Below the pieces are notes generated by a model. The model was not told where the DNA came from, did no database searches, and worked only from the letters and a program-made list of their open reading frames with translations. A stretch of DNA of 53,443 bases, taken from a virus (lineage: Duplodnaviria > Caudoviricetes). Within the stretch, counting starts at the first letter, position 1, and each line of letters starts with the position of its first letter. The position numbers were made by a program, and so were the translations under genes. The DNA is taken from positions 1-53,443 of the IMG/VR virus record IMGVR_UViG_3300005747_000096. One strand, written 5' to 3'. This document shows positions 1-53,443 of this stretch, in pieces.

Positions 1-186
1 AGCTACCCGTTTGCGCTGGGCTTCAATGGAAGCGCTAGAGGTAACAGAAGCAGTCGGTGTAGCTTCTTTAACCCGTACCGCCTCAACAGCCGTTGTGCTG
101 GCAATAGACGCACTCGCAGAAGCCTCAACGATGTTAGCGTCGAGAGCCGCTAGTGGTGCTGATGCGAGAGGACTAAATCCTAGCAT
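1..186 (-). CDS. N-terminus (runs off window edge) of large Ala/Ser/Thr-rich repetitive virion protein
   Basis: ATG at 186 just after the upstream stop; reads MLGFSPLASAPLAALDANIVEASASASIASTTAVEAVRV... open to base 1; same repeat style as the ORF at 51978-53443. Confidence 0.75.
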   Translation of the reverse strand, partial: MLGFSPLASAPLAALDANIVEASASASIASTTAVEAVRVKEATPTASVTSSASIEAQRKRVA

Positions 187-189
187 TGA

Positions 190-1181
190 CTAGCCTTCTA
201 ATGAAGCTGTTGGTGGTGTAAAGTTTGAGGTGTAACGAGCTAAACCATCAGCAATACGAAAGTCTTGGATGTAGCCCTGAAAATATGAATTTGCATTTGT
301 TAGGTTTCCAGAACCAATCCTCACTTGATCTCCGTTTGCGCTAGATGCCCAAGAAATTCCACTGAATGTCCCTTGTCCGTCTAAAGTACCATTTATATAG
401 ATTTTTATATTATTATTACCTGAGTTTGCATCTAAAACAACGGCTATATGAGACCAAGAATTTAAAGTTATTGCATTGCTTGAAGAAATTATATTTGACG
501 ATCCAGTCCACCAATAAAAGAATGGTGTGAGAGATTGAAATCCAATACTGAAATATGTATCTCCGATAGCTAATATAGATGGAGATAAATATGAGCTATC
601 CCCGCTACGACTTATAGTTGGATAAACCCATGCCTCTATAGTCATATGTTTGTCGTTGTTTATTAAATTATTTAAAATATCTTTATTGTCGTTAATTATA
701 ATATAATCCCCAGTTCCATCAAAATACATTGACTTAGTATTGCTAAACTTAGCCTGAGTAGTTGAGCCAGTAGTATTACCAACCAGCTTTAGGTTAGCGC
801 CTTGCGATTTATCTATGATCGAAGCGTCTGTGCCTTTAAGGTGTAGTTCTGCGCCAGTTGAAGATAGTGGTGCAGTAGGTATGGCGTAGTATTGCTAGAG
901 GCGTCTTGGACAGAGGTAATGTTAGGGTTCGTATTTACCAAGCTAACAGAGTACCAGCCTGAGCCATTATTGATGTAAAACCGATTAGTGGCAGTCACAT
1001 AAGCCATATCACCCGCAGCAAAGCCAGAGAGAGGTAATAGATCAGCCGTAGCATAGACTACAGCCCCCGCAGCTACCGTATCAAACGCTACGCCCCCAGA
1101 GCCAGTAGACTTGAGGAACTCTCCTGAATTACCGTCATCTAAGACGTTTGCAAGGTTGCTGAGATTTGATGCGTTGCTCAT
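190..1181 (-). pseudogene. Tail fibre/receptor-binding protein with C-terminal LamG/concanavalin domain, split by a frameshift at ~880
   Basis: 813..1181 N-terminus parallels the 365-aa neighbour; at ~880 another frame reads PTAPLSSTGAELHLKGTDAS... directly into 190..729 (MYFDGTGDY..TIEAWVYP..WSHIAVV..YINGTL..FQGYIQDFRI), a LamG-like fold. Confidence 0.7.
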
Positions 1182-1224
1182 AGATTAGTCCTAAATTGGG
1201 TATGGTGCTACGTGAGAAAGCTGA

Positions 1225-2322
1225 TTAAGCCAAAAAGTCTATATAAAAAGCAGTAGAGTTACCTGATCCCACCGTAGTTAGCGACCTCCAGTTTGACTCT
1301 AATACTCCATTAATATAAAACTTTATTTGACCTCCATTAAAATAAGTGTCTGTTAGGTTCCCAAAACCCCAGCCAGTTATGTAAAATCTATGACCTGTAA
1401 CTCCTCCGCTAGTCCACCGAACAGAAAAATTATCATTCGCAGTACTTTCAGATACGAAACAAGTATAAAAAGGATCTGGTACTGTATATCCTGCTGCAGT
1501 AGCGTTGGTTACCATTAATCCGGGACCGGTAGAGTTACTATGTGCGTAATCATCAAATCCCTCACCCCACCCGGGTGCATTTGATGTTGGAGTATAACCA
1601 GCGAAAGTGGTAGAACTCCTTAAAGAAGAGTCCTCAAAAACAGATCCATTACTATTTAAAATTAGAGCATTCCAAATTGTGTAATTAGTAGAACCTGTAC
1701 TTGTTTGATCTACAACAAATCCAGTAATATTTTGTAATCCAAAATTTAAATTAAGAGTAGTAATAGCAGGGGTAAATAAAACTCCGTCAGAGGCTTTAGT
1801 TCTAAATATTACAGTTCCAGCATCAGAGTCACTCGTACTAGGAGTTAAAGTAAATACTCCGCTACTTTCTGATACAGCTGTTAACTGTGGAGGTAAACTA
1901 GATGCATTATATACTGTTGATCCAGAATACGCATCCCAATCATATGTTATAGGAAACCCAGACTCATCAACCGCAACTGCTGTTAAAGTACTTGCAACAC
2001 CACTTGTATCAAGGTCAACTTCAGACGTAGGAGTTGTAGTATATCTAGGGCCTATTTGAGGACCAGAAGAAATCTTATCCCATTCAGAACCATCCCAGAT
2101 ATACAAAGATTTTAAAGCTCCCGATCCAGTTACGTCTTTAACCCAAGCTAAATCTCCATCTGTGTTGCCGCTAGAAGGTAAATCTCCCGTATTATCATAT
2201 ACGGTTACACCACCGGCATCAGCAAAAGCCGCAACTCCGTCACCTTGAGAAGTCAGAACTTGCCCAGAGGTAGCATTGGTGATGGCTGTAGCTATATTGC
2301 CTAGATTGCGGTTGTTGCTCAT
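1225..2322 (-). CDS. Tail fibre/virion structural protein
   Basis: 365 aa, Ser/Thr/Gly-rich; 'VYDNTGDLPSSG..GDLAWV' motif shared with adjacent fibre genes. Confidence 0.7.
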   Translation of the reverse strand: MSNNRNLGNIATAITNATSGQVLTSQGDGVAAFADAGGVTVYDNTGDLPSSGNTDGDLAWVKDVTGSGALKSLYIWDGSEWDKISSGPQIGPRYTTTPTSEVDLDTSGVASTLTAVAVDESGFPITYDWDAYSGSTVYNASSLPPQLTAVSESSGVFTLTPSTSDSDAGTVIFRTKASDGVLFTPAITTLNLNFGLQNITGFVVDQTSTGSTNYTIWNALILNSNGSVFEDSSLRSSTTFAGYTPTSNAPGWGEGFDDYAHSNSTGPGLMVTNATAAGYTVPDPFYTCFVSESTANDNFSVRWTSGGVTGHRFYITGWGFGNLTDTYFNGGQIKFYINGVLESNWRSLTTVGSGNSTAFYIDFLA

Positions 2323-2331
2323 AGAATTACC

Positions 2332-2763
2332 TTATGGTTTCGTAGGCCAAGTAACATTAAAAGGAAAACCCGATTGAGAAGGGATGTCTCGCAAAGCTTG
2401 CCTGTAGGCAGTCATTTCAGAAGACATTGTGCGATCAGATAAAGCATACACATCAGTATCTTCTAAAAGTGAATCCCTTGTGGAACGTGTGTTTTCTGAC
2501 GCTGCGCTTTCTGAAAGATTGCTTACTGAATAAGACAGAACCCAAGTGCCATCGACTAAAACAGGAGTGTCAGACGGGGTTACTGTTTGATACCTGTCAT
2601 CGTGATCAGGAATATCGGTTCTTACAATATAAACATTCCAATCAGTCAAAAGAGAGCTTGTAAGTTTTCTAGGAAAGCTAACAGTTGGGTTGTCAGATTT
2701 TAAATCCGCTAATGAGTACGGAAATGTGTGAATACTGTTATCAGAGTTTACTTTAATATACAT
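2332..2763 (-). CDS. Phage tail fibre assembly chaperone
   Basis: C-terminal 'RSTRDSLLEDTD...YRQALRDIPSQSGFPFNVTWPTKP' is the typical tail assembly chaperone motif. Confidence 0.85.
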   Translation of the reverse strand: MYIKVNSDNSIHTFPYSLADLKSDNPTVSFPRKLTSSLLTDWNVYIVRTDIPDHDDRYQTVTPSDTPVLVDGTWVLSYSVSNLSESAASENTRSTRDSLLEDTDVYALSDRTMSSEMTAYRQALRDIPSQSGFPFNVTWPTKP

Positions 2764-4111
2764 TGCTCATCGCCGTTCCGTCACTGTTAATGCCACCTAA
2801 CAAAAGTGTGTTTTGCAACGTAAGCCCAGCGTGATCTAGCTGGTAATGCCAGCCCGTTGAAGCGCTTGCGTTTCCGCTGGTATAAGTTAGTGCAAAATTT
2901 GTGTATGTTGATTGGCTCACGCTTGAAGCTGAACCAAGATTAACTAAAGTAAGAGTTTCAGTTCCATAACCACTAAAAATAAGAACTCTGTTTCCGTTTT
3001 CATCTATTGTAGAAGCTACGTCAGTTCCTCTGTTAGTAGAGCTGGTGTTATTATGCCCTATTTGTCCACTAGATATTGCTTGACCTGTGGTTAAAACGGG
3101 CATTAAAACTTGCCCTGCCGTGTATGTACTTCCTAAATCGCTTAAATCTAAGAAAGATAGTTGGGTAGTGGCAGCATTTGCAACGCCGTGAACATAATGC
3201 AGAACTTCGTTTGTATCATCGACTGCATAAAAGCTAGTGTAGCGATTACCTGTGTCAGTTGTATTATAATAAGTAAGCCCAACGGCTGAACTACCTTGAT
3301 TTATGTAATCTCCAATGCGGGTGTGATTACTTACATTTGAGTCACTTACATCCCAAACTTCTGGACCCCCAATCAAATCACCAGATCTAAAAACTATTTT
3401 CTTGCGAGGCCAGTAAACAACATCCGCTCTAGTTAATGCAGCGGGTGACAAACTAGCGTTTTGCGCAGTGCCTGCTGTATAACCACTCGCAGATGGTGCA
3501 GCAAAAACTGTTAGGCTACCCGAGGCTCCATTTGCAACAATGTCACTGTAATCAATAGAGGTAAACCTTTCGCTTCCAGCAAATATCATTTGTCGGCTTG
3601 TATCTACCGCCATCTTAGTGAAATGGTTTAAATTAGGTGACTTAGTATAAGTAGCAAGGAGTGTAGGAGATCCACTAAAACTTGTCTTCCAAGAAGAAAC
3701 ATCCCAAAACCCTATCATATCATCTATTTGAGCGACTGTAATTAAAATGTCTGAGCTAGAATCATAGTAACAATTATAGCAACCGTTTAGATCTGACGAC
3801 TGACTAAAAGACCCAAGAATAGACATATTGGTTGGATCAGAAATATCAATAACGGTTATGCTATCGGATAACCTACCGGCTACCCATAAATAATCGTTTA
3901 CAGTATCGACGAAACCACCAATAGCGCCATTTAAAGTTGTCGAGTTTGATACAGAAGAAGCTGGGGTAATGTCGTGCGATTGAAACATTGTGCTGACATC
4001 AATGCTTATGACTGTATCTGTGGCGTAACTAGCTACGAAAATATAAGGAGTAACACTAGCCGCCGCTGCCGCTTTATTTACGCCAATTAATTTTCTCGCT
4101 ATGCTGCTCAC
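2753..4111 (-). CDS. Beta-propeller (LVIVD-like repeat) receptor-binding protein
   Basis: Repeated 'ITVIDISDP', 'FWDVS', 'VWDVSD', 'FLDLSD' blades; lies between a fibre gene and the chaperone. Confidence 0.65.
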
Positions 4112-5637
4112 AACATTGCATCCCCAGCGTGGAAACCATAGTAATTCGTGCCGCCATCCTGAGTGTAGAATACGAATACATCAGTCTCACCACTAGCGGT
4201 TGCTGTGGGAGCAGAGCCGCCAGCCCAATCAACAGAAGCAGGCCAAGTCTGAGTGATTGTTGCGGAAGGAGAAACCTTTAGCGTAAAACCAAAAGCCGTT
4301 CCAGAAGATGGTGGGTTTGAAAATACATAAGTTGGATTGCCCGAAGGTGCGTGAGAAAATACGTTACCAGTAGACAAGTCTAAAGTTCCGCTACTTTCTG
4401 TACCTACAGTTTCCTGATAGGTTACGGGTTTTAAATCGCTAATAAACTCTAACGCATTAGCCCCGCTGTTGACTTGTAGAATTTGACCCGCTGTGCCTAA
4501 GCTTGAGGGCGTATCAGTGAAATCTAAAATACTGTCATTTGCCAGCGAACCGTGTTCGACTACCTCAACAACATCGTTAGCTACAAAAGCTGAAAAGCCT
4601 GTGATCGAAGTGCCGTTGCTTGCTGTGAAATCTACGCCCCCGCCTCGAAGCTTAACGCCGTTTTTGTAGACAGCTACTTTATCAGGGGTGTAATCTACTG
4701 TGACCGAAGTTGCCCCTGTCGTGACCGTAGGAAACGTACTAGCATAAGGGCTGGCAAACGGAGCGCCATATTCGACAACTTCTACAATATCGCCTACAGC
4801 CGTTGCGCTTATAGTGATCTGCGTATCAGTAGCCGTAACTTCGCTATCTTGAAGCTTAACGCCGTTGAGAAACACTGCAATATTAGCAGCTTTCCAAGAA
4901 CCAGTGAAAACAGTTTGACCCGCCGTAGCTGTCGTTTTCGTAGTAGTAATGGGTACTAACGAGCCGCCAGTTGAGCTAGATCCTGATGAGGCGGGTGGAG
5001 TGTAGCTAAATACGCCGCTGGTGTTGTCATAGCTTAAAGCGCCAGAGCCGCTGGCTGAGTTTTGCGTAACCGATAAATCTGTAAGAGCTATGCCGCTAGA
5101 TCCACTAGCCGTAACAACGCCAGAGCCATCTATGCTTAGGCCGCTACCAATTTTAATGCCGCCAAGCGTAGAGCTAGAGGCAGTTGGCAAAGTGTAGCTG
5201 GTGATGTCGCTGTGATTGCCCAAGCGAACCCAATTACCGGCATGAGCAAAATACATAGCGCCATCGCCATGCACATGCGCTATACGCCCGTGATTGCTAG
5301 AAGCTGAAGGCAAGTCGCTGGTGGAGCTATAGACCTCAACGTATTGTAAATCTTCTGCCGCTGGTGAGATAAAGACCTTGGCGCTGCTTGATAAGTTAAG
5401 CAAGCTGCCGGTAGATGAGCTAGTTAAAGATCGTGTGAGAGTGGTTCCTGAGTGTGTATAGGTTCCAGTACCAATCTCCCAAGCTGTACCATCTTCGATA
5501 ACATAGCGAATAGTTTCACCATCCAAAGAAGAAGGCACAGACTGATAACCCGACTCCGCAGAGCCAAGAGTAACAGTACCTGTGCCTGAAGTGCCGCTTG
5601 CAACGGCAACTTTGACCCGATCAGCAAACTTAGCCAT
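4108..5637 (-). CDS. Tail fibre protein
   Basis: 509 aa; '[20 protein letters not shown]', 'VFLNGVKL' and C-terminal '[24 protein letters not shown]' modules typical of marine podovirus fibres. Confidence 0.8.
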
Positions 5638-5646
5638 AGGGGTTCC

Positions 5647-6888
5647 TTAATCTAACTTGATGACAAAATCGCCACTACCAAAACGGAGAATATCACCTGA
5701 GTTCACTGTACGGGAAGTGGTTAATGCACCAGTTAAAAACGGACAATTAGCCTTCCCAACCAAGCTATTAGTGTTAACATATTCCCAATATGTAGGGTTA
5801 TTTGCATACGAGTACGAAGTATCTGAGTCATCACCTCTATATAAACCCCAATGTGTTATTGTACCCCAGTTAGAGGTAGCCTCATCAAAGGCTATAGAGC
5901 TATTGTTAGTTATGGAGGCAACACCACCTGAAATTGAGGCTGTGGCCCATTTGCTGTTTACTTTTACTCTACTATACCCATCGCTCGTACTAGGCTCTAC
6001 TGAGGTTGCTATTTGGCTGGGATTATTTCCGGGGTCGCTTTTATACAAGGCTAAATAAATATCTTGATCTGTGACCGATGAACTTTGAGCTGTAGTGGTG
6101 TTGGGATTGTAGTAATTATAAGTTTTACCTAAATATGGCAACGACATATTAGGCCACGCATGGTTTATAGATCTATGATTGTCAGTTAAACTTGCTGCAT
6201 ATGCGGTAGAATCCCAGTTTGTTGGCATAGTTTCAAAACCCAACCGCCGCATCAACTGAAGTCGCCACTCAGTAGCTATTAATTTATCACCTATAAAACC
6301 AGAAGAGTTTGATGAAAAATTAGTAGCACGATCTAACTGACTATTAGTTAATCCTCCTCTACCCATCTTACTGGGCCAAGCAATTTCGAAGTCTCCTGCC
6401 GGTATTCTAAATACATCACCTGTACCCACACCCACACTCGCAGATAATGCCCCGGTGGCAACCAAACTACTTGAGGAAGTGTTGCTAGCATGATTCCAAA
6501 TAGACCAGTGTGATATGTTTCCCCACGAAGATTGAGCCTCTGCAAAATCAATAGCATGATGATTTGTTAAATTTTCATTGGTTGTATTAAAACTATTTAC
6601 AGTGTCCCATTTTAAGTTACTGCTTACATGGGTAGTATTAGCCTTAGAAAAAACATCACAGTGCGCCCTATTACTTGTAGAAGCCTGAAAAGGCCTAGTA
6701 GTGTCATTAGCGATTTTTATTCGTGCATAGCCCGTACCTGAAGTAGAAACCTCGTTGGATACAGAACTATCTTCTAAAGGAGAGCCTGTATGTAACCCAA
6801 GCCATAATCCGCTAGGAATGTCCAACTCAGTTTGCCCAAACATATGCTTGAGCAAAGCAAGTTCTATATGATCACTTAGAATACCCAT
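5647..6888 (-). CDS. Virion structural protein with two tandem copies of the ~125-aa domain also found in 6901..7290
   Basis: Twice 'LxLxxxxP...GY(A/S)R...I(D/A)FxEAxxxWGxIxHW...GxL....GDxxR..GDF'. Confidence 0.7.
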   Translation of the reverse strand: MGILSDHIELALLKHMFGQTELDIPSGLWLGLHTGSPLEDSSVSNEVSTSGTGYARIKIANDTTRPFQASTSNRAHCDVFSKANTTHVSSNLKWDTVNSFNTTNENLTNHHAIDFAEAQSSWGNISHWSIWNHASNTSSSSLVATGALSASVGVGTGDVFRIPAGDFEIAWPSKMGRGGLTNSQLDRATNFSSNSSGFIGDKLIATEWRLQLMRRLGFETMPTNWDSTAYAASLTDNHRSINHAWPNMSLPYLGKTYNYYNPNTTTAQSSSVTDQDIYLALYKSDPGNNPSQIATSVEPSTSDGYSRVKVNSKWATASISGGVASITNNSSIAFDEATSNWGTITHWGLYRGDDSDTSYSYANNPTYWEYVNTNSLVGKANCPFLTGALTTSRTVNSGDILRFGSGDFVIKLD

Positions 6889-6900
6889 CAGGCGCTCCTA

Positions 6901-7290
6901 TCAGCTAATATTGATGTCTAAATCGCCAGCCGGTATGCGGAAAATATCGCCGGTAGAAATAGCTTTGTCGCTCGTAAGCTGGGCGTGTACGATCATGTCT
7001 GAAGCTGACCCGCCGCTAGATGCGGGCATGATCATAACCGCAATCACTGTTCCGTAATCTGCAGTCGCTTCGGGGAACTCGATTGCCGAAGTATTAGAGG
7101 CGTTGTTTCCAGACACGGTAAATGCCACTGACTGACGAGCATAAGCGCCGCCAGAAACTTCAGTTCCCAGAGCGGTGTCCGTGGGATCTGTGGTGCATAA
7201 AGCCACGTACCAATTTGTAGGCCGTGTTACTGAATCTGTGGTCAGCAAATATTTTAAAGTGTGTGTTTCAAATTCGTTTGAGAGGCTCAT
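6901..7290 (-). CDS. Small virion structural protein (decoration/fibre-anchor type)
   Basis: 'YVALCTTDP..EVSGGAYARQ..IEFPEAT..GDIFRIPAGDL'; follows the capsid gene; GGAG RBS. Confidence 0.7.
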   Translation of the reverse strand: MSLSNEFETHTLKYLLTTDSVTRPTNWYVALCTTDPTDTALGTEVSGGAYARQSVAFTVSGNNASNTSAIEFPEATADYGTVIAVMIMPASSGGSASDMIVHAQLTSDKAISTGDIFRIPAGDLDINIS

Positions 7291-7306
7291 GTGTTTCTCC
7301 TGTTCC

Positions 7307-7678
7307 TCAAATCGTGATGGTGAAAGAGGACACAGCTAACCTGTCTCCTACGAAAAGATTGACGTTGGTTAAGGTGAGATCACCGCCGCCGCCTGTGTTA
7401 GTCACAGTGCCTCTGAAGACTTCGGAGCCACCGCTAGTAAAGATTTTGAATTTGGTTGCCGTACCAGCATTCACTGTGGTGTCAGTGGTAATGGCGTTAG
7501 CAGAAACGGAGCCACTATCTGCGGCTCCGAATGCTGGGTTGGTTAAAGGCAGTGTTGCTAACTCGTTATCTCCAGCATCTAGGATTTGCAGAGTACCCGC
7601 AGAACCCCCACTGTCGATTTCGTCCACGATGCCGTTCAAGGCGGCATTCTTAGCACGATTGGTTAGACTGATTGCCAC
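7307..7678 (-). CDS. Small virion structural protein
   Basis: 123 aa, beta-rich; immediately downstream of the major capsid gene; GAGG RBS. Confidence 0.65.
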   Translation of the reverse strand: MAISLTNRAKNAALNGIVDEIDSGGSAGTLQILDAGDNELATLPLTNPAFGAADSGSVSANAITTDTTVNAGTATKFKIFTSGGSEVFRGTVTNTGGGGDLTLTNVNLFVGDRLAVSSFTITI

Positions 7679-7690
7679 TGCCCTTAGCCT

Positions 7691-8737
7691 CTATGCGAGG
7701 TTGTAGTTCACTGTGAACAGCGCTTCTGGCCTCAGTACCTTCCTGCCGTAAAGCTGCATACCTCGGACCACATCACTAAAGGTGTCTGGAGAACGGAATG
7801 TCTCCACCTTGGCGATTTGATCCGCTACTGCTACTGCAGAATCGTGACCCGCTACCATTACTCCGAAGTTAGTTTCGGAACCCGCAGAAGCGGTAGTGTC
7901 GAGGTTGCCAACATAAGGCAAATTGTTTGACACATAGATAGTGAAGTTACGGATTTTAGCCGGTAGCTTACCATTACGAATTTCATCCGAACCACCGAAG
8001 TCGGCGTTAATTAATTTCGAATCTTCGTCCATAAGGATTTCTGCTACGAGCGGTGAAATAACCATATAACGCCCGTCTGTAGCTACATTAGCCTCATCCA
8101 TCTTACGATTGATGCGGTTCATAACAGCTAATGGTGAAGTAATTCCACCAGCACCACCGCCAGCAGCGAGTGGAATAGACGTTACTTCGCCTGCTACACC
8201 CAAGTCAGAACCACCGAAATCAGTGATGTCTAGCTTGTTAGCAGCCAGCAATTCATCCGTACCCGCCGCAGTATTTGCTACTGTGCCAGATGTGGTTGTA
8301 TTACGTGCCCATGAACCCGGTGTTTTCCACCCAGACATGTAGCCAAGTACTTCCGCATCAAATGCATCACGAAGATCATAACCTGCACGATCTGAGGCGA
8401 GATCCATGAAGTTGAGGTGACTATGAGCAACTTCGATATCTGCCAACGTGAACTGCCAGTAGTTCGCTTTATCTACAACCATAGTGAACGAAGTATCTGT
8501 AAGATCTTGCGTTGCGAGTGTAGTGCCACGTTCCAGATTGTTAATAGTGATTGTTGGTTCACGGACAATAACCACTGAATCGCCGTGTTGGGCGATCTCA
8601 CCAGCGTAGTCGGTGTTAGTTACAGCCTCAACCACAGAACTCTTGCGGAAAGCAAGCTGCGCTTTTTTGCTGTAGATTACGGGTGAAAACCCGCCTGAAT
8701 TTAAGTTAGTATAGCCAGAGGCTTTTGCGAATGCCAT
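7691..8737 (-). CDS. Major capsid protein
   Basis: 'FSPVIYSKK..TNTDYAGEI..GDSV' at N-terminus and 'FSDVVRGMQLYGRKVLRPEAL' at C-terminus; follows scaffold; strong AGGAG RBS. Confidence 0.92.
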   Translation of the reverse strand: MAFAKASGYTNLNSGGFSPVIYSKKAQLAFRKSSVVEAVTNTDYAGEIAQHGDSVVIVREPTITINNLERGTTLATQDLTDTSFTMVVDKANYWQFTLADIEVAHSHLNFMDLASDRAGYDLRDAFDAEVLGYMSGWKTPGSWARNTTTSGTVANTAAGTDELLAANKLDITDFGGSDLGVAGEVTSIPLAAGGGAGGITSPLAVMNRINRKMDEANVATDGRYMVISPLVAEILMDEDSKLINADFGGSDEIRNGKLPAKIRNFTIYVSNNLPYVGNLDTTASAGSETNFGVMVAGHDSAVAVADQIAKVETFRSPDTFSDVVRGMQLYGRKVLRPEALFTVNYNLA

Positions 8738-8803
8738 GTTGTTCTCCTATTGGCATGAAGGGCGAGAACGCCCGGACAAACCCCGAAGAGGACAATTGAG
8801 TGG

Positions 8804-8918
8804 CAGTACTGGGTACTGGGTGGTGCACGAATGCAGGCCAGCCGTACTGGTGGACTAAACGTCTTATATCTTGGGAAAATCAGACAAAGGGGTAGACCCG
8901 TGGGTGGCCCTTTTCTGA
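8804..8918 (-). promoter_or_regulatory. Structured 5' leader of the capsid mRNA (two hairpins with CC/CYAC internal loop)
   Basis: Minus strand: GGG-CC-ACC-CACG-GGT-CTAC-CCC (8880-8918) and CTGG-CC-TGCA-TTCG-TGCA-CCAC-CCAG (8804-8849). Confidence 0.55.
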
Positions 8919-9001
8919 GGTTGAGAGATTGCTCTCAGAAAATAAGTCTACTTTAAACTTATTATCGAAAAGCGGGGCATTTCTGCCCCTGCTCAACTTA
9001 T

Positions 9002-9030
9002 GTTATACCATTAATACAGTGGCATTGCAA
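9002..9030 (-). promoter_or_regulatory. Sigma70-type promoter for the capsid operon
   Basis: TTGCAA-N17-TATAAC with the TGCCAC operator motif in the spacer. Confidence 0.6.
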
Positions 9031-9033
9031 ACA

Positions 9034-9813
9034 CTATCTTGCTGCACCACTTATGTCGTAGCTAAACTGACCGCTGCGGATAGCTTCCTGAATAGCGTCT
9101 GCGTTTTTCTCAAAGTCACGATCCGACATTGAATTCACCATGCTCTCAGAAAACTCTGCCCGTTGGTTAGCCGCTGGAGTAGACCGAGACAGCCTACCCA
9201 CGTCTTCTGCCGCTGATTTAGACTTAGTTTTGCGCTTGCCCGTATCAGCCTTGTACAAATCAATAGCCCGTGCCGCTGCTTTGGCATCAGTAGTGTTTTT
9301 GTACAGAGCATCTTCGATATACTGCGGCTGTTCTGCCACCCATTCATGGAACGAGGGGTCTTGCCGAATATCGTGGAAGTCAGGATGCAGTTTAACCAGT
9401 TGCTGCTCTGCTTCACGCTTAGTCAGCTTCTTTTCTAGGCTGCGTAGGTTATCCATACGCTTATCGCCTTCTTCCAAAGCTTCATTGGCCCTTTTACGTG
9501 CAATAGTATCCACGATTGAAGCCACGTCTGGGTACTTCTTAGACCATTGCTCAATCTCTTCATCAGACTTAGGAAACTTGATCTGGCCTTTAGCTGCCTG
9601 ATCTAATTGCTGCCGTAGCTGTGCAACTTCTTCATCCTTTTGTTGGAGAAGCTGTTGTTGATGCCGTCGAAGGTCACCGTACCGCTTTTTATAGGTAGCA
9701 TCTTCAGAATCTACCGGCTCTGGGCCGTCTGCTTGTGCTTCTTGCTGTTGCGCAAGTTCTTCGCTGTAAGAAAGACCATTGTCTTCCTCATTCTGTCTTT
9801 TATATTTTGCCAT
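9034..9813 (-). CDS. Capsid scaffolding protein
   Basis: Acidic/coiled-coil, 'YKKRYGDLRRH', 'HPDF', C-terminal 'YDISGAAR'; lies between portal and MCP. Confidence 0.85.
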   Translation of the reverse strand: MAKYKRQNEEDNGLSYSEELAQQQEAQADGPEPVDSEDATYKKRYGDLRRHQQQLLQQKDEEVAQLRQQLDQAAKGQIKFPKSDEEIEQWSKKYPDVASIVDTIARKRANEALEEGDKRMDNLRSLEKKLTKREAEQQLVKLHPDFHDIRQDPSFHEWVAEQPQYIEDALYKNTTDAKAAARAIDLYKADTGKRKTKSKSAAEDVGRLSRSTPAANQRAEFSESMVNSMSDRDFEKNADAIQEAIRSGQFSYDISGAAR

Positions 9814-9850
9814 TTTTGCCTCATTGGGGGCCGCTGTTGCGGGTAGCCCT

Positions 9851-10765
9851 TTAAGACATGATCATTAGTTTTGGTTTGCTGACCATGCCTGGTAAGTTGG
9901 ATGTAGTAGGCAAGATCTCCCCATCTTCCTCATCATCCAGCATGTCATCTACCTCTACGGTAGCGACTTCTACTTCAACGTCCTCTGAAGGAACGTCTTC
10001 TTCAGCTTCAGATCCCTCTTCAGGCTCTTCAGCTTCCTCTCCTGCATACTGTATAAGGCCCATATCATACATTCCCATGAGGCCCAGTTCGGCCTCTGAC
10101 TGCATGTCCATAATATGTTTAAGGCCGTGCCATTTAACGACATTAGCAGGGAGAACATATTCACCTTCGCTAATCATCGCTTCAATATCATCCCGTACAT
10201 TCTCTGCACTTGAACCAATTGGAATAGGGTTGCCTGATACGGGGTCAGACATCATGCCGCCACCGCAATCACAGTCATCACCGCCTTCGCATCCACATGG
10301 CATACCGCCGTGGTACATTTTCATGGCTTTCTGGACTGTCTCTCCACGCTGTTTTTCGTAATCAGACAGTTTGTTATCATTATTAAGATCAGCGTTTTTT
10401 TCATCTAGCTGAAACCGTTTATCTGCCATTTCTTTACCTTCCTCTGTGGTAATTCCCTTGCGGGCTGTTGCAAGACCGCCCAGCGCAAATGTCGGGGAGT
10501 TTTCATCTACAATCCCGCCTTCATTAAAATATTTTCTTGCTTTTTGGATAATGGGGCCAGTATTTACCCCTATCTTTTCTAAGCCGATAATACCCGCCAT
10601 ACCGCCCATTTTTGCAGTATCTTTCAGTACATCAAAAAAAGAATATGGTTCTTCTTCATCATTCCAATCCTTAAAATCTTCGGGATACTTATCCATCAAA
10701 TACTTTAATTCTTGGCGGTGAATCAGGTATTCCTGTTCTTCCTGATTGTACTCTTTATCTGGCAC
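9851..10765 (-). CDS. Conserved acidic virion-associated protein
   Basis: 'DPVSGNPIPIGS..VRDDIEAMISEGEYVLPANVVKWHG' plus several [MF]xxGG motifs. Confidence 0.65.
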   Translation of the reverse strand: MPDKEYNQEEQEYLIHRQELKYLMDKYPEDFKDWNDEEEPYSFFDVLKDTAKMGGMAGIIGLEKIGVNTGPIIQKARKYFNEGGIVDENSPTFALGGLATARKGITTEEGKEMADKRFQLDEKNADLNNDNKLSDYEKQRGETVQKAMKMYHGGMPCGCEGGDDCDCGGGMMSDPVSGNPIPIGSSAENVRDDIEAMISEGEYVLPANVVKWHGLKHIMDMQSEAELGLMGMYDMGLIQYAGEEAEEPEEGSEAEEDVPSEDVEVEVATVEVDDMLDDEEDGEILPTTSNLPGMVSKPKLMIMS

Positions 10766-10980
10766 TACTCTGCTCCCTTAATCATTTCATCCCGAAGGGT
10801 TTTAAACCTACGGAGTTCAGCGATAGCGCCCTGTATTTCTAAGACACGGTGAGGATCTTTCGTATTTTCCAGTTGCTGGTGAAACCCTGCAATACGAACA
10901 GAAACATACTCATGCAACAAATCCATATAGGTGGGAGTGTTCACCAACAGGAGCATAGACTTACAAAACTGTTTATCCAT
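10765..10980 (-). CDS. Small conserved protein downstream of portal
   Basis: 71 aa, 'IQGAIAELRR', translationally coupled on both sides. Confidence 0.75.
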   Translation of the reverse strand: MDKQFCKSMLLLVNTPTYMDLLHEYVSVRIAGFHQQLENTKDPHRVLEIQGAIAELRRFKTLRDEMIKGAE

Positions 10981-13127
10981 TATTGCACAGGGCCTTGCGG
11001 TGCTTGATTAGGATCAGGCTGTGTATTACCGCCATTGTCGCCGCCGCCAGCACCCGTGAAACCTTCTGCTCCTGGCTCTGGGGCTGCTCCTGGCGCTATA
11101 TTACCGCCGCCTGTTCCTGTTGGGTCTGAAGGGCTAGGTGGCCCACCCTCTTGCTGTTGCTGTGGCTGTTGAGGCATCATTGCCTGTATCTCAGCCATCA
11201 TTTTAGCTTGTATTACAGCCTCTCGTTGATCGTTCAGGATCTTGTCTTCATCTAAGTCCATGCTGGCTGCTAATTCACGCAAGACGTAATCGTATTTAAC
11301 AAACGGAGCCATCTGTGGATTTTGAGTCATCTGCATAAACTGAAGTAAGCGTTGACTACGGATTTCGTTACGCATCAGGCTTTCTGTGCCTTTAGCGATT
11401 ACGTCCAGATCCCCTACAAATTCCTTATCAAACAGGAACTGCATATTAAAACTAAACAGAGCTTTTCCTAGTGGAGCCAGCAAGTAATCATCTATGTTTC
11501 TGACTACTGCTTTAATGTTAGCTTGGGCCGCTCCCATCAACATGCTCATACCACTAGCAGTACGGCCTACACCTGTAATACCAGTACCGCCGTGACTGTA
11601 GCTAGGGATGCCTGTAGCCTCATCGGCTAACTGCCTAGCCTTGTCGTACATCATCATTAATTCATTAGAAACATTCGGAAACTTAGTGCCGTGGATGGCA
11701 GTACCTACTTGGCCCCCTTGTCTGCGAAACACTTTGCCGGGATATACCGTTAAGTCTTGCCCCGGCACCAAATTTGTTTCATCGACTTCGATTAACAGAT
11801 TACCAGAAAGCGCCGCATTATCGATTCCGAGCCTGTAGAAGCCATTCATTAACAGTTGTGTATCTTCCATATTTTCAGCGACACCGATGCCAAAGAAAGA
11901 ATATGGGTTATGCTCATATGGAACAGAATGATAAGGAATACGGTTAGGGGTAAATGGGTTTAAAACAAGACGAACTATCTGCCCATTACAAATCCACGCA
12001 TTGATCTGTATTTGATCATTATCTTCATATTCTTTGGGTATATCCAACTCTGCTTCATCTGCGAGTTCTTGGTCAATAATACCCCAGTACTCTAAAACCT
12101 CATACCTGTCGATTTGCTCACTACCTGCACTGTCTTCTAGTGCTTCTTCCCAGTACTCACGAATATAAGAAGGGCCGTAGCTTATAGCCAGTTCAATGCT
12201 TTCATCCCTAAAATATGGACGCTTCTTTAGTGCCCGCATTTGCGTTTTACTTAATCTATGACGCTGTACGGTATACTCAGCTTCGCCAATATTTCTAGAA
12301 TCTGGATCAGGATAGAAATCCCAAACAGAAGTATATTCTACTTTAGGAACTGTTTCATAAATCGGTTCATAGTTACCCTCTTCATCCCAACGAGGGTATT
12401 CTTTATCTGCAGCAAAAGGCCCTTTAATAATACCCTGCCCAAACAAAGCACACTCAAACGCCATTGAACGTAAATGCTTACTAGCTTGAGAAGACTCCAA
12501 CTGGTCATGCATTTTCTTCTCAAGGTTTTGTGCCGCACGTTTTGCAGGCTCAAAGGTAATAGATCCAGGTACCGTTCCTGCACCTAGTTCTAAGTCATCC
12601 TTAATAGGCTCTAGCTTTTCCCTATAAAGACCTAACTGCTTTGCAATATCAGGACGGGAAATACTACGTGGAACCTCATATTCTACGTTTGTCTTTTCTT
12701 TAACTTTTTCATCTGTCAGGGCGTTAGGGTTATAGCTAACTGCACCGGCAACATTATTCGGGTTATTACGTGCGTCTACACCAATTGGGAATTTACCGCC
12801 TGCAAACAGCACATCAATCATCTGGGCATACGCTGCCAGAACTTTTGTTTTGGTTACTTTAATAAAAGCCTGTGACTTTTCACTGTCGGTAAATTGAACG
12901 TCTGCACTATAAATACCACGGTAGTTTCTATATGCAGACAGCCATCTATCTTCGTCAGATTGTCTGTGCGTTTTGGCCCGTCTAAATTGACCATCAACAA
13001 AAGCAACTAGACTTGAATATTCTGTGTTTTCTTCTTCAACATCACCGTCTTCTTCCAAAGCAATAACACGATCTGTTTCCGTTGCTTCTTCTGGGTTTGG
13101 ATCAGTAGGTTTATCCATTAATGCCAT
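10980..13127 (-). CDS. Portal (head-tail connector) protein
   Basis: ~715 aa after TerL; 'WDFYPDP', 'NPYSFFGIG', 'RTASGMSMLMGAA'; likely start MALMDKP at 13127. Confidence 0.9.
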   Translation of the reverse strand: MALMDKPTDPNPEEATETDRVIALEEDGDVEEENTEYSSLVAFVDGQFRRAKTHRQSDEDRWLSAYRNYRGIYSADVQFTDSEKSQAFIKVTKTKVLAAYAQMIDVLFAGGKFPIGVDARNNPNNVAGAVSYNPNALTDEKVKEKTNVEYEVPRSISRPDIAKQLGLYREKLEPIKDDLELGAGTVPGSITFEPAKRAAQNLEKKMHDQLESSQASKHLRSMAFECALFGQGIIKGPFAADKEYPRWDEEGNYEPIYETVPKVEYTSVWDFYPDPDSRNIGEAEYTVQRHRLSKTQMRALKKRPYFRDESIELAISYGPSYIREYWEEALEDSAGSEQIDRYEVLEYWGIIDQELADEAELDIPKEYEDNDQIQINAWICNGQIVRLVLNPFTPNRIPYHSVPYEHNPYSFFGIGVAENMEDTQLLMNGFYRLGIDNAALSGNLLIEVDETNLVPGQDLTVYPGKVFRRQGGQVGTAIHGTKFPNVSNELMMMYDKARQLADEATGIPSYSHGGTGITGVGRTASGMSMLMGAAQANIKAVVRNIDDYLLAPLGKALFSFNMQFLFDKEFVGDLDVIAKGTESLMRNEIRSQRLLQFMQMTQNPQMAPFVKYDYVLRELAASMDLDEDKILNDQREAVIQAKMMAEIQAMMPQQPQQQQEGGPPSPSDPTGTGGGNIAPGAAPEPGAEGFTGAGGGDNGGNTQPDPNQAPQGPVQ

Positions 13128-13128
13128 A

Positions 13129-14982
13129 TTAATATCCAAATGCTAAATCTGAGGGCCTGTAGCTCTGAGTAGGAACACCCTTGCCCATATCAAAAGGTGA
13201 AAAGGCTCTGGGCCTACTCATCACCCCATACCTGATAGAATCGTAGGTGTGGTCGGATGCAAATCTCTGATCAATGTCATCTGACCCTTTAGGACAGGAA
13301 GGTATGCTTGGTAGATCTGCGATAATCTGTCTGCACGTATTAAAGAATACAATTCCAGGTTGTTCTGTAATATCGTCTACCTTCATGCGTTGGTGTAATT
13401 GGTTCTTACCTGCTACCCGTGCGCCAGCGGTTCGATCACTAGGACGCCACCTACACCCCAAGCTAATCATTTCTTCAGCTATAGATGGGCCTAGTTGCCC
13501 ACGGTTATGCCAACAGCTTGAGTCCAGCACACCATACTGGATGCGATCCCCTAGTTCAGCTTCCATAACCGCATGGGCTAAATCTTTACCAGTATGCTTG
13601 GATAGGTATAGTTCTCTATAAACAATTAATGTTTCGTAGCTTGGATCTATTGCGTACCAATGTACCGCACTCCATGAACTATATCCGTAATCACATGACC
13701 TAAAGCGCACCCAGTCATCTGGTATATCAAAAGGCTCAATTACATGGTCGGACTGTTTAAACTCAGGGAACGCAGCGCCATCTGCTACTGCCCAATCGCC
13801 TTCTAATAATTGCCGCCGTTGGTTCTCTGGCAAAGATAAAAGGTTAGCTTCATATACTCCGTCTTCAGCTAGATAAGGATTGTCGTATAGGCTTGCAGGA
13901 ATAAACTTGCGGTAAAATAGCGGCTCACCCGCCTTTTCGTGTGTATCAGGGTACACAAGGGGTTTGCCTGTTTCGAGATCTTGCGCCACAAACTTTTTGT
14001 TCGCAGGGGCAGGATCAATAAACATCTTCTTGACCCACTGATGTCCTGGCCCGCCGGGGTTGGTAGTTGCCCGCATAAAGATAGGTAGGTCAGGATCTGT
14101 AGTACGAAGACGTGAGCGTAAATAATTGAAGCTGTAGGGGCTAGAATACTGAGTCAGTTCGTCTACACCAATATAAGAAAATGACTGACCTTGGTAACGC
14201 ATAACATCTTCGTCACGCTCAAGATATGTCATCCATAATCTTGCTCCGCTAGGGAACGTCCACTGGCTTTTCTTCTCCTGCCATTTCGAGCCTGGGTACG
14301 CTTTCGGGTAGAGTTCCTGTGACTTGAAAACCAATTCACGCAATTCGTCGTTTGTGCGGCGAAGGATGAGTCCACTGAATGCAGGATTTGAAAAATAGCG
14401 CATGGGATCTGCGAGTAGGCTGTAGCTTTTGCCGCCGCCTGCCGCTCCCCCGAACAAGACTTCTCTCTCTGGCGCTGCCAAGAAATCGGTTTGTGGCCCT
14501 GGATTTGGGGCGAATATAACTTCCTGTTTTTTTGCCTGCTCTTCAACGCTTCCGAAATCCAGATTATTGCTTGGCGTTTCTGGCTTATCTTCATGTTCAG
14601 CCAGCTTCTTAGTCATCAAAGTTGCTACCCGTTTAGCGTCTGATCTTTTACGCTTAACTGCAGCAATCTTTTTATCTTTAGCAGTCTTTGGCTTTCGCTT
14701 TTTATTAGCTTTATCGAGAGCGGCTATTCGTTTGCTATCAGGACGATGCTTTCTCCAAAGGATAATTACACCTTGATGGGAAATCTTTCTGCCTGCTTTA
14801 TCAGAAAGCCATTCTGCTACTTTTCTGGTAGCAAACCCGTTCTCAAGATAATCCAGTGCCTCTTCAACTAGAGCAACAATTCTCTCATCAGGAAATATCA
14901 GTAGAGGATTATCTTCATCAGCCACATACCCAAACGGTATTCTAGCTGTTCTGTTGGGCCTAGCTTTATTCTCCCACAGCAT
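13129..14982 (-). CDS. terL: Terminase large subunit with extra N-terminal DNA-binding-like domain
   Basis: Walker A 'GGAAGGGKS', Walker B 'IGVDE', 'ATTNPGG', nuclease 'DYGY' and 'DHTYDS'; likely start MLWENK at 14982. Confidence 0.93.
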   Translation of the reverse strand: MLWENKARPNRTARIPFGYVADEDNPLLIFPDERIVALVEEALDYLENGFATRKVAEWLSDKAGRKISHQGVIILWRKHRPDSKRIAALDKANKKRKPKTAKDKKIAAVKRKRSDAKRVATLMTKKLAEHEDKPETPSNNLDFGSVEEQAKKQEVIFAPNPGPQTDFLAAPEREVLFGGAAGGGKSYSLLADPMRYFSNPAFSGLILRRTNDELRELVFKSQELYPKAYPGSKWQEKKSQWTFPSGARLWMTYLERDEDVMRYQGQSFSYIGVDELTQYSSPYSFNYLRSRLRTTDPDLPIFMRATTNPGGPGHQWVKKMFIDPAPANKKFVAQDLETGKPLVYPDTHEKAGEPLFYRKFIPASLYDNPYLAEDGVYEANLLSLPENQRRQLLEGDWAVADGAAFPEFKQSDHVIEPFDIPDDWVRFRSCDYGYSSWSAVHWYAIDPSYETLIVYRELYLSKHTGKDLAHAVMEAELGDRIQYGVLDSSCWHNRGQLGPSIAEEMISLGCRWRPSDRTAGARVAGKNQLHQRMKVDDITEQPGIVFFNTCRQIIADLPSIPSCPKGSDDIDQRFASDHTYDSIRYGVMSRPRAFSPFDMGKGVPTQSYRPSDLAFGY

Positions 14983-15349
14983 CTTCAGTTTTCGGGGGTA
15001 GAATAAACACACCGCCGCCTTGGCTGGTGACCTCTACCTGTTCCTTCTTAACCAAACCTGTGCGGTCTAGTATTTCACGGGCTGCAGAGATCGAATTTCT
15101 TGCGCCCATAGCACTAGGATCATCTAGAACCCCAATAATACCAAAGGCCGCTTTAGGTGCATTCATAGCCAGCATAAGGCTTGCACGTTCAATTATTTCT
15201 TCCCGTAAGTTCTTAACTACTTCGCCACTTTTCGTGGTCTTAGAGTAACCCGCTATATCCATAGCTTTGCGGATATTTCCCCCTGCTTCACCCATCAGGG
15301 CATCCAAAAAGGTTAACTGCTTATCCGTATAATTTTTCTCTACTTCCAT
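14966..15349 (-). CDS. Probable terminase small subunit
   Basis: 'TDKQLTFLDAL..AMDIAGYS' HTH-like start, 'AAREILDRTG'; directly upstream of TerL; start MEVEK at 15349. Confidence 0.7.
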   Translation of the reverse strand: MEVEKNYTDKQLTFLDALMGEAGGNIRKAMDIAGYSKTTKSGEVVKNLREEIIERASLMLAMNAPKAAFGIIGVLDDPSAMGARNSISAAREILDRTGLVKKEQVEVTSQGGGVFILPPKTEDAVGE

Positions 15350-15624
15350 CACCCCATCGCCCTCATATATACAAAAGCTGCCCCGATAGACGCCGTAAAT
15401 ACGATCCACCAGATACGCTCAAAGAATTGAAGCTTATGGCCTCTAGACGCCGTAATTTCGTCCAGCTTTTGGATACGATCCCATATCATTTTTAACTGAT
15501 CGTCTACGTTATCCATCCGCTTGAAAACTGTAATCATACGCTCTTCCATGCGAGCAAGCGTTATGACTGCATTTGAAAGTGCGTCCAATTTGTCCTCAAT
15601 ACGAGTTAGGCGATCATCGCTCAT
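15349..15624 (-). CDS. Coiled-coil protein with C-terminal TM helix (holin/XhlA-like candidate)
   Basis: 'RLTRIEDKLD..' heptads followed by 'IWWIVFTASIGAAFVY'. Confidence 0.55.
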   Translation of the reverse strand: MSDDRLTRIEDKLDALSNAVITLARMEERMITVFKRMDNVDDQLKMIWDRIQKLDEITASRGHKLQFFERIWWIVFTASIGAAFVYMRAMG

Positions 15625-15839
15625 TTTTCCTTAGACCCCACTGCAAAGTAAGTGGCTACTAATCCAGACAAGGCTAGATATTGAGCCATGAGAATTGATT
15701 CAGCCGCTTCCATGCGTGTAGGATCAATTAGTGTAGCTAGTGTGCAGGCCAGCATCATCGCAAATGCGGCCCAACACATATGTCTACGGTTCTTCTGATA
15801 TGTTGCCATATCTAAATGCTGGCGTTCTTCTACGGTCAT
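15621..15839 (-). CDS. Two-TM small membrane protein (holin candidate)
   Basis: 72 aa with two hydrophobic helices and a charged C-terminus. Confidence 0.55.
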   Translation of the reverse strand: MTVEERQHLDMATYQKNRRHMCWAAFAMMLACTLATLIDPTRMEAAESILMAQYLALSGLVATYFAVGSKEK

Positions 15840-15985
15840 TTCTTGGCCTTCTTAACAGCCGTACCGCCTTTATTCATTTTACCCGCTTTTAAATCTTTAT
15901 AGGTTTTATCGCTGATCGTGCTTTTACCCTTGGAACGTGAAGTGCCAGCTTTCTTTCGAGCGTTCATATTTTTTAACAGAGACAT
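15836..15985 (-). CDS. Small basic protein (49 aa, not in ORF track)
   Basis: MSLLKNMNARKKAGTSRSKGKSTISDKTYKDLKAGKMNKGGTAVKKAKK; fills the gap, ATGA-coupled to the next gene. Confidence 0.7.
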   Translation of the reverse strand: MSLLKNMNARKKAGTSRSKGKSTISDKTYKDLKAGKMNKGGTAVKKAKK

Positions 15986-15989
15986 AAAA

Positions 15990-16232
15990 TCACCAATTCT
16001 TGCAAGACCAGTAACGGGCCGTTAGTTTAGATTTTGCCGTGCTGCACTTGTGTCTGGCACGAAAGGATTTACGGCGCTTAGGGTTGCTCTTCTTGATCTT
16101 CATATTCGGGTCGCCGTATCGAATAATCTTCTCAGTGCCGCCCTCACACGCCTTCACAACAAACTTCTTGGATTCACCCGGTGTGCGGCGGGGCTTATTG
16201 CATTTCATCTTGGATTTATCGATTGCCATCAC
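15990..16232 (-). CDS. Small basic conserved phage protein
   Basis: 'KKFVVKAC..IRYGDPNM..RRKSFRARHKC..ARYWSCKNW'. Confidence 0.75.
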   Translation of the reverse strand: MMAIDKSKMKCNKPRRTPGESKKFVVKACEGGTEKIIRYGDPNMKIKKSNPKRRKSFRARHKCSTAKSKLTARYWSCKNW

Positions 16233-16486
16233 GCCACCACGAAATCTACAATTTGCCCATCCGGGCTACGAAGCTTGTTAGGATCAGGATTATACGCATA
16301 CCTCTGATCAACCAGCTTTAGATTCTCGACGGGAGTATTCTCATCTATCGGTTCCACTGAACCCGCTTCACCCGCCCTAGCCTTCTTCTCTACCTGCTCC
16401 CCAGTACCGCTCTCAAAAATTACATTCACATGCGTCTGAAACGGCATACTAGGCAGAGGAAAGTGACTGATTAATGTCTCACCCAT
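16229..16486 (-). CDS. Hypothetical protein
   Basis: 85-aa ORF overlapping both neighbours in the operon. Confidence 0.6.
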   Translation of the reverse strand: MGETLISHFPLPSMPFQTHVNVIFESGTGEQVEKKARAGEAGSVEPIDENTPVENLKLVDQRYAYNPDPNKLRSPDGQIVDFVVA

Positions 16487-16946
16487 AATTCACCCAAGTC
16501 CACCAGAGCAGGCCGATAGCCGAACCAAAGACCACTACGAGGGCAAGACTCCACTGAATAATATTAGCGATAAAAGCTCTAGCCTTAGCACGATCTTCGG
16601 CTTCCTGCTTCTTGCGTACACGCTCTTTAGCCTGCCAATTGACCCAATCTTGATACAGGCCCGGTCGGCCAAACAGGCGCATAGCAGACTCGATTTCCTT
16701 CTTAGCCTCACGAATGCGCTCAAGCTCCATAAATTCATCAAAACTATCTTCGCTGCGTCCTAGCGCCATAGACAGAAGGGATTTCTTCTTAGACTCGCCT
16801 TCTGCCTTTAATGTCTCTTCGGCAGTGAGCAGGGCACTAAGCTGCTTACCCATTGAGGTAATATCAGAGCCGGTGCCTATTAATGTTTTGATCTGGCCTA
16901 CAGCGGCATTCGCCGCCGACACAATGGCAAGCGTTTCTGCTATCAT
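16479..16946 (-). CDS. Coiled-coil membrane-anchored protein
   Basis: 155 aa, C-terminal TM helix; GGAAGG RBS. Confidence 0.65.
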   Translation of the reverse strand: MIAETLAIVSAANAAVGQIKTLIGTGSDITSMGKQLSALLTAEETLKAEGESKKKSLLSMALGRSEDSFDEFMELERIREAKKEIESAMRLFGRPGLYQDWVNWQAKERVRKKQEAEDRAKARAFIANIIQWSLALVVVFGSAIGLLWWTWVNYG

Positions 16947-16977
16947 CCTTCCCCCCGAAGAATTAGCTAAATGTAGG

Positions 16978-17172
16978 TTAAGTTGTGCCCTGCATCTGAT
17001 AGCACTGGTAACGGGCGTAGAAGTTTCTACCGTTTTTTATATTTTTTACGTCTTCTTCAACTTGAGCCTTGCAAGCAGCCTGACTGAAAAACCCTTGGTC
17101 TGTTCGAACCAATACATCACAAGTTCTAACATCCATCGGAGAAGCGCAGATCAGGACAACTGCAATCCACAT
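16978..17172 (-). CDS. Small Cys-containing hypothetical protein
   Basis: 64 aa, hydrophobic N-terminus, 4 Cys; TAATG coupling. Confidence 0.6.
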   Translation of the reverse strand: MWIAVVLICASPMDVRTCDVLVRTDQGFFSQAACKAQVEEDVKNIKNGRNFYARYQCYQMQGTT

Positions 17173-17312
17173 TATTTTTTCTTCTTGTGGGCCATGCCAC
17201 CATACATCATCTTAGGCTTCTTATTAGCCATACCACCGTACATCATTTTAACTTTGGCAGGCTTACCCGCAGGGGGATTAGACGCACCGCACTTTGCTTT
17301 TTCCTTAGTCAT
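17172..17312 (-). CDS. Small basic protein with duplicated MMYGGMA (46 aa, not in ORF track)
   Basis: MTKEKAKCGASNPPAGKPAKVKMMYGGMANKKPKMMYGGMAHKKKK. Confidence 0.7.
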   Translation of the reverse strand: MTKEKAKCGASNPPAGKPAKVKMMYGGMANKKPKMMYGGMAHKKKK

Positions 17313-17541
17313 CTTCATTTTCAATTTCCCTGATAATAAATGGATTAGGATCTTCCACTACGGTTGCGGCTTCTTCTGTCTCGAAATATTCCGCATAACC
17401 TCTAAAGATAAGATCTCTGTTCTGTGCCTGCTTCTTGGTGATCAGGCCTTCCTCTAAAAGAAGGTCACGCACAGCTTCCAGAGATAACTCCTTGCCTGTA
17501 CGCTCACGAATAGCTGCACGAATGTATACGAGATTTATCAT
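17305..17541 (-). CDS. Hypothetical protein, first gene after the late promoter
   Basis: 78 aa ORF downstream of TTGACC-N18-TATAAT. Confidence 0.65.
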   Translation of the reverse strand: MINLVYIRAAIRERTGKELSLEAVRDLLLEEGLITKKQAQNRDLIFRGYAEYFETEEAATVVEDPNPFIIREIENEDD

Positions 17542-17567
17542 AGGGCCATTTCTGCCCTGATATAGTT

Positions 17568-17652
17568 ATTATAACATCAGGACTACATTTAGGTCAACCA
17601 CTTAATTGAGTGGCATTATTGGGATTGACTTTTCTGAAAAATGCTGTATAAT
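17568..17652. promoter_or_regulatory. Divergent sigma70 promoters flanking a palindromic operator
   Basis: (-) TTGACC-N18-TATAAT at 17597-17568; (+) TTGACT-N16-TATAAT at 17625-17652; between them the near-palindrome CCACTTAATTGAGTGG (17598-17613). Confidence 0.65.
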
Positions 17653-17683
17653 TTACTTGTAAGCCGGGGGTTAATACTACTAG

Positions 17684-17842
17684 CTAGTCATAAATACGGC
17701 TATAAATCTCACCTCTAGAGATACCCATATCCTTTAACTGTTTGTCAGACATATTCTGTAAGATCCAATAATCAGAACGTCTTTGCTGGTTCTTCTGGAT
17801 AGACTTCCAGAATCCGTTCAAGCTGTTAAACACATAATCCAT
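17684..17842 (-). CDS. DUF1127 family small protein (52 aa, not in ORF track)
   Basis: MDYVFNSLNGFWKSIQKNQQRRSDYWILQNMSDKQLKDMGISRGEIYSRIYD matches the DUF1127 core (L/M)SDxxLxD(I/M)G(L/I)xRxEI; AGGAG RBS; TGCTATAAT extended -10 upstream. Confidence 0.8.
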   Translation of the reverse strand: MDYVFNSLNGFWKSIQKNQQRRSDYWILQNMSDKQLKDMGISRGEIYSRIYD

Positions 17843-17910
17843 ATCAACTCTCCTAAGTTTGTGTTGCTAAGTATATTATAGCAGCACTCTACTAAGGGGA
17901 GTTTTGTTAT

Positions 17911-18747
17911 TTAGTAATATCCGCTATGCTTCTGTAAGTACAAGATAGCTTTCTGCATTATGGTAGGATCATCCTTAAAATGCCCTAACCCTGAGTTACA
18001 AGTAGGACATAAATAACTTCTAAACTTGCCAGTAGCATGGCAATGATCCAGATGAAATGTTACCTTTCGGTTATATCGACTCGATAAACCCTCTTCGTCT
18101 ATCCCGCAAATAGTACAACAATGATTTTCAGGTAAAGGATTATCACGCTTTAGCTCGTTAAGTATACCGTCTGATCTTTTACAACAACTCTTGCATCTAG
18201 AACCTCGCTTACCCGTTTTAGAGTTTACGAAATGAAACTGGTTCTTAGGCTTACTCTCTTCACAAAGCACACATCTTTTTAAACCATATTGGTTAACTCT
18301 CCATCTTAAAAACTCACCTAGTGGAACCACCTTTAACCAGTACTTAAATTGGTTAGAAGTAATATCATGTTTGTTCAAAAACCTACTGAGATCGTTCTTC
18401 CTCATAGAAACTACAAGATCAGAGATATGCCCATGTAACTTATCTGTAATAGTATCTAGCCTTCCATAACATTTACTATGGTAAGCATTTCGGTACTTTT
18501 CGTATAAGTTCTTAAATCCTTGGTGAGAGATATAGATGCCGCTTTCACTAGAAACCTTTCTAGCCAAGGAACGGAGCGAACTAAACTGCTTGCTATCATC
18601 CACTTGATCAAAAGCAGCTTCGATAACAGATATGCTGTCATCAATTCTATAATACATATCCAAATTATCCCCCACAGAATAACCCCAGGGAGGCCTTAAA
18701 CCAGGATTAATAACCTGCCTCTTAACAGGCCAACAGTCTAACCCCAT
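17911..18747 (-). CDS. Endonuclease VII-family (HNH-like) nuclease with N-terminal DNA-binding domain
   Basis: 'CTICG..LDHCHATGKFRSYLCPTCNSGLGHFKDD', central CxxC..CxxC; AT-richer than neighbours. Confidence 0.85.
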   Translation of the reverse strand: MGLDCWPVKRQVINPGLRPPWGYSVGDNLDMYYRIDDSISVIEAAFDQVDDSKQFSSLRSLARKVSSESGIYISHQGFKNLYEKYRNAYHSKCYGRLDTITDKLHGHISDLVVSMRKNDLSRFLNKHDITSNQFKYWLKVVPLGEFLRWRVNQYGLKRCVLCEESKPKNQFHFVNSKTGKRGSRCKSCCKRSDGILNELKRDNPLPENHCCTICGIDEEGLSSRYNRKVTFHLDHCHATGKFRSYLCPTCNSGLGHFKDDPTIMQKAILYLQKHSGYY

Positions 18748-19061
18748 TAATCTATGTTGAAGAGATCATCTACAGCGTCAGTGCTGTCCTCTATGCGCCC
18801 TGCCGTAGCCCGTAGCCTCTCAGCTAACCGGGTAAACTCATGGGCAATACTATACAGCTTCTGGTAACCGTTAATGTCACCATAAAACTCACTTAATTCT
18901 TCAGTAACGCCTTCAAGATCTACCTTAGTCTCAGTAGCCTCATCACCATCACCCACATAGATAAACGTAGCAAGATAACAAATGCCATCAGCATCTATAT
19001 CAAAGTCGTGATCTACATGAATCGGGATATCCAGCGTAATATCAGAGCCAAACTCACTCAT
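18747..19061 (-). CDS. Acidic hypothetical protein
   Basis: 104 aa ORF; upstream promoter-like TTGACT (19136-19131) with operator motif. Confidence 0.65.
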   Translation of the reverse strand: MSEFGSDITLDIPIHVDHDFDIDADGICYLATFIYVGDGDEATETKVDLEGVTEELSEFYGDINGYQKLYSIAHEFTRLAERLRATAGRIEDSTDAVDDLFNID

Positions 19062-19334
19062 AATATACTCTCAGTTAATAACAGCCTGCAGTACAGCCTG
19101 TGATTGATATATAACTAAGTGGCACAACTGAGTCAATAGGATTTTACATAATACAGGAACAAATTCCTGAATTTATGGTATTATGTTGACGAAAACAGAA
19201 CGAAAGTCCTGCAGGTAGCCTATTATCGGGGCGATTTACAAGCATGAAATCCCAAAAATAGGTAGGATTGGTGCACGATACCGGGATACCCCCCATCGGC
19301 GCTCGCCCCCGTCTGCTACAACGCAAGATTTTAT

Positions 19335-19347
19335 TAAACTATTGATT
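19335..19347 (-). promoter_or_regulatory. IHF-consensus site near the putative genome end
   Basis: AATCAATAGTTTA matches WATCAANNNNTTR exactly. Confidence 0.45.
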
Positions 19348-19566
19348 TTATTGCGTAATTTATGGGGATTTATGGGGCTGAAACTCTTTAGTTATGGGGC
19401 CAAGAGCAAAAAAAGCCAATAAAACAAAGGCTTTTCGGTAAAAAGTATCTGCAAAAAGTATTCAAAAGAAAGAAAAGCAAAAGCTTGCAGCGCAAAAGCT
19501 TTAAAATTCTGCAGGGGGTTGCACGGTGACGGGTTTATAAAGGCGGGGCGGGGGTTCTTTGGGTGC

Positions 19567-19621
19567 ATCGTTTGGCCCTTGTCTTTTAGTTTTGCTTTAT
19601 CGTTTGGCCCCTGTCTTTTAG
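19567..19621. repeat. 23-bp direct repeat in the non-coding end of the early block
   Basis: ATCGTTTGGCCCYTGTCTTTTAG at 19567-19589 and 19599-19621. Confidence 0.7.
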
Positions 19622-19762
19622 AATATGCTCTTACAGCCAATATAAGCCCCGCTGAGTAGCCCTAACCTGGTTTCCGCTGTTTATACCTAGACCGGCTAGG
19701 CTTTGCCTTCTCTATGGGCTTTATTTCGCCCCTTATTGCCGCCCTTTATTATACCCCCAAGC

Positions 19763-19792
19763 AAAAGCCCCGCCGGTTTAAGGGCAGGGCTT
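19763..19792 (-). terminator. Intrinsic terminator of the early operon
   Basis: AAGCCCTGCC-loop-GGCGGGGCTTTT right after the MTase stop. Confidence 0.65.
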
Positions 19793-19817
19793 CAATCTTT
19801 TGGTTTTGGCTTGGGGT

Positions 19818-20567
19818 TTATTCTGCCGCCTGTATTTCATTTATGGCTTGGGTAAATTTGATAGTGGGTTCATTTGCTTCAAACACCGCTTGGGCAAAGC
19901 CCCTAGGCGTTGCGCTTCTAATATTCTTAGTCTTTAGGCTTTTGCCCCCTAACTTTCTATGCTGTCTTGAAGCCCCAAAACTTTCACAATTTACAGGCAA
20001 CGGGGCAGGCATAGCAAAACCGCCCCCCGTCCATAAACAAGTTTTTTTGCTATACGCATCACGGGGCGGGATATGATCGGGCCATTGCGGGTGAATTGCG
20101 TCTTGATCTTGGATATAGCCCCCGAATTGATACGGGTGAAAAGTATGATCGGGCTTGCGCCATATTGTAGATAATACGCTAACGGGGTTTTCGATCATAA
20201 AAGGGCAATCAAGCTTTTCTGCAAGATATGCAATAGCTGAACAATGGCCTGCAGCCTTATCTTGAAAGGCGGGGTCTTTTGCCCGTTTCTTTGCGAAATG
20301 CGCCGCCCCGCTAACTGCAAGATCGGTGCAAGGCGGGAAGCCTAAAACTAAAGCAACCCGCCCCGCATATTCTGCAGCAAGATCTTGCATTGTTTCGGGG
20401 CTATAAAGATCAAGCTTTGCTTTAACCATAAAGCCCCCGTTTTGATAATGATAACAAGATGCGCCGTTGTGCTGTATATCAAAGGCAATGCCCCCATAGC
20501 CTGCATTTACCCAAGGCTGCAGCGCAACCCCTGTAAAATCATAAAGCGATAAGACAAGATCACGCAT
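19818..20567 (-). CDS. Phage DNA cytosine-C5 methyltransferase-like protein
   Basis: Motif I-like 'VLSLYDFTG', catalytic 'GFPPCTDL', motif VI 'IENPV', 'YSKKTCLW'; likely start MRDLVL at 20567. Confidence 0.75.
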   Translation of the reverse strand: MRDLVLSLYDFTGVALQPWVNAGYGGIAFDIQHNGASCYHYQNGGFMVKAKLDLYSPETMQDLAAEYAGRVALVLGFPPCTDLAVSGAAHFAKKRAKDPAFQDKAAGHCSAIAYLAEKLDCPFMIENPVSVLSTIWRKPDHTFHPYQFGGYIQDQDAIHPQWPDHIPPRDAYSKKTCLWTGGGFAMPAPLPVNCESFGASRQHRKLGGKSLKTKNIRSATPRGFAQAVFEANEPTIKFTQAINEIQAAE

Positions 20568-20940
20568 TTTGCACCGCCTTTGCGAAAAGACGCAAGGCAA
20601 GATCAAGATTTGATCTATAGGTTTGACCTGTTGCAAGATCTTGCATTTCAAAGGGATATTTTCGGGCTTTTGAATTATAGCCAATAAGCGAAAAGCTTTT
20701 TCCTTGATCATTGCCAATCTTTGAAACGTCTAAATTATAGAAATTTGCATAAAAATCTAAATCCTTTTCGCTTTGGCTTTTGGCCCCCTTCACTTTTACT
20801 TCAAGCTTAAAGTTTGCAACGTCTTGATCAAAGCTGCATTTTCCCGCATGTATTTCTAAGCCTTCAAATTGCTGCAGGTTTTGAAGCAATGCGTTTATTT
20901 CGCTGCGAATTGATCGGATTTTTTCTTTTGTAAATTTCAT
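20560..20940 (-). CDS. Early hypothetical protein
   Basis: 126 aa, preceded by the repeated RBS AAAAGGAACCGACCAAAATG. Confidence 0.8.
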   Translation of the reverse strand: MKFTKEKIRSIRSEINALLQNLQQFEGLEIHAGKCSFDQDVANFKLEVKVKGAKSQSEKDLDFYANFYNLDVSKIGNDQGKSFSLIGYNSKARKYPFEMQDLATGQTYRSNLDLALRLFAKAVQNA

Positions 20941-20968
20941 TTTGGTCGGTTCCTTTTGCTAGTTACTA

Positions 20969-21024
20969 GCTGCAAAATCTGCAGCCCAAGGCCCCCGCCA
21001 AAGGCAGGGGCTAAAGGCTAAAGA
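20969..21024 (-). repeat. Structured intergenic repeat, copy 1
   Basis: TTTAGCCTTTAGCCCCTGC-CTTTG-GCGGGGGCCTTGGGCTGCAGATTTTGCAGC; near-identical to 22202-22257. Confidence 0.85.
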
Positions 21025-21114
21025 CTAAGTGAAAAGAAGCGGGGCAAATTGCAGCATGATCAAAATACCAAACAAGCAAAGCCCCCCGATAAGATCACCG
21101 ATAAAGCCCCGCAT
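21025..21114 (-). CDS. 29-aa single-TM peptide
   Basis: MRGFIGDLIGGLCLFGILIMLQFAPLLFT; TAATG-coupled. Confidence 0.55.
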   Translation of the reverse strand: MRGFIGDLIGGLCLFGILIMLQFAPLLFT

Positions 21115-21341
21115 TATGCTGCAGCCTTTTTGAATTTATAGGCATTGCCTGATGTTTTAAAGCTTACCAAGGCCCCGTTTAATACGTTTTGAAGCGTTCC
21201 ATATGGAATTGAATGTTCGCTTATGGGTTGCCCCTTTTCATTAAGCAAAATTATATATTCCCAACGCTTTAAATGGCATTGTTTGAAGCTTTGATAGAAG
21301 CTTGTTTCTTTGCCGTTAATTTCTAAAATAAAGCCCCGCAT
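21114..21341 (-). CDS. Early hypothetical protein
   Basis: Likely start MRGFILE at 21341 (TGATG coupling to DUF932 gene). Confidence 0.7.
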   Translation of the reverse strand: MRGFILEINGKETSFYQSFKQCHLKRWEYIILLNEKGQPISEHSIPYGTLQNVLNGALVSFKTSGNAYKFKKAAA

Positions 21342-22171
21342 CACGCTGCAGCCTGTTCTGCGATATCCCAAAGGCCTTGGTTCAATCTCACAATTTCTTT
21401 GAGGCCGGTCACCGCTCTTGCGGATCTTGTTTTTATGCCTTTTGCGTTTCGGGATATGATTGGCAGGCCTGCCCCAAGAATACTTTCTTGAAGCCTATTG
21501 TATACTGTCCAAAGATCTTGGCTTGCGTCTTCAATCCGCTTTGGGTGATTGGCGTGTATCATGGTAACGCTATCCCAAAAGGCCCCCGTGTCGGGGCTTC
21601 TGTCTATTTGTTTCCAGCGTAAATCTAAGGCCTGCCTTGCAAGGCTTTGCTGTTGCTTAATATCAAGCTTAACTGCCTGCATTAGCGATGCGGCTTCCAT
21701 AGCCTTTGGCATGTTTTGGGCTTGCTCTTGCACAAGCTTTTCAAAGCCTGCAGTCTGGCCCCCGTCATGCCTTAGCTTTGCCTGCAGGCCTTCGCCCACG
21801 ATGCAACCATTATCACATGCAAACCGATAAATTCCCGACAGCAAACGCAAGCTTTGCGATGCATCGTGCGAATTCCAAAGCAGAATCTCAGGCCTATGCG
21901 GGGCGTCGTTTAGATCTTGTGCAAAGGCTATCAAGTGGCTTGCAAAAGGGATGTTTGCGCTTTTGCGTGATGGTCTTTGCGCTGCATAAACAGGCTTGAA
22001 CCCGTGATCTTGCAAAATTTCCACGGCCTGCATGGTATCAACAAAATCATAATTTTTTGACGTTTTAGGGGCAGGGCTTGGGGTAAATGCTGCAGGGCAT
22101 TTATCTAAAAGATCCGCTTGCGAAAGCATTGTGCGGGGGGTTTTGTCGGTGATCATTAAATCATATGGCAT
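21341..22171 (-). CDS. DUF932 (YubP/TIGR03299-like) protein
   Basis: 'PEILLWNSHDAS..LLSGIYRFACDNG', 'DLWTVYNRLQE', 'RLNQGLW'. Confidence 0.85.
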   Translation of the reverse strand: MPYDLMITDKTPRTMLSQADLLDKCPAAFTPSPAPKTSKNYDFVDTMQAVEILQDHGFKPVYAAQRPSRKSANIPFASHLIAFAQDLNDAPHRPEILLWNSHDASQSLRLLSGIYRFACDNGCIVGEGLQAKLRHDGGQTAGFEKLVQEQAQNMPKAMEAASLMQAVKLDIKQQQSLARQALDLRWKQIDRSPDTGAFWDSVTMIHANHPKRIEDASQDLWTVYNRLQESILGAGLPIISRNAKGIKTRSARAVTGLKEIVRLNQGLWDIAEQAAA

Positions 22172-22201
22172 TTTGGTCGGTTCCTTTTTTTTAGGTTTAT
22201 T

Positions 22202-22257
22202 GCTGCAAGATTGCAGCCCAAGGCCCCCGCAAATTGCAGGGGCTAAAGGCTAAAATC
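22202..22257 (-). repeat. Structured intergenic repeat, copy 2
   Basis: TTTAGCCTTTAGCCCCTGC-AATTT-GCGGGGGCCTTGGGCTGCAATCTTGCAGC. Confidence 0.85.
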
Positions 22258-22491
22258 TTAAAAGATATCTGCCCCCATGATGTTTAAAAGCTTTGGGTTT
22301 GGGGGGCTTTCTGCATAATGCTTTTTGATATCTGCAGCCATTTCACTTTTGTCAGTATAAAAAGAACCGTCCGCAAAAAAGCTTTCACCGTCTTGATCAA
22401 GCAACCAATAGCCCCAACCGTTTTGGTTTCTTTCGGTTCCAATCTTTGCGCCTATGGTAGACGCTAAAAAGCGCAATTCTTTAATTGTCAT
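22258..22491 (-). CDS. Early hypothetical protein
   Basis: Likely start MTIKELRF at 22491 (TAATG coupling). Confidence 0.65.
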   Translation of the reverse strand: MTIKELRFLASTIGAKIGTERNQNGWGYWLLDQDGESFFADGSFYTDKSEMAADIKKHYAESPPNPKLLNIMGADIF

Positions 22492-22727
22492 TAAACCGCC
22501 CCCGCTGTTTTTTCTTCTAATTCTTGGGGCGTGTTTGCAGTAACGCATTCAATGATTGAAACGGTGAAGACATCACCCATTTTTTGGGCCTGCTTAAAAA
22601 TATTGCTTTCTATGCTGTCTTCGATTGTGCGGCAGGTATTGCCTAAAACAGACATATCTAAAACCCGTCCTTTGAATTCTTGGTTGTATATGCCGTTTAT
22701 GGTTGCGATTGCTTCAAAGTATTTCAT
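22491..22727 (-). CDS. Early hypothetical protein
   Basis: 78 aa, preceded by AAAAGGAACCGACCAAAATG. Confidence 0.75.
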   Translation of the reverse strand: MKYFEAIATINGIYNQEFKGRVLDMSVLGNTCRTIEDSIESNIFKQAQKMGDVFTVSIIECVTANTPQELEEKTAGAV

Positions 22728-22826
22728 TTTGGTCGGTTCCTTTTGTCAAAAGTTAAGGGGCAAAGCTTATGCCCTGCCCCTTGTTATTTCATTTCCACAA
22801 TTTAGTAAAGCCACTTTATTAATCTT

Positions 22827-22895
22827 TCAAAATAAAAGATCTAAAGCCCATAACCAAAATACGGTGAAGCCCAAAGCAGTATAAAAGATTTTCAT
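22827..22895 (-). CDS. 22-aa hydrophobic peptide
   Basis: MKIFYTALGFTVFWLWALDLLF; ATGA-coupled, GAGG RBS. Confidence 0.45.
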   Translation of the reverse strand: MKIFYTALGFTVFWLWALDLLF

Positions 22896-23149
22896 AGCGC
22901 CTCTTCTGCCTTTTCAAGCAAACTATCAAAGCCGTAACCGCAACATATGATAAAGGCTTGATTGTAATGTTCACGGGTTGCGGGTTCTAAATTGGGCCAC
23001 TGTTCAGCTAATTGGTTAAGATCTTTCAAGGCCCCGCTGTCGCTGTCTTCATTTACAGCGCTTGCGAATTCCTGCCAAAGACTAAGATCCCAAACATCGT
23101 TTTCAATTGCTTCTAAAAGCTTTGGGGTTTTTGGGGTTCTAGTTTTCAT
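22892..23149 (-). CDS. Early acidic hypothetical protein
   Basis: Likely start MKTRTPK at 23149 with poly-G RBS. Confidence 0.65.
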   Translation of the reverse strand: MKTRTPKTPKLLEAIENDVWDLSLWQEFASAVNEDSDSGALKDLNQLAEQWPNLEPATREHYNQAFIICCGYGFDSLLEKAEEAL

Positions 23150-23150
23150 A

Positions 23151-23366
23151 TTAAAGCCCCCCGACATATCGAAAGCCACCCTTGCAGCGCTTATCAGGCT
23201 TAAAGCCTAATTTTGCTGCAGCCTTTGCAGCAAGCCTATTAAATTCAGGGCGGTTTTCTTCATCACCAAAAGAGCGGGGTATATAAGTATATAAGACAGG
23301 CTTGCCCCCGATTAGGCAAAGGGCAAGGGCTTGCTTGCCATTGCTGGCGGCTCTTATCTTTAACAT
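23151..23366 (-). CDS. Early hypothetical protein
   Basis: 71 aa; AGGGGGG RBS. Confidence 0.65.
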   Translation of the reverse strand: MLKIRAASNGKQALALCLIGGKPVLYTYIPRSFGDEENRPEFNRLAAKAAAKLGFKPDKRCKGGFRYVGGL

Positions 23367-23378
23367 ATCTAAGCCCCC

Positions 23379-24149
23379 CTATTCTGCAGCCAAGAGAAAG
23401 CCCTTGCCCGCTTGAGCAAGATCTTTAGGAAAACAGGCTTGCGCTTGTGCGGGGCATTGTGTTGTTTGGCTTGGCTCTACTATAAACAAGCTTTTGCTTT
23501 TCTTGGCTTCATTGCCTTTCAGTTTAAGCCCGATAATTTTGCCCCGTTGTTTTTGGTTTTTGATATCGGACAAATCACCGTCAACAATTTCACGGCCTAA
23601 GAAATAAGAACCGACAGGCACAAAGCCCCGAAAGACAACGGCAACAGGCCTGTCGGTTTGAAGCGCTCGCTTCACTTGCTTTTGATATTTTGGCTCTTGG
23701 GAATATGAAAAAATAATATCATAGTTAGGCGGCAAATTGTGCAGCCTTTGGGCGCTTTTGGTATAGTCTAGAAAATAGGCTTGGGGGTATCTTTGGGGGA
23801 TGCCATATCTTTCCCAAGGGATATCGCTTATTGTGTTAAGCCTAATAGCAGGGCTTTTATTTGTGCGGATGCAAAGTGATATAAAGTTTTGTATTTCTTT
23901 ATTCCATTGATCAAGAAAGCCCTGCCTATCTTTCATATAAAAATCAGTTTTGGATTGCCTGCCATTTCTGACATTCGAGAAAGCCCCAAAGCCCGCTTCT
24001 ACTAAGCAAGGCTCTTTGCAACCCGCTAAGATTGCTGCAGGGCAAATTGTATCGTTTGGATAAAGAGAAAGGCTTGCAATCCGCAACCCGCTTTCCTTTT
24101 GGCTCTTTCTAACTTTTGTGTTGCTTGCGCTTGTATCAAGTAATTTCAT
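23379..24149 (-). CDS. Gp88-like family protein
   Basis: 'CP......GCKEPCL', 'IRLNTISDIPWE', 'FLDYTK', 'VAVVFR', 'VDGDLSD', 'IIGLKLKG'. Confidence 0.75.
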   Translation of the reverse strand: MKLLDTSASNTKVRKSQKESGLRIASLSLYPNDTICPAAILAGCKEPCLVEAGFGAFSNVRNGRQSKTDFYMKDRQGFLDQWNKEIQNFISLCIRTNKSPAIRLNTISDIPWERYGIPQRYPQAYFLDYTKSAQRLHNLPPNYDIIFSYSQEPKYQKQVKRALQTDRPVAVVFRGFVPVGSYFLGREIVDGDLSDIKNQKQRGKIIGLKLKGNEAKKSKSLFIVEPSQTTQCPAQAQACFPKDLAQAGKGFLLAAE

Positions 24150-24370
24150 TTCTTGGTTTCCTTTTCGTTTTAGATTTTTGCAGATCTTGGGGTTTGTCTT
24201 TTGGGTTGGTTAGGCCCGCCCTTTAATCTGCCACCCAATAGAAACGAAAAACGCAAAGCAATCAAGCGCAAATTTGCACAAATAAAAAGCACATAAAAAG
24301 AATTTATTATTCCTTCCTGGTGGGTGTAATTATTTCTTGAGTTCAATATCTAACTATCATATAGATACCT

Positions 24371-24631
24371 GTGCGGGGGCTATATGTGCATATTGACGCC
24401 CAGGTAAAAAAAGAACTAAAAGGGAACATTCAAAACAATAGGGGGATTCGTATGGTGCTAGACCAGGCACAAGCTAAAGAGCTTGGAGAAGCTTTAATTG
24501 ATGCTTCGGATAAAATTGATAGTAATAAAAACACACAAGCAATTGTAGTTATTGGCGATTTAGCGGTAGCAGTTCCTTATCACCCAGACATGCAAGACGA
24601 ATATGAGACAGTTTGTATTATAGGGGTGTAA
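24371..24631 (+). CDS. Hypothetical protein (true start may be ATG at 24452)
   Basis: ORF followed by a terminator; AGGGGGA RBS before 24452. Confidence 0.55.
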   Translation: MRGLYVHIDAQVKKELKGNIQNNRGIRMVLDQAQAKELGEALIDASDKIDSNKNTQAIVVIGDLAVAVPYHPDMQDEYETVCIIGV

Positions 24632-24661
24632 TACGCATTCTCGCCTAAGTAGTTTTAAATT

Positions 24662-24683
24662 AGACCCTTCGGGGTCTTTTTTT
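24662..24683 (+). terminator. Intrinsic terminator
   Basis: AGACCC-TTCG-GGGTCT followed by a T tract. Confidence 0.85.
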
Positions 24684-24685
24684 AT

Positions 24686-24762
24686 AAAAAACCCCCGCCA
24701 AAGAAAGGGAATTGGCGAGGGCTGCTACTAGCAAGGAGACATAGGCTGGGAGGATGCCTACA
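24686..24762 (-). ncRNA. Candidate anti-Shine-Dalgarno (cuckoo/CcsR-like) sRNA
   Basis: TTGCAT..TATATA promoter at 24796-24769; hairpin UAGGC-AUCCUCCCA-GCCUA, single-stranded GUCUCCUU, terminator CCCUCGCCAA-UUCCCUUUCU-UUGGCGGGGG-U6. Confidence 0.55.
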
Positions 24763-24872
24763 AAACCATATATATATAATGCACTATATAATGCAACTAC
24801 TATTTTATTAATTGACTTTATTAATGCCACTCAGTTACATGGTATCAGCCTCATAACCTTTGGGAGACTGAT

Positions 24873-25946
24873 ATGGCGCATATAAAATACCTGAGAAGGA
24901 AAACACTAGAGAGTGGACATAAGATCTGGGTGGTTAATCCACCTAAATACGTCAAAGAAGCTATTGGTGCTTACTATGAGCAGTTTTCTGATCAATCAGA
25001 TGCTACTGCGAGAGCAATCAGTATTGCGGATCAGTACACCGACTACAAAAGAAACATTAAGCGTGAAGTTCATATTAATGAGCGCACGGTTGGTGGCTTA
25101 GTTAATCAGTATAAGCAAACTAACAGTTGGAATAAGCTAACCGACAACTCTAAAAGAACCTACGACCAGTTGTTGCGGGGTACACTTAGATTACGGGTTA
25201 GTGAGTCACCCAAGTTGCTACAGGACATGCTGATAGAGCATATTTCTGTTAAACATGCAGAGTATTTGTACTCACACCTGTGCAAAGATGTAAGTATGCA
25301 CAGAGCAAACCATGTGTGTAAGGTACTCAGACGCATATGGACAGTAGGCCAGCGTCTTGGGTTAACAAAAGTCAATCCATTTAAGAATATGGGTCTAAGG
25401 AAGACGCCATCCCGTACTGTTCTATGGGAACCAGAGCAAGTACATGCATTTGTCGATAAAGCAGATGAAATGGGCACTCCTTCTCTGGGTACGATGGCTT
25501 TGCTTTGCTATGACCTATGCCAGAGGCCAGGAGATATGCGTCAGCTTACTTGGCAGGACTTTCGTGATCAGATCTTTGGGTTTGAGCAGGAAAAGAATAA
25601 GACATGGGTAGATATCCCTGCCTCTCCACGGCTGTTAGAGCGGATGCAATTGGTATCCCCAAGCAACTGGCATGATCAGATTGTGTATTACGAAAAGACA
25701 GGCAAACCATATGACCGCAGGCAGTACAATAAAGTCTTCTGTCGGATCAGAAACGCTGCAGGTCTGCCCTCTGAGTTACAGCTAAGAGATCTTAGACGTA
25801 CAGGTGCAACTGAAATGGCAGAAGCTGGCTGTACTGAGGACGAATTGCGTTCTGTAACGGGCCACCAGAGCCGTGACGTTCTTTCTATCTATGTAAGGCC
25901 TACAAGAAAGCTTGCCGCTGCAGGCATAAACAAGCGGTTTGGATAA
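24873..25946 (+). CDS. int: Tyrosine integrase
   Basis: Catalytic set present: 'CQRPGD', 'QEKNK', 'RDLRRTGAT', 'TGH', 'IYVRP'; GGAG RBS. Confidence 0.92.
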   Translation: MAHIKYLRRKTLESGHKIWVVNPPKYVKEAIGAYYEQFSDQSDATARAISIADQYTDYKRNIKREVHINERTVGGLVNQYKQTNSWNKLTDNSKRTYDQLLRGTLRLRVSESPKLLQDMLIEHISVKHAEYLYSHLCKDVSMHRANHVCKVLRRIWTVGQRLGLTKVNPFKNMGLRKTPSRTVLWEPEQVHAFVDKADEMGTPSLGTMALLCYDLCQRPGDMRQLTWQDFRDQIFGFEQEKNKTWVDIPASPRLLERMQLVSPSNWHDQIVYYEKTGKPYDRRQYNKVFCRIRNAAGLPSELQLRDLRRTGATEMAEAGCTEDELRSVTGHQSRDVLSIYVRPTRKLAAAGINKRFG

Positions 25947-26107
25947 TGGCAGGTAATATTAACGGAGCGATAAAGGCTTCTGCGGTAGTAGCACTCTTAA
26001 TAGCACTTTTACCCGTGCTAATCGCTATGACCTATTCCGAATATCCACGGTACTGCAAGCTATCGATCTTGTTACCGTGCATTGGAGTTTATGATGAACG
26101 TAAATGA
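25946..26107 (+). CDS. Small TM protein (53 aa, not in ORF track)
   Basis: MAGNINGAIKASAVVALLIALLPVLIAMTYSEYPRYCKLSILLPCIGVYDERK; TAATG-coupled to int. Confidence 0.6.
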   Translation: MAGNINGAIKASAVVALLIALLPVLIAMTYSEYPRYCKLSILLPCIGVYDERK

Positions 26108-26234
26108 GGCCAGAGCAGCCTTCGAAGCTGAACTACAGCGTGTGATTGAACAGCCACCACAGCAATTAACTGAACGCCTGATCGACTTGGTTAAGGCAAT
26201 TCGTGTGGAGTTAAGGAAAACTGATGGAAAGTAA
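26091..26234 (+). CDS. Small helical protein (47 aa, not in ORF track)
   Basis: MMNVNEARAAFEAELQRVIEQPPQQLTERLIDLVKAIRVELRKTDGK; GGAG RBS. Confidence 0.6.
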   Translation: MMNVNEARAAFEAELQRVIEQPPQQLTERLIDLVKAIRVELRKTDGK

Positions 26235-26373
26235 GGAACTTTCGCATTTAGCCTACCACCTAGATATGTTAGGTGTAGTGCCACTCAAGAAGGTGGAAGA
26301 AGAAAAGAAGCTTCACCGTACATATGAGTATAGAAAAGTCGAATTAGATGAAAATGGAGAGCCACCTTGGTAG
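26224..26373 (+). CDS. Small protein ending DENGEPPW (49 aa, not in ORF track)
   Basis: MESKELSHLAYHLDMLGVVPLKKVEEEKKLHRTYEYRKVELDENGEPPW; AAGGA RBS. Confidence 0.6.
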   Translation: MESKELSHLAYHLDMLGVVPLKKVEEEKKLHRTYEYRKVELDENGEPPW

Positions 26374-27116
26374 CAGAAATCACAGTCGAATATGTAGATC
26401 ATTGCGGTACAGACCTTTCAGTCTGTGATGCTGCACGGGTGTCCTACGCAAAGAAATCTGAGCCAGTGGGATACTCTGGTGTAGATGGAAAACCCCTACT
26501 GCCTATCCTGCACGATAAGGATAAGAAGCTGATAAAGTATTTGGCTGATCATAATCATCATAGCCCCTTCAATCATACCTTCGTAACCTTTAGATGCTAC
26601 GCACCGTTGTTTGTTATAGCCCAGCTTCAAAAGCACGAATACATGCCGTGGAATCAGGAGAGCCGTAGATATATTGATGATGAACCTGAGTTCTATATCC
26701 CAAAGCAGTGGCGGGGCCGACCTAAAAACTCCAAGCAAGGTTCTGATGGGGTTGTTGATATCGGCGGTAGTGTTCCTGTAGGCCGGGCTATGTATGCTTG
26801 TAGGGATGCTTATAACGGCCTGCTAAAGGCTGGTGTAGCCCCTGAAATGGCTAGGATGGTATTACCTCAAAATATGATGGCACGGTGGATCTGGAGTGGT
26901 ACGGTTAAAGCTATATCGAAAATGGTAGGGCTTAGAAGTGCATCAGATAGCCAATACGAAAGCCAAGTGATTGCAAATCAAATCAGTGATATCGTAAGAG
27001 GATTGTTTCCCGTAAGCTGGGATGCGCTGGTTCCCCATAAAGAGATCATTCGACCAATGGATGATGAAGAGCGGCAGCAAGCCGTGTATAAATCTATCCA
27101 GAATCAGTACATTTAA
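26367..27116 (+). CDS. thyX: Flavin-dependent thymidylate synthase
   Basis: 'AARVSY', 'HHSPFNH', 'QLQKH..WNQESRRY', 'APEMARMVLP'; TTG start with GGAG 7 nt upstream. Confidence 0.92.
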   Translation: MVAEITVEYVDHCGTDLSVCDAARVSYAKKSEPVGYSGVDGKPLLPILHDKDKKLIKYLADHNHHSPFNHTFVTFRCYAPLFVIAQLQKHEYMPWNQESRRYIDDEPEFYIPKQWRGRPKNSKQGSDGVVDIGGSVPVGRAMYACRDAYNGLLKAGVAPEMARMVLPQNMMARWIWSGTVKAISKMVGLRSASDSQYESQVIANQISDIVRGLFPVSWDALVPHKEIIRPMDDEERQQAVYKSIQNQYI

Positions 27117-27193
27117 TTTCTTGACATACGATTTCGGATACTTTTATGTACTATACTTAACTCTGGGTATTAACCCGTTGTTTTTATTGGACT

Positions 27194-27241
27194 TGGTTGC
27201 GGGAGTAGGATTTGAACCTACGACCTTCAGGTTATGAGCCT
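27194..27241 (-). mobile_element. attP: attP core identical to the 3' half of tRNA-fMet(CAT)
   Basis: Minus strand AGGCTCATAACCTGAAGGTCGTAGGTTCAAATCCTACTCCCGCAACCA = anticodon loop, T-arm and acceptor 3' strand with CCA; no 5' half; flanked by inverted IHF-like boxes at 27171-27189 and 27245-27263. Confidence 0.88.
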
Positions 27242-27393
27242 TTTCAATGAAAACAATGGGTTATAGACGCCAAAGGTTAATAGGCCCATAACTCTGCCAC
27301 ATAATAATGTGCTTGACTTATATCAAAAAGCCTATAGCCTGCGGCTAACCCGCCCAGGGTTAGTAATAGCAACTAGCTAAGAGGCACAAGGCA

Positions 27394-27615
27394 ATGAATA
27401 AAGAGCAAGAAGATTTAAAGGGCAAAGAAGATTATATAAGCCCTGCTACCTTTCTATGTGAATACTGCACAATACCAGTACTTATCTCTCAGCCTGCAAC
27501 TGTATTAATGTATACATGCAAGGGGCCAAAATTCCCGAAGTATCTAGGAGAACTAGGCCCATCCTTAAAATTCACAAGACTATGCAGAGATTGTGGGGAT
27601 CACTTCGATGTCTAG
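27394..27615 (+). CDS. Small zinc-finger-like protein
   Basis: CEYC...CRDC; GAGG RBS. Confidence 0.5.
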   Translation: MNKEQEDLKGKEDYISPATFLCEYCTIPVLISQPATVLMYTCKGPKFPKYLGELGPSLKFTRLCRDCGDHFDV

Positions 27616-28387
27616 TTATCGTGAACAGGTAGAATGGGTTAAAACCTTATCAATCAAAGAAGGCAGTCGGATAACAACCGACTGTCCATTTTGTGGTGGT
27701 AAGAACAAATTCACGCTAGATAAATTTGATGGTAAGCTTGTATGGAATTGTTATAGAGCATCCTGCAATGTTAAAGGCGCACATTCAGGTGAGCGTAATC
27801 TTGATGCGGTAAAGGCTAGACTATCTGGTTCTGCTATCAAGAGACATAAGCCTGAACCTAAACCTATTCCAACAATCACAACGAATGTATCAAACAGTGA
27901 TACAGCTTTAGCTTACCTTAAAAAGGTTAATAGTTATGATGCATATCTTAGAGGCGATATAAAGATTCGCTATGCCCCTAAAGAAAGTCGGGTACTCTTC
28001 TATAACAAAGACAATACAGGCGCTGTAGGACGCTCTATGAGGCCTGTTCGTGCTAAGTGGTGGAGTTATGGAGAACTATCTAAAGGCATACATGTAGGTA
28101 ATGGTGATCACGCAATCCTGGTTGAAGATGTAGCTTCTGCATGTGCGGTATCAAACGTAACAGGTCTAACTGGTGTTGCGCTATTAGGTACGAGCATTAC
28201 TAAAAGCATTAAAAGAGCAATTAGTAAGTATAAAAAAGTAACATTAGTTCTTGACAATGACGCAAGTGCTAAGGCAGTATCTCTAATGGGCGTACTTGGA
28301 TATCGTTCTCAGGTACGACTTACTGTGGTAGATCTAAAGTATCTATCCCCCGACAAGATAAGAGAGGTAATTGAATATGAAATTTAA
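27593..28387 (+). CDS. DNA primase (zinc finger + TOPRIM)
   Basis: 'CPFCGG..WNCYRASC', 'LVEDVASA', 'VALLGT', 'LDNDA'. Confidence 0.88.
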   Translation: MGITSMSSYREQVEWVKTLSIKEGSRITTDCPFCGGKNKFTLDKFDGKLVWNCYRASCNVKGAHSGERNLDAVKARLSGSAIKRHKPEPKPIPTITTNVSNSDTALAYLKKVNSYDAYLRGDIKIRYAPKESRVLFYNKDNTGAVGRSMRPVRAKWWSYGELSKGIHVGNGDHAILVEDVASACAVSNVTGLTGVALLGTSITKSIKRAISKYKKVTLVLDNDASAKAVSLMGVLGYRSQVRLTVVDLKYLSPDKIREVIEYEI

Positions 28388-28583
28388 AGTAATTGGTTTA
28401 AACCTACCTCACATGAAGCTTGTCGAACATAATTGGACGGGATCGTACCTGCTAAAGCCTTATGGCGCTCATTATCGAAGATCACTGCGTCTGCTGAGCA
28501 AAAGGGTACTTAAACGCTCGGCTGATTGGACAGGATCAAGTGTATGGGGCAGCCCTGTAGTTTGCTTAGCACCTCCAGCTTGA
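28371..28583 (+). CDS. Hypothetical protein
   Basis: GAGG RBS; overlaps primase end. Confidence 0.45.
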   Translation: MNMKFKVIGLNLPHMKLVEHNWTGSYLLKPYGAHYRRSLRLLSKRVLKRSADWTGSSVWGSPVVCLAPPA

Positions 28584-28681
28584 ATACATGAAATTTTTAA
28601 TATAGGCGCAGGCAATCGGCTGCGATAAAAAGTATTCGTCTATGTCGCCAGTACAGACGTTAAAGTTCAGGGAATGGTATA

Positions 28682-28885
28682 ATGAAAGCTAGAGGAATTG
28701 TAGTAATAGACTACGATATTGAGGGTGGTTTCCTAGAAGCTGCAGAAGAGCAACAGAAACTGCAAGAAGCTATCGCTTCAATCGTGAAAGGCAACAAGCG
28801 TGTTGTATTTCACCAAGTGGATATGAAAGAGCGCAGAGGTGATCAAACCCCTGACATCAAGTCCATGAAGTTTAGGAACAGCTAA
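28682..28885 (+). CDS. Small conserved protein
   Basis: 67 aa, own terminator downstream. Confidence 0.7.
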   Translation: MKARGIVVIDYDIEGGFLEAAEEQQKLQEAIASIVKGNKRVVFHQVDMKERRGDQTPDIKSMKFRNS

Positions 28886-28918
28886 CACCCTGTTTTAGAA
28901 CAGTTTTAAAAGAAAGAT

Positions 28919-28947
28919 GCCCTGATCGAAAGATTGGGGCTTTTTTT
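28919..28947 (+). terminator. Intrinsic terminator
   Basis: GCCCTGATC-GAAA-GATTGGGGC-T7. Confidence 0.8.
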
Positions 28948-29006
28948 ATGTTCAAATACTGCTATATCTCTGCCCCTAACTATGCCACAGAGCAAGGGAG
29001 AGCAGA

Positions 29007-30227
29007 ATGGAAATACAATTATTAAAAACATTATTAACTAAAGACTGTTACAACAGCACAAAGCCCCGGCTAAGAAGATCAATATTTTCAGATGAAACGG
29101 GAAGCCTATACAATCTTCTAGGCGAAACCCACAGTAAGTATGATACAGATATAACCCCAGACGATCTCTACGGAATCTGGTTATCTGAAAACCCTGTCGC
29201 CACTACTTCAGAGATTGGTGATTTTCGTGATACAATTGATGAACTCAAGTATGCAGATCCTATCACCCCTGACATAGCTACAGACATCATTGAGAACCTA
29301 TGGCGGCGTGAGATAGGCAGAGATATTGCCAATCTTGGGCTGAATATGTCTGCGGGTGACCTGTCAGCTATGACACGCCTGCAGTCATTACTTGAGCGCA
29401 CCAAGGACAGCTATATGCCTGACAACTTTGGTGAACCAACTACTGACGATATTTATGAACTACTAGCGGAAACCTCAGATGAAAACCGTTATAAGTTTAA
29501 CATCGAAACGCTTGCCCGTAACGTCTATGGAATTGGGCCATCAGAATTTGGGATAGTGTTTGCCCGTCCTGAAACAGGTAAGTCAGCTTTTGTTATCAGT
29601 ATCGTTGCAGGCCCTGGCGGCTTTTGCCAACAAGGCGCTACTGTCCTTTACTTAGGCAACGAAGAGAAAACCACCCGTACTAAACTGAGGGCAATACAAG
29701 CCTGTTCAGGTATGACCCGTGAGCAGATAGCCGACAATCCTGATCTGGCTATGAGTAAATACCTGTCGATCAAAGACCGCCTGATAATGAAAGATGTTCA
29801 GGAGTGGGATCTGGATACGATCAACTCTTATTGCGAGAAGATTAATCCTGATATTATCGTCGTAGACCAAGCGGATAAAATTAATATTTCTGGTAACTAC
29901 AACGCCAGCCATGAACGTATTCGTGAATTATATCGGTCACTACGGGAACTAGCAAAGCGTCACGATGCTGCCCTGCTAGGTGTAAGCCAAGCGTCTGCAG
30001 ATGCAGAAGGACGTACCCGCATCGACTTCTCTATGCTTGAGGGTTCGAAGACAGGCAAGGCTGCAGAGGCAGACCTTATCATAGGTATTGGTAAGCATAA
30101 TGGTGATGGTGACGATAACTCACCTAACCATGATCGTTTTCTAAACATCAGCAAGAACAAACTCAGCGGATATCACGGCTGCGTTCAATGCGTAATTTTA
30201 CCAGAGGTGAGCCGCTATGCTGAGTGA
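29007..30227 (+). CDS. DnaB-like replicative helicase
   Basis: 'ARPETGKS', 'YLGNEE', 'IVVDQAD', 'VSQAS', 'KAAEADLIIGIG', 'SKNK'. Confidence 0.92.
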   Translation: MEIQLLKTLLTKDCYNSTKPRLRRSIFSDETGSLYNLLGETHSKYDTDITPDDLYGIWLSENPVATTSEIGDFRDTIDELKYADPITPDIATDIIENLWRREIGRDIANLGLNMSAGDLSAMTRLQSLLERTKDSYMPDNFGEPTTDDIYELLAETSDENRYKFNIETLARNVYGIGPSEFGIVFARPETGKSAFVISIVAGPGGFCQQGATVLYLGNEEKTTRTKLRAIQACSGMTREQIADNPDLAMSKYLSIKDRLIMKDVQEWDLDTINSYCEKINPDIIVVDQADKINISGNYNASHERIRELYRSLRELAKRHDAALLGVSQASADAEGRTRIDFSMLEGSKTGKAAEADLIIGIGKHNGDGDDNSPNHDRFLNISKNKLSGYHGCVQCVILPEVSRYAE

Positions 30228-30396
30228 AGATGATTTAAAAGAATTCTATGAACTACTTGAGAAGAATAAAGCTGAGTACAAGAAAACCTCATCCCCTGAG
30301 ATTAAGGATCTGTTGGATGAACAGTTTGATCTAATCAACGCTTTTATTCTCAATCAAACTAAGATTGCCGCAAAGCTGGCAGGCTTTAAAGTATGA
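30217..30396 (+). CDS. Small helical protein (59 aa, not in ORF track)
   Basis: MLSEDDLKEFYELLEKNKAEYKKT...LAGFKV; GAGG RBS; ATGA-coupled to Pol. Confidence 0.65.
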   Translation: MLSEDDLKEFYELLEKNKAEYKKTSSPEIKDLLDEQFDLINAFILNQTKIAAKLAGFKV

Positions 30397-32531
30397 GAGT
30401 CTTAGTACTCGACTTAGAAACCACCGTTAAGAAAATCGAGGGCAAGATTGATAACAGCCCTTTCAATCCACAGAATAAGTGTGTCTCAGCGCACTTTGGT
30501 TTTCTTGGGTGGGATACGGTAGACGAGGTGACTAACCTTGTCTTCCATCATAATGAAATAGAAACTCCTGATAGCCGTAAGGCGTTAGAACATTCGTTAG
30601 AACAGGCTGACGTGCTAGTAGCACACAACGCCAAGTTTGATGTTGCTTGGCTTATTGCAATGGGCTTCGACATACCAGAAACCGTATTCTGCACGATGCT
30701 TTGCGAATATGTACTGGCAAAAGGCCAGAGGCAGGAACTATCGCTTAAAGCTACAGCGGAACGCAGGGATGTAACCCGCAAGAAATCAGATCTTGTAGAT
30801 GAACTCTTTAAGAGTGGTACGGGCTTTGAGGCAATGCCTTTGGATACTGTACTGGAGTATGCAGAAGCGGATGTTATTTCCTGCGCTGAGATATATCTGG
30901 CCCAACAGAATGACCTAGCCCATGAAAGCAACCAATCGTTAAAGGAAACGATTAAGCTTACAAACGAAATGCTTCTTTTTCTTGTAGAGATAGAAGGTAA
31001 TGGCATCAAAGTGGATCTGGATGTACTTGCAGGGATCAAAGAAGAGTTTCTTGCAGAGCAAACGGAATTAACCAAGCGGCTTGAAGAAATTGTTGAGCAA
31101 GTGATGGGTGATACCGTCATAAATCTTAACAGTGGGCAGGATATGACACGGGTTGTATATAGCCGTGAGGTCATTGATCGTGATGATCACCAACAGGTCT
31201 GGAATATCGGTACAGACAGCAACAACAAGCCCTTGTTTCCACCCAGAATGAACAGATCACAGTTTAACGCTGCGGTAAGGGCTACTACACGGGTTGTATA
31301 TAAAACCAATGCTATTTGTTGTGATGCCTGTGATGGTAGGGCGTATATACAGAAGTATAAACAGAAAACCCGCCAAAAGAACGGTAAGAAGTATCGTGTT
31401 CAAGGCGAACCCTACAAGAATCTGTCTAAATGCCCTTCCTGTGCGGGTGTTGGCGCATTCTATCAGCCTAATGGCAAGGTAGCAGGCTTACGTCTTAACC
31501 CAACCATGCCCTCTGATGCTTCTATCAATGGATTTAAGACCGACAAGGTTACCATCCAGCGTTTAATCTCGCAGGCAGAGGCCAAGGGCAATGATACCGC
31601 CGTTGAGTTCCTGACTAAGAGCAGTAGGCTTAACGCAGTCAGTGTGTATCTGGATTCTTTCGTTAAGGGCTTTGAAAATTGGACACGGGCAGATGGAATT
31701 CTGCATACCAATTTTACTCAGCATGTCACGGCAACAGGCCGACTATCTAGTACTTCTCCAAATATGCAGAACGCCCCAAAGCGGGGTTTTCCTGTGCGTA
31801 AGGCTGTCGTTAGTAGATTTGAAAACGGAATCATCGTTGAAAGTGATTTCAGTTCTGTTGAATTCGTTTTGGCTGGGGAATTATCCCGTGACCCCCAGAT
31901 CATATCTGATGTTAAGACAGGCAAGGATCTACACAAACAGACTGCATCTATCATCTACCAATGTAGTGAAGATGAAGTGACAAAAGACCGCCGCCAGGCG
32001 TCTAAGAAATTCAGTTTTGCGCCAATTTATGGAGGATTGGGCGCTGGAGAGGCAGATCACGTCCGATCATATTTTTCAACTTTTTTTGAGATTTATGAAG
32101 GTCTGGGTGCGTATCACCGCAGGCTTGCAGATGGCGTTTTAAAGAATGGTATTGTGCAGATCCCATCAGGCAGACAGTTCTTTTGGCCTAACGTAGTTCG
32201 TAAGCGTGGGGGCCGTACCAGCCACTACACACAGATCGTAAATTACCCTGTGCAATCTTCTGCGGCAGATTTGATGCTACTGTCCTGTGTTCGTGCGCTT
32301 CGCAAGTTCAGAGAACTTAACCTACGTTCTAAACTGATACTCACCGTCCATGACTCAATTGTCTCAGATGTCTATCCCGGCGAACTTGAGAAAGTCAAAG
32401 AAGCCCTGACATGGGCTATGGTGGAAGTAACCAAAGAGGCTGAACAGCGCTGGAATTACACCTTCGCTCTGCCCTTAGAAATAGAAATATCAGGCGGCAA
32501 AAACTGGCTAGATCAAGTCGAATATGATTGA
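30393..32531 (+). CDS. polA: Family A DNA polymerase with DnaJ-type zinc-finger insert
   Basis: Exo 'LDLET', 'HNAKFD'; 'CDACDGRA...CPSCAGVG'; 'TGRLSS', motif A 'SDFSSVE', motif B 'RQASKKFSFAPIYG', motif C 'TVHDS'. Confidence 0.95.
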   Translation: MRVLVLDLETTVKKIEGKIDNSPFNPQNKCVSAHFGFLGWDTVDEVTNLVFHHNEIETPDSRKALEHSLEQADVLVAHNAKFDVAWLIAMGFDIPETVFCTMLCEYVLAKGQRQELSLKATAERRDVTRKKSDLVDELFKSGTGFEAMPLDTVLEYAEADVISCAEIYLAQQNDLAHESNQSLKETIKLTNEMLLFLVEIEGNGIKVDLDVLAGIKEEFLAEQTELTKRLEEIVEQVMGDTVINLNSGQDMTRVVYSREVIDRDDHQQVWNIGTDSNNKPLFPPRMNRSQFNAAVRATTRVVYKTNAICCDACDGRAYIQKYKQKTRQKNGKKYRVQGEPYKNLSKCPSCAGVGAFYQPNGKVAGLRLNPTMPSDASINGFKTDKVTIQRLISQAEAKGNDTAVEFLTKSSRLNAVSVYLDSFVKGFENWTRADGILHTNFTQHVTATGRLSSTSPNMQNAPKRGFPVRKAVVSRFENGIIVESDFSSVEFVLAGELSRDPQIISDVKTGKDLHKQTASIIYQCSEDEVTKDRRQASKKFSFAPIYGGLGAGEADHVRSYFSTFFEIYEGLGAYHRRLADGVLKNGIVQIPSGRQFFWPNVVRKRGGRTSHYTQIVNYPVQSSAADLMLLSCVRALRKFRELNLRSKLILTVHDSIVSDVYPGELEKVKEALTWAMVEVTKEAEQRWNYTFALPLEIEISGGKNWLDQVEYD

Positions 32532-32585
32532 CTTGTGCCACTTAGTTGTGCCACAATATAACTTCCAATAAAGAAAGGTTCTTAG

Positions 32586-33416
32586 ATGAACGATATAACA
32601 ACAGTTGATAACATTGAGTTAGAGCAATTTTCCGACATTTTAGGCTCCGCAAGTAGCGGGGATTCTGGTGACGGTCTTATTCGTGTACCAAAATTTGATC
32701 ACCAGCATTCACCAGATGATGATGATGGAAACGTAATGCCCCGTGGTGAGTTTCGGCTTCATATGCCCGAAGGGATTGTCTACGCAAAGAAGCCTTTATT
32801 CAGGCCTCTTATGGCCCACATTCAGTATTATCTGTGGGAAGACGATAAGCTTACCAAATCACTGGTCTGTAATAATTTGCGGGATGAAGCCCGTGATACG
32901 GCTGGCGGTATAGCGTGTGGAATGCCTGAGTGGGAAGTTCGTGCCGAAGATAAAGAATTACGGCAGAAATACAAAGACTGCCAACGGCGTGTGGTTCGTG
33001 GATTGGTTACGATGGACGGTCATACTTTAGACGGTTCGCCTGTTAAAATTGAAAACCAACCAGCTATTTACTTTGGCAAAGGCAGCACGAATTACGGCGG
33101 GTTTTTTAATGAGTATATGAAGCTTTTGCCTAAACACGCAAATCTTCACGACTACCAATCTGAAATGTCTACTGAGCGCATGAAAGTTGGTGAAACAGTA
33201 TTCTTTAAGATCCACTGGAAGCCGCTTCTTAACAACAAGCTTGCGCTTGATCGTGATGCTTTTGAAACAATGAAGGTTTTTGCACAAACCATTCGTGACG
33301 AAAACAAATACATCGATAAAGAACACTTTGCGAAGATGAAGCAGGGCAGCATCGATACCAAGGCCATCAAAGCTTTGGGTGAAAGCCTTGACGATGATTT
33401 TGAAGACGTAGCATGA
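32586..33416 (+). CDS. Probable single-stranded DNA-binding protein
   Basis: Position after Pol; acidic tail 'LDDDFEDVA'; own promoter (TTGACT at 32528). Confidence 0.6.
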   Translation: MNDITTVDNIELEQFSDILGSASSGDSGDGLIRVPKFDHQHSPDDDDGNVMPRGEFRLHMPEGIVYAKKPLFRPLMAHIQYYLWEDDKLTKSLVCNNLRDEARDTAGGIACGMPEWEVRAEDKELRQKYKDCQRRVVRGLVTMDGHTLDGSPVKIENQPAIYFGKGSTNYGGFFNEYMKLLPKHANLHDYQSEMSTERMKVGETVFFKIHWKPLLNNKLALDRDAFETMKVFAQTIRDENKYIDKEHFAKMKQGSIDTKAIKALGESLDDDFEDVA

Positions 33417-34282
33417 GCCTGCAGGCTGACATACATAAGGTCTTAGACCAGCTATCTAACAACGAAGGCGATACGCTGGATATTGATGATAGCTGGATCG
33501 AAGATGCGGGTGAGGCATTCAAAGATGCCTTACGCCGACAGTTTGCCAAGCGTGAGGATGAAGACTTTCGTCTTCGTATGTCCAACATTGGTAAACCCTT
33601 GTGCCAGCTACAGATGGCTAAAAGCGGCGCTAAGAAGGAACGCAAAGACTACAACTTCATTATGCGGATGCTGCACGGTGATGCCGTTGAATGCATAATG
33701 GATGTGATCCTTAAAATCGCCAAAGCCAACATCACGGGTAGTAAAGATAAGGTGGTACTGGAGTTAGAAGGTACAACCGTTAAGGGTGAAGATGATGTTG
33801 AGATAGACAATAAAGTCTATGACATCAAAACATGCTCTCCCTTTGCCTTTGAACGCAAGTGGAAGATGGGGCTACCTGCCTTAAAAGCTAATGATGACTT
33901 TGGTTATGTTGGTCAGCTAGTTGGTTATTCAGAAGCCAAAAGTAAGAAGGCAGGCGGCTGGATTGTAGTGTGCAAAAGCACTGGACAGGTTCTGGTGATG
34001 GATGCCGATTTTTCTAAAGATGAAAAAGATACAGTCCTGCAAGAAATGCAGATGAAGGCCACTGCTCTTAAAGAAGATTGGTCGTTTGATAGGTGTTTTG
34101 AGCCTGTCGATGATTTCTTCAATAAGAAATATACGGGTTCTAAAAAGCTACCAACTTCATGTAACTGGTGTGATTTTAAAAAGTCATGCTGGCCTAAAGC
34201 ACAGTTACTTCCACAACCAAACTCTTGGGCAAAGCAGCCTAAAAAGAATTGGTATGTCCAATACAAGGGCATGGAACTCTGA
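33413..34282 (+). CDS. PD-(D/E)XK (Cas4-like) exonuclease
   Basis: 'RMSNIGKPLCQL', 'GEDD..YDIKT', 'GYVGQL..Y', 'CNWCDFKKSCW'. Confidence 0.85.
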   Translation: MSLQADIHKVLDQLSNNEGDTLDIDDSWIEDAGEAFKDALRRQFAKREDEDFRLRMSNIGKPLCQLQMAKSGAKKERKDYNFIMRMLHGDAVECIMDVILKIAKANITGSKDKVVLELEGTTVKGEDDVEIDNKVYDIKTCSPFAFERKWKMGLPALKANDDFGYVGQLVGYSEAKSKKAGGWIVVCKSTGQVLVMDADFSKDEKDTVLQEMQMKATALKEDWSFDRCFEPVDDFFNKKYTGSKKLPTSCNWCDFKKSCWPKAQLLPQPNSWAKQPKKNWYVQYKGMEL

Positions 34283-34636
34283 ATGCCAATAACCCCGCAG
34301 TCTGCGAAAGCAAAAGGTCGCCGCCTGCAACAATGGGTGAGAGACAGGCTCTACTCCACTTTCCCTAAGTTAGAAGACGGAGACATTCGCTCGACTAGCA
34401 TGGGGGCTTCTGGCGAAGACCTGTTGTTCTCACCTGCCGCAAGACGCTGCTTTCCATACTCAGTGGAATGCAAAAACAATAAAAGTAATGCGATTTATAA
34501 AGTGATGGAACAGGCCATCAGCAACTGCCCCAAGGGCGCTACTCCACTAGCCATAATTAAGGCTGACCAGAAGAAGCCCTTGGCGGTTGTGGACGCAGAT
34601 CACTTTTTCAAATTGGCAAAAAGGAATAAAAAATGA
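34283..34636 (+). CDS. Holliday junction resolvase-like endonuclease
   Basis: 'SAKAKGRRLQ', 'MGASGEDL', 'SVECKN'. Confidence 0.82.
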   Translation: MPITPQSAKAKGRRLQQWVRDRLYSTFPKLEDGDIRSTSMGASGEDLLFSPAARRCFPYSVECKNNKSNAIYKVMEQAISNCPKGATPLAIIKADQKKPLAVVDADHFFKLAKRNKK

Positions 34637-34953
34637 ATTCTAAATATCTTCCCAAAAATTCAGTCTCTTTGGTTGTATCTTTGGATGATGAAGGCCTTCC
34701 TGTTGTTGATGCGTATTCCAACCTTACAGATGAACAGACAGAAGATGAAAACACCTTTCTGGCCCTGTTACTTAAAGGCTTAGAGTTCAATGCCTATGCA
34801 GGCGGTAACCTGTTAGCGTCTATCGGTAACATCATGGCAATCCTAGATAAGTACGAAGAAAGCGATCTAGAATTTGAGCCTGACGAAGAACTTGTAGAGA
34901 AGCTTCAAGACGCAAAAATCATCCCTATCAACGGCAAGCAGAGGCCAAACTGA
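34633..34953 (+). CDS. Acidic hypothetical protein
   Basis: 106 aa, coupled within the operon. Confidence 0.7.
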   Translation: MNSKYLPKNSVSLVVSLDDEGLPVVDAYSNLTDEQTEDENTFLALLLKGLEFNAYAGGNLLASIGNIMAILDKYEESDLEFEPDEELVEKLQDAKIIPINGKQRPN

Positions 34954-35258
34954 TGGGTATGGATGATACTTGGTATGATCTTAACGAAGATCCAAACCCT
35001 AAATACGACATCACCCATGATCGGAAAAAGGTGGCATCAGATGGGCTGTCTACTTCTTATTATCAGATCCCTCAACATGCCACTGAACTGCGTCATTTGA
35101 TTAGCCACAAGGGCATGTCTAAGAGCCGTGGAGACATCTTTAAGGCTTGCTACAGGCTGGGAGAAAAGCAGGGCACGGACACGCTCTATGATCTCAACAA
35201 GATGAAATTCTTCATCGAAGATCTCATCGAAATGCATCAACGGGGAGAACACTTATGA
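34953..35258 (+). CDS. DUF3310-like protein
   Basis: 'SYYQIP', 'DIFKACYRLGEK', 'YDLNK'. Confidence 0.6.
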   Translation: MGMDDTWYDLNEDPNPKYDITHDRKKVASDGLSTSYYQIPQHATELRHLISHKGMSKSRGDIFKACYRLGEKQGTDTLYDLNKMKFFIEDLIEMHQRGEHL

Positions 35259-35581
35259 ACATGCAAGACTATCAAACACAGGCCTCTAAAACCGCAATCT
35301 ACAACGATGCGGATATCATCATTTATCCAGCATTGGGTATGTTGAGCGAGGCAGGTGAAGTTGCAGGTAAAATTAAAAAAGTACTGCGTGATAAAAACGG
35401 AAACTTTGATCCCGTTGAGCGGCAGAAGATTTCCGAAGAAGTGGGTGACGTGCTTTGGTACATTGCTGCACTTTGCACCGATTTAGATATCGGCATGGAA
35501 ACCATTGCCCAGCGCAACCTAGATAAACTCAACAGCCGTATGGCCCGTGGAGTTATTTCAGGCAGCGGTGATCACAGGTGA
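35255..35581 (+). CDS. mazG: MazG-like nucleotide pyrophosphohydrolase
   Basis: 'LGMLSEAGEVAGKIKK', 'EEVGDVLWY', 'NLDKLNSR..GSGD'. Confidence 0.9.
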   Translation: MNMQDYQTQASKTAIYNDADIIIYPALGMLSEAGEVAGKIKKVLRDKNGNFDPVERQKISEEVGDVLWYIAALCTDLDIGMETIAQRNLDKLNSRMARGVISGSGDHR

Positions 35582-35775
35582 AGTCTTATAGGGATCAGAC
35601 ATTCTGTGAGTGCGACTGCACAAACATGATCTGTCACCTCTATTACGACACAGGCGTATTACAGGACGCCAAAGATGCGGGATTGCCCATCATTACATCG
35701 GATCAGTCCAAAGGCTGTTCCTCTTATTTAAAACCAAAAACAGTACAAGAAATCGGGAGCCACAATGAGCAGTAA
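35578..35775 (+). CDS. Small Cys-rich protein
   Basis: 'DQTFCECDCTNMIC'; overlaps both neighbours. Confidence 0.55.
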   Translation: MKSYRDQTFCECDCTNMICHLYYDTGVLQDAKDAGLPIITSDQSKGCSSYLKPKTVQEIGSHNEQ

Positions 35776-37759
35776 TCAACAAACCTTTTCAACCCGTGCC
35801 AACGTAATTACACGCCGCACCTACAACCGCCCTTTGAACGACGAAGGCACAATATTTGAGACATGGGAGCAGACAGTTGCCCGTGTGATTGACCACCAGA
35901 AGTGGCTATGGGAACGTGCTAAAGGCAGCACCTTAGTTGAATCTGAATTGTCAGAACTTGAGGAACTTCGTGACCTAATGGTCAACCGCCAAGCTACCGT
36001 ATCAGGACGTACCCTTTGGTTAGGCGGTACGGACGTAGCCAAAAACCGTGAGGCCTCTCAGTTCAATTGCAGCTTTGGGCGCTCTGAAACTGTGCATGAT
36101 ATTGTGGATCAGTTCTGGCTTCTCCTACAGGGCTGTGGGGTAGGCTTTGAGCCTGTTCGTGGAACACTAAACGGGTTTGCAAAGCCTGTAGAGGTTGAGG
36201 TCATTAGATCCACCCGAACAGAGCGTGGAATTGAGGGTAACCAAGAGAAAACATACATCAGTGATGATGGAAAAAAAGTACATCAAATAACTGTGGGTGA
36301 TAGTGCAGAGGCTTGGGCTAAAAGCATAGGTAAAGTCTTGGCGCTTAAAAAGCCAATTGATACTCTGATTTTAGACTTCTCAGAAATACGCCCTGCGGGT
36401 GAACGCCTAAAAGGTTACGGCTGGATTTCGTCGGGTGATGATACAATCAGCGTTGCCTTTGTTAAAATATGCGGCATCCTAAATAAACGTGCAGGTAAAC
36501 TTCTCACTCGCATCGATATCCTAGACATCCTGAATCACTTAGGAACTACACTATCATCACGCCGAAGTGCTGAGATTGCTCTGATGCCAATTGATGATCC
36601 AGAGATTGATGAATTTATTGTAGCTAAGAAAGATTTCTGGGAACACGGAAACGAACACCGCCAGCAATCAAATAACTCAATTGTATTCCATTCTAAGCCA
36701 ACTAAATGGGAATTGTCCTACATCTTTGACCGCATGGTTGAGGCTGGTGGAAGTGAACCAGGATTTGTTAATGCAGAAGCTGCAAAGCGTAGAGCGCCCT
36801 ATTTTAAAGGGGGAAACCCATGTTTTGAAATACTTTTAGGAAATAAGAGTTTTTGCAACCTAGTTGAGTGTGATCTAGGCAAGTTTCTGTCAGATACCCC
36901 TGCTTTAGAACGTGCAATGTGGGTTATCGCACGGGCAAACTATCGCCAAACCTGCGTTAATCTGGATGACGGGGTTCTACAGCGTTCATGGCACGAATTA
37001 AATGAATTTCTGCGTTTATGCGGTGTTGGATTGACGGGTATCGTGAAGTTTTTGGACTTTCATGGGCCTGAATCACCAAATAGGCTCAGAAACCTAAAGT
37101 ATCAGGCTCATACGGGCGCAAACAGCATGGCAGACACACTTGGACTGCCACGCCCACAGAATATCTGCACCGTTAAGCCAAGCGGAAGCCTCTCAAAAAT
37201 CATGGATACGACTGAGGGGGTGCATAAACCGTTAGGTAAGTATTTATTCAACAATGTAACCTTCTCCAAGCACGATCCGTTGGTTCCTGTACTTAAAGCG
37301 GCTAACTATAAAGTAGTTACAAAGCCATTTGAGCCAGACAGCGTGTTGGTTACGTTTCCTGTTGTTTATAACGATGTTAAATTCACGGAAGTTGATGGAA
37401 AATATGTAAATATCGAAACAGCCGTAAAACAGCTAGATCGATACAAAATGATGATGGATCATTATGTTGATCATAACTGTTCCGTAACCATTTCGTATGA
37501 CGTAGGTGAGATCCCTGCCATAATCGATTGGATCATGGAAAATTGGGATAGCTATGTAGGTGTTTCGTTTATCTACCGTAATGATCCTACCAAAACAGCC
37601 GAAGATCTGGGTTATGCTTATTTACCTCAAGAGGTGGTTACGCATGATGAGTATAAAACCTACTCCGATAATCTTTGGCCCGTTGATTTAGACGGTGCAA
37701 ACAGCCTTCTAGAATTAACAGAAGACGAATGTGCGACAGGTGCATGTCCAATTCGGTAA
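35765..37759 (+). CDS. nrdJ: Class II (adenosylcobalamin-dependent) ribonucleotide reductase, monomeric type
   Basis: 'SQFNCS', 'NPCFEI', 'FCNL', 'TVKPSGS', C-terminal 'CATGACPIR'; no beta-subunit gene. Confidence 0.92.
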   Translation: MSSNQQTFSTRANVITRRTYNRPLNDEGTIFETWEQTVARVIDHQKWLWERAKGSTLVESELSELEELRDLMVNRQATVSGRTLWLGGTDVAKNREASQFNCSFGRSETVHDIVDQFWLLLQGCGVGFEPVRGTLNGFAKPVEVEVIRSTRTERGIEGNQEKTYISDDGKKVHQITVGDSAEAWAKSIGKVLALKKPIDTLILDFSEIRPAGERLKGYGWISSGDDTISVAFVKICGILNKRAGKLLTRIDILDILNHLGTTLSSRRSAEIALMPIDDPEIDEFIVAKKDFWEHGNEHRQQSNNSIVFHSKPTKWELSYIFDRMVEAGGSEPGFVNAEAAKRRAPYFKGGNPCFEILLGNKSFCNLVECDLGKFLSDTPALERAMWVIARANYRQTCVNLDDGVLQRSWHELNEFLRLCGVGLTGIVKFLDFHGPESPNRLRNLKYQAHTGANSMADTLGLPRPQNICTVKPSGSLSKIMDTTEGVHKPLGKYLFNNVTFSKHDPLVPVLKAANYKVVTKPFEPDSVLVTFPVVYNDVKFTEVDGKYVNIETAVKQLDRYKMMMDHYVDHNCSVTISYDVGEIPAIIDWIMENWDSYVGVSFIYRNDPTKTAEDLGYAYLPQEVVTHDEYKTYSDNLWPVDLDGANSLLELTEDECATGACPIR

Positions 37760-37950
37760 TGCGTCATAATACATCAGATTCTCCGTTTGAGTTAGGTTAC
37801 CAAGCCTTCTTTGACGGGGAGTTTGTATGCCAGTACCGCCCTAAGTCTCACTACCACCGTGAGTGGCAGCGGGGCTTCAACAAAGCCTACTTTTACAACA
37901 GGAATACACATGTACAAAGCATTCCAATCGAAAGACTTCAACAAGTATGA
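37759..37950 (+). CDS. Small protein with RMF-like motif
   Basis: MRHNTSDSPFELGYQAFFDGEFVCQYRPKSHYHREWQRGFNKAY..; TAATG-coupled. Confidence 0.55.
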   Translation: MRHNTSDSPFELGYQAFFDGEFVCQYRPKSHYHREWQRGFNKAYFYNRNTHVQSIPIERLQQV

Positions 37951-38329
37951 TGAAGCTGCCAGAAACCGTGCTAAAGAGTTTTGGGAAAGCCAAGGATATA
38001 CCTGCACGGATCACGATGATGAATATGATGTAGATCTTGTAGTAGAAAAGAACGGTAAGCGGTTTTACTGTGAGGTTGAGGTTAAAACCGTCTGGCATGG
38101 CAAAGACTTTAAGTATAATACCATTCATATTCCTGTGCGGAAGGCTAAGTTCTTAGGTAAACCTACGCAGTTTATGGTCTTTAATAACAGCCTTACCCAT
38201 GCTGCCGTAATAGGTCGCAAAAAGGTGCTAAATGCGACTAAAGTAGACGTGCCTAACAGAAAGATTGCCTTTGGCGAAAAGTTCTTTGATATACCGAAAG
38301 AAGATGCCATATTTGTGCAAACTATATAA
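37910..38329 (+). CDS. PD-(D/E)XK nuclease-like protein
   Basis: Likely start MYKAFQ at 37910 (AGGA RBS); 'YDVDLVV..FYCEVEVK'. Confidence 0.65.
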   Translation: MYKAFQSKDFNKYDEAARNRAKEFWESQGYTCTDHDDEYDVDLVVEKNGKRFYCEVEVKTVWHGKDFKYNTIHIPVRKAKFLGKPTQFMVFNNSLTHAAVIGRKKVLNATKVDVPNRKIAFGEKFFDIPKEDAIFVQTI

Positions 38330-38364
38330 AAGAAAAAGCCTCAAGGCGATTGACCTCAAGGCTT
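38328..38364 (-). terminator. Intrinsic terminator for the minus-strand structural arm
   Basis: Minus strand AAGCCTTGAGG-TCAATCG-CCTTGAGGCTT-TTTCTTTT (pairs fully with G-U only on this strand). Confidence 0.7.
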
Positions 38365-38384
38365 AATTTTTATATAACAGAAAG

Positions 38385-38452
38385 TGAATTGAACCTTGGT
38401 CGGTTCCAATTCGTTTTAGATTGAACCCTCAGATTTAGGTCTGGGGGTTTTT
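38385..38452 (+). ncRNA. Candidate trans-antisense sRNA against early-gene RBSs
   Basis: TTGACC-N17-TATAAC (38350-38378); hairpin GAAUUG-AACC-[UUGGUC]-GGUU-C-CAAUUC; terminator AACCCUCAGA-UUUAGG-UCUGGGGGUU-UUU. Confidence 0.6.
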
Positions 38453-38455
38453 CTA

Positions 38456-41400
38456 TTATCCATCCCCGCCAAAGATACGACTACCAAACTGTTGCATGTC
38501 TCTATCCATACCAAAGCGAACATCTTCTTGTCCGTATTCATCTTGCTCAATAACCCGCATTTCATAACGCCCTGTTCGCACTGCAGAGTTAATTGCTAGG
38601 CTCATTGCCTGTCTGAATCTGGGTTCTGGCGAGCCATCTGCGTATTGCTTAATTGCTTTAGAAAAAGCTTTGGGGTCAGTAACCGCTATAGCTAACACAT
38701 GGGCAGCTACTTCTTTTTGTAGCTTTTCCTTTTCAGCAATCGGCGCTGATGTTAATCGCCGTAGCATAGCGGCTGTTGGGTTCATATAACCTGCAGTCAG
38801 GAGAATGGCGGTTGATACAGCATCCCTAATATCATTATTTATTACAGTATCAGATCCAGCCTGTGCTACTTTCATGCGGCTTGGAATACTGGCATCATAC
38901 AGAACCCCTAATGTTTGCAGCACAGATTCTTTCATCAAACCGTTTTCTGATGCGTCTGCAGGGAATACCAAATCAATAGACTTCATTAGGTTTGATGCAT
39001 CATCAGAGGACAGTTTATTTACTTGTCCAAGTGCTATAGCTTTTTTGCCTTTAGATGTGGGAGTTGCCCCAGTTAGTTTAGAACCAACCGTATCAAGTGC
39101 CACTGCCTGCAAAGCTTCAAGTGCTTGCTTTTTCTGATTACCTTCAAGCAGAGCAACACGATCCAAAACGGTTTGTATTTTATTAGCGCTATCTGCACCT
39201 GTCATAATGCTGGATAATACATCCCTTGCATTAGACACCGGCCGTAGAGCAGTCGGCCCTTGTGCATCTAGACCTAATGGTCTTCCTGGTTCGTCGCTTA
39301 TAAGCTTGCCGATTATGCTTTCTTGCGCTTGTCTGGCTTGTGCCTCAAGCTGCTCTTTAAGCGTGTCATTAGCCAGAACCATATCGCCCAGATTTCCACG
39401 GGCATCTTCTATCTGTTTTACTGCCTCATCTAATTTAGCAAGAGTTGCAGTATCCCCAATATCAGAAAGTTTCTGCCGAATACCCTTGAAAGCATTTACA
39501 ACCATTGCTTCTGTTTGAGGATTATCACCAGACATTGCTATAGCTTCACGTAGCTGTTGAGTGGCGTTGGCTACAAACAAATCACCAAATGCGCCATCTA
39601 GTTCTCTGGGAGATCTAACCCCGTCCAACATGAAGTCTAATTGGGTTCTAAGCAGACCTGTCGTATCTGCAACTACCTGATCAGAAAATACCTGTCCTTG
39701 AGTACCAGCGTCTACTTCATTTCGATCAAGTGGCCCTGGAATCTCGCCTCTAGGATTTGTTTCAGGATCAAACGCACGTCTGGCCCCTAACTTATCTTCT
39801 AGTGCCCGTGACTCTTGAGAGTTTGAAAATTTAGCCTTTGCTTCTTTAAAAACGGCATCCGCATTACGATACTGGTCAGCTATATCAGGATAAGTATTAA
39901 TTACATGCGCCATCTGACCGCTGTCAGCGTCAGTAATATGATCTCTGAATTCTATCAGTCTTTTTCTTACTTCGGGGTCACCGCTATAAGAGTCAATCAC
40001 GCTGGATAGGTTTTTCTTAATAGCATACAGATCTTTAAATTTAATCTGATCTGCAATCCTATTGGTAATCTGTTCTGGTGTTTCTCTTGCTACGACAATA
40101 GAGGCCTCTTCACCTGCTATAGGTAAAGGGTCTGGGATACGTTTAGTAACATTAGCATCAAAGGGCGCAATGATAGCCCTAAGAACATCCCCTGCCTTGC
40201 GCCCAGACTCATCCATAATATTAGAAGCAGCAACAACCTGATTAAGTTTGCTTTTTAGCAATGCCGCATCAATCGGGGCGTCAGGTAAGTTATCGTAAGT
40301 TGCAGCTACATTATCAAAGGTATCTTTGAACGTCTTATAAACGTCATTGGTAAATATCTCTTGGACAACATCCCGATACTTTTCGGGATCTGTATTGAAT
40401 ACTGTCGAACTACCCAACATGTCTTCAATGATTGGATTTTGTTCTACAACCTTAGATTGTTGTGAGAGTAGCTCATCCGTTTGTCGAGTAACATCGGATA
40501 CTTGTGTTCGTAGGCCTGCCATTTCAGTATCAACATCGCCTACAACATCTTTTGCTAATCTCTGTGCAGCCTGATCCACGGGGCCGGTAGTAGCATTCGG
40601 GTCTATATTTCTACCTTGCCTAGCAAGTTGATCTGCACTTTGGTTTATAAACCCTGCTACCTCAGTAGCCGTTTTATCTACAGATGACGCCACAACTGGA
40701 TTAGATAATTGGCTTCGCATCAGACCAATCATAGCAGAGGACATTCTTGCGGCTTCTTGCTCTACAAACTCATCATACTCAACCTTGGACATGGTATCCA
40801 TTAGCTTCTGGTTTGCTTCACGCACGTAAGCCTCAGAGGCCCGTAGCATAGCAACAGATGTGTCCGCTTTAATGTCCGCTTTAGATTGGCCCAGCGCAAC
40901 CTCAATAACAGAGTTATTGTTTAGCTTTTCAGCCAACAGATATAGTCTGCGCTTTGTTTCATCCGCAGAAACTTCGAATATCTTGGGATCAAGGTAGGTA
41001 ATAATTCCCTTTAATGTATCATCTTCCGCAGCCCGTGATAGTACATTGTTGTTCAGTAATTTAGTTGACTCACTGACTAACTCTTTACCTTTCCCATAAA
41101 CTGGGCCTATTACGTTTTTACCAACTGCTAATATACCGTCGAATGCGCCGTTGAGAAACAAGCCATCCAAGAACATGGAAACATCTTTGGCCTGTTGCTC
41201 ATTAAGAAAGGTTCCTTGCAGTGTGCTAGGAGTAATCAATAAACCAGTATCACCTTCCTTTGACATTATAGTTTCAACAATAGAAGTAATTAATGCATCA
41301 TCATATATTTGTGCTCTTTTTGCTAATTTCTCTCCACCTTTTACATAGGGAGATACAAATTTTCCTACATATCTAGACGCCCCTACCATTGGAATTACAG

Positions 41401-42100
41401 GCGCTGCTATAGAAAGCAAATCGGTAAACAATTGCTCACCGCCCTGCATTTGATAGTCGGCTATGTTACGCTCTAAGTTACTTTCCCCAGTAAACTTCCC
41501 TTCTGTAACAAGGCCCCCAAATTGCTGGAATATATCCTTACCTGCCTGCTCAACAGAACGCCCAAAAGCGGAACTTGCAGGATCAGGTATTTTAAATAGA
41601 TATTCTTTATTTACTGTATTTCCGTTTTCATCTTCTTCGGTAACTACTTTTGTGTAGAACCGATTAGAACCATCTTGGTATCCTGTATTATTATATATTT
41701 CCTGAGAGCTTGTATTAAACTGTGCTACTGCTTCATCATATTCAGCAAGAGCTTTTTGATTGCTTGTTAGTACACCACTTTCTGGATCTGGTGCTTTTTC
41801 AAATACAGAGGCAACTTTAGCCCCAAGAGGATAATCAGGGTATTCTCCATATAATCCTTCATAGGAAAGGCTGTCTCTTTGTGAACCTGCGGATTTAACT
41901 TCTTCTGTTACATCCCGTGAAAGCCCAGCGCCTGATGTAGGCTCACGGGTTTCTGTTTCAGATAAACCAAGTCCATCTAAATCAAGCGAGGGGTTTCGTT
42001 TTAAAAGTGCATCAAGTTCAGGATCTAGAAGATTTTCATCCTCTTCTTCCTCTAACCCAAGAGCCTTTAAATCTAAGTCTTGAAGTGTGCGCTCTGCCAT
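38456..42100 (-). CDS. Large internal virion (ejection) protein
   Basis: 1214 aa, helical, last gene of the structural arm. Confidence 0.7.
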   Translation of the reverse strand: MAERTLQDLDLKALGLEEEEDENLLDPELDALLKRNPSLDLDGLGLSETETREPTSGAGLSRDVTEEVKSAGSQRDSLSYEGLYGEYPDYPLGAKVASVFEKAPDPESGVLTSNQKALAEYDEAVAQFNTSSQEIYNNTGYQDGSNRFYTKVVTEEDENGNTVNKEYLFKIPDPASSAFGRSVEQAGKDIFQQFGGLVTEGKFTGESNLERNIADYQMQGGEQLFTDLLSIAAPVIPMVGASRYVGKFVSPYVKGGEKLAKRAQIYDDALITSIVETIMSKEGDTGLLITPSTLQGTFLNEQQAKDVSMFLDGLFLNGAFDGILAVGKNVIGPVYGKGKELVSESTKLLNNNVLSRAAEDDTLKGIITYLDPKIFEVSADETKRRLYLLAEKLNNNSVIEVALGQSKADIKADTSVAMLRASEAYVREANQKLMDTMSKVEYDEFVEQEAARMSSAMIGLMRSQLSNPVVASSVDKTATEVAGFINQSADQLARQGRNIDPNATTGPVDQAAQRLAKDVVGDVDTEMAGLRTQVSDVTRQTDELLSQQSKVVEQNPIIEDMLGSSTVFNTDPEKYRDVVQEIFTNDVYKTFKDTFDNVAATYDNLPDAPIDAALLKSKLNQVVAASNIMDESGRKAGDVLRAIIAPFDANVTKRIPDPLPIAGEEASIVVARETPEQITNRIADQIKFKDLYAIKKNLSSVIDSYSGDPEVRKRLIEFRDHITDADSGQMAHVINTYPDIADQYRNADAVFKEAKAKFSNSQESRALEDKLGARRAFDPETNPRGEIPGPLDRNEVDAGTQGQVFSDQVVADTTGLLRTQLDFMLDGVRSPRELDGAFGDLFVANATQQLREAIAMSGDNPQTEAMVVNAFKGIRQKLSDIGDTATLAKLDEAVKQIEDARGNLGDMVLANDTLKEQLEAQARQAQESIIGKLISDEPGRPLGLDAQGPTALRPVSNARDVLSSIMTGADSANKIQTVLDRVALLEGNQKKQALEALQAVALDTVGSKLTGATPTSKGKKAIALGQVNKLSSDDASNLMKSIDLVFPADASENGLMKESVLQTLGVLYDASIPSRMKVAQAGSDTVINNDIRDAVSTAILLTAGYMNPTAAMLRRLTSAPIAEKEKLQKEVAAHVLAIAVTDPKAFSKAIKQYADGSPEPRFRQAMSLAINSAVRTGRYEMRVIEQDEYGQEDVRFGMDRDMQQFGSRIFGGDG

Positions 42101-44496
42101 TACTCTGTTCCCCTTGGAAACTGTCGCTCAAGAATATCTACGGGCAGGTTGAACTTTTTAGAAATCATTCCAATTACAGTTGTTCTATCTGTTGTATTCA
42201 AACCTGCCAGTTGATCTTTTGCTGCTTCATATTGAGGGCTGTTCAGATAATTATTCAGTCTTATTTCAATACCTTGAGCAGGATTACCTGTGTTTATTGG
42301 AATAGATCTTGTATTCATCCATTCAATTGCTGCTACGATATCAGGGCTTCTACTTTCCATAAATGTATCGAAAGGTACTAGAATATCTTTGTAAGCGGCT
42401 TCGTAACCTGGCCGTTCAGCTATAATACCTAACTCTGGTTTAGTTTGAATATTATCGTGAACATCCCGTGCATCTGCATACGCTGTACCGACCAAGCCTC
42501 GTAAGTTTTCAGAAAATGCGCCATATGTTGATCCCTGTATTATTGTCTTATAGGCATTTTCAAAATCAGCATCTGTAATTCTATCTTGGTTCAGGCCAGA
42601 TGTTGCGTAGATATAGGCAAGTTCAAATGCCCTTGATTGAAATTGTCCATATAATCGTGCTTTATCCCTAACTTCATCGGGCGCATTTTCTAAGTCTAAG
42701 GCTACTGCCCTATTAAATCCTCTGCGTATTTCTTCTTTAGTATTTCCTCTAAAGTATGAATCCAATTCCCCTACTTCAGCCCGTAACCTTTCTAGAACTG
42801 AAGGGAATCTACCGCCCACAAATGTAAGAACTGATCCATCCGATTGCTCTACTATGCTATCAAGCTCTTTAGATCTTCTAAGTAATAAGGTCGTATCATT
42901 TCTCTGTTTAAGAATTGGCGTGGTTGTGGCGGTATTTATTCTAACAGCATCTTTTACCGCTTCATTAAATTCGGCGGCACTTCCGATACTATCTGGTTTT
43001 ATTACTTCAACAACGGTTCCATCTTCTAAAGTCTCTGTTCTACTAAAAGATCTTCCCAAGGAAGGGTCGTAGAAATCACCATTCTCTTTTAATTCAAGGG
43101 CCTTACGCTGATAGCTTTCTCCTCCATCTATAGAAACTTCAGCAAAATATGTCTCACCAGTAAGACCTAATGCCTCTGTATCTTTCTGTATCTTTGCCAG
43201 ATGAGTGTTAAGAGCAGCTATAACTTTAGCTTTTTGATCATCTGAAAGATTAGTAGAATTTTCTGCCTTAGTTATCTGAGCCACTGTTGTTCCAACAGAT
43301 CCGATTCCAGATAACCAAGAATCCATATCAACAGGACTTTCGACTGCATTCATTGCCTGGATATCGTCGTGCAAGGCTTTTTGTTGTGGGTTTTGAAGGT
43401 CTAAAGATTGAGCAAACCTACTTCTTTCTGCGGGAGATAGTCGTGCGATTGCTAATTTTTCAGATGTAGACGCACCTTCAGGTCTAGGCGGCTTAATGAT
43501 AAATGTTTCTTGTGTTCGATCCCCAGCGGTACTGGTTTCCTCTAGGCCCCCTGCCATAGCATGTGTTCTAGCGTAGTCCGTTAGGCTGGTTCCGTTGGAG
43601 TCTTTTTCATTGTACTTGCCATCCGTAATCAGGAACTGTTTCAGGCCGCTCTTACCACCTAAATGCGCTACAGCCACTAAGCTAGACTCGGTTAATGTGA
43701 CGCCATTAATCTCCGTGCCTATAAACTTATCCAAGCCTTCGGATTTGATGTATTGTGAAATATCCTTAAAGTGCCAATCCGCAATCTTCTCTTGCTCGGC
43801 TTCGGGCATATTCAACATATCTTTGGCGGTATAATTCGTACCGGCAACTGCATTATAATCAGCTAATCTAGCGTCACCGAATTGATACCGCCCCGCAAAC
43901 ATTTTACCATCAGGGTTAATATTCTTAGCTGTAAGATCCCCGCTGCCACGGCTTTCAGTATTAGCAAGGCTTTTCCGTACACCTTTAGGTTCCCGTGGCC
44001 CCTTCAGGTCGGACATAGATTCCTTAAAGGCCTCGTCCATCTGTGCTTCTATCTCAGGTGGCTTCGGCCCTCTATTCTTGTACAGACTATTAGCGGCTAC
44101 CTTACCTAGCCTTCCATCTTTAATAAGGCTCTCGTACATATTACGAGTACCATTCACATCATCGCCGTTAATTTCTAGTTCACCATAGACGTGGTTAGTA
44201 AAATTTGTGTTGTTAGGATCTAAGCCTATGCCATTTACGATAGACTTTGCGGCCTTTAGCCGTTGTGCATTCTTTTTCTCTTCAGCTTTTTGTTCTGCCA
44301 GAGCTTCTTCCCGTTTTTTCTTACGGTCGGCCTCTTCTTCAAGGCGCATCATCTGCTCTTGCTTGAATCGGCCTTCCATACCCGCACCAATCGAGCGGAT
44401 TAAAGAACCAAAGCCCTCATCAACAGCACTTTTCTTTTTAGGAGCGTAGCTGATCTTACCTGCGTAAAAATCCCGTTCTACATCACGCCAACCCAT
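42100..44496 (-). CDS. Internal virion protein with lysozyme/transglycosylase-like domain
   Basis: 'LANTESRG...FAGRYQFG...VAHLGG'. Confidence 0.7.
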   Translation of the reverse strand: MGWRDVERDFYAGKISYAPKKKSAVDEGFGSLIRSIGAGMEGRFKQEQMMRLEEEADRKKKREEALAEQKAEEKKNAQRLKAAKSIVNGIGLDPNNTNFTNHVYGELEINGDDVNGTRNMYESLIKDGRLGKVAANSLYKNRGPKPPEIEAQMDEAFKESMSDLKGPREPKGVRKSLANTESRGSGDLTAKNINPDGKMFAGRYQFGDARLADYNAVAGTNYTAKDMLNMPEAEQEKIADWHFKDISQYIKSEGLDKFIGTEINGVTLTESSLVAVAHLGGKSGLKQFLITDGKYNEKDSNGTSLTDYARTHAMAGGLEETSTAGDRTQETFIIKPPRPEGASTSEKLAIARLSPAERSRFAQSLDLQNPQQKALHDDIQAMNAVESPVDMDSWLSGIGSVGTTVAQITKAENSTNLSDDQKAKVIAALNTHLAKIQKDTEALGLTGETYFAEVSIDGGESYQRKALELKENGDFYDPSLGRSFSRTETLEDGTVVEVIKPDSIGSAAEFNEAVKDAVRINTATTTPILKQRNDTTLLLRRSKELDSIVEQSDGSVLTFVGGRFPSVLERLRAEVGELDSYFRGNTKEEIRRGFNRAVALDLENAPDEVRDKARLYGQFQSRAFELAYIYATSGLNQDRITDADFENAYKTIIQGSTYGAFSENLRGLVGTAYADARDVHDNIQTKPELGIIAERPGYEAAYKDILVPFDTFMESRSPDIVAAIEWMNTRSIPINTGNPAQGIEIRLNNYLNSPQYEAAKDQLAGLNTTDRTTVIGMISKKFNLPVDILERQFPRGTE

Positions 44497-45043
44497 CTTG
44501 AGGCTCCTCTTCGTTATTATTCATACCCAACATACTGGCCTGTTCTTCATCCGAAGAACTCATTGCCTCTTGCGGAGAAGGGGTTCCCATCAAACCACCT
44601 GTCCTCATAGGCGGTGGTGATGGCGGTGCTGCCACATCAGGATCTTCATCCTCTAAAATGCCCAGCGCCATTCTTAGGCTCGTGGGAGTAATCATTTTGT
44701 CTTTGTCGGTAGACGGAACCATCTTGTGTTTGATCCCAGCCTCTTTAGCTATTATTTCCATGTATCGGGCTACCGGCCCTGCAATGAGAATTGCTAGGTC
44801 AATGGATACCTTCCCTTTGGATATCCCTTGCATCAGTAGGGAACCCGTCAGACTAGCGGCGTCCATCTTTAGCTGCAGCATGGACATTACCAAGTGTTGT
44901 TGCTCTGGCTCATTCAACTTACTGATAAAATAATCTACCGCCTCATCGTAGTCGGTATATTCTGGCGGTCTGTGCCAAGGATAATTTCGGGTATCGGCAG
45001 TGAAGTTTGCGCCGGGAATAGGTGCATCAATTGGGAGTACCAT
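44483..45043 (-). CDS. Conserved virion-associated protein
   Basis: 'DAPIPG..T..RNYPWHRPPEY'. Confidence 0.65.
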   Translation of the reverse strand: MVLPIDAPIPGANFTADTRNYPWHRPPEYTDYDEAVDYFISKLNEPEQQHLVMSMLQLKMDAASLTGSLLMQGISKGKVSIDLAILIAGPVARYMEIIAKEAGIKHKMVPSTDKDKMITPTSLRMALGILEDEDPDVAAPPSPPPMRTGGLMGTPSPQEAMSSSDEEQASMLGMNNNEEEPQDGLA

Positions 45044-45208
45044 TTATTCTTCTTCCTTTTCGACTTCGCCCACCAGTTGCTCCTCAAGCTGGTCAAAATA
45101 ATCAGGGGTGTAGACTAGGCCACCTTCCTTCAATCCATTGGAGTTGATAGGCAGTTTACCATCAAGAAACCGCTTCACTGACTTCACTACTGCGTGTTCA
45201 AACTTCAT
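45044..45208 (-). CDS. Small protein (54 aa, not in ORF track)
   Basis: MKFEHAVVKSVKRFLDGKLPINSNGLKEGGLVYTPDYFDQLEEQLVGEVEKEEE. Confidence 0.6.
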   Translation of the reverse strand: MKFEHAVVKSVKRFLDGKLPINSNGLKEGGLVYTPDYFDQLEEQLVGEVEKEEE

Positions 45209-47474
45209 TGTTTATCATCCCGTAATTTACTCGGAGGTAACCGTCCTCGCCTTGAGTCACGGCGTGTGGATGTGTTTTCAGGACTTCTTGGGCCAATACA
45301 CCAATGCTAGGATGCTGGTCTGCGCCTAATTCCTTGCCCTTATCGTTCCAATCCCAAGTGTAGTAATTTACATTGCCTATGGTCGAATAATGCTGAATGT
45401 TTTCTTTAAGTCGGGTGTCTGACCAATCTAACCAATCTCTATCAAAGGTATCCACTAGATCGACTTCTAGTGCCCCATCATCAAATGGATTAAGGTCAAT
45501 ATCGCCCTCAAGAACATTTTCCACTGAATCTACCAGATCTACTTCAAGAGCTTCGCCCTTCCCAAATGGATTAGCGTCTAAAGCCTCTAAGGCGGCTACT
45601 GCAGCAATTGTTGCGGTTACTGGGTTTGAAAGAGAGAGAAGACCTATTGCTTCATCTGACACATCACTTGTATCGCCGCCGCCGGTAAATAAATCCACGG
45701 CCCCACTTATAAGATCTTCTGCGCCACCAATAAAGTCGATGCCTTCGCCATCGCCACCAACAAGATCCTCAAAGCCGCCAATAAAATCTATTCCGTCACC
45801 ATCGCCAATTCCGACTGCCCCTAGAACAGAATTTACCCCATCCATTATGCTGCTTGCAGTGCTGCCTACCCCATCCTTATAGATAGAAGCGGTTAAAGCC
45901 GTACCCGCCAGACCAATAAGGGCTGTCATAGTTTCACTCATGCCGCCACCCGCTTCGGCATCAGCCTGCGCCCGGATTCCTGCCATTAGAATATTAGCAT
46001 CACGATCCGCATCGCTGTTGTAATTATTTACTGTGTGATCCAGTAGACTATCGACCCGATCCCACATTTGGTTCATCGCCTCTTGGCTTAGATCCAATCC
46101 ATTACGAACATCCTCAGTTTGAGCGTCAAAGGCTAACTCAGTATTTGTCTCGGCTACGGATTGCCGCCATTGGGCATTGTCGGAGTCAATCTGGTATTGC
46201 ATGTCTGCATAGTACCGCTGCCGACTGTCTTCCATTTCGGCTTCAAACTCAGCGCCATCGTTTAGTTCACCCGCATTAAACCGTTTGATTTGATTAAGCT
46301 GCTCAGAACGATGCATTTGAATATTGGCATTCAGGTTATCGTAATACTTCGTAAAATCGTTTTCTTGTTCAGTATCAAAGCGTCTAGCCACATTGGTTTC
46401 GGCGGCATCTGATAGCATTACGTCTATACGTTCTTGGGTATTAATAATCTCTGCTTCCTGCTCAAGATCCAAGTTCTTTAGATCCATTTGCAAAAAGGCA
46501 TCAGCGTTGTTTACCGCCGCAGTTTCCCTAGCTCCTAGATTGGCTACCTCAAACTTAGCCAAAGTTTGCGCTTTGTTAATAATCGACTCTTGGCGATTGT
46601 CTAAGTTTTCCGTAGTCAGCGTTTGGAAAAAAGCTGCCTCATCCTTTGATATGCCAATCGTCGCTTCCATAATAGCGTTTGCCATCGCTGCAGTCGCTGC
46701 AGTGCCTGACATACCATCAAAGGCTATACTGCGTTTTAGCATACGGGCAGTACTTTGCGCCCACGGTGGGATAACAGGCTCACCAGTATCAGGGTCTTTA
46801 AACTGACGGCTTATGATATCCATCTGACCAGCAATCGTGGCCTTGGCGTCAGTGTAGTTTCCCTCTCCCAATTCTTCCGCAAGTAAACGGCCAGAAGTTG
46901 TAGAAGTATCAATAATGGTGGAGAAGTTCTGAGTAGCGTATTGGTTTAGGGCAGCACCGGTCTGGTTAACTGTGCCATCTTCGTTAACGCCAGTAGCAGC
47001 CGCATCGATGTCAATTTCTATATCACTGGCGTCTATAAGCGCATTAGAATCCTCAGTGATCTCACCCTGTGCCGCATTGACCGTAGTTTCAGGAGTTCCT
47101 AGTGAACCTTCTACAGTCTCAACATTATCTGAGTAACCTGCCGCATCAGGAATATCAGTAAATTCATTAGCTAATTCAGCATCGTCTTCATCTACCGTAT
47201 TCGTATTATCTATGACTAGATCGTCGCCTAGATCATACCGCTCATCAGTAGCATCAAGATTTGTTCCCGTGGCGTCTGCATCTAGCTCAGTATAATTATC
47301 ACTTACCAGAAGATCATTATCAGCCAAAAACGTATTAGGATCATCGGCTAATGACTGTATATCAGTATCCTGATCAGTCATGCCAACGTCATCCATCGCA
47401 CCGTCGAGATCGAAGATGTCTTGGTTTTCTGTTTCATCCTCTATGGGTAGGATTGTCACATCATCTTCAGCCAT
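45198..47474 (-). CDS. Internal virion protein with C-terminal peptidase S74-like chaperone domain
   Basis: Acidic N-terminus, helical core ('PPWA'), C-terminal 'SDTRLKENI..YTWDWN..GVLAQEV..VNYGMI'; likely start MAEDD at 47474. Confidence 0.7.
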   Translation of the reverse strand: MAEDDVTILPIEDETENQDIFDLDGAMDDVGMTDQDTDIQSLADDPNTFLADNDLLVSDNYTELDADATGTNLDATDERYDLGDDLVIDNTNTVDEDDAELANEFTDIPDAAGYSDNVETVEGSLGTPETTVNAAQGEITEDSNALIDASDIEIDIDAAATGVNEDGTVNQTGAALNQYATQNFSTIIDTSTTSGRLLAEELGEGNYTDAKATIAGQMDIISRQFKDPDTGEPVIPPWAQSTARMLKRSIAFDGMSGTAATAAMANAIMEATIGISKDEAAFFQTLTTENLDNRQESIINKAQTLAKFEVANLGARETAAVNNADAFLQMDLKNLDLEQEAEIINTQERIDVMLSDAAETNVARRFDTEQENDFTKYYDNLNANIQMHRSEQLNQIKRFNAGELNDGAEFEAEMEDSRQRYYADMQYQIDSDNAQWRQSVAETNTELAFDAQTEDVRNGLDLSQEAMNQMWDRVDSLLDHTVNNYNSDADRDANILMAGIRAQADAEAGGGMSETMTALIGLAGTALTASIYKDGVGSTASSIMDGVNSVLGAVGIGDGDGIDFIGGFEDLVGGDGEGIDFIGGAEDLISGAVDLFTGGGDTSDVSDEAIGLLSLSNPVTATIAAVAALEALDANPFGKGEALEVDLVDSVENVLEGDIDLNPFDDGALEVDLVDTFDRDWLDWSDTRLKENIQHYSTIGNVNYYTWDWNDKGKELGADQHPSIGVLAQEVLKTHPHAVTQGEDGYLRVNYGMINNEV

Positions 47475-47718
47475 TGATATTATCCCTTTCGGCTTCGCAT
47501 CGCCTGATACGATCACGTAAGTAAATGTAGTTTTTCATCGCTTCCTCTATCGCCCGACTATCAGGTGGAAGAGCTTCGATTTCGTCTGCTAATTGATTGT
47601 TAAATCTGTCATCGTACTGCGCCATCGAAGGGCAGTAGACCTCAAGCTGCGTCCTATAGACCGTTGTTACGCAGCCGGTCAGTGACAGAGCGACGATCAG
47701 TAAGGGTATCGCTCTCAT
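47467..47718 (-). CDS. o-spanin-like lipoprotein
   Basis: Signal peptide with lipobox LTGC; overlaps the upstream i-spanin candidate. Confidence 0.75.
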   Translation of the reverse strand: MRAIPLLIVALSLTGCVTTVYRTQLEVYCPSMAQYDDRFNNQLADEIEALPPDSRAIEEAMKNYIYLRDRIRRCEAERDNING

Positions 47719-47893
47719 GTTCTGCCATATTTTTGTAAAAATCAGAGGCCTTTGTCTGTGCCTCTAATTCGTCCTCAAGGACTTTGGTTTTCTCTTTAGC
47801 TCGTCCTTTGACCTGACCCATCACGTAAAGGATAGGTAAGGCCAGAGCTAAAGCGCCTATTGCGTAGGACTTTATTTTGGAGAAAAGCATCAA
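47654..47893 (-). CDS. i-spanin-like protein
   Basis: N-terminal TM plus coiled coil; follows the endolysin. Confidence 0.7.
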   Translation of the reverse strand: MMLFSKIKSYAIGALALALPILYVMGQVKGRAKEKTKVLEDELEAQTKASDFYKNMAEHESDTLTDRRSVTDRLRNNGL

Positions 47894-48621
47894 TGGATGC
47901 CTTCCTTGTGGTCGTTGAATCTGGCATACGCTGCCAGTGCGATACCGCCTAAAGCACAGAGCAAAAAGATAGTCTTCATGCTATCGCTATAGGGAACCAA
48001 GGCTTCGATCTGAGGGGCAATTTCGCCCAGCGCCGTAGCGGCCCCAGCTACACCAGCGCCCACCATAGTCTTAGACTTAGTAAGTGGCTTAACTGCTTCG
48101 GCAGTAACCTTTTGAGCCATCATCGGCCCACCCTCATCAGACGGTAGTTGGGCGTCACGGGAGAAGATAGCGGCTTCGGCTGAACGGCGGCGTGTCAGAC
48201 CCCGAAGAGGTGTTAACTTGCCATCTACCCTGGCTTTGTTCCATCTTAGAAATTGCTCTGGTACGGCGTCATAATTTCCAGAGTTCAGTAGGCGCAGCAA
48301 AGTTGATGACTTGAAGTTGCCACCGCCCAAGTTGAAAACGAAGGACGTTAAAGCGTCATACTGGCCTTGCGATAATGGTACGTTAACGTATTTTTTAACG
48401 ATCTTGCCGTGTTCATCTAAGTCTTCCATCAACCGCTTTTCGGCATAATCCACAGTCCACTTGTCGCCAGACCTTACGCCTTTCGTGGCACCATATCCGT
48501 TTGTCCAACGGTTTGCGACACAGCGGTAGGCGTGGACTAATCCATCGTCACCCATCTTATGTAGGCCTTCGAACTTCTTCACTAAATCAACGCATTGCTG
48601 CGATACACTTACGGGATGCAT
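47890..48621 (-). CDS. GH24 lysozyme (endolysin) with C-terminal hydrophobic helices
   Basis: 'KKFEGL..AYRC..WTNGYG', 'YDALTSFVFNLG', 'GLTRRRSAE'; likely start MHPVSV at 48621. Confidence 0.9.
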   Translation of the reverse strand: MHPVSVSQQCVDLVKKFEGLHKMGDDGLVHAYRCVANRWTNGYGATKGVRSGDKWTVDYAEKRLMEDLDEHGKIVKKYVNVPLSQGQYDALTSFVFNLGGGNFKSSTLLRLLNSGNYDAVPEQFLRWNKARVDGKLTPLRGLTRRRSAEAAIFSRDAQLPSDEGGPMMAQKVTAEAVKPLTKSKTMVGAGVAGAATALGEIAPQIEALVPYSDSMKTIFLLCALGGIALAAYARFNDHKEGIH

Positions 48622-48706
48622 ACTACTTCCTTTGGGGTATAAATTTTTAGGGGGATACAATCATTATAAATAATTAAGTGGCATTAATCAACCCCTAATT
48701 GATACA

Positions 48707-49543
48707 TCAAATACGGCTTTCTAATTCTGATATACGGTCATTGGCTTGCTGTAGTGCTGCCCAAAGAACAGGCACAAGGCTGCTATAATCTACAGTTTGA
48801 TAGACAGGCATACCATCTATGTCCTCTGCGTCTTTTTCTCCAAATACAGCCCAGGGAGCCACCTCTTGTAACTCATGGGCCATAAACATTGCACGGGTCT
48901 GCGTGTCACTTTCCCGCTTACCCATAAAAGCATCGACAGACATGATCATATCGGTTGCTGCATATAAATCGCTTTCAACTGTCTTGGTTCTGTAATCAGA
49001 AGTCGTTACATAGCTGGCGGCTGAAACTGCATTTGTAACTGTAGCACTGTCGCCCGTAATATCGCCCGTAACCGAAGCATCGCCGCTCAAGAATAAATCC
49101 TGCCAACGATTATTGTTTGTGCCTAGGTCTTTGGTGTTTGTTGTATCAGGAACCAATGCACCCTCAGCCACACTGATATGAGCCAAGGCTTGCCACACCG
49201 CATTGTCTGCAGTGGAGTCAGCGCAGACATGCATACGATCTGTGGTCACGTTCACCCATACTGACCCGACTGCATATCCCAAATCCGTATCATCATTGAC
49301 CGTAGGATCTGCCGTAGCATCCAGCTTGTTTAAGCCACCCACTCCACCATTAGCGGCAGGTAGGTAGCCGGTGACTGAGCTTGCTAGAGGTATCTTTGCG
49401 CTATCGCCAGCAACGCCCGTATGCGTATGGCCGCTGGTTCCAAAGGCCGTCTGTAATTGGTTAAACTCTGCGTTCAGCGGCGCTGCAGTAATATCCAGCG
49501 TGTTCTGAATGGAGCTTGCTGATTGTCTGGTATATCCTGCCAT
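48707..49543 (-). CDS. Tail fibre/spike base protein with peptidase S74-like C-terminus
   Basis: 'MAGYTRQS..LNAEFNQL..GHTHTG'; C-terminal 'SDYRTK..FMAHELQ..VDYSSLVPVL'. Confidence 0.75.
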   Translation of the reverse strand: MAGYTRQSASSIQNTLDITAAPLNAEFNQLQTAFGTSGHTHTGVAGDSAKIPLASSVTGYLPAANGGVGGLNKLDATADPTVNDDTDLGYAVGSVWVNVTTDRMHVCADSTADNAVWQALAHISVAEGALVPDTTNTKDLGTNNNRWQDLFLSGDASVTGDITGDSATVTNAVSAASYVTTSDYRTKTVESDLYAATDMIMSVDAFMGKRESDTQTRAMFMAHELQEVAPWAVFGEKDAEDIDGMPVYQTVDYSSLVPVLWAALQQANDRISELESRI

Positions 49544-51222
49544 TATCTTTTCCCTGACTGTGCAAATTCAAATACTAGCCCTTGAATAGAATGTGGGCTG
49601 GCTACTGCGTCCGTTACGAAGGTAGCTCTAGTCGAGTAGCCGCTGCCTTGTATGTCCGACACGATGACGGGCTTACTAGAGCCGCCGTATTTAACGTCTG
49701 TAGCGTTATAAGTGATGTTTCTTCCACCATAGACTGTAGGTGCGCCGGTAGAGTTCTGACTGTAATCCCGTGGCGTAGAGGTGTCTGGATCAGACCAATC
49801 GTACTCTATGTTAAGCAGCATAGTGAATGGGCCTTCTGCCCTGATAAACGTATTCAGCTTATGAATCACCTTGCGGATTTCAGTGTCGCCAAAGTCTAAA
49901 AACGGCGTGGAATAGAGGCTGATAATGTTATCACCGGCTAGGCTGTTGCCTGTCTCTTGGCGATATACCTTACCATCAAAACCACCATGTAAGACGTACT
50001 CTTCTGCACCTATGTATTCACTTGTACAGACCGATACTTTAAAGCCTAGTAGCTCAGAAAACTCCCAGCCCATGCCTTGTGGAGTACTGGTTAACCCCCC
50101 CAGTATGCCTTTGCCTTCAGAGGTATTGTCGCCCACAAAGAATCGGATCTGAGACTTAGCTCTGATCACAGTAGAATTAAGCGTATCCAAATCCTCGTTA
50201 CGGATAATATCAGTCAGCTTGCCTTGTATGTTTTTGCTGATTGAGCGGATCTCTACATCACCGATATTAGCCGTACCTGATACAGGGCGTAGGCCATCAG
50301 GGCTTAGGAATATTAGATCCCCGCCTAGCTCCTGCACAGAGTCACGGGCTACGCATCCCACGTTGCTGGTTACATTGTCGGGCTTAAACGGAGCAGTCGC
50401 ACCTTGAGCCGTATTCTTAGCGAGCTTCTTAATGGCGTTCTGCCCGAATACAAATAAATCCTCACGAAACGGCTTTAGCTGTACGACTTTAAATCCTGCA
50501 GAATACTGATGACTATCAGCCGCCGTGGTCCAAGTGTATGGATCTTGTGGTGCTGAATGAGAAATCCCGTTCTGGTAGCTCGTATCGCCAGCGATAAACA
50601 GGTAGTCCTCAAACACTTCTACAGTCTCAGGGGCGTCATAAGCATTAGGGCCACCGGCACTAGACGATCCACCTGAGTTAGTTGAGAGTACCTGCTTCCA
50701 GTTCGTACCGTCGAAGATTGTCAGGGGGTTTATACCATCAACAAAGGCCACCATAGAGCCGCTGCCAAAGTTAAACTGCACATGGCGTATCTTGTTAATT
50801 GTCTTAGAGCCGCTAACGGTATTATGTGTTAGGCCGGTAGTGATTTTACTCCATCCAGAGCCAGTAATGTGTTTCCAGAAAGAGTAAGTATTTCCAGAAA
50901 CATCCTTACGTGCGGCTATAATGTAAGGCGATCCCAAAATTTCATTACGGTACATGCAGAGGCCAAGGATTTTACCTTCGGCTACAGGATTGCTAGAACC
51001 GTCGAGCGCCTGTACTTCCTGCCCATACTCACCGCCAGAGTAGGTAACCGTAGTATCGTAATGGTCAAAGCCTTCGATGCGTCGATACCCGCCGAATAAA
51101 CTAGGCTCGTAGTTCATCAAGCGGGTAGCCGCACCGGGGAAGTTAGCAGCCAGATCCAAATGGTTCTCATTGCTATTTAACCCGCCCTTGCAGATTACTT
51201 TATATGAGTCGATACGATCCAC
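49543..51222 (-). CDS. Tail nozzle (tubular protein B-like)
   Basis: 559 aa beta-propeller-like, 'GGLN', 'GGYRRIEGF', 'DLIFLSPDGLR'; follows the adaptor. Confidence 0.8.
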   Translation of the reverse strand: MDRIDSYKVICKGGLNSNENHLDLAANFPGAATRLMNYEPSLFGGYRRIEGFDHYDTTVTYSGGEYGQEVQALDGSSNPVAEGKILGLCMYRNEILGSPYIIAARKDVSGNTYSFWKHITGSGWSKITTGLTHNTVSGSKTINKIRHVQFNFGSGSMVAFVDGINPLTIFDGTNWKQVLSTNSGGSSSAGGPNAYDAPETVEVFEDYLFIAGDTSYQNGISHSAPQDPYTWTTAADSHQYSAGFKVVQLKPFREDLFVFGQNAIKKLAKNTAQGATAPFKPDNVTSNVGCVARDSVQELGGDLIFLSPDGLRPVSGTANIGDVEIRSISKNIQGKLTDIIRNEDLDTLNSTVIRAKSQIRFFVGDNTSEGKGILGGLTSTPQGMGWEFSELLGFKVSVCTSEYIGAEEYVLHGGFDGKVYRQETGNSLAGDNIISLYSTPFLDFGDTEIRKVIHKLNTFIRAEGPFTMLLNIEYDWSDPDTSTPRDYSQNSTGAPTVYGGRNITYNATDVKYGGSSKPVIVSDIQGSGYSTRATFVTDAVASPHSIQGLVFEFAQSGKR

Positions 51223-51965
51223 TATAAGCCACTCACTGATCTAAAACTGGCTGAAGCATTACCGCCGCCGAAGTTAACTCTGGTGTCTCTGACTTCGCTG
51301 TAGCTGTTGATGTATTGGGATTTCATGTCGGCTATAGCCCGTTCAAAATTGCGCTGGGCTAATTGGGCCGACTCTGGATTATCCTTGAACATATAGATGT
51401 GATACAGCGCACCTTCTACGAAGATTGGTGTCAGTACGTCTGGATAGACTGAAGCGCCGGTAGGTGTATCATTATATGCTACAAGCTCAGTCGGGTGCAG
51501 GAAGTATCGAAACTCTAGTCGGTACGGCTTATCGGGTGCTGGGCTGATGCCAAATCCTACGCCGTGGCTGGGGAATACATATTCAGGGCGACTGATACCG
51601 GACGAAGCTGCGTCATCGTCTTTATCCCGATAGCTCTTGTACCATACATCCCTATCTATGTACTGCAGTGAACGGTTCTCTGTGGAGTAGGTTCCATCAC
51701 CCACGATCTGAAAAGAGTTCCACTCCAGCGTCTTGGCCCTAGTTGGATTACTATATTCTGTCTGCCCAACTACAACCTGAGTAAGCTCTTGGGCAGCATT
51801 AAAAGGCCACTCAAATTGCTGTGCGTTGAAGTCAAATATAGCGCTGTTAATCGCATCCTTAGCCGCCGCCTGTATGCCACGAGCGTTTTCAAAGTCAGAT
51901 TGCGTAAGTTCGACTTCATTGAGTCGCCTTAGAACCCGATTAGTCAGGTCAATAAAAGTAGTCAT
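51222..51965 (-). CDS. Tail adaptor (tubular protein A-like)
   Basis: 'LTNRVLRRLNE', 'EWPFN', 'SPAPDKPY'. Confidence 0.8.
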   Translation of the reverse strand: MTTFIDLTNRVLRRLNEVELTQSDFENARGIQAAAKDAINSAIFDFNAQQFEWPFNAAQELTQVVVGQTEYSNPTRAKTLEWNSFQIVGDGTYSTENRSLQYIDRDVWYKSYRDKDDDAASSGISRPEYVFPSHGVGFGISPAPDKPYRLEFRYFLHPTELVAYNDTPTGASVYPDVLTPIFVEGALYHIYMFKDNPESAQLAQRNFERAIADMKSQYINSYSEVRDTRVNFGGGNASASFRSVSGL

Positions 51966-51977
51966 GTATGGGCCTTT

Positions 51978-53443
51978 TTAAGCTGCGTTTTTAAACGGGC
52001 TGCTTGGGGTAGAAGTTGATGTGGTTGCAAATGGCGACACATTTAGATCAGAACTTCTTGAAGTAAACGGAGGCTCAATAACGCTAGTGGTTATGTTCTG
52101 AGCGCCCCTAGCATTCACGATAGGAATGTTAACAGTACTGTTAATAGTACCAGTGAGTGTCAGAGTAGCATTGGCGCTAGTCTGGCTGTTAATATTAGCA
52201 ACAGCACCGCTGGAGAACACGCCTTCGGGATTGGCTTGAGAGGTAACCCCAATACTGGTGGACGGCTTACCATCTGCGACTGCATCGGCATCGATGCTGG
52301 TGGTTGATGCTACACTCGCCGCTGCAGAGGCATCCCTAATACGATCAAACGAAATAACTGCTGAGGTTTCAATGTCGGCAGTTACTTTTGGCTGTGCAAC
52401 TAATTGAGCAGCTATAGGTGCCGTACATGAAATCGTTGCTGAAATAAATGACGTTGATACTCGGTCTGCATCAATCGTCGCTGTAGAAGCCACGGTCGCA
52501 GCGGCCTCGCCTAGTTTTACGATTTGAGCATCGATTGAGGCGTTACTCTCGATTTCTGCAATAATACGATCAGCGAGAGCGCCGGTTACTGCAGCAACGA
52601 AGGTATATGTTTCTTCGGCCTCTGAGTTCTGTGGAACAGATCCGGTTGCTGTGGCAGCAAAGGTATATGTCTCATCAGCTTCAGAGTTCTGTGGAATAGA
52701 TCCGGTTGCTGTGGCAGCGAAGGTGTAAGTGGTGTCAGTAACCACCCCATCAAATACTTGCCCTACAGCATTAGCAGAAAAGGTATACGTTTCTTCGGCT
52801 GCAATATCGACGCCAATACCAGCATTCAAAGAACCAGTAAATTCTAGGGTTTCATCGACAGCCGCATTAGTGCCAATAGAGCCAGCCACTGTGGCAGCAA
52901 GGTCGTAGCTAGTATCAGTCTCAGCGTTTGTGCCAGTAGATCCAGATAATGTAGCAGTAAGGTTGTAGCTAGTATCAGTCTCAGCGTTTGTGCCGGTAGA
53001 TCCAGATAATGTAGCTGATATGGCATATGTTTCGTCGGCGTTGGCCTGTCTAAATTCTTCGCCAACTGCAGCGGTGACTGATATTACATCAGCACTGGCA
53101 GCGGATTTTATCGTCCTAGCAGGGTCTACTGAACTGGTATATAAGAAGTTGGCCGCAGCTTCTGCTAACCGAAGTCGAATACTGTCATTGACTGAGCTAG
53201 ATGAAGATATATCAGCGGTAACATCCGCTACCCGTACTCTGTTAACTTCAATTGTAGAAGATAGTACAGAAGATGTATCGGCTTCACCGTCTATTACTAT
53301 TTCACTGTCAGCCGACGATGTAGATAGTATTTCACCAGACGCAGCGGCGGTTATTACCTGTAGTCTACCAGTAACCGTGGATGCAACAGTGTACGTTTCA
53401 TCAACATTAGCATCTGTACCCGTAGAAGCAGCTACCGTCCCAG
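51978..53443 (-). CDS. C-terminal part of large repetitive virion protein (5' end outside this edge)
   Basis: The frame of 51978..52889 stays open to the window end (GTVAASTGTDANVDETYTVAST...); 20-aa DETY/DTSY repeats. Confidence 0.8.
   Translation of the reverse strand, partial: GTVAASTGTDANVDETYTVASTVTGRLQVITAAASGEILSTSSADSEIVIDGEADTSSVLSSTIEVNRVRVADVTADISSSSSVNDSIRLRLAEAAANFLYTSSVDPARTIKSAASADVISVTAAVGEEFRQANADETYAISATLSGSTGTNAETDTSYNLTATLSGSTGTNAETDTSYDLAATVAGSIGTNAAVDETLEFTGSLNAGIGVDIAAEETYTFSANAVGQVFDGVVTDTTYTFAATATGSIPQNSEADETYTFAATATGSVPQNSEAEETYTFVAAVTGALADRIIAEIESNASIDAQIVKLGEAAATVASTATIDADRVSTSFISATISCTAPIAAQLVAQPKVTADIETSAVISFDRIRDASAAASVASTTSIDADAVADGKPSTSIGVTSQANPEGVFSSGAVANINSQTSANATLTLTGTINSTVNIPIVNARGAQNITTSVIEPPFTSRSSDLNVSPFATTSTSTPSSPFKNAA
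52624..53015. repeat. 60-bp-period coding tandem repeats
   Basis: Near-identical pairs at 52624-52664/52684-52724 and 52905-52955/52965-53015. Confidence 0.85.

Follow-up and report, generated by a model that had tools for sequence, protein, structure and literature searches.

The locus and its genes

The window analyzed, a stretch of 53,443 nucleotides, is the genome of a temperate HMO-2011-type roseophage, a phage of marine Roseobacter. The promoter-proximal unit of its leftward arm encodes a GP88-family protein, a DUF932 protein, a methyltransferase and small ORFs. This entire leftward, putatively early, transcription unit and its 3' non-coding tail are spanned by an island of distinct word usage. 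The features of the locus are the following:

18747..19061, minus strand: very acidic 104-aa protein (26 D+E vs. 6 K+R), first gene past the island, backbone composition
19180..19331, no strand: conserved non-coding element X, at the island distal edge (nhmmer, alignments)
19287..24304, no strand: compositional island, class-A dialect, 5,018 bp (cumulative log-likelihood change points)
19330..19817, no strand: island non-coding tail, 32-bp direct repeat at 19558-19621, log-likelihood score (LLR) +195 per kb
19818..20567, minus strand: DNA methyltransferase, 249 aa, last island gene (phrog_757, E 1.5e-72)
20560..20940, minus strand: small ORF, 126 aa, initiation cassette upstream, no family (Pfam, PHROG)
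20934..20958, 22165-22189 and 22721-22745, minus strand: repeated translation-initiation cassette (repeat search)
20980-21022 and 22212-22254, minus strand: hairpin element upstream of the initiation cassette (repeat search)
21114..21371, minus strand: possible, doubtful small ORF, 85 aa, TTG start (ORF list)
21341..22171, minus strand: DUF932 protein, 276 aa (Pfam PF06067, E 1e-23)
22258..22548, minus strand: small ORF, at most 96 aa (start uncertain), no family (ORF list)
22491..22727, minus strand: small ORF, 78 aa, initiation cassette upstream
22892..23179, minus strand: small acidic ORF, 95 aa, GTG start, 17 D+E vs. 7 K+R, no family (Pfam, PHROG)
23151..23366, minus strand: small basic ORF, 71 aa, 97% identical in locus L011 (ORF list); no Pfam, PHROG or NCBIfam match
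23379..24149, minus strand: GP88-family protein, 256 aa, first island gene (Pfam PF17338, E 7e-29; phrog_1617, E 2e-50)
24150..24451, no strand: divergent intergenic region, containing the compositional boundary at 24304
24873..25946, plus strand: tyrosine integrase, flank, backbone composition (Pfam PF00589, E 5e-16)

DUF932 is the sole family present in the islands of all five phages compared, with matches in CRP-3 (gp57), CRP-212 (gp56), CRP-738 (gp63, weak) and, at 39% by tblastn, CRP-235. The model of the DUF932 protein (pLDDT 82) gave no convincing match in fold comparison, and the AlphaFold model of the GP88-family protein (pLDDT 84) found no PDB fold match at E<=0.001. The methyltransferase is 55% identical to the CRP-2 'methylase', and has neither a Pfam match nor a PDB sequence match; the Pfam, PHROG and CRP-2 comparisons started at 20576, three codons upstream of the true ATG at 20567. 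The ORF at 22258..22548 is matched by tblastn in L012 (residues 10-96) and L013 (residues 15-85). Known anti-restriction families found no match among island proteins in Pfam, PHROG or NCBIfam.

Three island genes share the initiation cassette AAAAGGAACCGACCAAAATG. The claim that ribosome-binding sites in the block avoid GGAG holds, GGAG or GAGG being found upstream of none of 9 island genes, and of 13 of 46 backbone genes. Two variants were found: a 227-bp deletion falls at the doubtful 85-aa ORF (joint 21117->21345, in three runs), and in metagenome data position 24134 is also seen fused to 22172, which links the regions upstream of the GP88 and DUF932 genes. Element X gave 36 nhmmer hits among the loci compared, always at the island distal edge and 2.8-5.6 kb upstream of the integrase gene; it shows no consensus RNA structure and no Rfam or tRNA match. 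At the opposite edge a weak minus-strand promoter-like TTACAC-N17-TAAATT, read by eye, adjoins the boundary at 24304; a consensus promoter scan of 24150..24451 found no site. The acidic flank protein is conserved beside the gap in 4 of 4 isolates compared. The attP site (27193-27241) lies about 2.9 kb off, not beside the island.

Word usage in the island

The original prediction described 19330-24300, 9.3% of the genome, as purged of GGAG, GTAC, GANTC, CCAG and GAGG, and every count was reproduced. GGAG/CTCC is represented in this interval by 0 of 168 genome copies (15.6 expected if uniform), GTAC by 0 of 151 (14.0 expected), CCAG/CTGG by 4 of 380 (35.3 expected), GAGG/CCTC by 2 of 239 (22.2 expected), and GANTC by 1 of 81, at 21883. 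The largest GGAG/CTCC gap extends from 18689 to 24485 (5,796 bp), the GTAC-free gap from 19091 to 25034; under uniform site placement gaps so long have approximate probabilities of 7e-7 and 3e-6, respectively. The enrichments also hold on recounting: AAGCTT (17 of 38 genome copies), CTGCAG (15 of 44), AGATCT (8 of 32) and GGGG/CCCC (96 of 289) are overrepresented, and G/C runs of at least 5 residues number 25 in the island vs. 1-4 per 5-kb backbone segment.

The description as a purge of specific 4-5-mers proved too narrow. The interval 19287-24304 is a sharply bounded island whose word usage is shifted as a whole rather than cleared of a few words. Contiguous 1-kb sliding windows, 20 of 210, score as island-like (starts 19001-23751), and no others do. 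About 37 of 256 strand-specific 4-mers deviate at |z|>3, vs. 3 and 2 in two control gene sets, and are enriched as much as depleted. Relative to the backbone the trinucleotides CTC/GAG (0.22x), GTA/TAC (0.33x), ACT/AGT (0.34x) and GGA/TCC (0.46x) are depleted, CCC/GGG (2.3x) and AAA/TTT (2.1x) enriched; AAAG, GCAA, AAGC and GGGG reach z values of +4 to +8. After maximal-order Markov correction inside the block, other words deviate more than GGAG and GTAC do, because the sub-words of these two are already rare.

Amino acid and codon composition do not account for the depletion. In synonymous shuffles preserving both the proteins and the codon usage of the island, expected vs. observed counts were 11.2 vs. 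0 for GGAG, 21.4 vs. 3 for CCAG, 12.8 vs. 2 for GAGG, 8.3 vs. 1 for GANTC and 4.1 vs. 0 for GTAC (P 0.008 for the latter); when codons are resampled as the backbone uses them, 22.1, 32.7, 20.3, 13.5 and 9.2 copies are expected, respectively. As had been proposed, both strands are affected, and the depletion acts at the level of double-stranded DNA: z scores of words and of their reverse complements correlate at 0.63 in the island, at 0.15 and 0.08 in the two control gene sets. The signature is equally strong in genes and in intergenic DNA. Under a model built from the coding DNA of the island alone, all five island intergenic segments score +148 to +335 per kb, and the tail (19330..19817) is similarly written in the island dialect; three adjacent segments outside score -181 to -283, six backbone controls -22 to -342.

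Dialects and their maintenance in related phages

The view of the block as a separate, promoter-proximal, hypervariable gene unit with a methyltransferase is borne out by its relatives. All 8 close environmental relatives have this dialect in the corresponding position, and so has CRP-235, whose DUF932 protein is just 39% identical; 4-mer usage in the CRP-235 island correlates at 0.84 with that of the window island. More distant relatives carry other dialects, nearly all GTAC-poor: GTAC falls to one third of the backbone rate or less in 14 of 18 delimited islands, all dialects considered, and two further phages lack GTAC genome-wide. Whatever their dialect, islands are enriched in W-only and S-only 4-mers. 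The host strain of CRP-235 also yielded CRP-3 and CRP-212, whose islands are GC-rich, with GGAG near the backbone-rate expectation and GAGG and CCAG abundant; that host therefore does not make such words lethal. A link to the CcrM site is not general, GANTC being enriched in some sister islands (11 vs. 1.0 expected in L030).

The island vocabulary is actively maintained as relatives diverge. Four close relatives have gained 0-1 new GGAG in their islands vs. 5.5-10.1 simulated (P<=0.003 each; context-free simulations from observed substitutions, the four comparisons not being independent). Words at |z|>3 in the maintenance test were 20 of 136 in the island, and 0 and 6 in the flank used as control.

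Restriction has left a visible mark on this lineage, and avoidance in the backbone is extreme. CGCG is absent from the genome, as are 25 of 64 6-base palindromes, vs. 34 of 2,016 other 6-mer classes. Of 44 related backbones, 30 are purged of CGCG, 20 of CCGG and 2 of GTAC, classical site avoidance involving 0-6 specific 4-mers per genome; GGAG/CTCC, CCTC/GAGG and CCAG/CTGG are purged in none of the 44. GTAC is thus the one word independently supported as a target of restriction in these phages. The trinucleotides depleted in the island are not predicted by the 6-mers that the backbone avoids (Spearman -0.25, P 0.16).

Origin and possible role of the island

The sharp breaks in composition could denote an assembly chimera, but the same junctions and island recur in 8 independent IMG/VR contigs, in the isolate CRP-235 and in metagenome contigs of three runs, each from a different study; the chance of an artefact is negligible, and this explanation was rejected. 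Adaptation to host codon usage for fast translation of early genes, as reported for leading regions of plasmids (PMC13478746), is in line with the differing codon choice of island and backbone (GAG 9% vs. 36%, AGC 52% vs. 22%, CTT 41% vs. 20%). Island codon usage correlates however at 0.04 with that of a roseobacter sample (57 long ORFs, 14 loci) representing generic Rhodobacteraceae rather than highly expressed genes of the true host; the host-preferred CTG, GAG, CAG, CGC and ATC are avoided, and the signature exceeds codon usage, is strand-symmetric and includes non-coding DNA. This very improbable explanation is largely refuted.

Instead, accessory cassettes of other phages or conjugative elements, a gene pool apart with a genome signature of its own, might make up the island as a mosaic; frequent recombination between conserved flanks, and not word selection within the phage, would then keep the signature. 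Such an origin, unlikely but deserving attention, fits an island which is hypervariable while both its flanks, element X on one side and the integrase on the other, are conserved, the cassette-level variant joining 24134 to 22172, and dialects which are patchy over the integrase tree, class A occurring at integrase identities of 99-96, 66, 62, 61 and 46%, interspersed with other classes. DUF932, DUF2958 and DUF2786/DUF7168, all present in islands, are common on plasmids and integrative elements, DUF932-type genes on conjugative plasmids. Islands deviate from backbones in a common direction (r 0.23-0.80 over 24 loci; null 0.09), are nearer to roseobacter DNA than backbones are, and after GC normalisation resemble bacterial DNA (r 0.48-0.72, vs. 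0.00-0.14 for backbones). Against this, no close DUF932 relative was found among 185,579 species genomes, and the class-A dialect was seen outside islands in none of the loci compared. The repeated initiation cassette is confined to islands of close relatives with one exception (11 contigs), an exact match in L302, an unrelated GC-rich contig without the dialect. The same families have ordinary composition elsewhere: the methyltransferase homologues in CRP-2 and CRP-207, and many GP88 homologues, about 50% identical, in other phage contexts. No drift to the backbone signature is seen at 9-29% divergence, and why a pool would hold such a signature still needs a reason.

The vocabulary may also serve another function of the DNA, either binding or exclusion of a DNA-binding protein, such as a phage or host silencer or coating protein, or the mechanics of packaging or ejection of a terminal segment. 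A strand-symmetric, coding-independent signature, the strong enrichment of A-only and G/C-only runs, the enrichment of W-only and S-only 4-mers in every dialect, and limits that match a transcription unit and element X are compatible with this. AA/TT, AAA/TTT and GGG/CCC are nevertheless no more phased at 10-11 bp than in the backbone, and no single over-represented strand-biased word is common to class-A islands (AAAGCCCC is biased 9:1 in the window, 5:3 and 3:2 in other class-A islands); dialects of 32-57% GC are hard to square with one physical requirement, and a function of this kind is improbable.

The best explanation, still a tentative one, is an early 'establishment' operon, variable in content, from which words recognized by defences are kept out. 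Selection to evade host restriction, as originally suggested, agrees with a signature that coding does not explain and that is maintained, and with a restriction-shaped lineage, but GTAC only is independently backed as a target; for the remaining words defence nucleases are the presumed selective agent. Early expression of the operon and first exposure of its DNA in the cell are likewise presumed: virion or molecule ends were looked for and none seen, and no passage on genome termini was found in two papers on HMO-2011-type phages. A broad shift with strong enrichment and trinucleotide-level depletion, unlike classical site avoidance, counts against this explanation. So do the facts that GGAG, CCTC and CCAG are purged in no related backbone and tolerated in CRP-3 and CRP-212 islands, that avoidance in the backbone fails to predict island depletion, that no anti-restriction family was matched, and that the proximity of GC-normalised islands to bacterial DNA also fits a shared gene pool.

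Genome-wide avoidance of restriction sites is strong in this backbone (CGCG, 25 of 64 palindromes), and the island forms a second, region-limited layer, involving non-palindromic words, 3-mers and enrichment too. Horizontally acquired islands or morons of temperate phages, exemplified by the lambda b region, are similarly accessory blocks near the integrase, apparently non-essential and of atypical composition; here attP is about 2.9 kb off, and the signature is maintained, not decaying, and common to non-homologous or highly diverged genes. For the leading regions of conjugative plasmids PMC13478746 reports codon adaptation, palindromes not being consistently depleted; the island has no codon-adaptation support, and its word depletion is extreme.

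Sensitivity to restriction depends, both in T5 and in the T7-like Murciavirus, on motifs of the DNA that is injected first (PMC12455610). The leading region of T7-like Autographiviridae, Murciavirus among them, is early and, as the island is, highly variable; it is the only one where restriction motifs matter, and early anti-defence genes are expected there. One Type I motif is absent in that case, whereas the island shows a global shift of vocabulary. HMO-2011-type phages are filed as Caudoviricetes only, not in the Autographiviridae, and no Ocr-like protein was matched among island proteins (Pfam, PHROG, NCBIfam). None of 30 window ORFs matched an RNA polymerase family in a Pfam scan, hence T7-style polymerase-driven entry cannot be assumed. 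The pre-early, first-step-transfer DNA of T5 is comparable: short, of terminal type and with early genes of its own, it lacks sites found elsewhere in the genome and adjoins a large repeat-bearing non-coding region (PMC12455610; bioRxiv 10.1101/866236). The roseophage gave no evidence of two-step entry, terminal repeats or a defined end; it is a temperate podovirus of another lineage, and the island is purged of dozens of words, not of single sites.

The proposed establishment operon of the roseophage begins at the divergence point of its leftward and rightward gene arms, and ends at terminator-like hairpins and the conserved non-coding element. Selection would keep its vocabulary restricted at the level of the double helix, most likely so that restriction and other defences of the host that target DNA find nothing to recognize before the operon products, the methyltransferase, DUF932, GP88-family and small proteins, act, in the manner of the first-step-transfer DNA of T5 or the leading region of T7-like phages.

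Word usage and limits of the island

The original prediction took the interval 19330-24300 for a first-injected early block purged of specific 4-5-mers. All of its word counts for this interval were reproduced by recount, and the words it called frequent are enriched.

Word counts in the genome and in the interval 19330-24300 (expected: genome count spread evenly over the window)
Word; genome; interval; expected
GGAG/CTCC; 168; 0; 15.6
GTAC; 151; 0; 14.0
GANTC; 81; 1; 7.5
CCAG/CTGG; 380; 4; 35.3
GAGG/CCTC; 239; 2; 22.2
AAGCTT; 38; 17; 3.5
CTGCAG; 44; 15; 4.1
AGATCT; 32; 8; 3.0
GGGG/CCCC; 289; 96; 26.9

GATC is undepleted (29 of 271 copies reside in the interval). The longest gaps free of GGAG (18689-24485) and GTAC (19091-25034) have approximate chance probabilities of 7e-7 and 3e-6, respectively. 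Composition changes at 19287 and 24304, the limits of the island. Of 210 sliding windows of 1 kb, the 20 island-like ones are contiguous, with starts at 19001-23751. The 4-mer chi-square is 370-580 in windows wholly inside the island vs. 98-370 elsewhere, and by this measure the island is atypical relative to its own replicon.

The depletion stands, but is not limited to a handful of words, as trinucleotides are already shifted. CTC/GAG (0.22x), GTA/TAC (0.33x), ACT/AGT (0.34x) and GGA/TCC (0.46x) are rarer than in the backbone, i.e. the genome outside the island, and CCC/GGG (2.3x), AAA/TTT (2.1x) and CAA/TTG (1.8x) commoner. Upon maximal-order Markov correction inside the block other words deviate more than GGAG and GTAC, since the sub-words of these two are rare as well.

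Codon choice differs strongly between island and backbone (GAG 9% vs. 36% of Glu codons, CAG 21% vs. 49%, AGC 52% vs. 22%, CTT 41% vs. 20%, TAC 15% vs. 39%). Synonymous shuffles, in which nine island proteins were fixed and the codon usage of the island was kept, predict far more words than observed (GGAG 11.2 vs. 0, CCAG 21.4 vs. 3, GAGG 12.8 vs. 2, GANTC 8.3 vs. 1, GTAC 4.1 vs. 0); with backbone codon usage the expectation is 22.1 for GGAG, 32.7 for CCAG, 20.3 for GAGG, 13.5 for GANTC and 9.2 for GTAC. A by-product of codon or amino-acid composition, an explanation raised in the prediction itself, is therefore ruled out. Deviations from the shuffles are correlated between words and their reverse complements in the island (r = 0.63, 120 pairs), hardly so in two control gene sets (r = 0.15 and 0.08), and exceed |z| = 3 for 37 of 256 words vs. 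3 and 2 in the controls. This symmetry argues against a cause at the mRNA or translation level, and for a property of the double helix. The avoidance of internal Shine-Dalgarno-like words was rejected, complements being equally depleted. A model trained on the coding DNA of the island only gives all five intergenic segments within it positive scores (+148 to +335 per kb); the intergenic segments just outside (19062-19329, 24301-24370, 24632-24872) and six backbone intergenic controls are all negative. The island signature is not a by-product of coding.

Genes and borders of the island

The window is the complete 53,443-bp genome of a podophage, its sequence start falling within a structural gene. 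By Pfam and PHROG scans, the minus strand encodes a portal (SU10 type), a large terminase, a T7-like capsid protein and a GP4-type fibre, and the plus strand an integrase, a DnaB-like helicase, a family A DNA polymerase and a ribonucleotide reductase. The gene arms diverge at ~24.15-24.45 kb and converge at ~38.4 kb. Island genes are all on the minus strand:

23379-24149, minus strand, GP88 family gene, then four small ORFs
21341-22171, minus strand, DUF932 gene
in the island after DUF932, minus strand, doubtful 85-aa ORF
in the island before the methyltransferase gene, minus strand, 126-aa ORF
19818-20567, minus strand, methyltransferase gene (phrog_757 'DNA methyltransferase', E 1.5e-72)

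The methyltransferase, a candidate C5-cytosine enzyme, has a CRP-2 homologue called 'Dcm methylase' in its record, and found no sequence match in Pfam, NCBIfam or PDB. PPC- and ENP-like catalytic motifs were read in it by eye only. No island protein matches Ocr, Ard or other anti-restriction families. Fold searches with the structure models of GP88 (pLDDT 84) and DUF932 (pLDDT 82) gave nothing above noise (Foldseek E at least 0.13, best VIA Z 6.5 over 77 residues). GGAG or GAGG is found in the ribosome-binding site of no island gene vs. 13 of 46 backbone genes. A 25-nt initiation cassette is common to three island genes, an upstream hairpin element to two. In one metagenome variant 24134 is fused to 22172, which links the upstream region of the GP88 gene to that of the DUF932 gene and fits cassette shuffling. 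Another variant, found in contigs of three metagenome runs, features a 227-bp deletion (21117-21345) between 45-nt direct repeats (21086-21130 and 21313-21357), which takes out most of the doubtful 85-aa ORF.

On the right the island ends at 24304, ~150 bp 5' of its first gene, beside a weak promoter-like site read by eye and not listed by a consensus promoter scan. Past it, an 86-aa ORF (24371-24631, plus strand) probably starts at ATG 24452, after a GGGGGA ribosome-binding site, and would measure 59 aa; its relatives align only from residue 26-27, and the gp01 genes of CRP phages measure 186-192 bp. A strong bidirectional terminator-like hairpin (24662-24709) is located 3' of this ORF.

The left part of the island (19330-19817) is non-coding and carries a 32-bp repeat. 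The left limit falls inside element X, a conserved 150-nt non-coding stretch (19180-19331) with the blocks TTGAC..TTTAC..AAATCCCAATCTCTGGT..GTATACGGTAC..CCCCCC..TGGCACTCGCCC. Searches with nhmmer gave 36 matches in the fetched loci, corresponding to ~18 distinct phages of all dialects (types of island word usage), at the distal island edge. Element X shows no consensus RNA fold and no Rfam or tRNA match; two contigs have their start 10 and 28 bases ahead of the element. Candidate roles are those of packaging site, entry-stop site, origin and operator region. A near-consensus promoter read by eye (19100-19136, minus strand; TTGACT, 17 bases, TATATA) is preceded by a hairpin (19154-19169) and lies left of the island, before the gene of an acidic protein, which gives the island the look of a transcription unit of its own. 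The acidic protein is encoded by the first gene past the island (18747-19061, minus strand), and has 26 D+E and 6 K+R in 104 aa. All four isolates compared keep this protein (65-38% identity), for which searches gave no family match and no usable Protein Atlas match. Its charge, taken alone, makes it a candidate DNA mimic.

Islands and dialects of related phages

PMC9038755 describes the HMO-2011-type phages as a marine viral group that is dominant and widespread; no passage on genome termini was found in it. The DNA polymerase of the window is 65% identical to that of CRP-235, 60% to those of CRP-738 and CRP-3, 57% to that of CRP-212 and 38% to that of HMO-2011. The window is therefore an HMO-2011-type roseophage of the integrase-bearing (CRP-3) group. 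Gene order is syntenic with the four CRP isolates, a tyrosine integrase residing upstream of the replication module. A megablast search of the phage collection revealed no DNA near-identical to the window.

Integration of CRP-3 into a tRNA-Met gene has been reported (PMC6918029). The attP core of the window (27193-27241) has 46 bases that exactly match the 3' portion of a tRNA gene, whose anticodon, read by eye, is CAT. This stretch has exact matches in at least 120 genome contigs, alphaproteobacterial and other, and depth in metagenome runs leaps there to hundreds or thousands, with loose ends on either side. The core sits between a 249-aa ORF (26367-27116), the positional counterpart of the thymidylate synthase gene of CRP-235, and the following gene. 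The CRP-3 arrangement is alike, attP primers mapping between gp06 and the primase gene. The attP core being ~2.9 kb away, the notion that the island is host-derived DNA caught beside it was rejected. Reads and contigs from public runs show no pile-up of molecule ends over 16000-28000, where raw-read depth is near zero. Thirty of 80 integrase-anchored contigs break off no more than 1.1 kb upstream of their integrase gene; these ends were not used as evidence, since short contigs make them likely anyway.

Eight IMG/VR contigs with flanks 65-95% identical to the window all share the position and signature of the island, which in them is nearly devoid of GGAG and GTAC. A syntenic island in the dialect of the window is present in CRP-235, where the GP88 protein is 73% and the DUF932 protein only 39% identical. 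GC-normalised 4-mer usage is closer between these two islands (r 0.84) than between the window island and its own backbone (0.51). In CRP-3, CRP-212 and CRP-738 the syntenic block has other genes and another composition; the CRP-3 and CRP-212 blocks have a GC content of 52-60%, use GGAG freely, and are poor in GTAC. DUF932 is in the islands of all five isolates compared, DUF2958 also in those of CRP-3 and CRP-212, DUF2786/DUF7168 in that of CRP-738. Gene content differs among the four CRP islands, and environmental relatives differ at the cassette level; the island is thus highly variable among close relatives.

Integrase-anchored loci were obtained in 80 cases, tabulated in 59 and analyzed in 35, on condition that at least 1.5 kb of sequence precedes the integrase gene and at least 2.5 kb follows it. 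In every one of the 35, the block upstream of the integrase scores as more island-like than the genes on the downstream side; it has fewer GTAC per kb in 33, the other two having none on either side; these counts are not independent, because several loci are near-identical relatives. GTAC occurs at no more than one third of the backbone rate in 14 of 18 exactly delimited islands; purged 4-mers number 10-14 per island in class A, the dialect type of the window, and 1-6 in other dialects. In each of 24 further loci tested, the vector of island minus backbone usage correlates with that of the window (0.23-0.80; null 0.09), GTAC being the most consistently depleted word. GANTC is enriched over the backbone-rate expectation in some sister islands (11 vs. 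1.0 in L030, 7 vs. 1.9 in L039, 14 vs. 10.9 in L045, 14 vs. 5.0 in L095). Island GC in a low-GC dialect is 32%.

The signature is actively kept. When observed substitutions were placed at random on the window island by type and codon position, 5.5-10.1 new GGAG were predicted in each of four close relatives, and 0-1 observed (P no higher than 0.003 each, in comparisons sharing ancestry). GAGG, CCAG, ACTC and AGTC behave similarly; for GTAC (P 0.05-0.43) the test is weak, as the expectation is only 1.9-3.3. Over all words, enriched ones included, 20 of 136 exceed |z| = 3 in the island, 0 and 6 in flanking replication genes of the same pairs. No decay towards the backbone was found at 9-29% divergence. 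The simulations therefore indicate a dialect in equilibrium rather than one on its way out. In CRP-2 and CRP-207 the methyltransferase homologues have ordinary composition, as do many GP88 homologues (~50% identity) in other phage contexts; the dialect thus belongs to the place, and was rejected as a property of either gene family.

Site avoidance is extreme in the backbone of the window. The whole 53,443-bp sequence has no CGCG; 25 of the 64 six-base palindromes are missing and 34 have no more than 2 copies, vs. 34 missing among 2,016 non-palindromic 6-mer classes, including CATCTC, CGTCTC and AGTCCC. GGWCC has only 5 copies. A comparison of 44 related backbones shows CGCG purged from 30, CCGG from 20, ACGT and ACGG from 4 each, GTAC from 2, and GGAG, CCTC or CCAG from none. 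Loci L069 and L094 lack GTAC wholly over 11 kb of backbone (0 vs. 43 expected), and keep CGCG, enriched in their islands; L056, L058, L059 and L072 are without ACGT and ACGG/CCGT. Lineages of the group thus purge different 4-mers genome-wide. GTAC, purged genome-wide in two of the 44, is a credible restriction target in this host range; in most phages of the group it is removed from the island only. The GAG/CTC word family found no independent support as a target among the same 44 backbones. In the window GTAC is depleted in the island and present elsewhere (0 vs. 151), and GGAG, GAGG and CCAG, depleted likewise, are candidate defence motifs. Backbone-avoided 6-mers and island-depleted trinucleotides show no significant correlation.

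Possible role of the island

The best supported reading, still a tentative one, is a variable early 'establishment' operon kept free of defence recognition words, which would act like the first-step-transfer DNA of T5 or a T7-type leading region. There, according to PMC12455610, motifs count only in the first-injected part. A leading region would be expected to encode early-acting anti-defence functions; the island has genes for a methyltransferase, DUF932 and GP88. The breadth and two-sidedness of the word shift count against an establishment operon, as do the purged words, most of which lack independent evidence as targets, the opposite dialects of phages isolated on one host strain, and the missing link to backbone-avoided 6-mers.

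The main rival, a somewhat unlikely one, is a separate pool of cassettes with its own signature, upheld by recombination between conserved flanks. Dialects are patchily distributed and the word usage of all islands is more bacteria-like, as a pool would have it; yet no donor or 'home' genome was found in the collections searched, and a pool gives no reason why it keeps its signature. The genome contig collection yielded no DUF932 relative, the fetched loci no whole genome with the class A dialect, and a search by signature over 103 genome loci no convincing donor (best r 0.67). Another function at the DNA level, e.g. protein binding or mechanics, is quite improbable; the island shows no curvature or helical phasing, and the Chi-like word AAAGCCCC has no consistent strand bias among class A islands. 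Adaptation to host codons, as in plasmid leading regions, is very hard to maintain: log RSCU correlates with a generic roseobacter ORF sample, an imperfect host proxy, at r 0.04 for the island (-0.36 for the backbone), and the host-preferred CTG, GAG and CAG are avoided in the island. An assembly artefact is scarcely conceivable; this and codon adaptation are essentially excluded.

The establishment reading may be carried further, to a proposal we regard as unlikely, by which integrase-bearing HMO-2011-type phages carry a swappable, first-exposed 'immune-evasion module' in dialects that hide it from the defences of the population. The module would be the segment of 3-5.6 kb lying between element X and the integrase, and infection would expose it before the rest of the genome, as in T5 or T7. 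Each dialect would be purged of many short words at once, and go unseen by the whole DNA-targeting repertoire of the population; element X and the adjoining repeats would mark an entry stop or packaging site.

Published accounts already document region-limited avoidance in the leading DNA of T5 and T7-like phages, with mixed results in plasmids. For roseophages and HMO-2011-type phages the literature searches found no such account, and they found none of a whole-operon vocabulary shift with alternative dialects or of region-limited selection rewriting the entire k-mer vocabulary of an operon. If the establishment reading holds, such islands can mislead genome-wide tests of restriction avoidance, composition-based binning and host prediction; a strand-symmetric island unexplained by codons would also serve to flag, by computation alone, the early or anti-defence operons of uncultured phages, and DUF932, the GP88 family and the small ORFs would be candidate anti-defence genes. 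Host-defence selection would go beyond the removal of some sites and rewrite the whole word usage of a sub-genomic segment, the alternative solutions of different lineages would persist as modules open to exchange, and the leading-region principle of T5, T7-like phages and plasmids would extend to a temperate marine podovirus group.

Follow-up and report, generated by a model that had tools for sequence, protein, structure and literature searches.

The window analysed here, that is the whole stretch of 53,443 nt, is a complete virus record, and its gene order is that of an HMO-2011-type roseophage, with the genes for integrase, ThyX, primase and replication on the plus strand and an extended gene block on the minus strand. 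Its nearest named phage is Roseobacter phage CRP-235. Between the gene for a tyrosine integrase and a conserved gene for a 59-aa protein lies a predicted small RNA (sRNA) gene, which diverges from the integrase gene and converges on the 59-aa gene (Table 1). An acidic ORF of about 60 aa with the motif QARELGEAL converges on the sRNA in 29 of the 39 stretches tried (clades A-G), no such motif was found in L039-L041 and L046-L061, and the 59-aa protein itself has no match in Pfam, PHROG or Atlas. At the putative integrase promoter, TTGAC is conserved in related loci; the -10 there is weak, and the promoter scan did not report this site. A non-coding motif, ACT(C/G)GC(A/G)CGTCA (TTGACGYGCSAGT on the other strand), was also observed at about 24640-24655, between the stop codon of the 59-aa gene and its terminator, and is conserved in related loci. 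It also occurs near the integrase promoter in the clade whose integrases are about 45% identical, and in some clades the putative integrase promoter has a similar copy overlapping its -35. This motif may be an operator or protein-binding site.

Table 1. Features of the sRNA locus and its surroundings, with positions in the window.
Feature	Position	Strand	Basis or remark
Endonuclease VII, DUF932 and GP88-family proteins	17911-18657, 21341-22171, 23379-24149	minus	start of the minus-strand block beside the locus
Conserved 59-aa gene, counterpart of gp01 of CRP-235 and CRP-3	24452-24631	plus	ORF with motif QARELGEAL
Terminator of the 59-aa gene, AGACCCTTCGGGGTCT then T run	24662-24685	plus	terminator scan
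sRNA module (promoter to terminator)	24796-24686	minus	sequence reading
sRNA promoter, -35 TTGCAT	24791-24796	minus	sequence reading; position kept in related loci
sRNA promoter, -10, A/T-rich (TATATA/ATATAT), about 17 nt past the -35	~24768-24774	minus	sequence reading and related loci
Predicted sRNA, about 75-78 nt	24686-24763	minus	fold; covariance model R1
Hairpin 1, 6-bp stem GUAGGC/GCCUAU, loop AUCCUCCCA	24741-24761	minus	fold and alignment A4
CCUCCC within the loop of hairpin 1	24748-24753	minus	sequence reading
Linker GUCUCCUU, single-stranded, CU-rich	24733-24740	minus	sequence reading and fold
Small hairpin GCUAGUAGC, inside the second conserved segment UUGCUAGU	24724-24732	minus	fold
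Intrinsic terminator of the sRNA, 11-bp stem, loop UUCCCUUUCU, U6	24686-24722 (hairpin 24722-24691)	minus	fold and terminator scan
Putative integrase/early promoter, TTGACT, 17 nt, TTACAT	24812-24840	plus	inferred from sequence reading
Tyrosine integrase	24873-25946	plus	Pfam PF00589, E 5e-16
tRNA-Met 3' fragment, anticodon loop CUCAUAA to CCA (context 27190-27250)	27194-27231	minus	38-mer identical to CRP-3 attP region

The minus-strand elements that the initial annotation had described, from the promoter-like hexamers to the terminator, were all found in place when the sequence was read, and the predicted fold agrees with them. A simple promoter consensus scan picked other nearby hexamers and not TTGCAT; at the same place in related loci, TTGCAT, TTGACN or TTGCTT is found 17 nt from a -10 of the type TAnnnT, and the promoter is putatively sigma-70-like. 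The spacing from this promoter alone would put the 5' end of the RNA at about 24763-24760. For a 91-nt stretch, the minimum free energy structure consists of the hairpins listed in Table 1 and has -31.2 kcal/mol, compared to -21.2 +/- 3.1 kcal/mol for 200 shuffled sequences (z -3.28), none of which folded as well. The sequence CCTCCCNG occurs twice in the window, where 4.1 occurrences are expected; as the motif in one genome is not beyond chance, the significance of the sRNA rests on its conservation in relatives.

Relatives of the integrase were found at 70 viral loci, with identities ranging from 99% down to 43%. The start of the integrase gene is included in 59 of these loci, and the 11 that are cut inside the gene were left unassessed; three loci were too short, and the assessable set comprised 57 stretches, namely the window and 56 loci, each with 270 nt or more of upstream sequence. 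A promoter, a C-rich element and a terminator on the strand opposite to the integrase were present in 52 of the 57 stretches, which represent 40 distinct sequences, so that the conservation in related phages, named by the initial annotation as a check on its reading, was confirmed. The module is absent in the remaining five (L042-L045 and L068). In L042-L044, with integrases about 54% identical, an A/T-rich region with repeated AACGGTTA/TAACCGT motifs takes the place of the sRNA; it may be another type of regulatory or attachment region. The module is present, though unannotated, in the cultured roseophages CRP-235, CRP-3 and CRP-212. It is absent from the integrase regions of CRP-738 and HMO-2011, which encode integrases of no more than 34% identity.

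The first 45 nt of the RNA do not differ between near-identical relatives, in contrast to the promoter spacer and the flanks. The covariance model R1, built from an alignment of 18 sequences (A4), matches the window with 69.1 bits (E 1e-15) as its sole match there, recovers 32 of 74 sources at E<=6e-5, among them CRP-235 and five sequences that had been excluded from the seed (E 4e-6 to 6e-5), and matches CRP-3 at E 1e-4. The linker stays CU-rich in other clades (UCUUCCUU, CCUUCCUC, GCCUCAUCC, UCUUUCUCCCUAC, GCUCCUCCUCCCAAC). The second conserved segment UUGCUAGU is common to three clades, and TTGCTAGT, which sits in a hairpin loop in distant clades, is found in 13 of the 40 distinct sequences. 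The loop of the terminator is not conserved, being pyrimidine-rich only in the closest relatives of the window and reading AUUCG, AUUAACG or UUCG elsewhere. Of the three single-stranded segments that had been proposed as pyrimidine-rich, anti-Shine-Dalgarno-like sequences, the loop of hairpin 1 and the linker are thus conserved, whereas the terminator loop varies among clades. The window fits a general model with a promoter, CCUCCC in a 5' hairpin or single strand, a CU-rich linker and a terminator, divergent from one integrase clade. When a looser hairpin pattern was run over viral contigs, at least 80 stretches were obtained, nearly all by chance; filtering of these with R1 kept four known contigs, and two weak extra matches lay in coding-looking sequence.

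In the 18 sequences of alignment A4, the 6 pairs of hairpin 1 are paired in 100% of the cells, although both sides have changed at 3 of the 6 pairs and five pair types occur at one of them. Over the whole structure, 97.9% of the cells are paired, compared to 91.6% in shuffled alignments (none of 500 reached the observed value) and 42-65% when the 3' partners were slid. Compensatory changes preserve the stem of the terminator as well, as in L002, where GCC/GGC has become GUC/GAC. In a distant clade with about 45% integrase identity (alignment A6, 9 sequences), compensatory changes were detected at 8 of 32 pairs; the RNA of this clade is longer, its loops CUCCUCCC and UUCCCCCUU being closed by stems of 12 bp and 7 bp, respectively, and it ends in a terminator. 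Averaged over the 40 distinct sequences, the probability of being unpaired is 0.98 for the C-rich motif and 0.44 for the whole RNA, in a count in which the motif pattern missed L036 and L038, whose loops are CCCCUCU and UUCCCC. The fold is more stable on the sRNA strand than on its complement in 36 of these 40 sequences, on average by 6.15 kcal/mol. In CRP-3, the motif is single-stranded between hairpins. Conserved stems with loops that are not conserved would have indicated a mere cluster of terminators; as the motif of hairpin 1 stays unpaired and conserved and the stems vary, the opposite pattern was found, except that the loop of the terminator is not conserved. These results support a phage-borne small RNA gene with a predicted promoter and terminator of its own, a C-rich, anti-Shine-Dalgarno-like loop and a CU-rich single strand, and we consider it very probable that the sRNA is a real RNA gene.

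No Rfam family matched in the window at gathering thresholds, and a search of the locus at E<=10 gave only weak, terminator-driven likenesses, the best being rli38 with 22.9 bits against a cut-off of 49. Neither the c4 RNA of P1/P7 nor any other phage RNA family of Rfam was among the matches to the window at gathering threshold or to the locus at E<=10. A copy of a host gene was rejected as well: in 156 Rhodobacteraceae genomes (5 and 151), R1 gave only weak, chance-level matches, which on inspection were terminators or coding DNA, the exact 20-mer of hairpin 1 occurred in none of the genome contigs, and R1 had no match at 100 tRNA-Met loci (of at least 120 stretches). Genome contigs contained no relative when searched with the integrase sequence; with the integrase alignment, two relatives with 45% and 27% identity were obtained (L074, a Legionellales MAG, and L075). 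No sRNA lies upstream of the integrase in L074, and R1 matches neither of the two.

The phage attachment site was located through CRP-3, which integrates into tRNA-Met and for which the junction primers attL-R and attR-F have been published (PMC6918029). The phage-side primers map to positions 2829-2849 and 3642-3662 of CRP-3 and bracket a 3' fragment of tRNA-Met. The identical 38-mer at 27194-27231 of the window is, by this sequence identity, the probable attP core of the phage; ARAGORN calls no tRNA there because the 5' half is missing. The 38-mer is common in Alphaproteobacteria, above all in Rhodobacteraceae (at least 120 stretches). As this fragment is 2.4 kb away from 24686-24796, an attP at the sRNA locus was rejected.

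Public sequencing runs gave 7 weak matches, and contigs from four of them were short, most of them covering the 5' region of the integrase gene. One contig from an RNA library (metatranscriptome) spans 24743-25081 and continues into a variant of the sRNA. Since one of its ends lies within the integrase gene and the other halfway through the sRNA, no separate RNA can be demonstrated with it, and it may derive from DNA.

With regard to its working, a sigma-70-type promoter would start the RNA within a few bases of the short 5' hairpin, whose loop would present CCUCCC, followed by the CU-rich single strand and by the terminator with its U tail. Such a build would be that of an Hfq-type base-pairing sRNA, with a presumed dependence on Hfq. 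CCUCCC would pair with G-rich Shine-Dalgarno regions (GGGAGG-like) and would block the initiation of translation, probably on host messages. Because the exposed C-rich seed is that of the loops of host CcsR/cuckoo RNAs, pairing with G-rich Shine-Dalgarno regions is the most likely action, and by this analogy the odds are somewhat better than even that the sRNA acts in trans, carries the host CcsR seed and occludes G-rich Shine-Dalgarno sites. Host targets are probable because the phage's own messages are without a full seed match, GGGAGG being absent from the sense strand of phage mRNAs in the window. In the window as a whole, there are 2 GGGAGG sites where 16.9 are expected, and the Shine-Dalgarno-like hexamers AAGGAG, AGGAGG and GGAGGG are strongly depleted as well. 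The depletion of GGGAGG is part of this general trend and therefore not specific to the seed; it is compatible with host targets and does not count as support for them. On the transcribed strands of the window, several palindromes are also rare, with CTTAAG, GCATGC, TGGCCA and TCATGA at 0 and GCTAGC and CAGCTG at 1, where 14-19 of each are expected; together, the depletion of palindromes and of Shine-Dalgarno-like hexamers looks like avoidance of restriction sites and of internal Shine-Dalgarno sequences.

Within the phage, pairing was found only at the level of chance or of generic complementarity. The start region of the integrase gene shows 5-7 nt of generic Shine-Dalgarno/anti-Shine-Dalgarno pairing in all 40 loci with no co-variation, and at the start region of the neighbouring 59-aa gene the Shine-Dalgarno sequence varies while the sRNA loop is constant, again with no co-variation. 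Complements of 10-mers of the sRNA occur 5 times in the window, compared to about 3.8 expected. RNAduplex without accessibility gave meaningless long duplexes and was not used. A 6-nt seed has little specificity. The initial annotation had further proposed that early genes lack GGAG and would be immune to the sRNA. A hand count on our own gene calls, in which the plus strand holds the integrase and replication genes, contradicts this: GGAG is found no more than 20 nt before the start of 7 of 23 genes on the plus strand, the integrase gene among them (UGGGAGA), compared to 6 of 53 on the minus strand.

The locus could also hold an element acting at the level of DNA or transcription, such as an attP that includes arm sites for the integrase, a set of operator repeats, or clustered terminators separating convergent from divergent genes. 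It adjoins the integrase gene, it contains two terminators, and ACT(C/G)GC(A/G)CGTCA lies on both sides of the sRNA in several clades. However, the CRP-3 primers and the 38-mer 2.4 kb away place attP elsewhere, pairing in the stems is maintained, for one strand only, by G-U pairs and compensatory changes, a conserved loop with varying stems is the opposite of a mere terminator, and a conserved promoter precedes the RNA. These findings largely refute a DNA-level reading, to which we now give very little chance. The chance is almost negligible for a short coding gene or a type I toxin-antitoxin system, in which the minus-strand ORF at 24660-24830 would be translated or the 59-aa gene would encode a toxin with the RNA as its antitoxin. 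A 56-aa ORF with a GTG start does overlap the region, and cmscan gave below-threshold likenesses to rdlD and to a 'toxic sRNA' family. But this ORF would span both the promoter and the terminator of the sRNA, relatives differ within it by indels of 1, 2 and 7 nt, which are not multiples of three and led to the rejection of a coding function, the Rfam likenesses reach 13-15 bits where the cut-off is 50, and the 59-aa protein, acidic and hydrophilic, is encoded by a gene that lies outside the RNA.

Granted an RNA gene, its product might be directed at the phage itself, as an immunity or lysogeny switch in which the sRNA made by the prophage silences the phage's own early messages (integrase, helicase, MazG-like, RNR; with GGGAG-type Shine-Dalgarno sequences) and so keeps the early/replication operon off without a recognisable repressor. 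RNA-based immunity or lysogeny control has precedents in P1 c4 and in the CI RNA of P4. The sRNA promoter and the putative early/integrase promoter point away from each other, their -35 elements being 15 bp apart; the module occurs strictly together with one integrase clade; and GGGAG lies upstream of 4 of 23 genes on the plus strand, compared to 1 of 53 on the minus strand. Among 30 ORFs tested, none had a CI/Cro-type or other repressor domain above the Pfam cut-offs, and integrase-bearing HMO-2011-type phages are described as having no recognisable repressor or other lysogeny gene, the integrase being the only identifiable one (PMC9038755). On the other hand, the GGGAG of the integrase gene is not kept in CRP-3 and other clades, extended complementarity to phage messages was not found in the window, and Rfam gave no match to C4 or another phage RNA; on balance, we hold such a switch to be improbable. 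A decoy or sponge, whose C-rich loops would titrate a host factor (a G-rich sRNA, an RNA-binding protein such as Hfq or one with DUF1127, or else a nuclease or a defence protein recognising the anti-Shine-Dalgarno end of 16S rRNA), appears similarly doubtful. The motif does resemble the anti-Shine-Dalgarno of 16S rRNA and reads CACCUCCC in some clades, the DUF1127 protein CcaF1 handles host CcsR RNAs (PMC8034643), and a specific mRNA target was found neither at the integrase start, nor in the window, nor at the start of the small gene. Yet an exposed seed and a U-tailed terminator are the build of ordinary base-pairing sRNAs, and a sponge would be a matter of pure inference.

Phages of the HMO-2011 type are a dominant, widely distributed marine viral group (PMC9038755), for whose integrase-bearing members the structured, integrase-tied sRNA is a first candidate regulator. 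In our literature search, no paper was found that treats HMO-2011 together with an sRNA, a search for phage-encoded sRNAs and anti-Shine-Dalgarno yielded none on marine phages as judged by titles and the beginnings of abstracts, and Roseobacter is unmentioned in the available part of the text of a 2025 review of phage sRNAs (PMC12197685). In Rhodobacter sphaeroides, CcsR1-4 act on flhR mRNA, modulate C1 metabolism and pyruvate dehydrogenase, raise glutathione and are partly Hfq-dependent (PMC8034643). Cuckoo/CcsR RNAs are characterised by association with Hfq, induction under stress and repression of targets such as flhR. A seed equal to that of host CcsR leads to the testable idea that an abundant marine phage could reprogram stress response and carbon metabolism of its host by RNA. 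It is conceivable, if rather unlikely, that temperate HMO-2011-type roseophages practise seed mimicry, carrying a stripped-down CcsR seed under a constitutive promoter of their own and switching the CcsR stress regulon of the host independently of RpoH, and that the same RNA may be the sole immunity factor of these repressor-less phages. The regulon reached would then comprise C1 and pyruvate metabolism, the glutathione pool and resistance to oxidative stress. Since CRP-3, CRP-235 and CRP-212 (strain FZCC0040) carry the sRNA, a direct test is feasible in three cultured phage-host pairs, and the sRNA family would be an addition to Rfam, from which it is absent.

Small RNAs that occlude Shine-Dalgarno sites by means of C-rich seeds include RsaE/RoxS of the Firmicutes and SprD/SprX of staphylococcal mobile elements. 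Like them, the phage RNA has C-rich motifs left unpaired in both a loop and a linker, with a terminator behind them, and it is presumed to pair with G-rich ribosome-binding sites. It differs from them in that sequence and host are unrelated, Rfam gives no match and its action is a proposed one. Among phage regulatory RNAs, P1/P7 c4, P22 sar, OOP of lambda and VpdS of VP882 have been reviewed (PMC12197685). Like the RNA described here, c4 is a small phage-encoded RNA, and it shows complementary sequences in loops and blocks a ribosome-binding site; in contrast, c4, sar and OOP are antisense to defined phage messages (PMC12197685), whereas no phage target is evident here.

The closest comparison is with the cuckoo/CcsR RNAs of Alphaproteobacteria, to which the initial annotation had likened the locus. 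The cuckoo family is defined by 2-4 adjacent hairpins with CCUCCUCCC in each loop, many of its members adjoin a gene for a DUF1127 protein, a trait of the CIN1 subgroup, and the Rfam model RF02344 (ar14) represents the form with three hairpins (PMC4615179). In the window, the RNA consists of one motif hairpin, a linker and a terminator, and in the distant clade there are two C-rich loops. The loop of the window, AUCCUCCCA, has the conserved core CCUCCC/CUCCC, and the full 9-mer CCUCCUCCC was seen solely in the linker of L034. The neighbours of the sRNA are the integrase gene and the 59-aa ORF, which has no Pfam match, and there is no DUF1127 gene. Comparison with the cuckoo model by Infernal, which had been suggested as a check, was negative, as RF02344 gave no match on the locus (24500-24950) even at E<=10, none in the window at gathering threshold, and none in nine related loci at E<=1. 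Membership in the cuckoo/CcsR family, as defined, is therefore not upheld.

With RF02344, matches were obtained in 5 of 5 Rhodobacteraceae genomes, all below threshold, with E values from 1e-8 to 4e-4, the best having 53.5 bits against a cut-off of 58.8, and matches were often in tandem. CcsR-type RNAs of Rhodobacteraceae fold as units of two hairpins, with loops such as AUCCUCCCU and CCUCCUCCCUG. The unit of Nereida ignava (G001), which lies downstream of a DUF1127 gene, has the loops UUUCCUCCUCCCG and CAUCCUCCCUG, and loops in other Rhodobacteraceae genomes read ACCUCCUCCCUG, CCUCCUCCCUGA and similarly. Tandem arrays of such two-hairpin units were observed at L285 (G004:C8:173326-173677), with six motif loops, and at L286 (G005:C1:2901518-2901708), with four. 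All of these arrays are below the gathering cut-off of RF02344, which matches the prediction made for two-hairpin forms (PMC4615179). In the phages, the corresponding loops are CAUCCUCCCAG (window), UUCCUCCCUGU (CRP-235), AUCCUCCCUGU (CRP-3) and ACCCUCCCUGU (CRP-212). At the level of the seed, the proposed likeness to cuckoo/CcsR thus stands, since the loops of the DUF1127-linked RNAs of hosts match.

Taken together, the phage RNA differs from CcsR/cuckoo in that it usually has one motif hairpin of 5-12 bp instead of 2-4 adjacent modules, that its motif is the 6-nt CCUCCC and not CCUCCUCCC, that it has its own promoter and a separate terminator whereas the others are UTR-derived tandem arrays beside a DUF1127 gene, and that it is carried by phages beside an integrase gene; RF02344 misses the phage RNA, and R1 misses the host RNAs. 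By analogy, it would nevertheless be CcsR-like in its working, yet it departs from the family in hairpin number, loop motif, neighbouring gene and match to RF02344. In common are a C-rich, anti-Shine-Dalgarno-like motif in hairpin loops, stems that vary by compensatory changes, the same core seed, and the occurrence in the family of the hosts, Rhodobacteraceae. From the comparison of phage and host loops, the host seed is presented by the phage RNA on a scaffold that is smaller and differently built; it represents a new and well-conserved family of phage sRNAs that belongs to a known kind and has a host-like seed.

What the first reader, a model, noticed from the sequence alone, without database searches (positions are those of the whole stretch)
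38350..38452. Candidate phage sRNA antisense to the shared RBS of early genes 14-17 kb away
Seen: the gap between the converging arms holds a sigma70-like promoter (TTGACC-N17-TATAAC), a hairpin with loop UUGGUC and an intrinsic terminator, giving a ~68-nt RNA with no ORF. Its 12-mer UUGGUCGGUUCC (38396-38407) is the exact complement of GGAACCGACCAA in the leader AAAAGGAACCGACCAAAAUG of three early genes (20942-20953, 22173-22184, 22729-22740). The adjacent UUCGUUUUAGAUU (38410-38422) is the exact complement of the leader of the first early gene, Gp88-like (24164-24176). Inference: one trans-acting sRNA shuts off translation of four early cistrons through a loop-exposed seed, either at the early-to-late switch or in the lysogen. 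No CI-like repressor is evident, so this could be part of the lysogeny control.
Basis: partly seen in the sequence, partly recalled or inferred. Interest (0 to 1): 0.9.

Follow-up and report, generated by a model that had tools for sequence, protein, structure and literature searches.

The report
Conserved phage sRNA targeting early-gene leaders
A small non-coding RNA gene, conserved in one group of abundant marine roseophages, is complementary to the ribosome-binding leaders of several of the phage's own early genes and has changed together with them from genome to genome, so it most likely switches those genes off.

Summary
The gap 38330-38455 carries a self-contained + strand unit. It has a -35 TTGACC (38350-38355), a 17-nt spacer, a -10 TATAAC (38373-38378), a hairpin with loop UUGGUC, a U-rich linker and an intrinsic terminator. 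The RNA is about 68 nt (38385-38452) and has no ORF.

The unit is present in 39 of 40 IMG/VR relatives, 4 cultured phages (CRP-3, CRP-212, CRP-235, CRP-738) and 5 further contigs. The -35 and the loop are invariant, and all 6 hairpin pairs show compensatory changes.

In each of 10 other genomes examined, that genome's own sRNA matches its own early leaders. Two boxes flank the Shine-Dalgarno sequence: GACCAA pairs with the loop, and a genome-specific upstream box pairs with the linker. For the GP88-like leader, own matches are 13-16 nt and matches to other sRNA types are 5-8 nt.

Best reading: a trans-acting antisense sRNA that blocks translation of the first cistron of each early gene cluster. 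Expression, repression and timing (lysogenic immunity versus temporal shut-off) are not shown. It matches no Rfam family and was not found in the literature searched.

The parts
38336..38364 (-). Hairpin followed by a U-run on the - strand. It is the likely terminator of the leftward (late) operon, and its loop and 3' half carry the -35 of the sRNA promoter.
   Evidence: One search lists it as terminator-like on the - strand only. One search gives -16.4 kcal/mol on the - strand (z -4.25) against -11.3 on the + strand.
38350..38355 (+). -35 hexamer TTGACC
   Evidence: Invariant in 32 of 32 distinct sequences.
38373..38378 (+). -10 hexamer TATAAC, 17 nt after the -35
   Evidence: In the alignment, positions T24, A25 and A27 are invariant, and the hexamer reads TATAAT in many relatives.
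38385..38452 (+). Predicted sRNA of about 68 nt. The start is inferred from the -10; the end is the U-run.
   Evidence: Fold. Covariance model R1 scores 75.8 bits, E 8e-16. No Rfam family matches.
38386..38412 (+). Hairpin 1. The loop UUGGUC lies at 38396-38401.
   Evidence: All 6 pairs show compensatory change, 94.4% of cells are paired, and 0 of 500 shuffles reach this. The loop is invariant in 21 of 21 distinct hairpins.
38413..38422 (+). Unpaired U-rich linker, which pairs with the upstream box of the leaders
   Evidence: Its sequence differs between genomes and matches each genome's own leaders.
38423..38452 (+). Intrinsic terminator: a 12-bp hairpin and U5. It ends 3 nt before the stop codon of the - strand gene 38456-42100.
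   Evidence: One search gives -18.9 kcal/mol on the + strand against -10.9 on the - strand, which has no U-run. Compensatory changes are seen.
24150..24176 (-). Leader of the GP88-family gene (23379-24149). A 13-nt box at 24164-24176 is complementary to the sRNA linker.
   Evidence: Rank 1 of 190 initiation regions, -26.6 kcal/mol.
22728..22746 (-). Leader AAAAGGAACCGACCAAA of the 78-aa gene 22491-22727. The 12-mer lies at 22729-22740.
   Evidence: Joint rank 3-4 of 190.
22172..22190 (-). Leader of the DUF932 gene 21341-22171. The 12-mer lies at 22173-22184.
   Evidence: Rank 2 of 190.
20941..20959 (-). Leader of the 126-aa gene 20560-20940. The 12-mer lies at 20942-20953.
   Evidence: Joint rank 3-4 of 190.

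Best explanation
This is a host-RNA-polymerase-transcribed, roughly 68-nt trans-acting antisense sRNA of an integrase-bearing HMO-2011-type roseophage (the clade of CRP-3, CRP-212, CRP-235 and CRP-738).

Proposed mechanism. The invariant hexaloop UUGGUC nucleates pairing with GACCAA, which sits between the Shine-Dalgarno sequence and the AUG of several early genes. Pairing then spreads in one of two ways: into the 3' arm of the hairpin, covering the Shine-Dalgarno itself (as in this window), or through the single-stranded linker to a second box just 5' of the Shine-Dalgarno. The ribosome-binding site is then buried, and the first cistron of each early gene cluster is not translated. Overlapping downstream cistrons would probably be shut off with it.

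Shown: the anatomy, its conservation, the compensatory changes, and the within-genome complementarity that co-varies between genomes.

Inferred: transcription, repression as the sign of the effect, the 'early' timing of the targets (judged from their position), and the biological role.
For: (1) Module conservation. It is present in 39 of 40 IMG/VR relatives found through the neighbouring 172-aa gene. The 40th locus, L021, ends before the place where its near-identical sibling carries the module. It is also present in CRP-235, CRP-3 and CRP-212, in CRP-738, and in 5 further contigs among 79 pattern hits.

(2) The -35 TTGACC is invariant, the core of the -10 is invariant at a spacing of about 17 nt, and a terminator with a U-run is always present on the + strand.

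(3) Hairpin 1. All 6 of 6 pairs have changes on both sides, 94.4% of 126 cells pair, 0 of 500 shuffles reach this, and slid controls reach at most 58.7%. The + strand pairs 119 of 126 cells against 113 of 126 on the - strand.

(4) In the window, the four leaders rank 1-4 of 190 initiation regions: -26.6, -25.8, -23.3 and -23.3 kcal/mol, against a mean of -12.5 and sd of 3.6. They are also the four longest exact complementary matches anywhere in the genome on either strand.

(5) Co-variation. The upstream box differs between genomes and equals the complement of that genome's sRNA linker. For the GP88-like leader in 7 genomes, the own or same-type match is 13-16 nt and the match to other types is 5-8 nt. 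In 6 of 7 sRNA types, the type's own sRNA gives the best mean duplex energy with its own leaders.

(6) Orthologous targets. The GP88-like leader is a target in 7 of 7 genomes that have the gene, and the DUF932 leader matches by 7-12 nt in 4 of 4, only 7 nt in G002.

(7) The last 25-30 nt of all four window leaders are predicted to be unpaired.
Against: There are no expression data. No RNA run is on record for this phage, and the runs that could be laid are contigs only.

The window's -10 ends in C rather than the usual T, and the scanner rejects it for that reason.

Hairpin 1 folds about equally well on both strands in the window, and the strand preference from G-U pairs is modest.

For the window's three identical leaders, the sRNA of relative G003 scores slightly better than the window's own (-26.0 against -24.5).

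The leaders and the - strand of the sRNA locus are direct repeats at the DNA level, so homogenisation by recombination cannot be formally excluded.

The sign of the regulation is inferred only from the position of the duplex over the ribosome-binding site.
Confidence: 0.72

Rival explanations
1. The RNA and its pairing are the same, but the effect is positive. Binding would stabilise or activate the early mRNAs, for example by protecting them from RNases or by creating processing sites that free the cistrons.
For: Three of the four leaders lie directly after stable hairpins, so processing or stability control in these gaps is conceivable. Pairing alone does not give the sign of the effect.
Against: The leaders are predicted open, with no inhibitory structure to relieve. 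The duplex covers the Shine-Dalgarno and the spacer up to 3-4 nt from the AUG, which is the classical position for repression.
Confidence: 0.08
2. The functional strand is the - strand. On this view the late operon's 3' UTR carries a leader look-alike that titrates a leader-binding factor, or the element mainly mediates convergent-transcription interference. The match to the leaders would then reflect shared recognition by that factor rather than RNA-RNA pairing.
For: The - strand has no terminator until 38364-38336, so late transcripts should run antisense through the whole sRNA gene. Hairpin 1 folds on both strands.
Against: The invariant -35 and -10 at fixed spacing, and a terminator that works only on the + strand, have no purpose in this model. 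G-U pairs favour the + strand. The spacing between the boxes, and which box is present, vary among leaders. That fits pairing, not a fixed protein site.
Confidence: 0.06
3. The repeated sequence is a DNA operator for an unidentified phage protein. It would be present at the early leaders and once more in the convergent gap, and protein specificity would explain the co-variation.
For: All copies lie in the same orientation on one DNA strand. The boxes differ between phages in the way operators of heteroimmune phages do.
Against: It gives no reason for a 5' arm that is complementary to the box-flanking sequence and shows compensatory changes, nor for the promoter and terminator bracket. The sites sit at start codons, not at promoters. 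No HTH_3, S24 or CI-type protein was found.
Confidence: 0.04
4. It is a duplication relic or a chance match with no function.
For: The 13-mer taken alone is only borderline significant (1 of 100 shuffles).
Against: A relic would decay independently of the leaders. Instead, the match is renewed in every one of the 10 other genomes despite different sequences, and the module is conserved in at least 49 records in all.
Confidence: 0.02

Closest known systems
c4 antisense RNA of phages P1 and P7
   Same: It is a phage-encoded small RNA whose exposed segments pair with short complementary sites around the ribosome-binding site of a phage mRNA and block translation. Differences in the paired sequences give heteroimmunity between relatives (review PMC12197685, passage read).
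   Different: c4 has one target operon (ant). From recall, it is processed from the same transcript that carries its target. Here the RNA has its own promoter and terminator and lies 14-17 kb from 3-7 dispersed targets. There is no sequence or structure similarity: no Rfam family reaches its gathering score in the window, and C4 is not among the 24 weak matches at E up to 10.
CI RNA of satellite phage P4
   Same: An RNA rather than a protein keeps the element's own early (replication) genes off. It pairs with two complementary sequences in the target transcript (PMC4825925, passage read). Like P4, this phage shows no recognisable protein repressor.
   Different: CI acts by premature transcription termination and is made by processing of a leader transcript. 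Here the sites bracket the Shine-Dalgarno of several genes, and the RNA has its own promoter.
Trans-encoded multi-target sRNAs, including phage-derived ones (VpdS, PreS, DicF)
   Same: Own promoter, Rho-independent terminator with a U-tail, a short seed, and several targets hit at the ribosome-binding site (listing and table passages of PMC12197685).
   Different: According to the passages read, those RNAs act mainly on host genes or host sRNAs. Here the targets are the phage's own early genes, which share a repeated leader, and pairing is bipartite around the Shine-Dalgarno. Dependence on Hfq is unknown.
Cis-antisense phage RNAs (lambda OOP, P22 sar)
   Same: Small phage RNAs that control lysis-lysogeny genes by base pairing (passages).
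   Different: Those are transcribed opposite their target gene. This RNA overlaps only the 3' end of the late operon, and its leader targets lie elsewhere in the genome.

Membership tests
Trans-encoded base-pairing sRNA (general class) | Independent transcription unit: own promoter and intrinsic terminator, with no ORF | tested here: met
   This rests on sequence and conservation only; transcription was not observed.
Trans-encoded base-pairing sRNA (general class) | Short complementarity to mRNAs encoded elsewhere, at or near the ribosome-binding site | tested here: met
   The targets rank 1-4 of 190.
Trans-encoded base-pairing sRNA (general class) | Seed and target conserved or co-varying in relatives | tested here: met
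   in 10 of 10 other genomes.
Trans-encoded base-pairing sRNA (general class) | The RNA is detected in cells and changes target expression | not testable with these tools
   No RNA holder is listed, and only contigs could be laid.
Rfam C4 antisense RNA family (P1/P7 type) | Match to the family covariance model | tested here: not met
   There were 0 families at gathering score over the whole window. C4 is absent from the 24 matches at E up to 10 in 38300-38480.
Cis-encoded antisense RNA | Transcribed from the strand opposite its target gene at the same locus | tested here: not met
   The leader targets lie 14-17 kb away. The sRNA overlaps only the presumed 3' UTR of gene 38456-42100.
U-turn (YUNR) recognition loops of antisense RNAs | Loop contains 5'-Y-U-N-R-3'. 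The motif definition is recalled, not taken from a call. | tested here: met
   The loop UUGGUC begins with UUGG and is invariant in 21 of 21 distinct hairpins. The three-dimensional U-turn itself was not tested.
Hfq-dependent sRNA | Binds Hfq through the terminator U-tail and an A/U-rich internal site | not testable with these tools
   A U-rich linker and a U5 tail are present. This is suggestive only.

The most novel reading that the evidence does not exclude
The sRNA is the immunity repressor of these integrase-bearing phages, which show no protein repressor. From a near-consensus host promoter it would keep the leftward early genes untranslated in the lysogen and in superinfecting homologous phages. 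The genome-specific linker/upstream-box pair would define heteroimmunity groups among phages that share a host: CRP-3, CRP-212 and CRP-235 all infect FZCC0040 and carry three different boxes. The late operon's antisense 3' UTR would neutralise the sRNA once lytic transcription runs through.
Probability: 0.3. Interest if true: 0.85.

Novelty: new variant of a known kind. Interest (0 to 1): 0.75.

Why it matters
HMO-2011-type phages are described as a dominant and broadly distributed marine viral group (abstract of PMC9038755). Their gene regulation is uncharted: the two genome papers searched contain no mention of promoters, terminators, sRNA or antisense RNA.

This would be a phage sRNA that controls a regulon of the phage's own early genes through a repeated leader, with natural compensatory evidence already spread over dozens of environmental genomes. 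It gives a testable handle on two questions. One is how an integrase-bearing phage without a recognisable repressor controls early expression. The other is whether RNA-based immunity specificity structures co-infecting marine phage populations. Cultured phage-host pairs exist for direct tests.

Tried and rejected
A genome-wide RNA duplex scan in 40-nt windows was too noisy, because GC-rich coding windows outscored the leaders in some genomes. I replaced it with exact-match scans, an initiation-region ranking and an anchored own-versus-cross comparison.

Expression: no RNA holder is listed. The two runs offered are viral-metagenome contigs labelled RNA-Seq by guess. Laid on 37600-39200, they show only that relatives' contigs cover the module and diverge after 38456. 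This bears neither for nor against expression.

Prophage copies: a protein-pattern scan of genome contigs with the 172-aa neighbour found no relative. A 22-nt pattern of the commonest hairpin type found 0 matches. These scans say nothing firm about lysogeny.

Rfam: nothing at gathering score, and only sub-threshold matches at E up to 10.

More distant HMO-2011-type phages gave no R1 match: HMO-2011 (50 of 55 kb searched), CRP-345 (6 kb), CRP-207 (12 kb) and CRP-1 (12 kb). In the last three, the convergent gap is only about 27-40 nt by annotation. In HMO-2011 the gap holds a promoter-like site and a terminator, but its sequence has no leader matches: the longest exact matches are 11 nt and none lies at a start codon.

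A hexamer count, GACCAA within 5 nt of an ATG that opens an ORF of at least 40 aa, gave 32 sites in 10 sRNA-bearing genomes, about 12.75 for the mean of 8 same-composition controls, and 0 in HMO-2011. It is supportive but crude, because internal ATGs are counted.

The secondary R1 matches in 5 loci (27.8-34.3 bits) lack the UUGGUC loop and are driven by the terminator in the three aligned. I did not count them as members.

The MAFFT alignment A1 misplaces the loop of the L010-type sequences. I therefore took the hairpin statistics from the ungapped alignment A2.

One literature search was badly framed (880 papers) and is not used. 'Not in print' rests on four things: searches (HMO-2011 plus small RNA, 0 papers; roseophage plus sRNA, 1 paper, listing only, about a Vibrio phage), and term searches within PMC9038755 and PMC6918029. 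Supplementary files were not opened, and Fig. S2 of PMC6918029 (the att site) was not seen.

Full report
WHAT THE WINDOW IS. The window is a whole IMG/VR virus record of 53,443 bp, estimated 100% complete. Its nearest cultured relatives are the Roseobacter RCA phages CRP-235, CRP-3, CRP-212 and CRP-738, which are HMO-2011-type podophages.

Their annotation shows a common plan. A rightward arm carries integrase, thymidylate synthase, primase, helicase, DNA polymerase, MazG and ribonucleotide reductase. A leftward arm starts with about 15 small genes of unknown function and continues through terminase, portal, coat and tail genes to a last gene of 1100-1300 aa.

In the window, the integrase is 24873-25946 and the ribonucleotide reductase is 35765-37759. 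The rightward arm ends at 38329 and the leftward arm ends at 38456. The finding lies in the 126-nt gap where the two arms converge.

THE OBSERVATION.

The 12-mer occurs four times, all on the - strand, against 0.16 expected; 0 of 100 shuffles reach four. Three copies lie directly before AAATG of ORFs of 78, 276 and 126 aa.

The 13-mer occurs twice; 1 of 100 shuffles reaches two. Its second copy lies in the leader of the first leftward gene, a GP88-family protein (PF17338, E 7e-29). The 276-aa target is a DUF932 protein (PF06067).

ANATOMY OF THE GAP. On the + strand the order is as follows:
- A hairpin at 38336-38364, whose loop and 3' half contain TTGACC (38350-38355).
- 17 nt, then TATAAC (38373-38378).
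- A hairpin at 38386-38412 with loop UUGGUC.
- A 10-nt unpaired U-rich linker.
- A 12-bp hairpin at 38423-38450 followed by U5.

The two outer hairpins are strand-specific. The left one is stronger on the - strand (-16.4 against -11.3 kcal/mol) and is followed there by a U-run, so it is the terminator of the leftward operon. The right one is stronger on the + strand (-18.9 against -10.9) and has a U-run only there.

The small + strand unit is therefore nested, in antisense, within the last roughly 120 nt of the leftward transcript. That transcript should carry a perfect complement of the sRNA. No ORF starts within the predicted RNA.

CONSERVATION. The 172-aa gene to the left of the gap brought in 40 IMG/VR loci at 58-95% protein identity.
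- A first pattern finds the module in 37 of them.
- A relaxed pattern raises this to 38.
- The covariance model finds it in L036.
- The last locus, L021, ends before the place where its near-identical sibling L020 has the module.

CRP-235, CRP-3 and CRP-212 have it. CRP-738 has a variant with a 9-bp stem and a 12-nt loop that contains UUGGUC.

A protein-independent pattern scan of IMG/VR returned at least 119 stretches, of which 79 new loci were searched. Seventeen carry a strong model match of at least 58.7 bits. Twelve of those are contigs already known and five are new. The other 62 are chance pattern hits.

In 32 distinct sequences the -35 is invariant, the core of the -10 (T, A, A) is invariant, and the spacer is free to vary. 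The loop hexamer is invariant in 21 of 21 distinct hairpins.

All six stem pairs show changes on both sides (40 cells in all). 94.4% of cells pair, 0 of 500 shuffles reach this, and slid partners give 35.7-58.7%. G-U pairs make the + strand pair slightly better, 119 against 113 of 126. The terminator stem also shows compensatory changes.

No Rfam family matches.

THE TARGETS IN THE WINDOW. I took the 5' 38 nt of the RNA and computed its duplex energy with the -35 to +6 region of every ORF of at least 50 aa on both strands, 190 regions in all.

An unbiased search for exact complementary words on both strands gives the same four sites as the four longest matches, at 13, 12, 12 and 12 nt.

In all four leaders, the last 25-30 nt before the AUG are predicted to be unpaired. 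In three of them this stretch follows stable hairpins.

Each target is the first ORF after an intergenic gap, and the ORFs behind it abut or overlap. Blocking these four start sites could therefore silence whole clusters. That step is inference.

CO-VARIATION, THE DECISIVE TEST. I examined ten further genomes: five IMG/VR records fetched whole (two are 84% and 88% complete) and four cultured phages, with one IMG/VR pair of each of two sRNA types.

Each has exactly one module. Each has two to seven leaders built as: upstream box, Shine-Dalgarno, GACCAA, 0-5 nt, ATG.

GACCAA, the complement of the loop, is constant. The upstream box differs from genome to genome and is the complement of that genome's own linker. 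Seven different upstream boxes are seen across the types. Three of them belong to CRP-3, CRP-212 and CRP-235, which infect the same host strain.

Positions flanking the loop co-vary too. In the commonest type, UUUGGUCA in the sRNA faces UGACCAAA in the leaders. In CRP-738, GAUUGGUCC faces GGACCAAUC.

For the orthologous GP88-like leader in seven genomes, the longest exact match to the genome's own or same-type sRNA is 13-16 nt, and to any other type it is 5-8 nt. For the DUF932 leader in four genomes, the own match is 7-12 nt and the cross match is 5-8 nt.

In a matrix of mean duplex energies, the own sRNA is the best partner for the leaders of 6 of 7 types. The exception is the window's own three leaders, which the G003 sRNA fits slightly better; G003 has the same hairpin.

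In each of the seven genomes scanned this way (one per sRNA type; G004 and G005 were not scanned), the longest exact matches to the sRNA's complement are 11-15 nt and lie just upstream of start codons in the early region; CRP-738 gave the same picture.

WHY PAIRING RATHER THAN A SHARED DNA SITE OR A RELIC. At the DNA level, the leaders and the - strand of the sRNA locus are direct repeats, so three rivals need weighing: a protein operator, homogenisation by recombination, and a decaying duplicate.
- A relic would not be renewed in every genome.
- An operator or a conversion tract does not explain the 5' arm of the hairpin. That arm exists only at the sRNA locus and changes in step with the 3' arm.
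- Neither explains the case of G001 and G004, where the 3' arm departs from the leader sequence so as to keep the stem.
- Neither explains the promoter and the + strand terminator that bracket the element.
- The leaders also differ in which box they carry and in the spacing between boxes. RNA pairing tolerates this; a fixed protein site would not.

MECHANISM PROPOSED. The loop begins with UUGG, which fits the Y-U-N-R motif of rapid-pairing antisense loops. That motif is recalled, not tested here.

I propose loop-to-GACCAA nucleation next to the AUG. Pairing would then invade the 3' arm across the Shine-Dalgarno, as in the window and G003, where 12-13 contiguous pairs are possible. Alternatively the linker would make a second contact with the upstream box. 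Either way the ribosome-binding site is enclosed and initiation is blocked. Repression is inferred from this geometry only.

The U-rich linker and the U-tail would suit Hfq, which is untested.

BIOLOGICAL ROLE. This remains open.
- All 11 genomes with the module, including the window, carry an integrase.
- CRP-3 is reported to integrate into a tRNA-Met gene (passage of PMC6918029).
- Six-frame searches of the window for HTH_3, Peptidase_S24 and Phage_CI_repr find nothing.
- Ten small or neighbouring ORFs show no regulator domain.

This makes an RNA-based immunity function, as in P4 or the c4 system of P1/P7, a serious possibility. A timer that shuts off early translation during lytic growth fits the data equally well.

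More distant HMO-2011-type phages lack the module in the DNA examined: HMO-2011 itself, CRP-1, CRP-207 and CRP-345. No prophage copy was found in representative bacterial genomes.

NOVELTY. The kind is known: a phage antisense RNA acting at a ribosome-binding site. This family is not. It matches no Rfam model and was not mentioned in the literature searched.

It differs from c4, CI, OOP and sar in three ways. It is an autonomous gene far from its targets. It serves a regulon of dispersed leaders. Its pairing is bipartite around the Shine-Dalgarno.

I rate it a new variant of a known kind. It has unusually strong comparative support for a purely computational case, but no experimental support yet.

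Noticed in passing
window 20960-21020 and 22190-22250 (- strand): The two intergenic regions ahead of the 126-aa and DUF932 genes share a module of about 55 nt with two GC-rich hairpins before the leader, so whole intergenic cassettes are repeated in the early region and not only the leader.
   Followed up: partly
window 38336-38456: The leftward (late) operon has no terminator until after it has crossed the whole sRNA gene. Its 3' UTR should therefore be a perfect anti-sRNA, and the two transcription units collide head-on. This could act as a sponge or interference circuit.
   Followed up: partly
L020-L022, L024 and L038, directly after the 172-aa gene homologue (for example L021 3548-3621): Some relatives have a second small unit upstream of the sRNA: a TTGACT-N17-TACTAT promoter-like site, a hairpin with an AUUGGUA loop region, and a terminator. 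It gives a weak R1 match (20.8 bits). It may be a second, diverged sRNA.
   Followed up: no
L063 11487-11645 (phage HMO-2011): The equivalent convergent gap of HMO-2011 holds TTGATT-N17-TTTAAT and a strong terminator about 110 nt further on. The sequence is unrelated and has no leader matches.
   Followed up: partly
window 38453-38460, with L002-L004 and contigs of X1 and X2: Close relatives are nearly identical through the sRNA terminator and then diverge abruptly in the last late gene. The module therefore sits at a mosaic (recombination) boundary.
   Followed up: no
G002 47921, G005 2735 and G004 6081 (+ strand): Leader boxes of the same type also precede a 55-aa gene just after the integrase in two relatives, and the 405-aa gene (helicase-sized) in another. 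Targets may therefore not be confined to the leftward arm.
   Followed up: no
window 22433-22443 (- strand): An 11-nt exact complement to the sRNA (ATTGGAACCGA) lies inside the 96-aa ORF 22258-22548 rather than at a start codon. It may be chance or an internal site.
   Followed up: no
window 24660-24830: The divergent control region between the GP88-like gene and the integrase holds back-to-back terminator-like hairpins (+ 24662-24677, - 24709-24692) and promoter-like sites on the - strand (24830-24783). This hints at another short transcription unit.
   Followed up: no
L057/L059 (CRP-235 gp61) and L062 (CRP-738 gp64): The annotated starts of the first leftward genes lie 63-69 nt upstream of the ATG that carries the leader boxes and aligns with residue 1 of the window's protein. 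These annotations are probably too long.
   Followed up: partly
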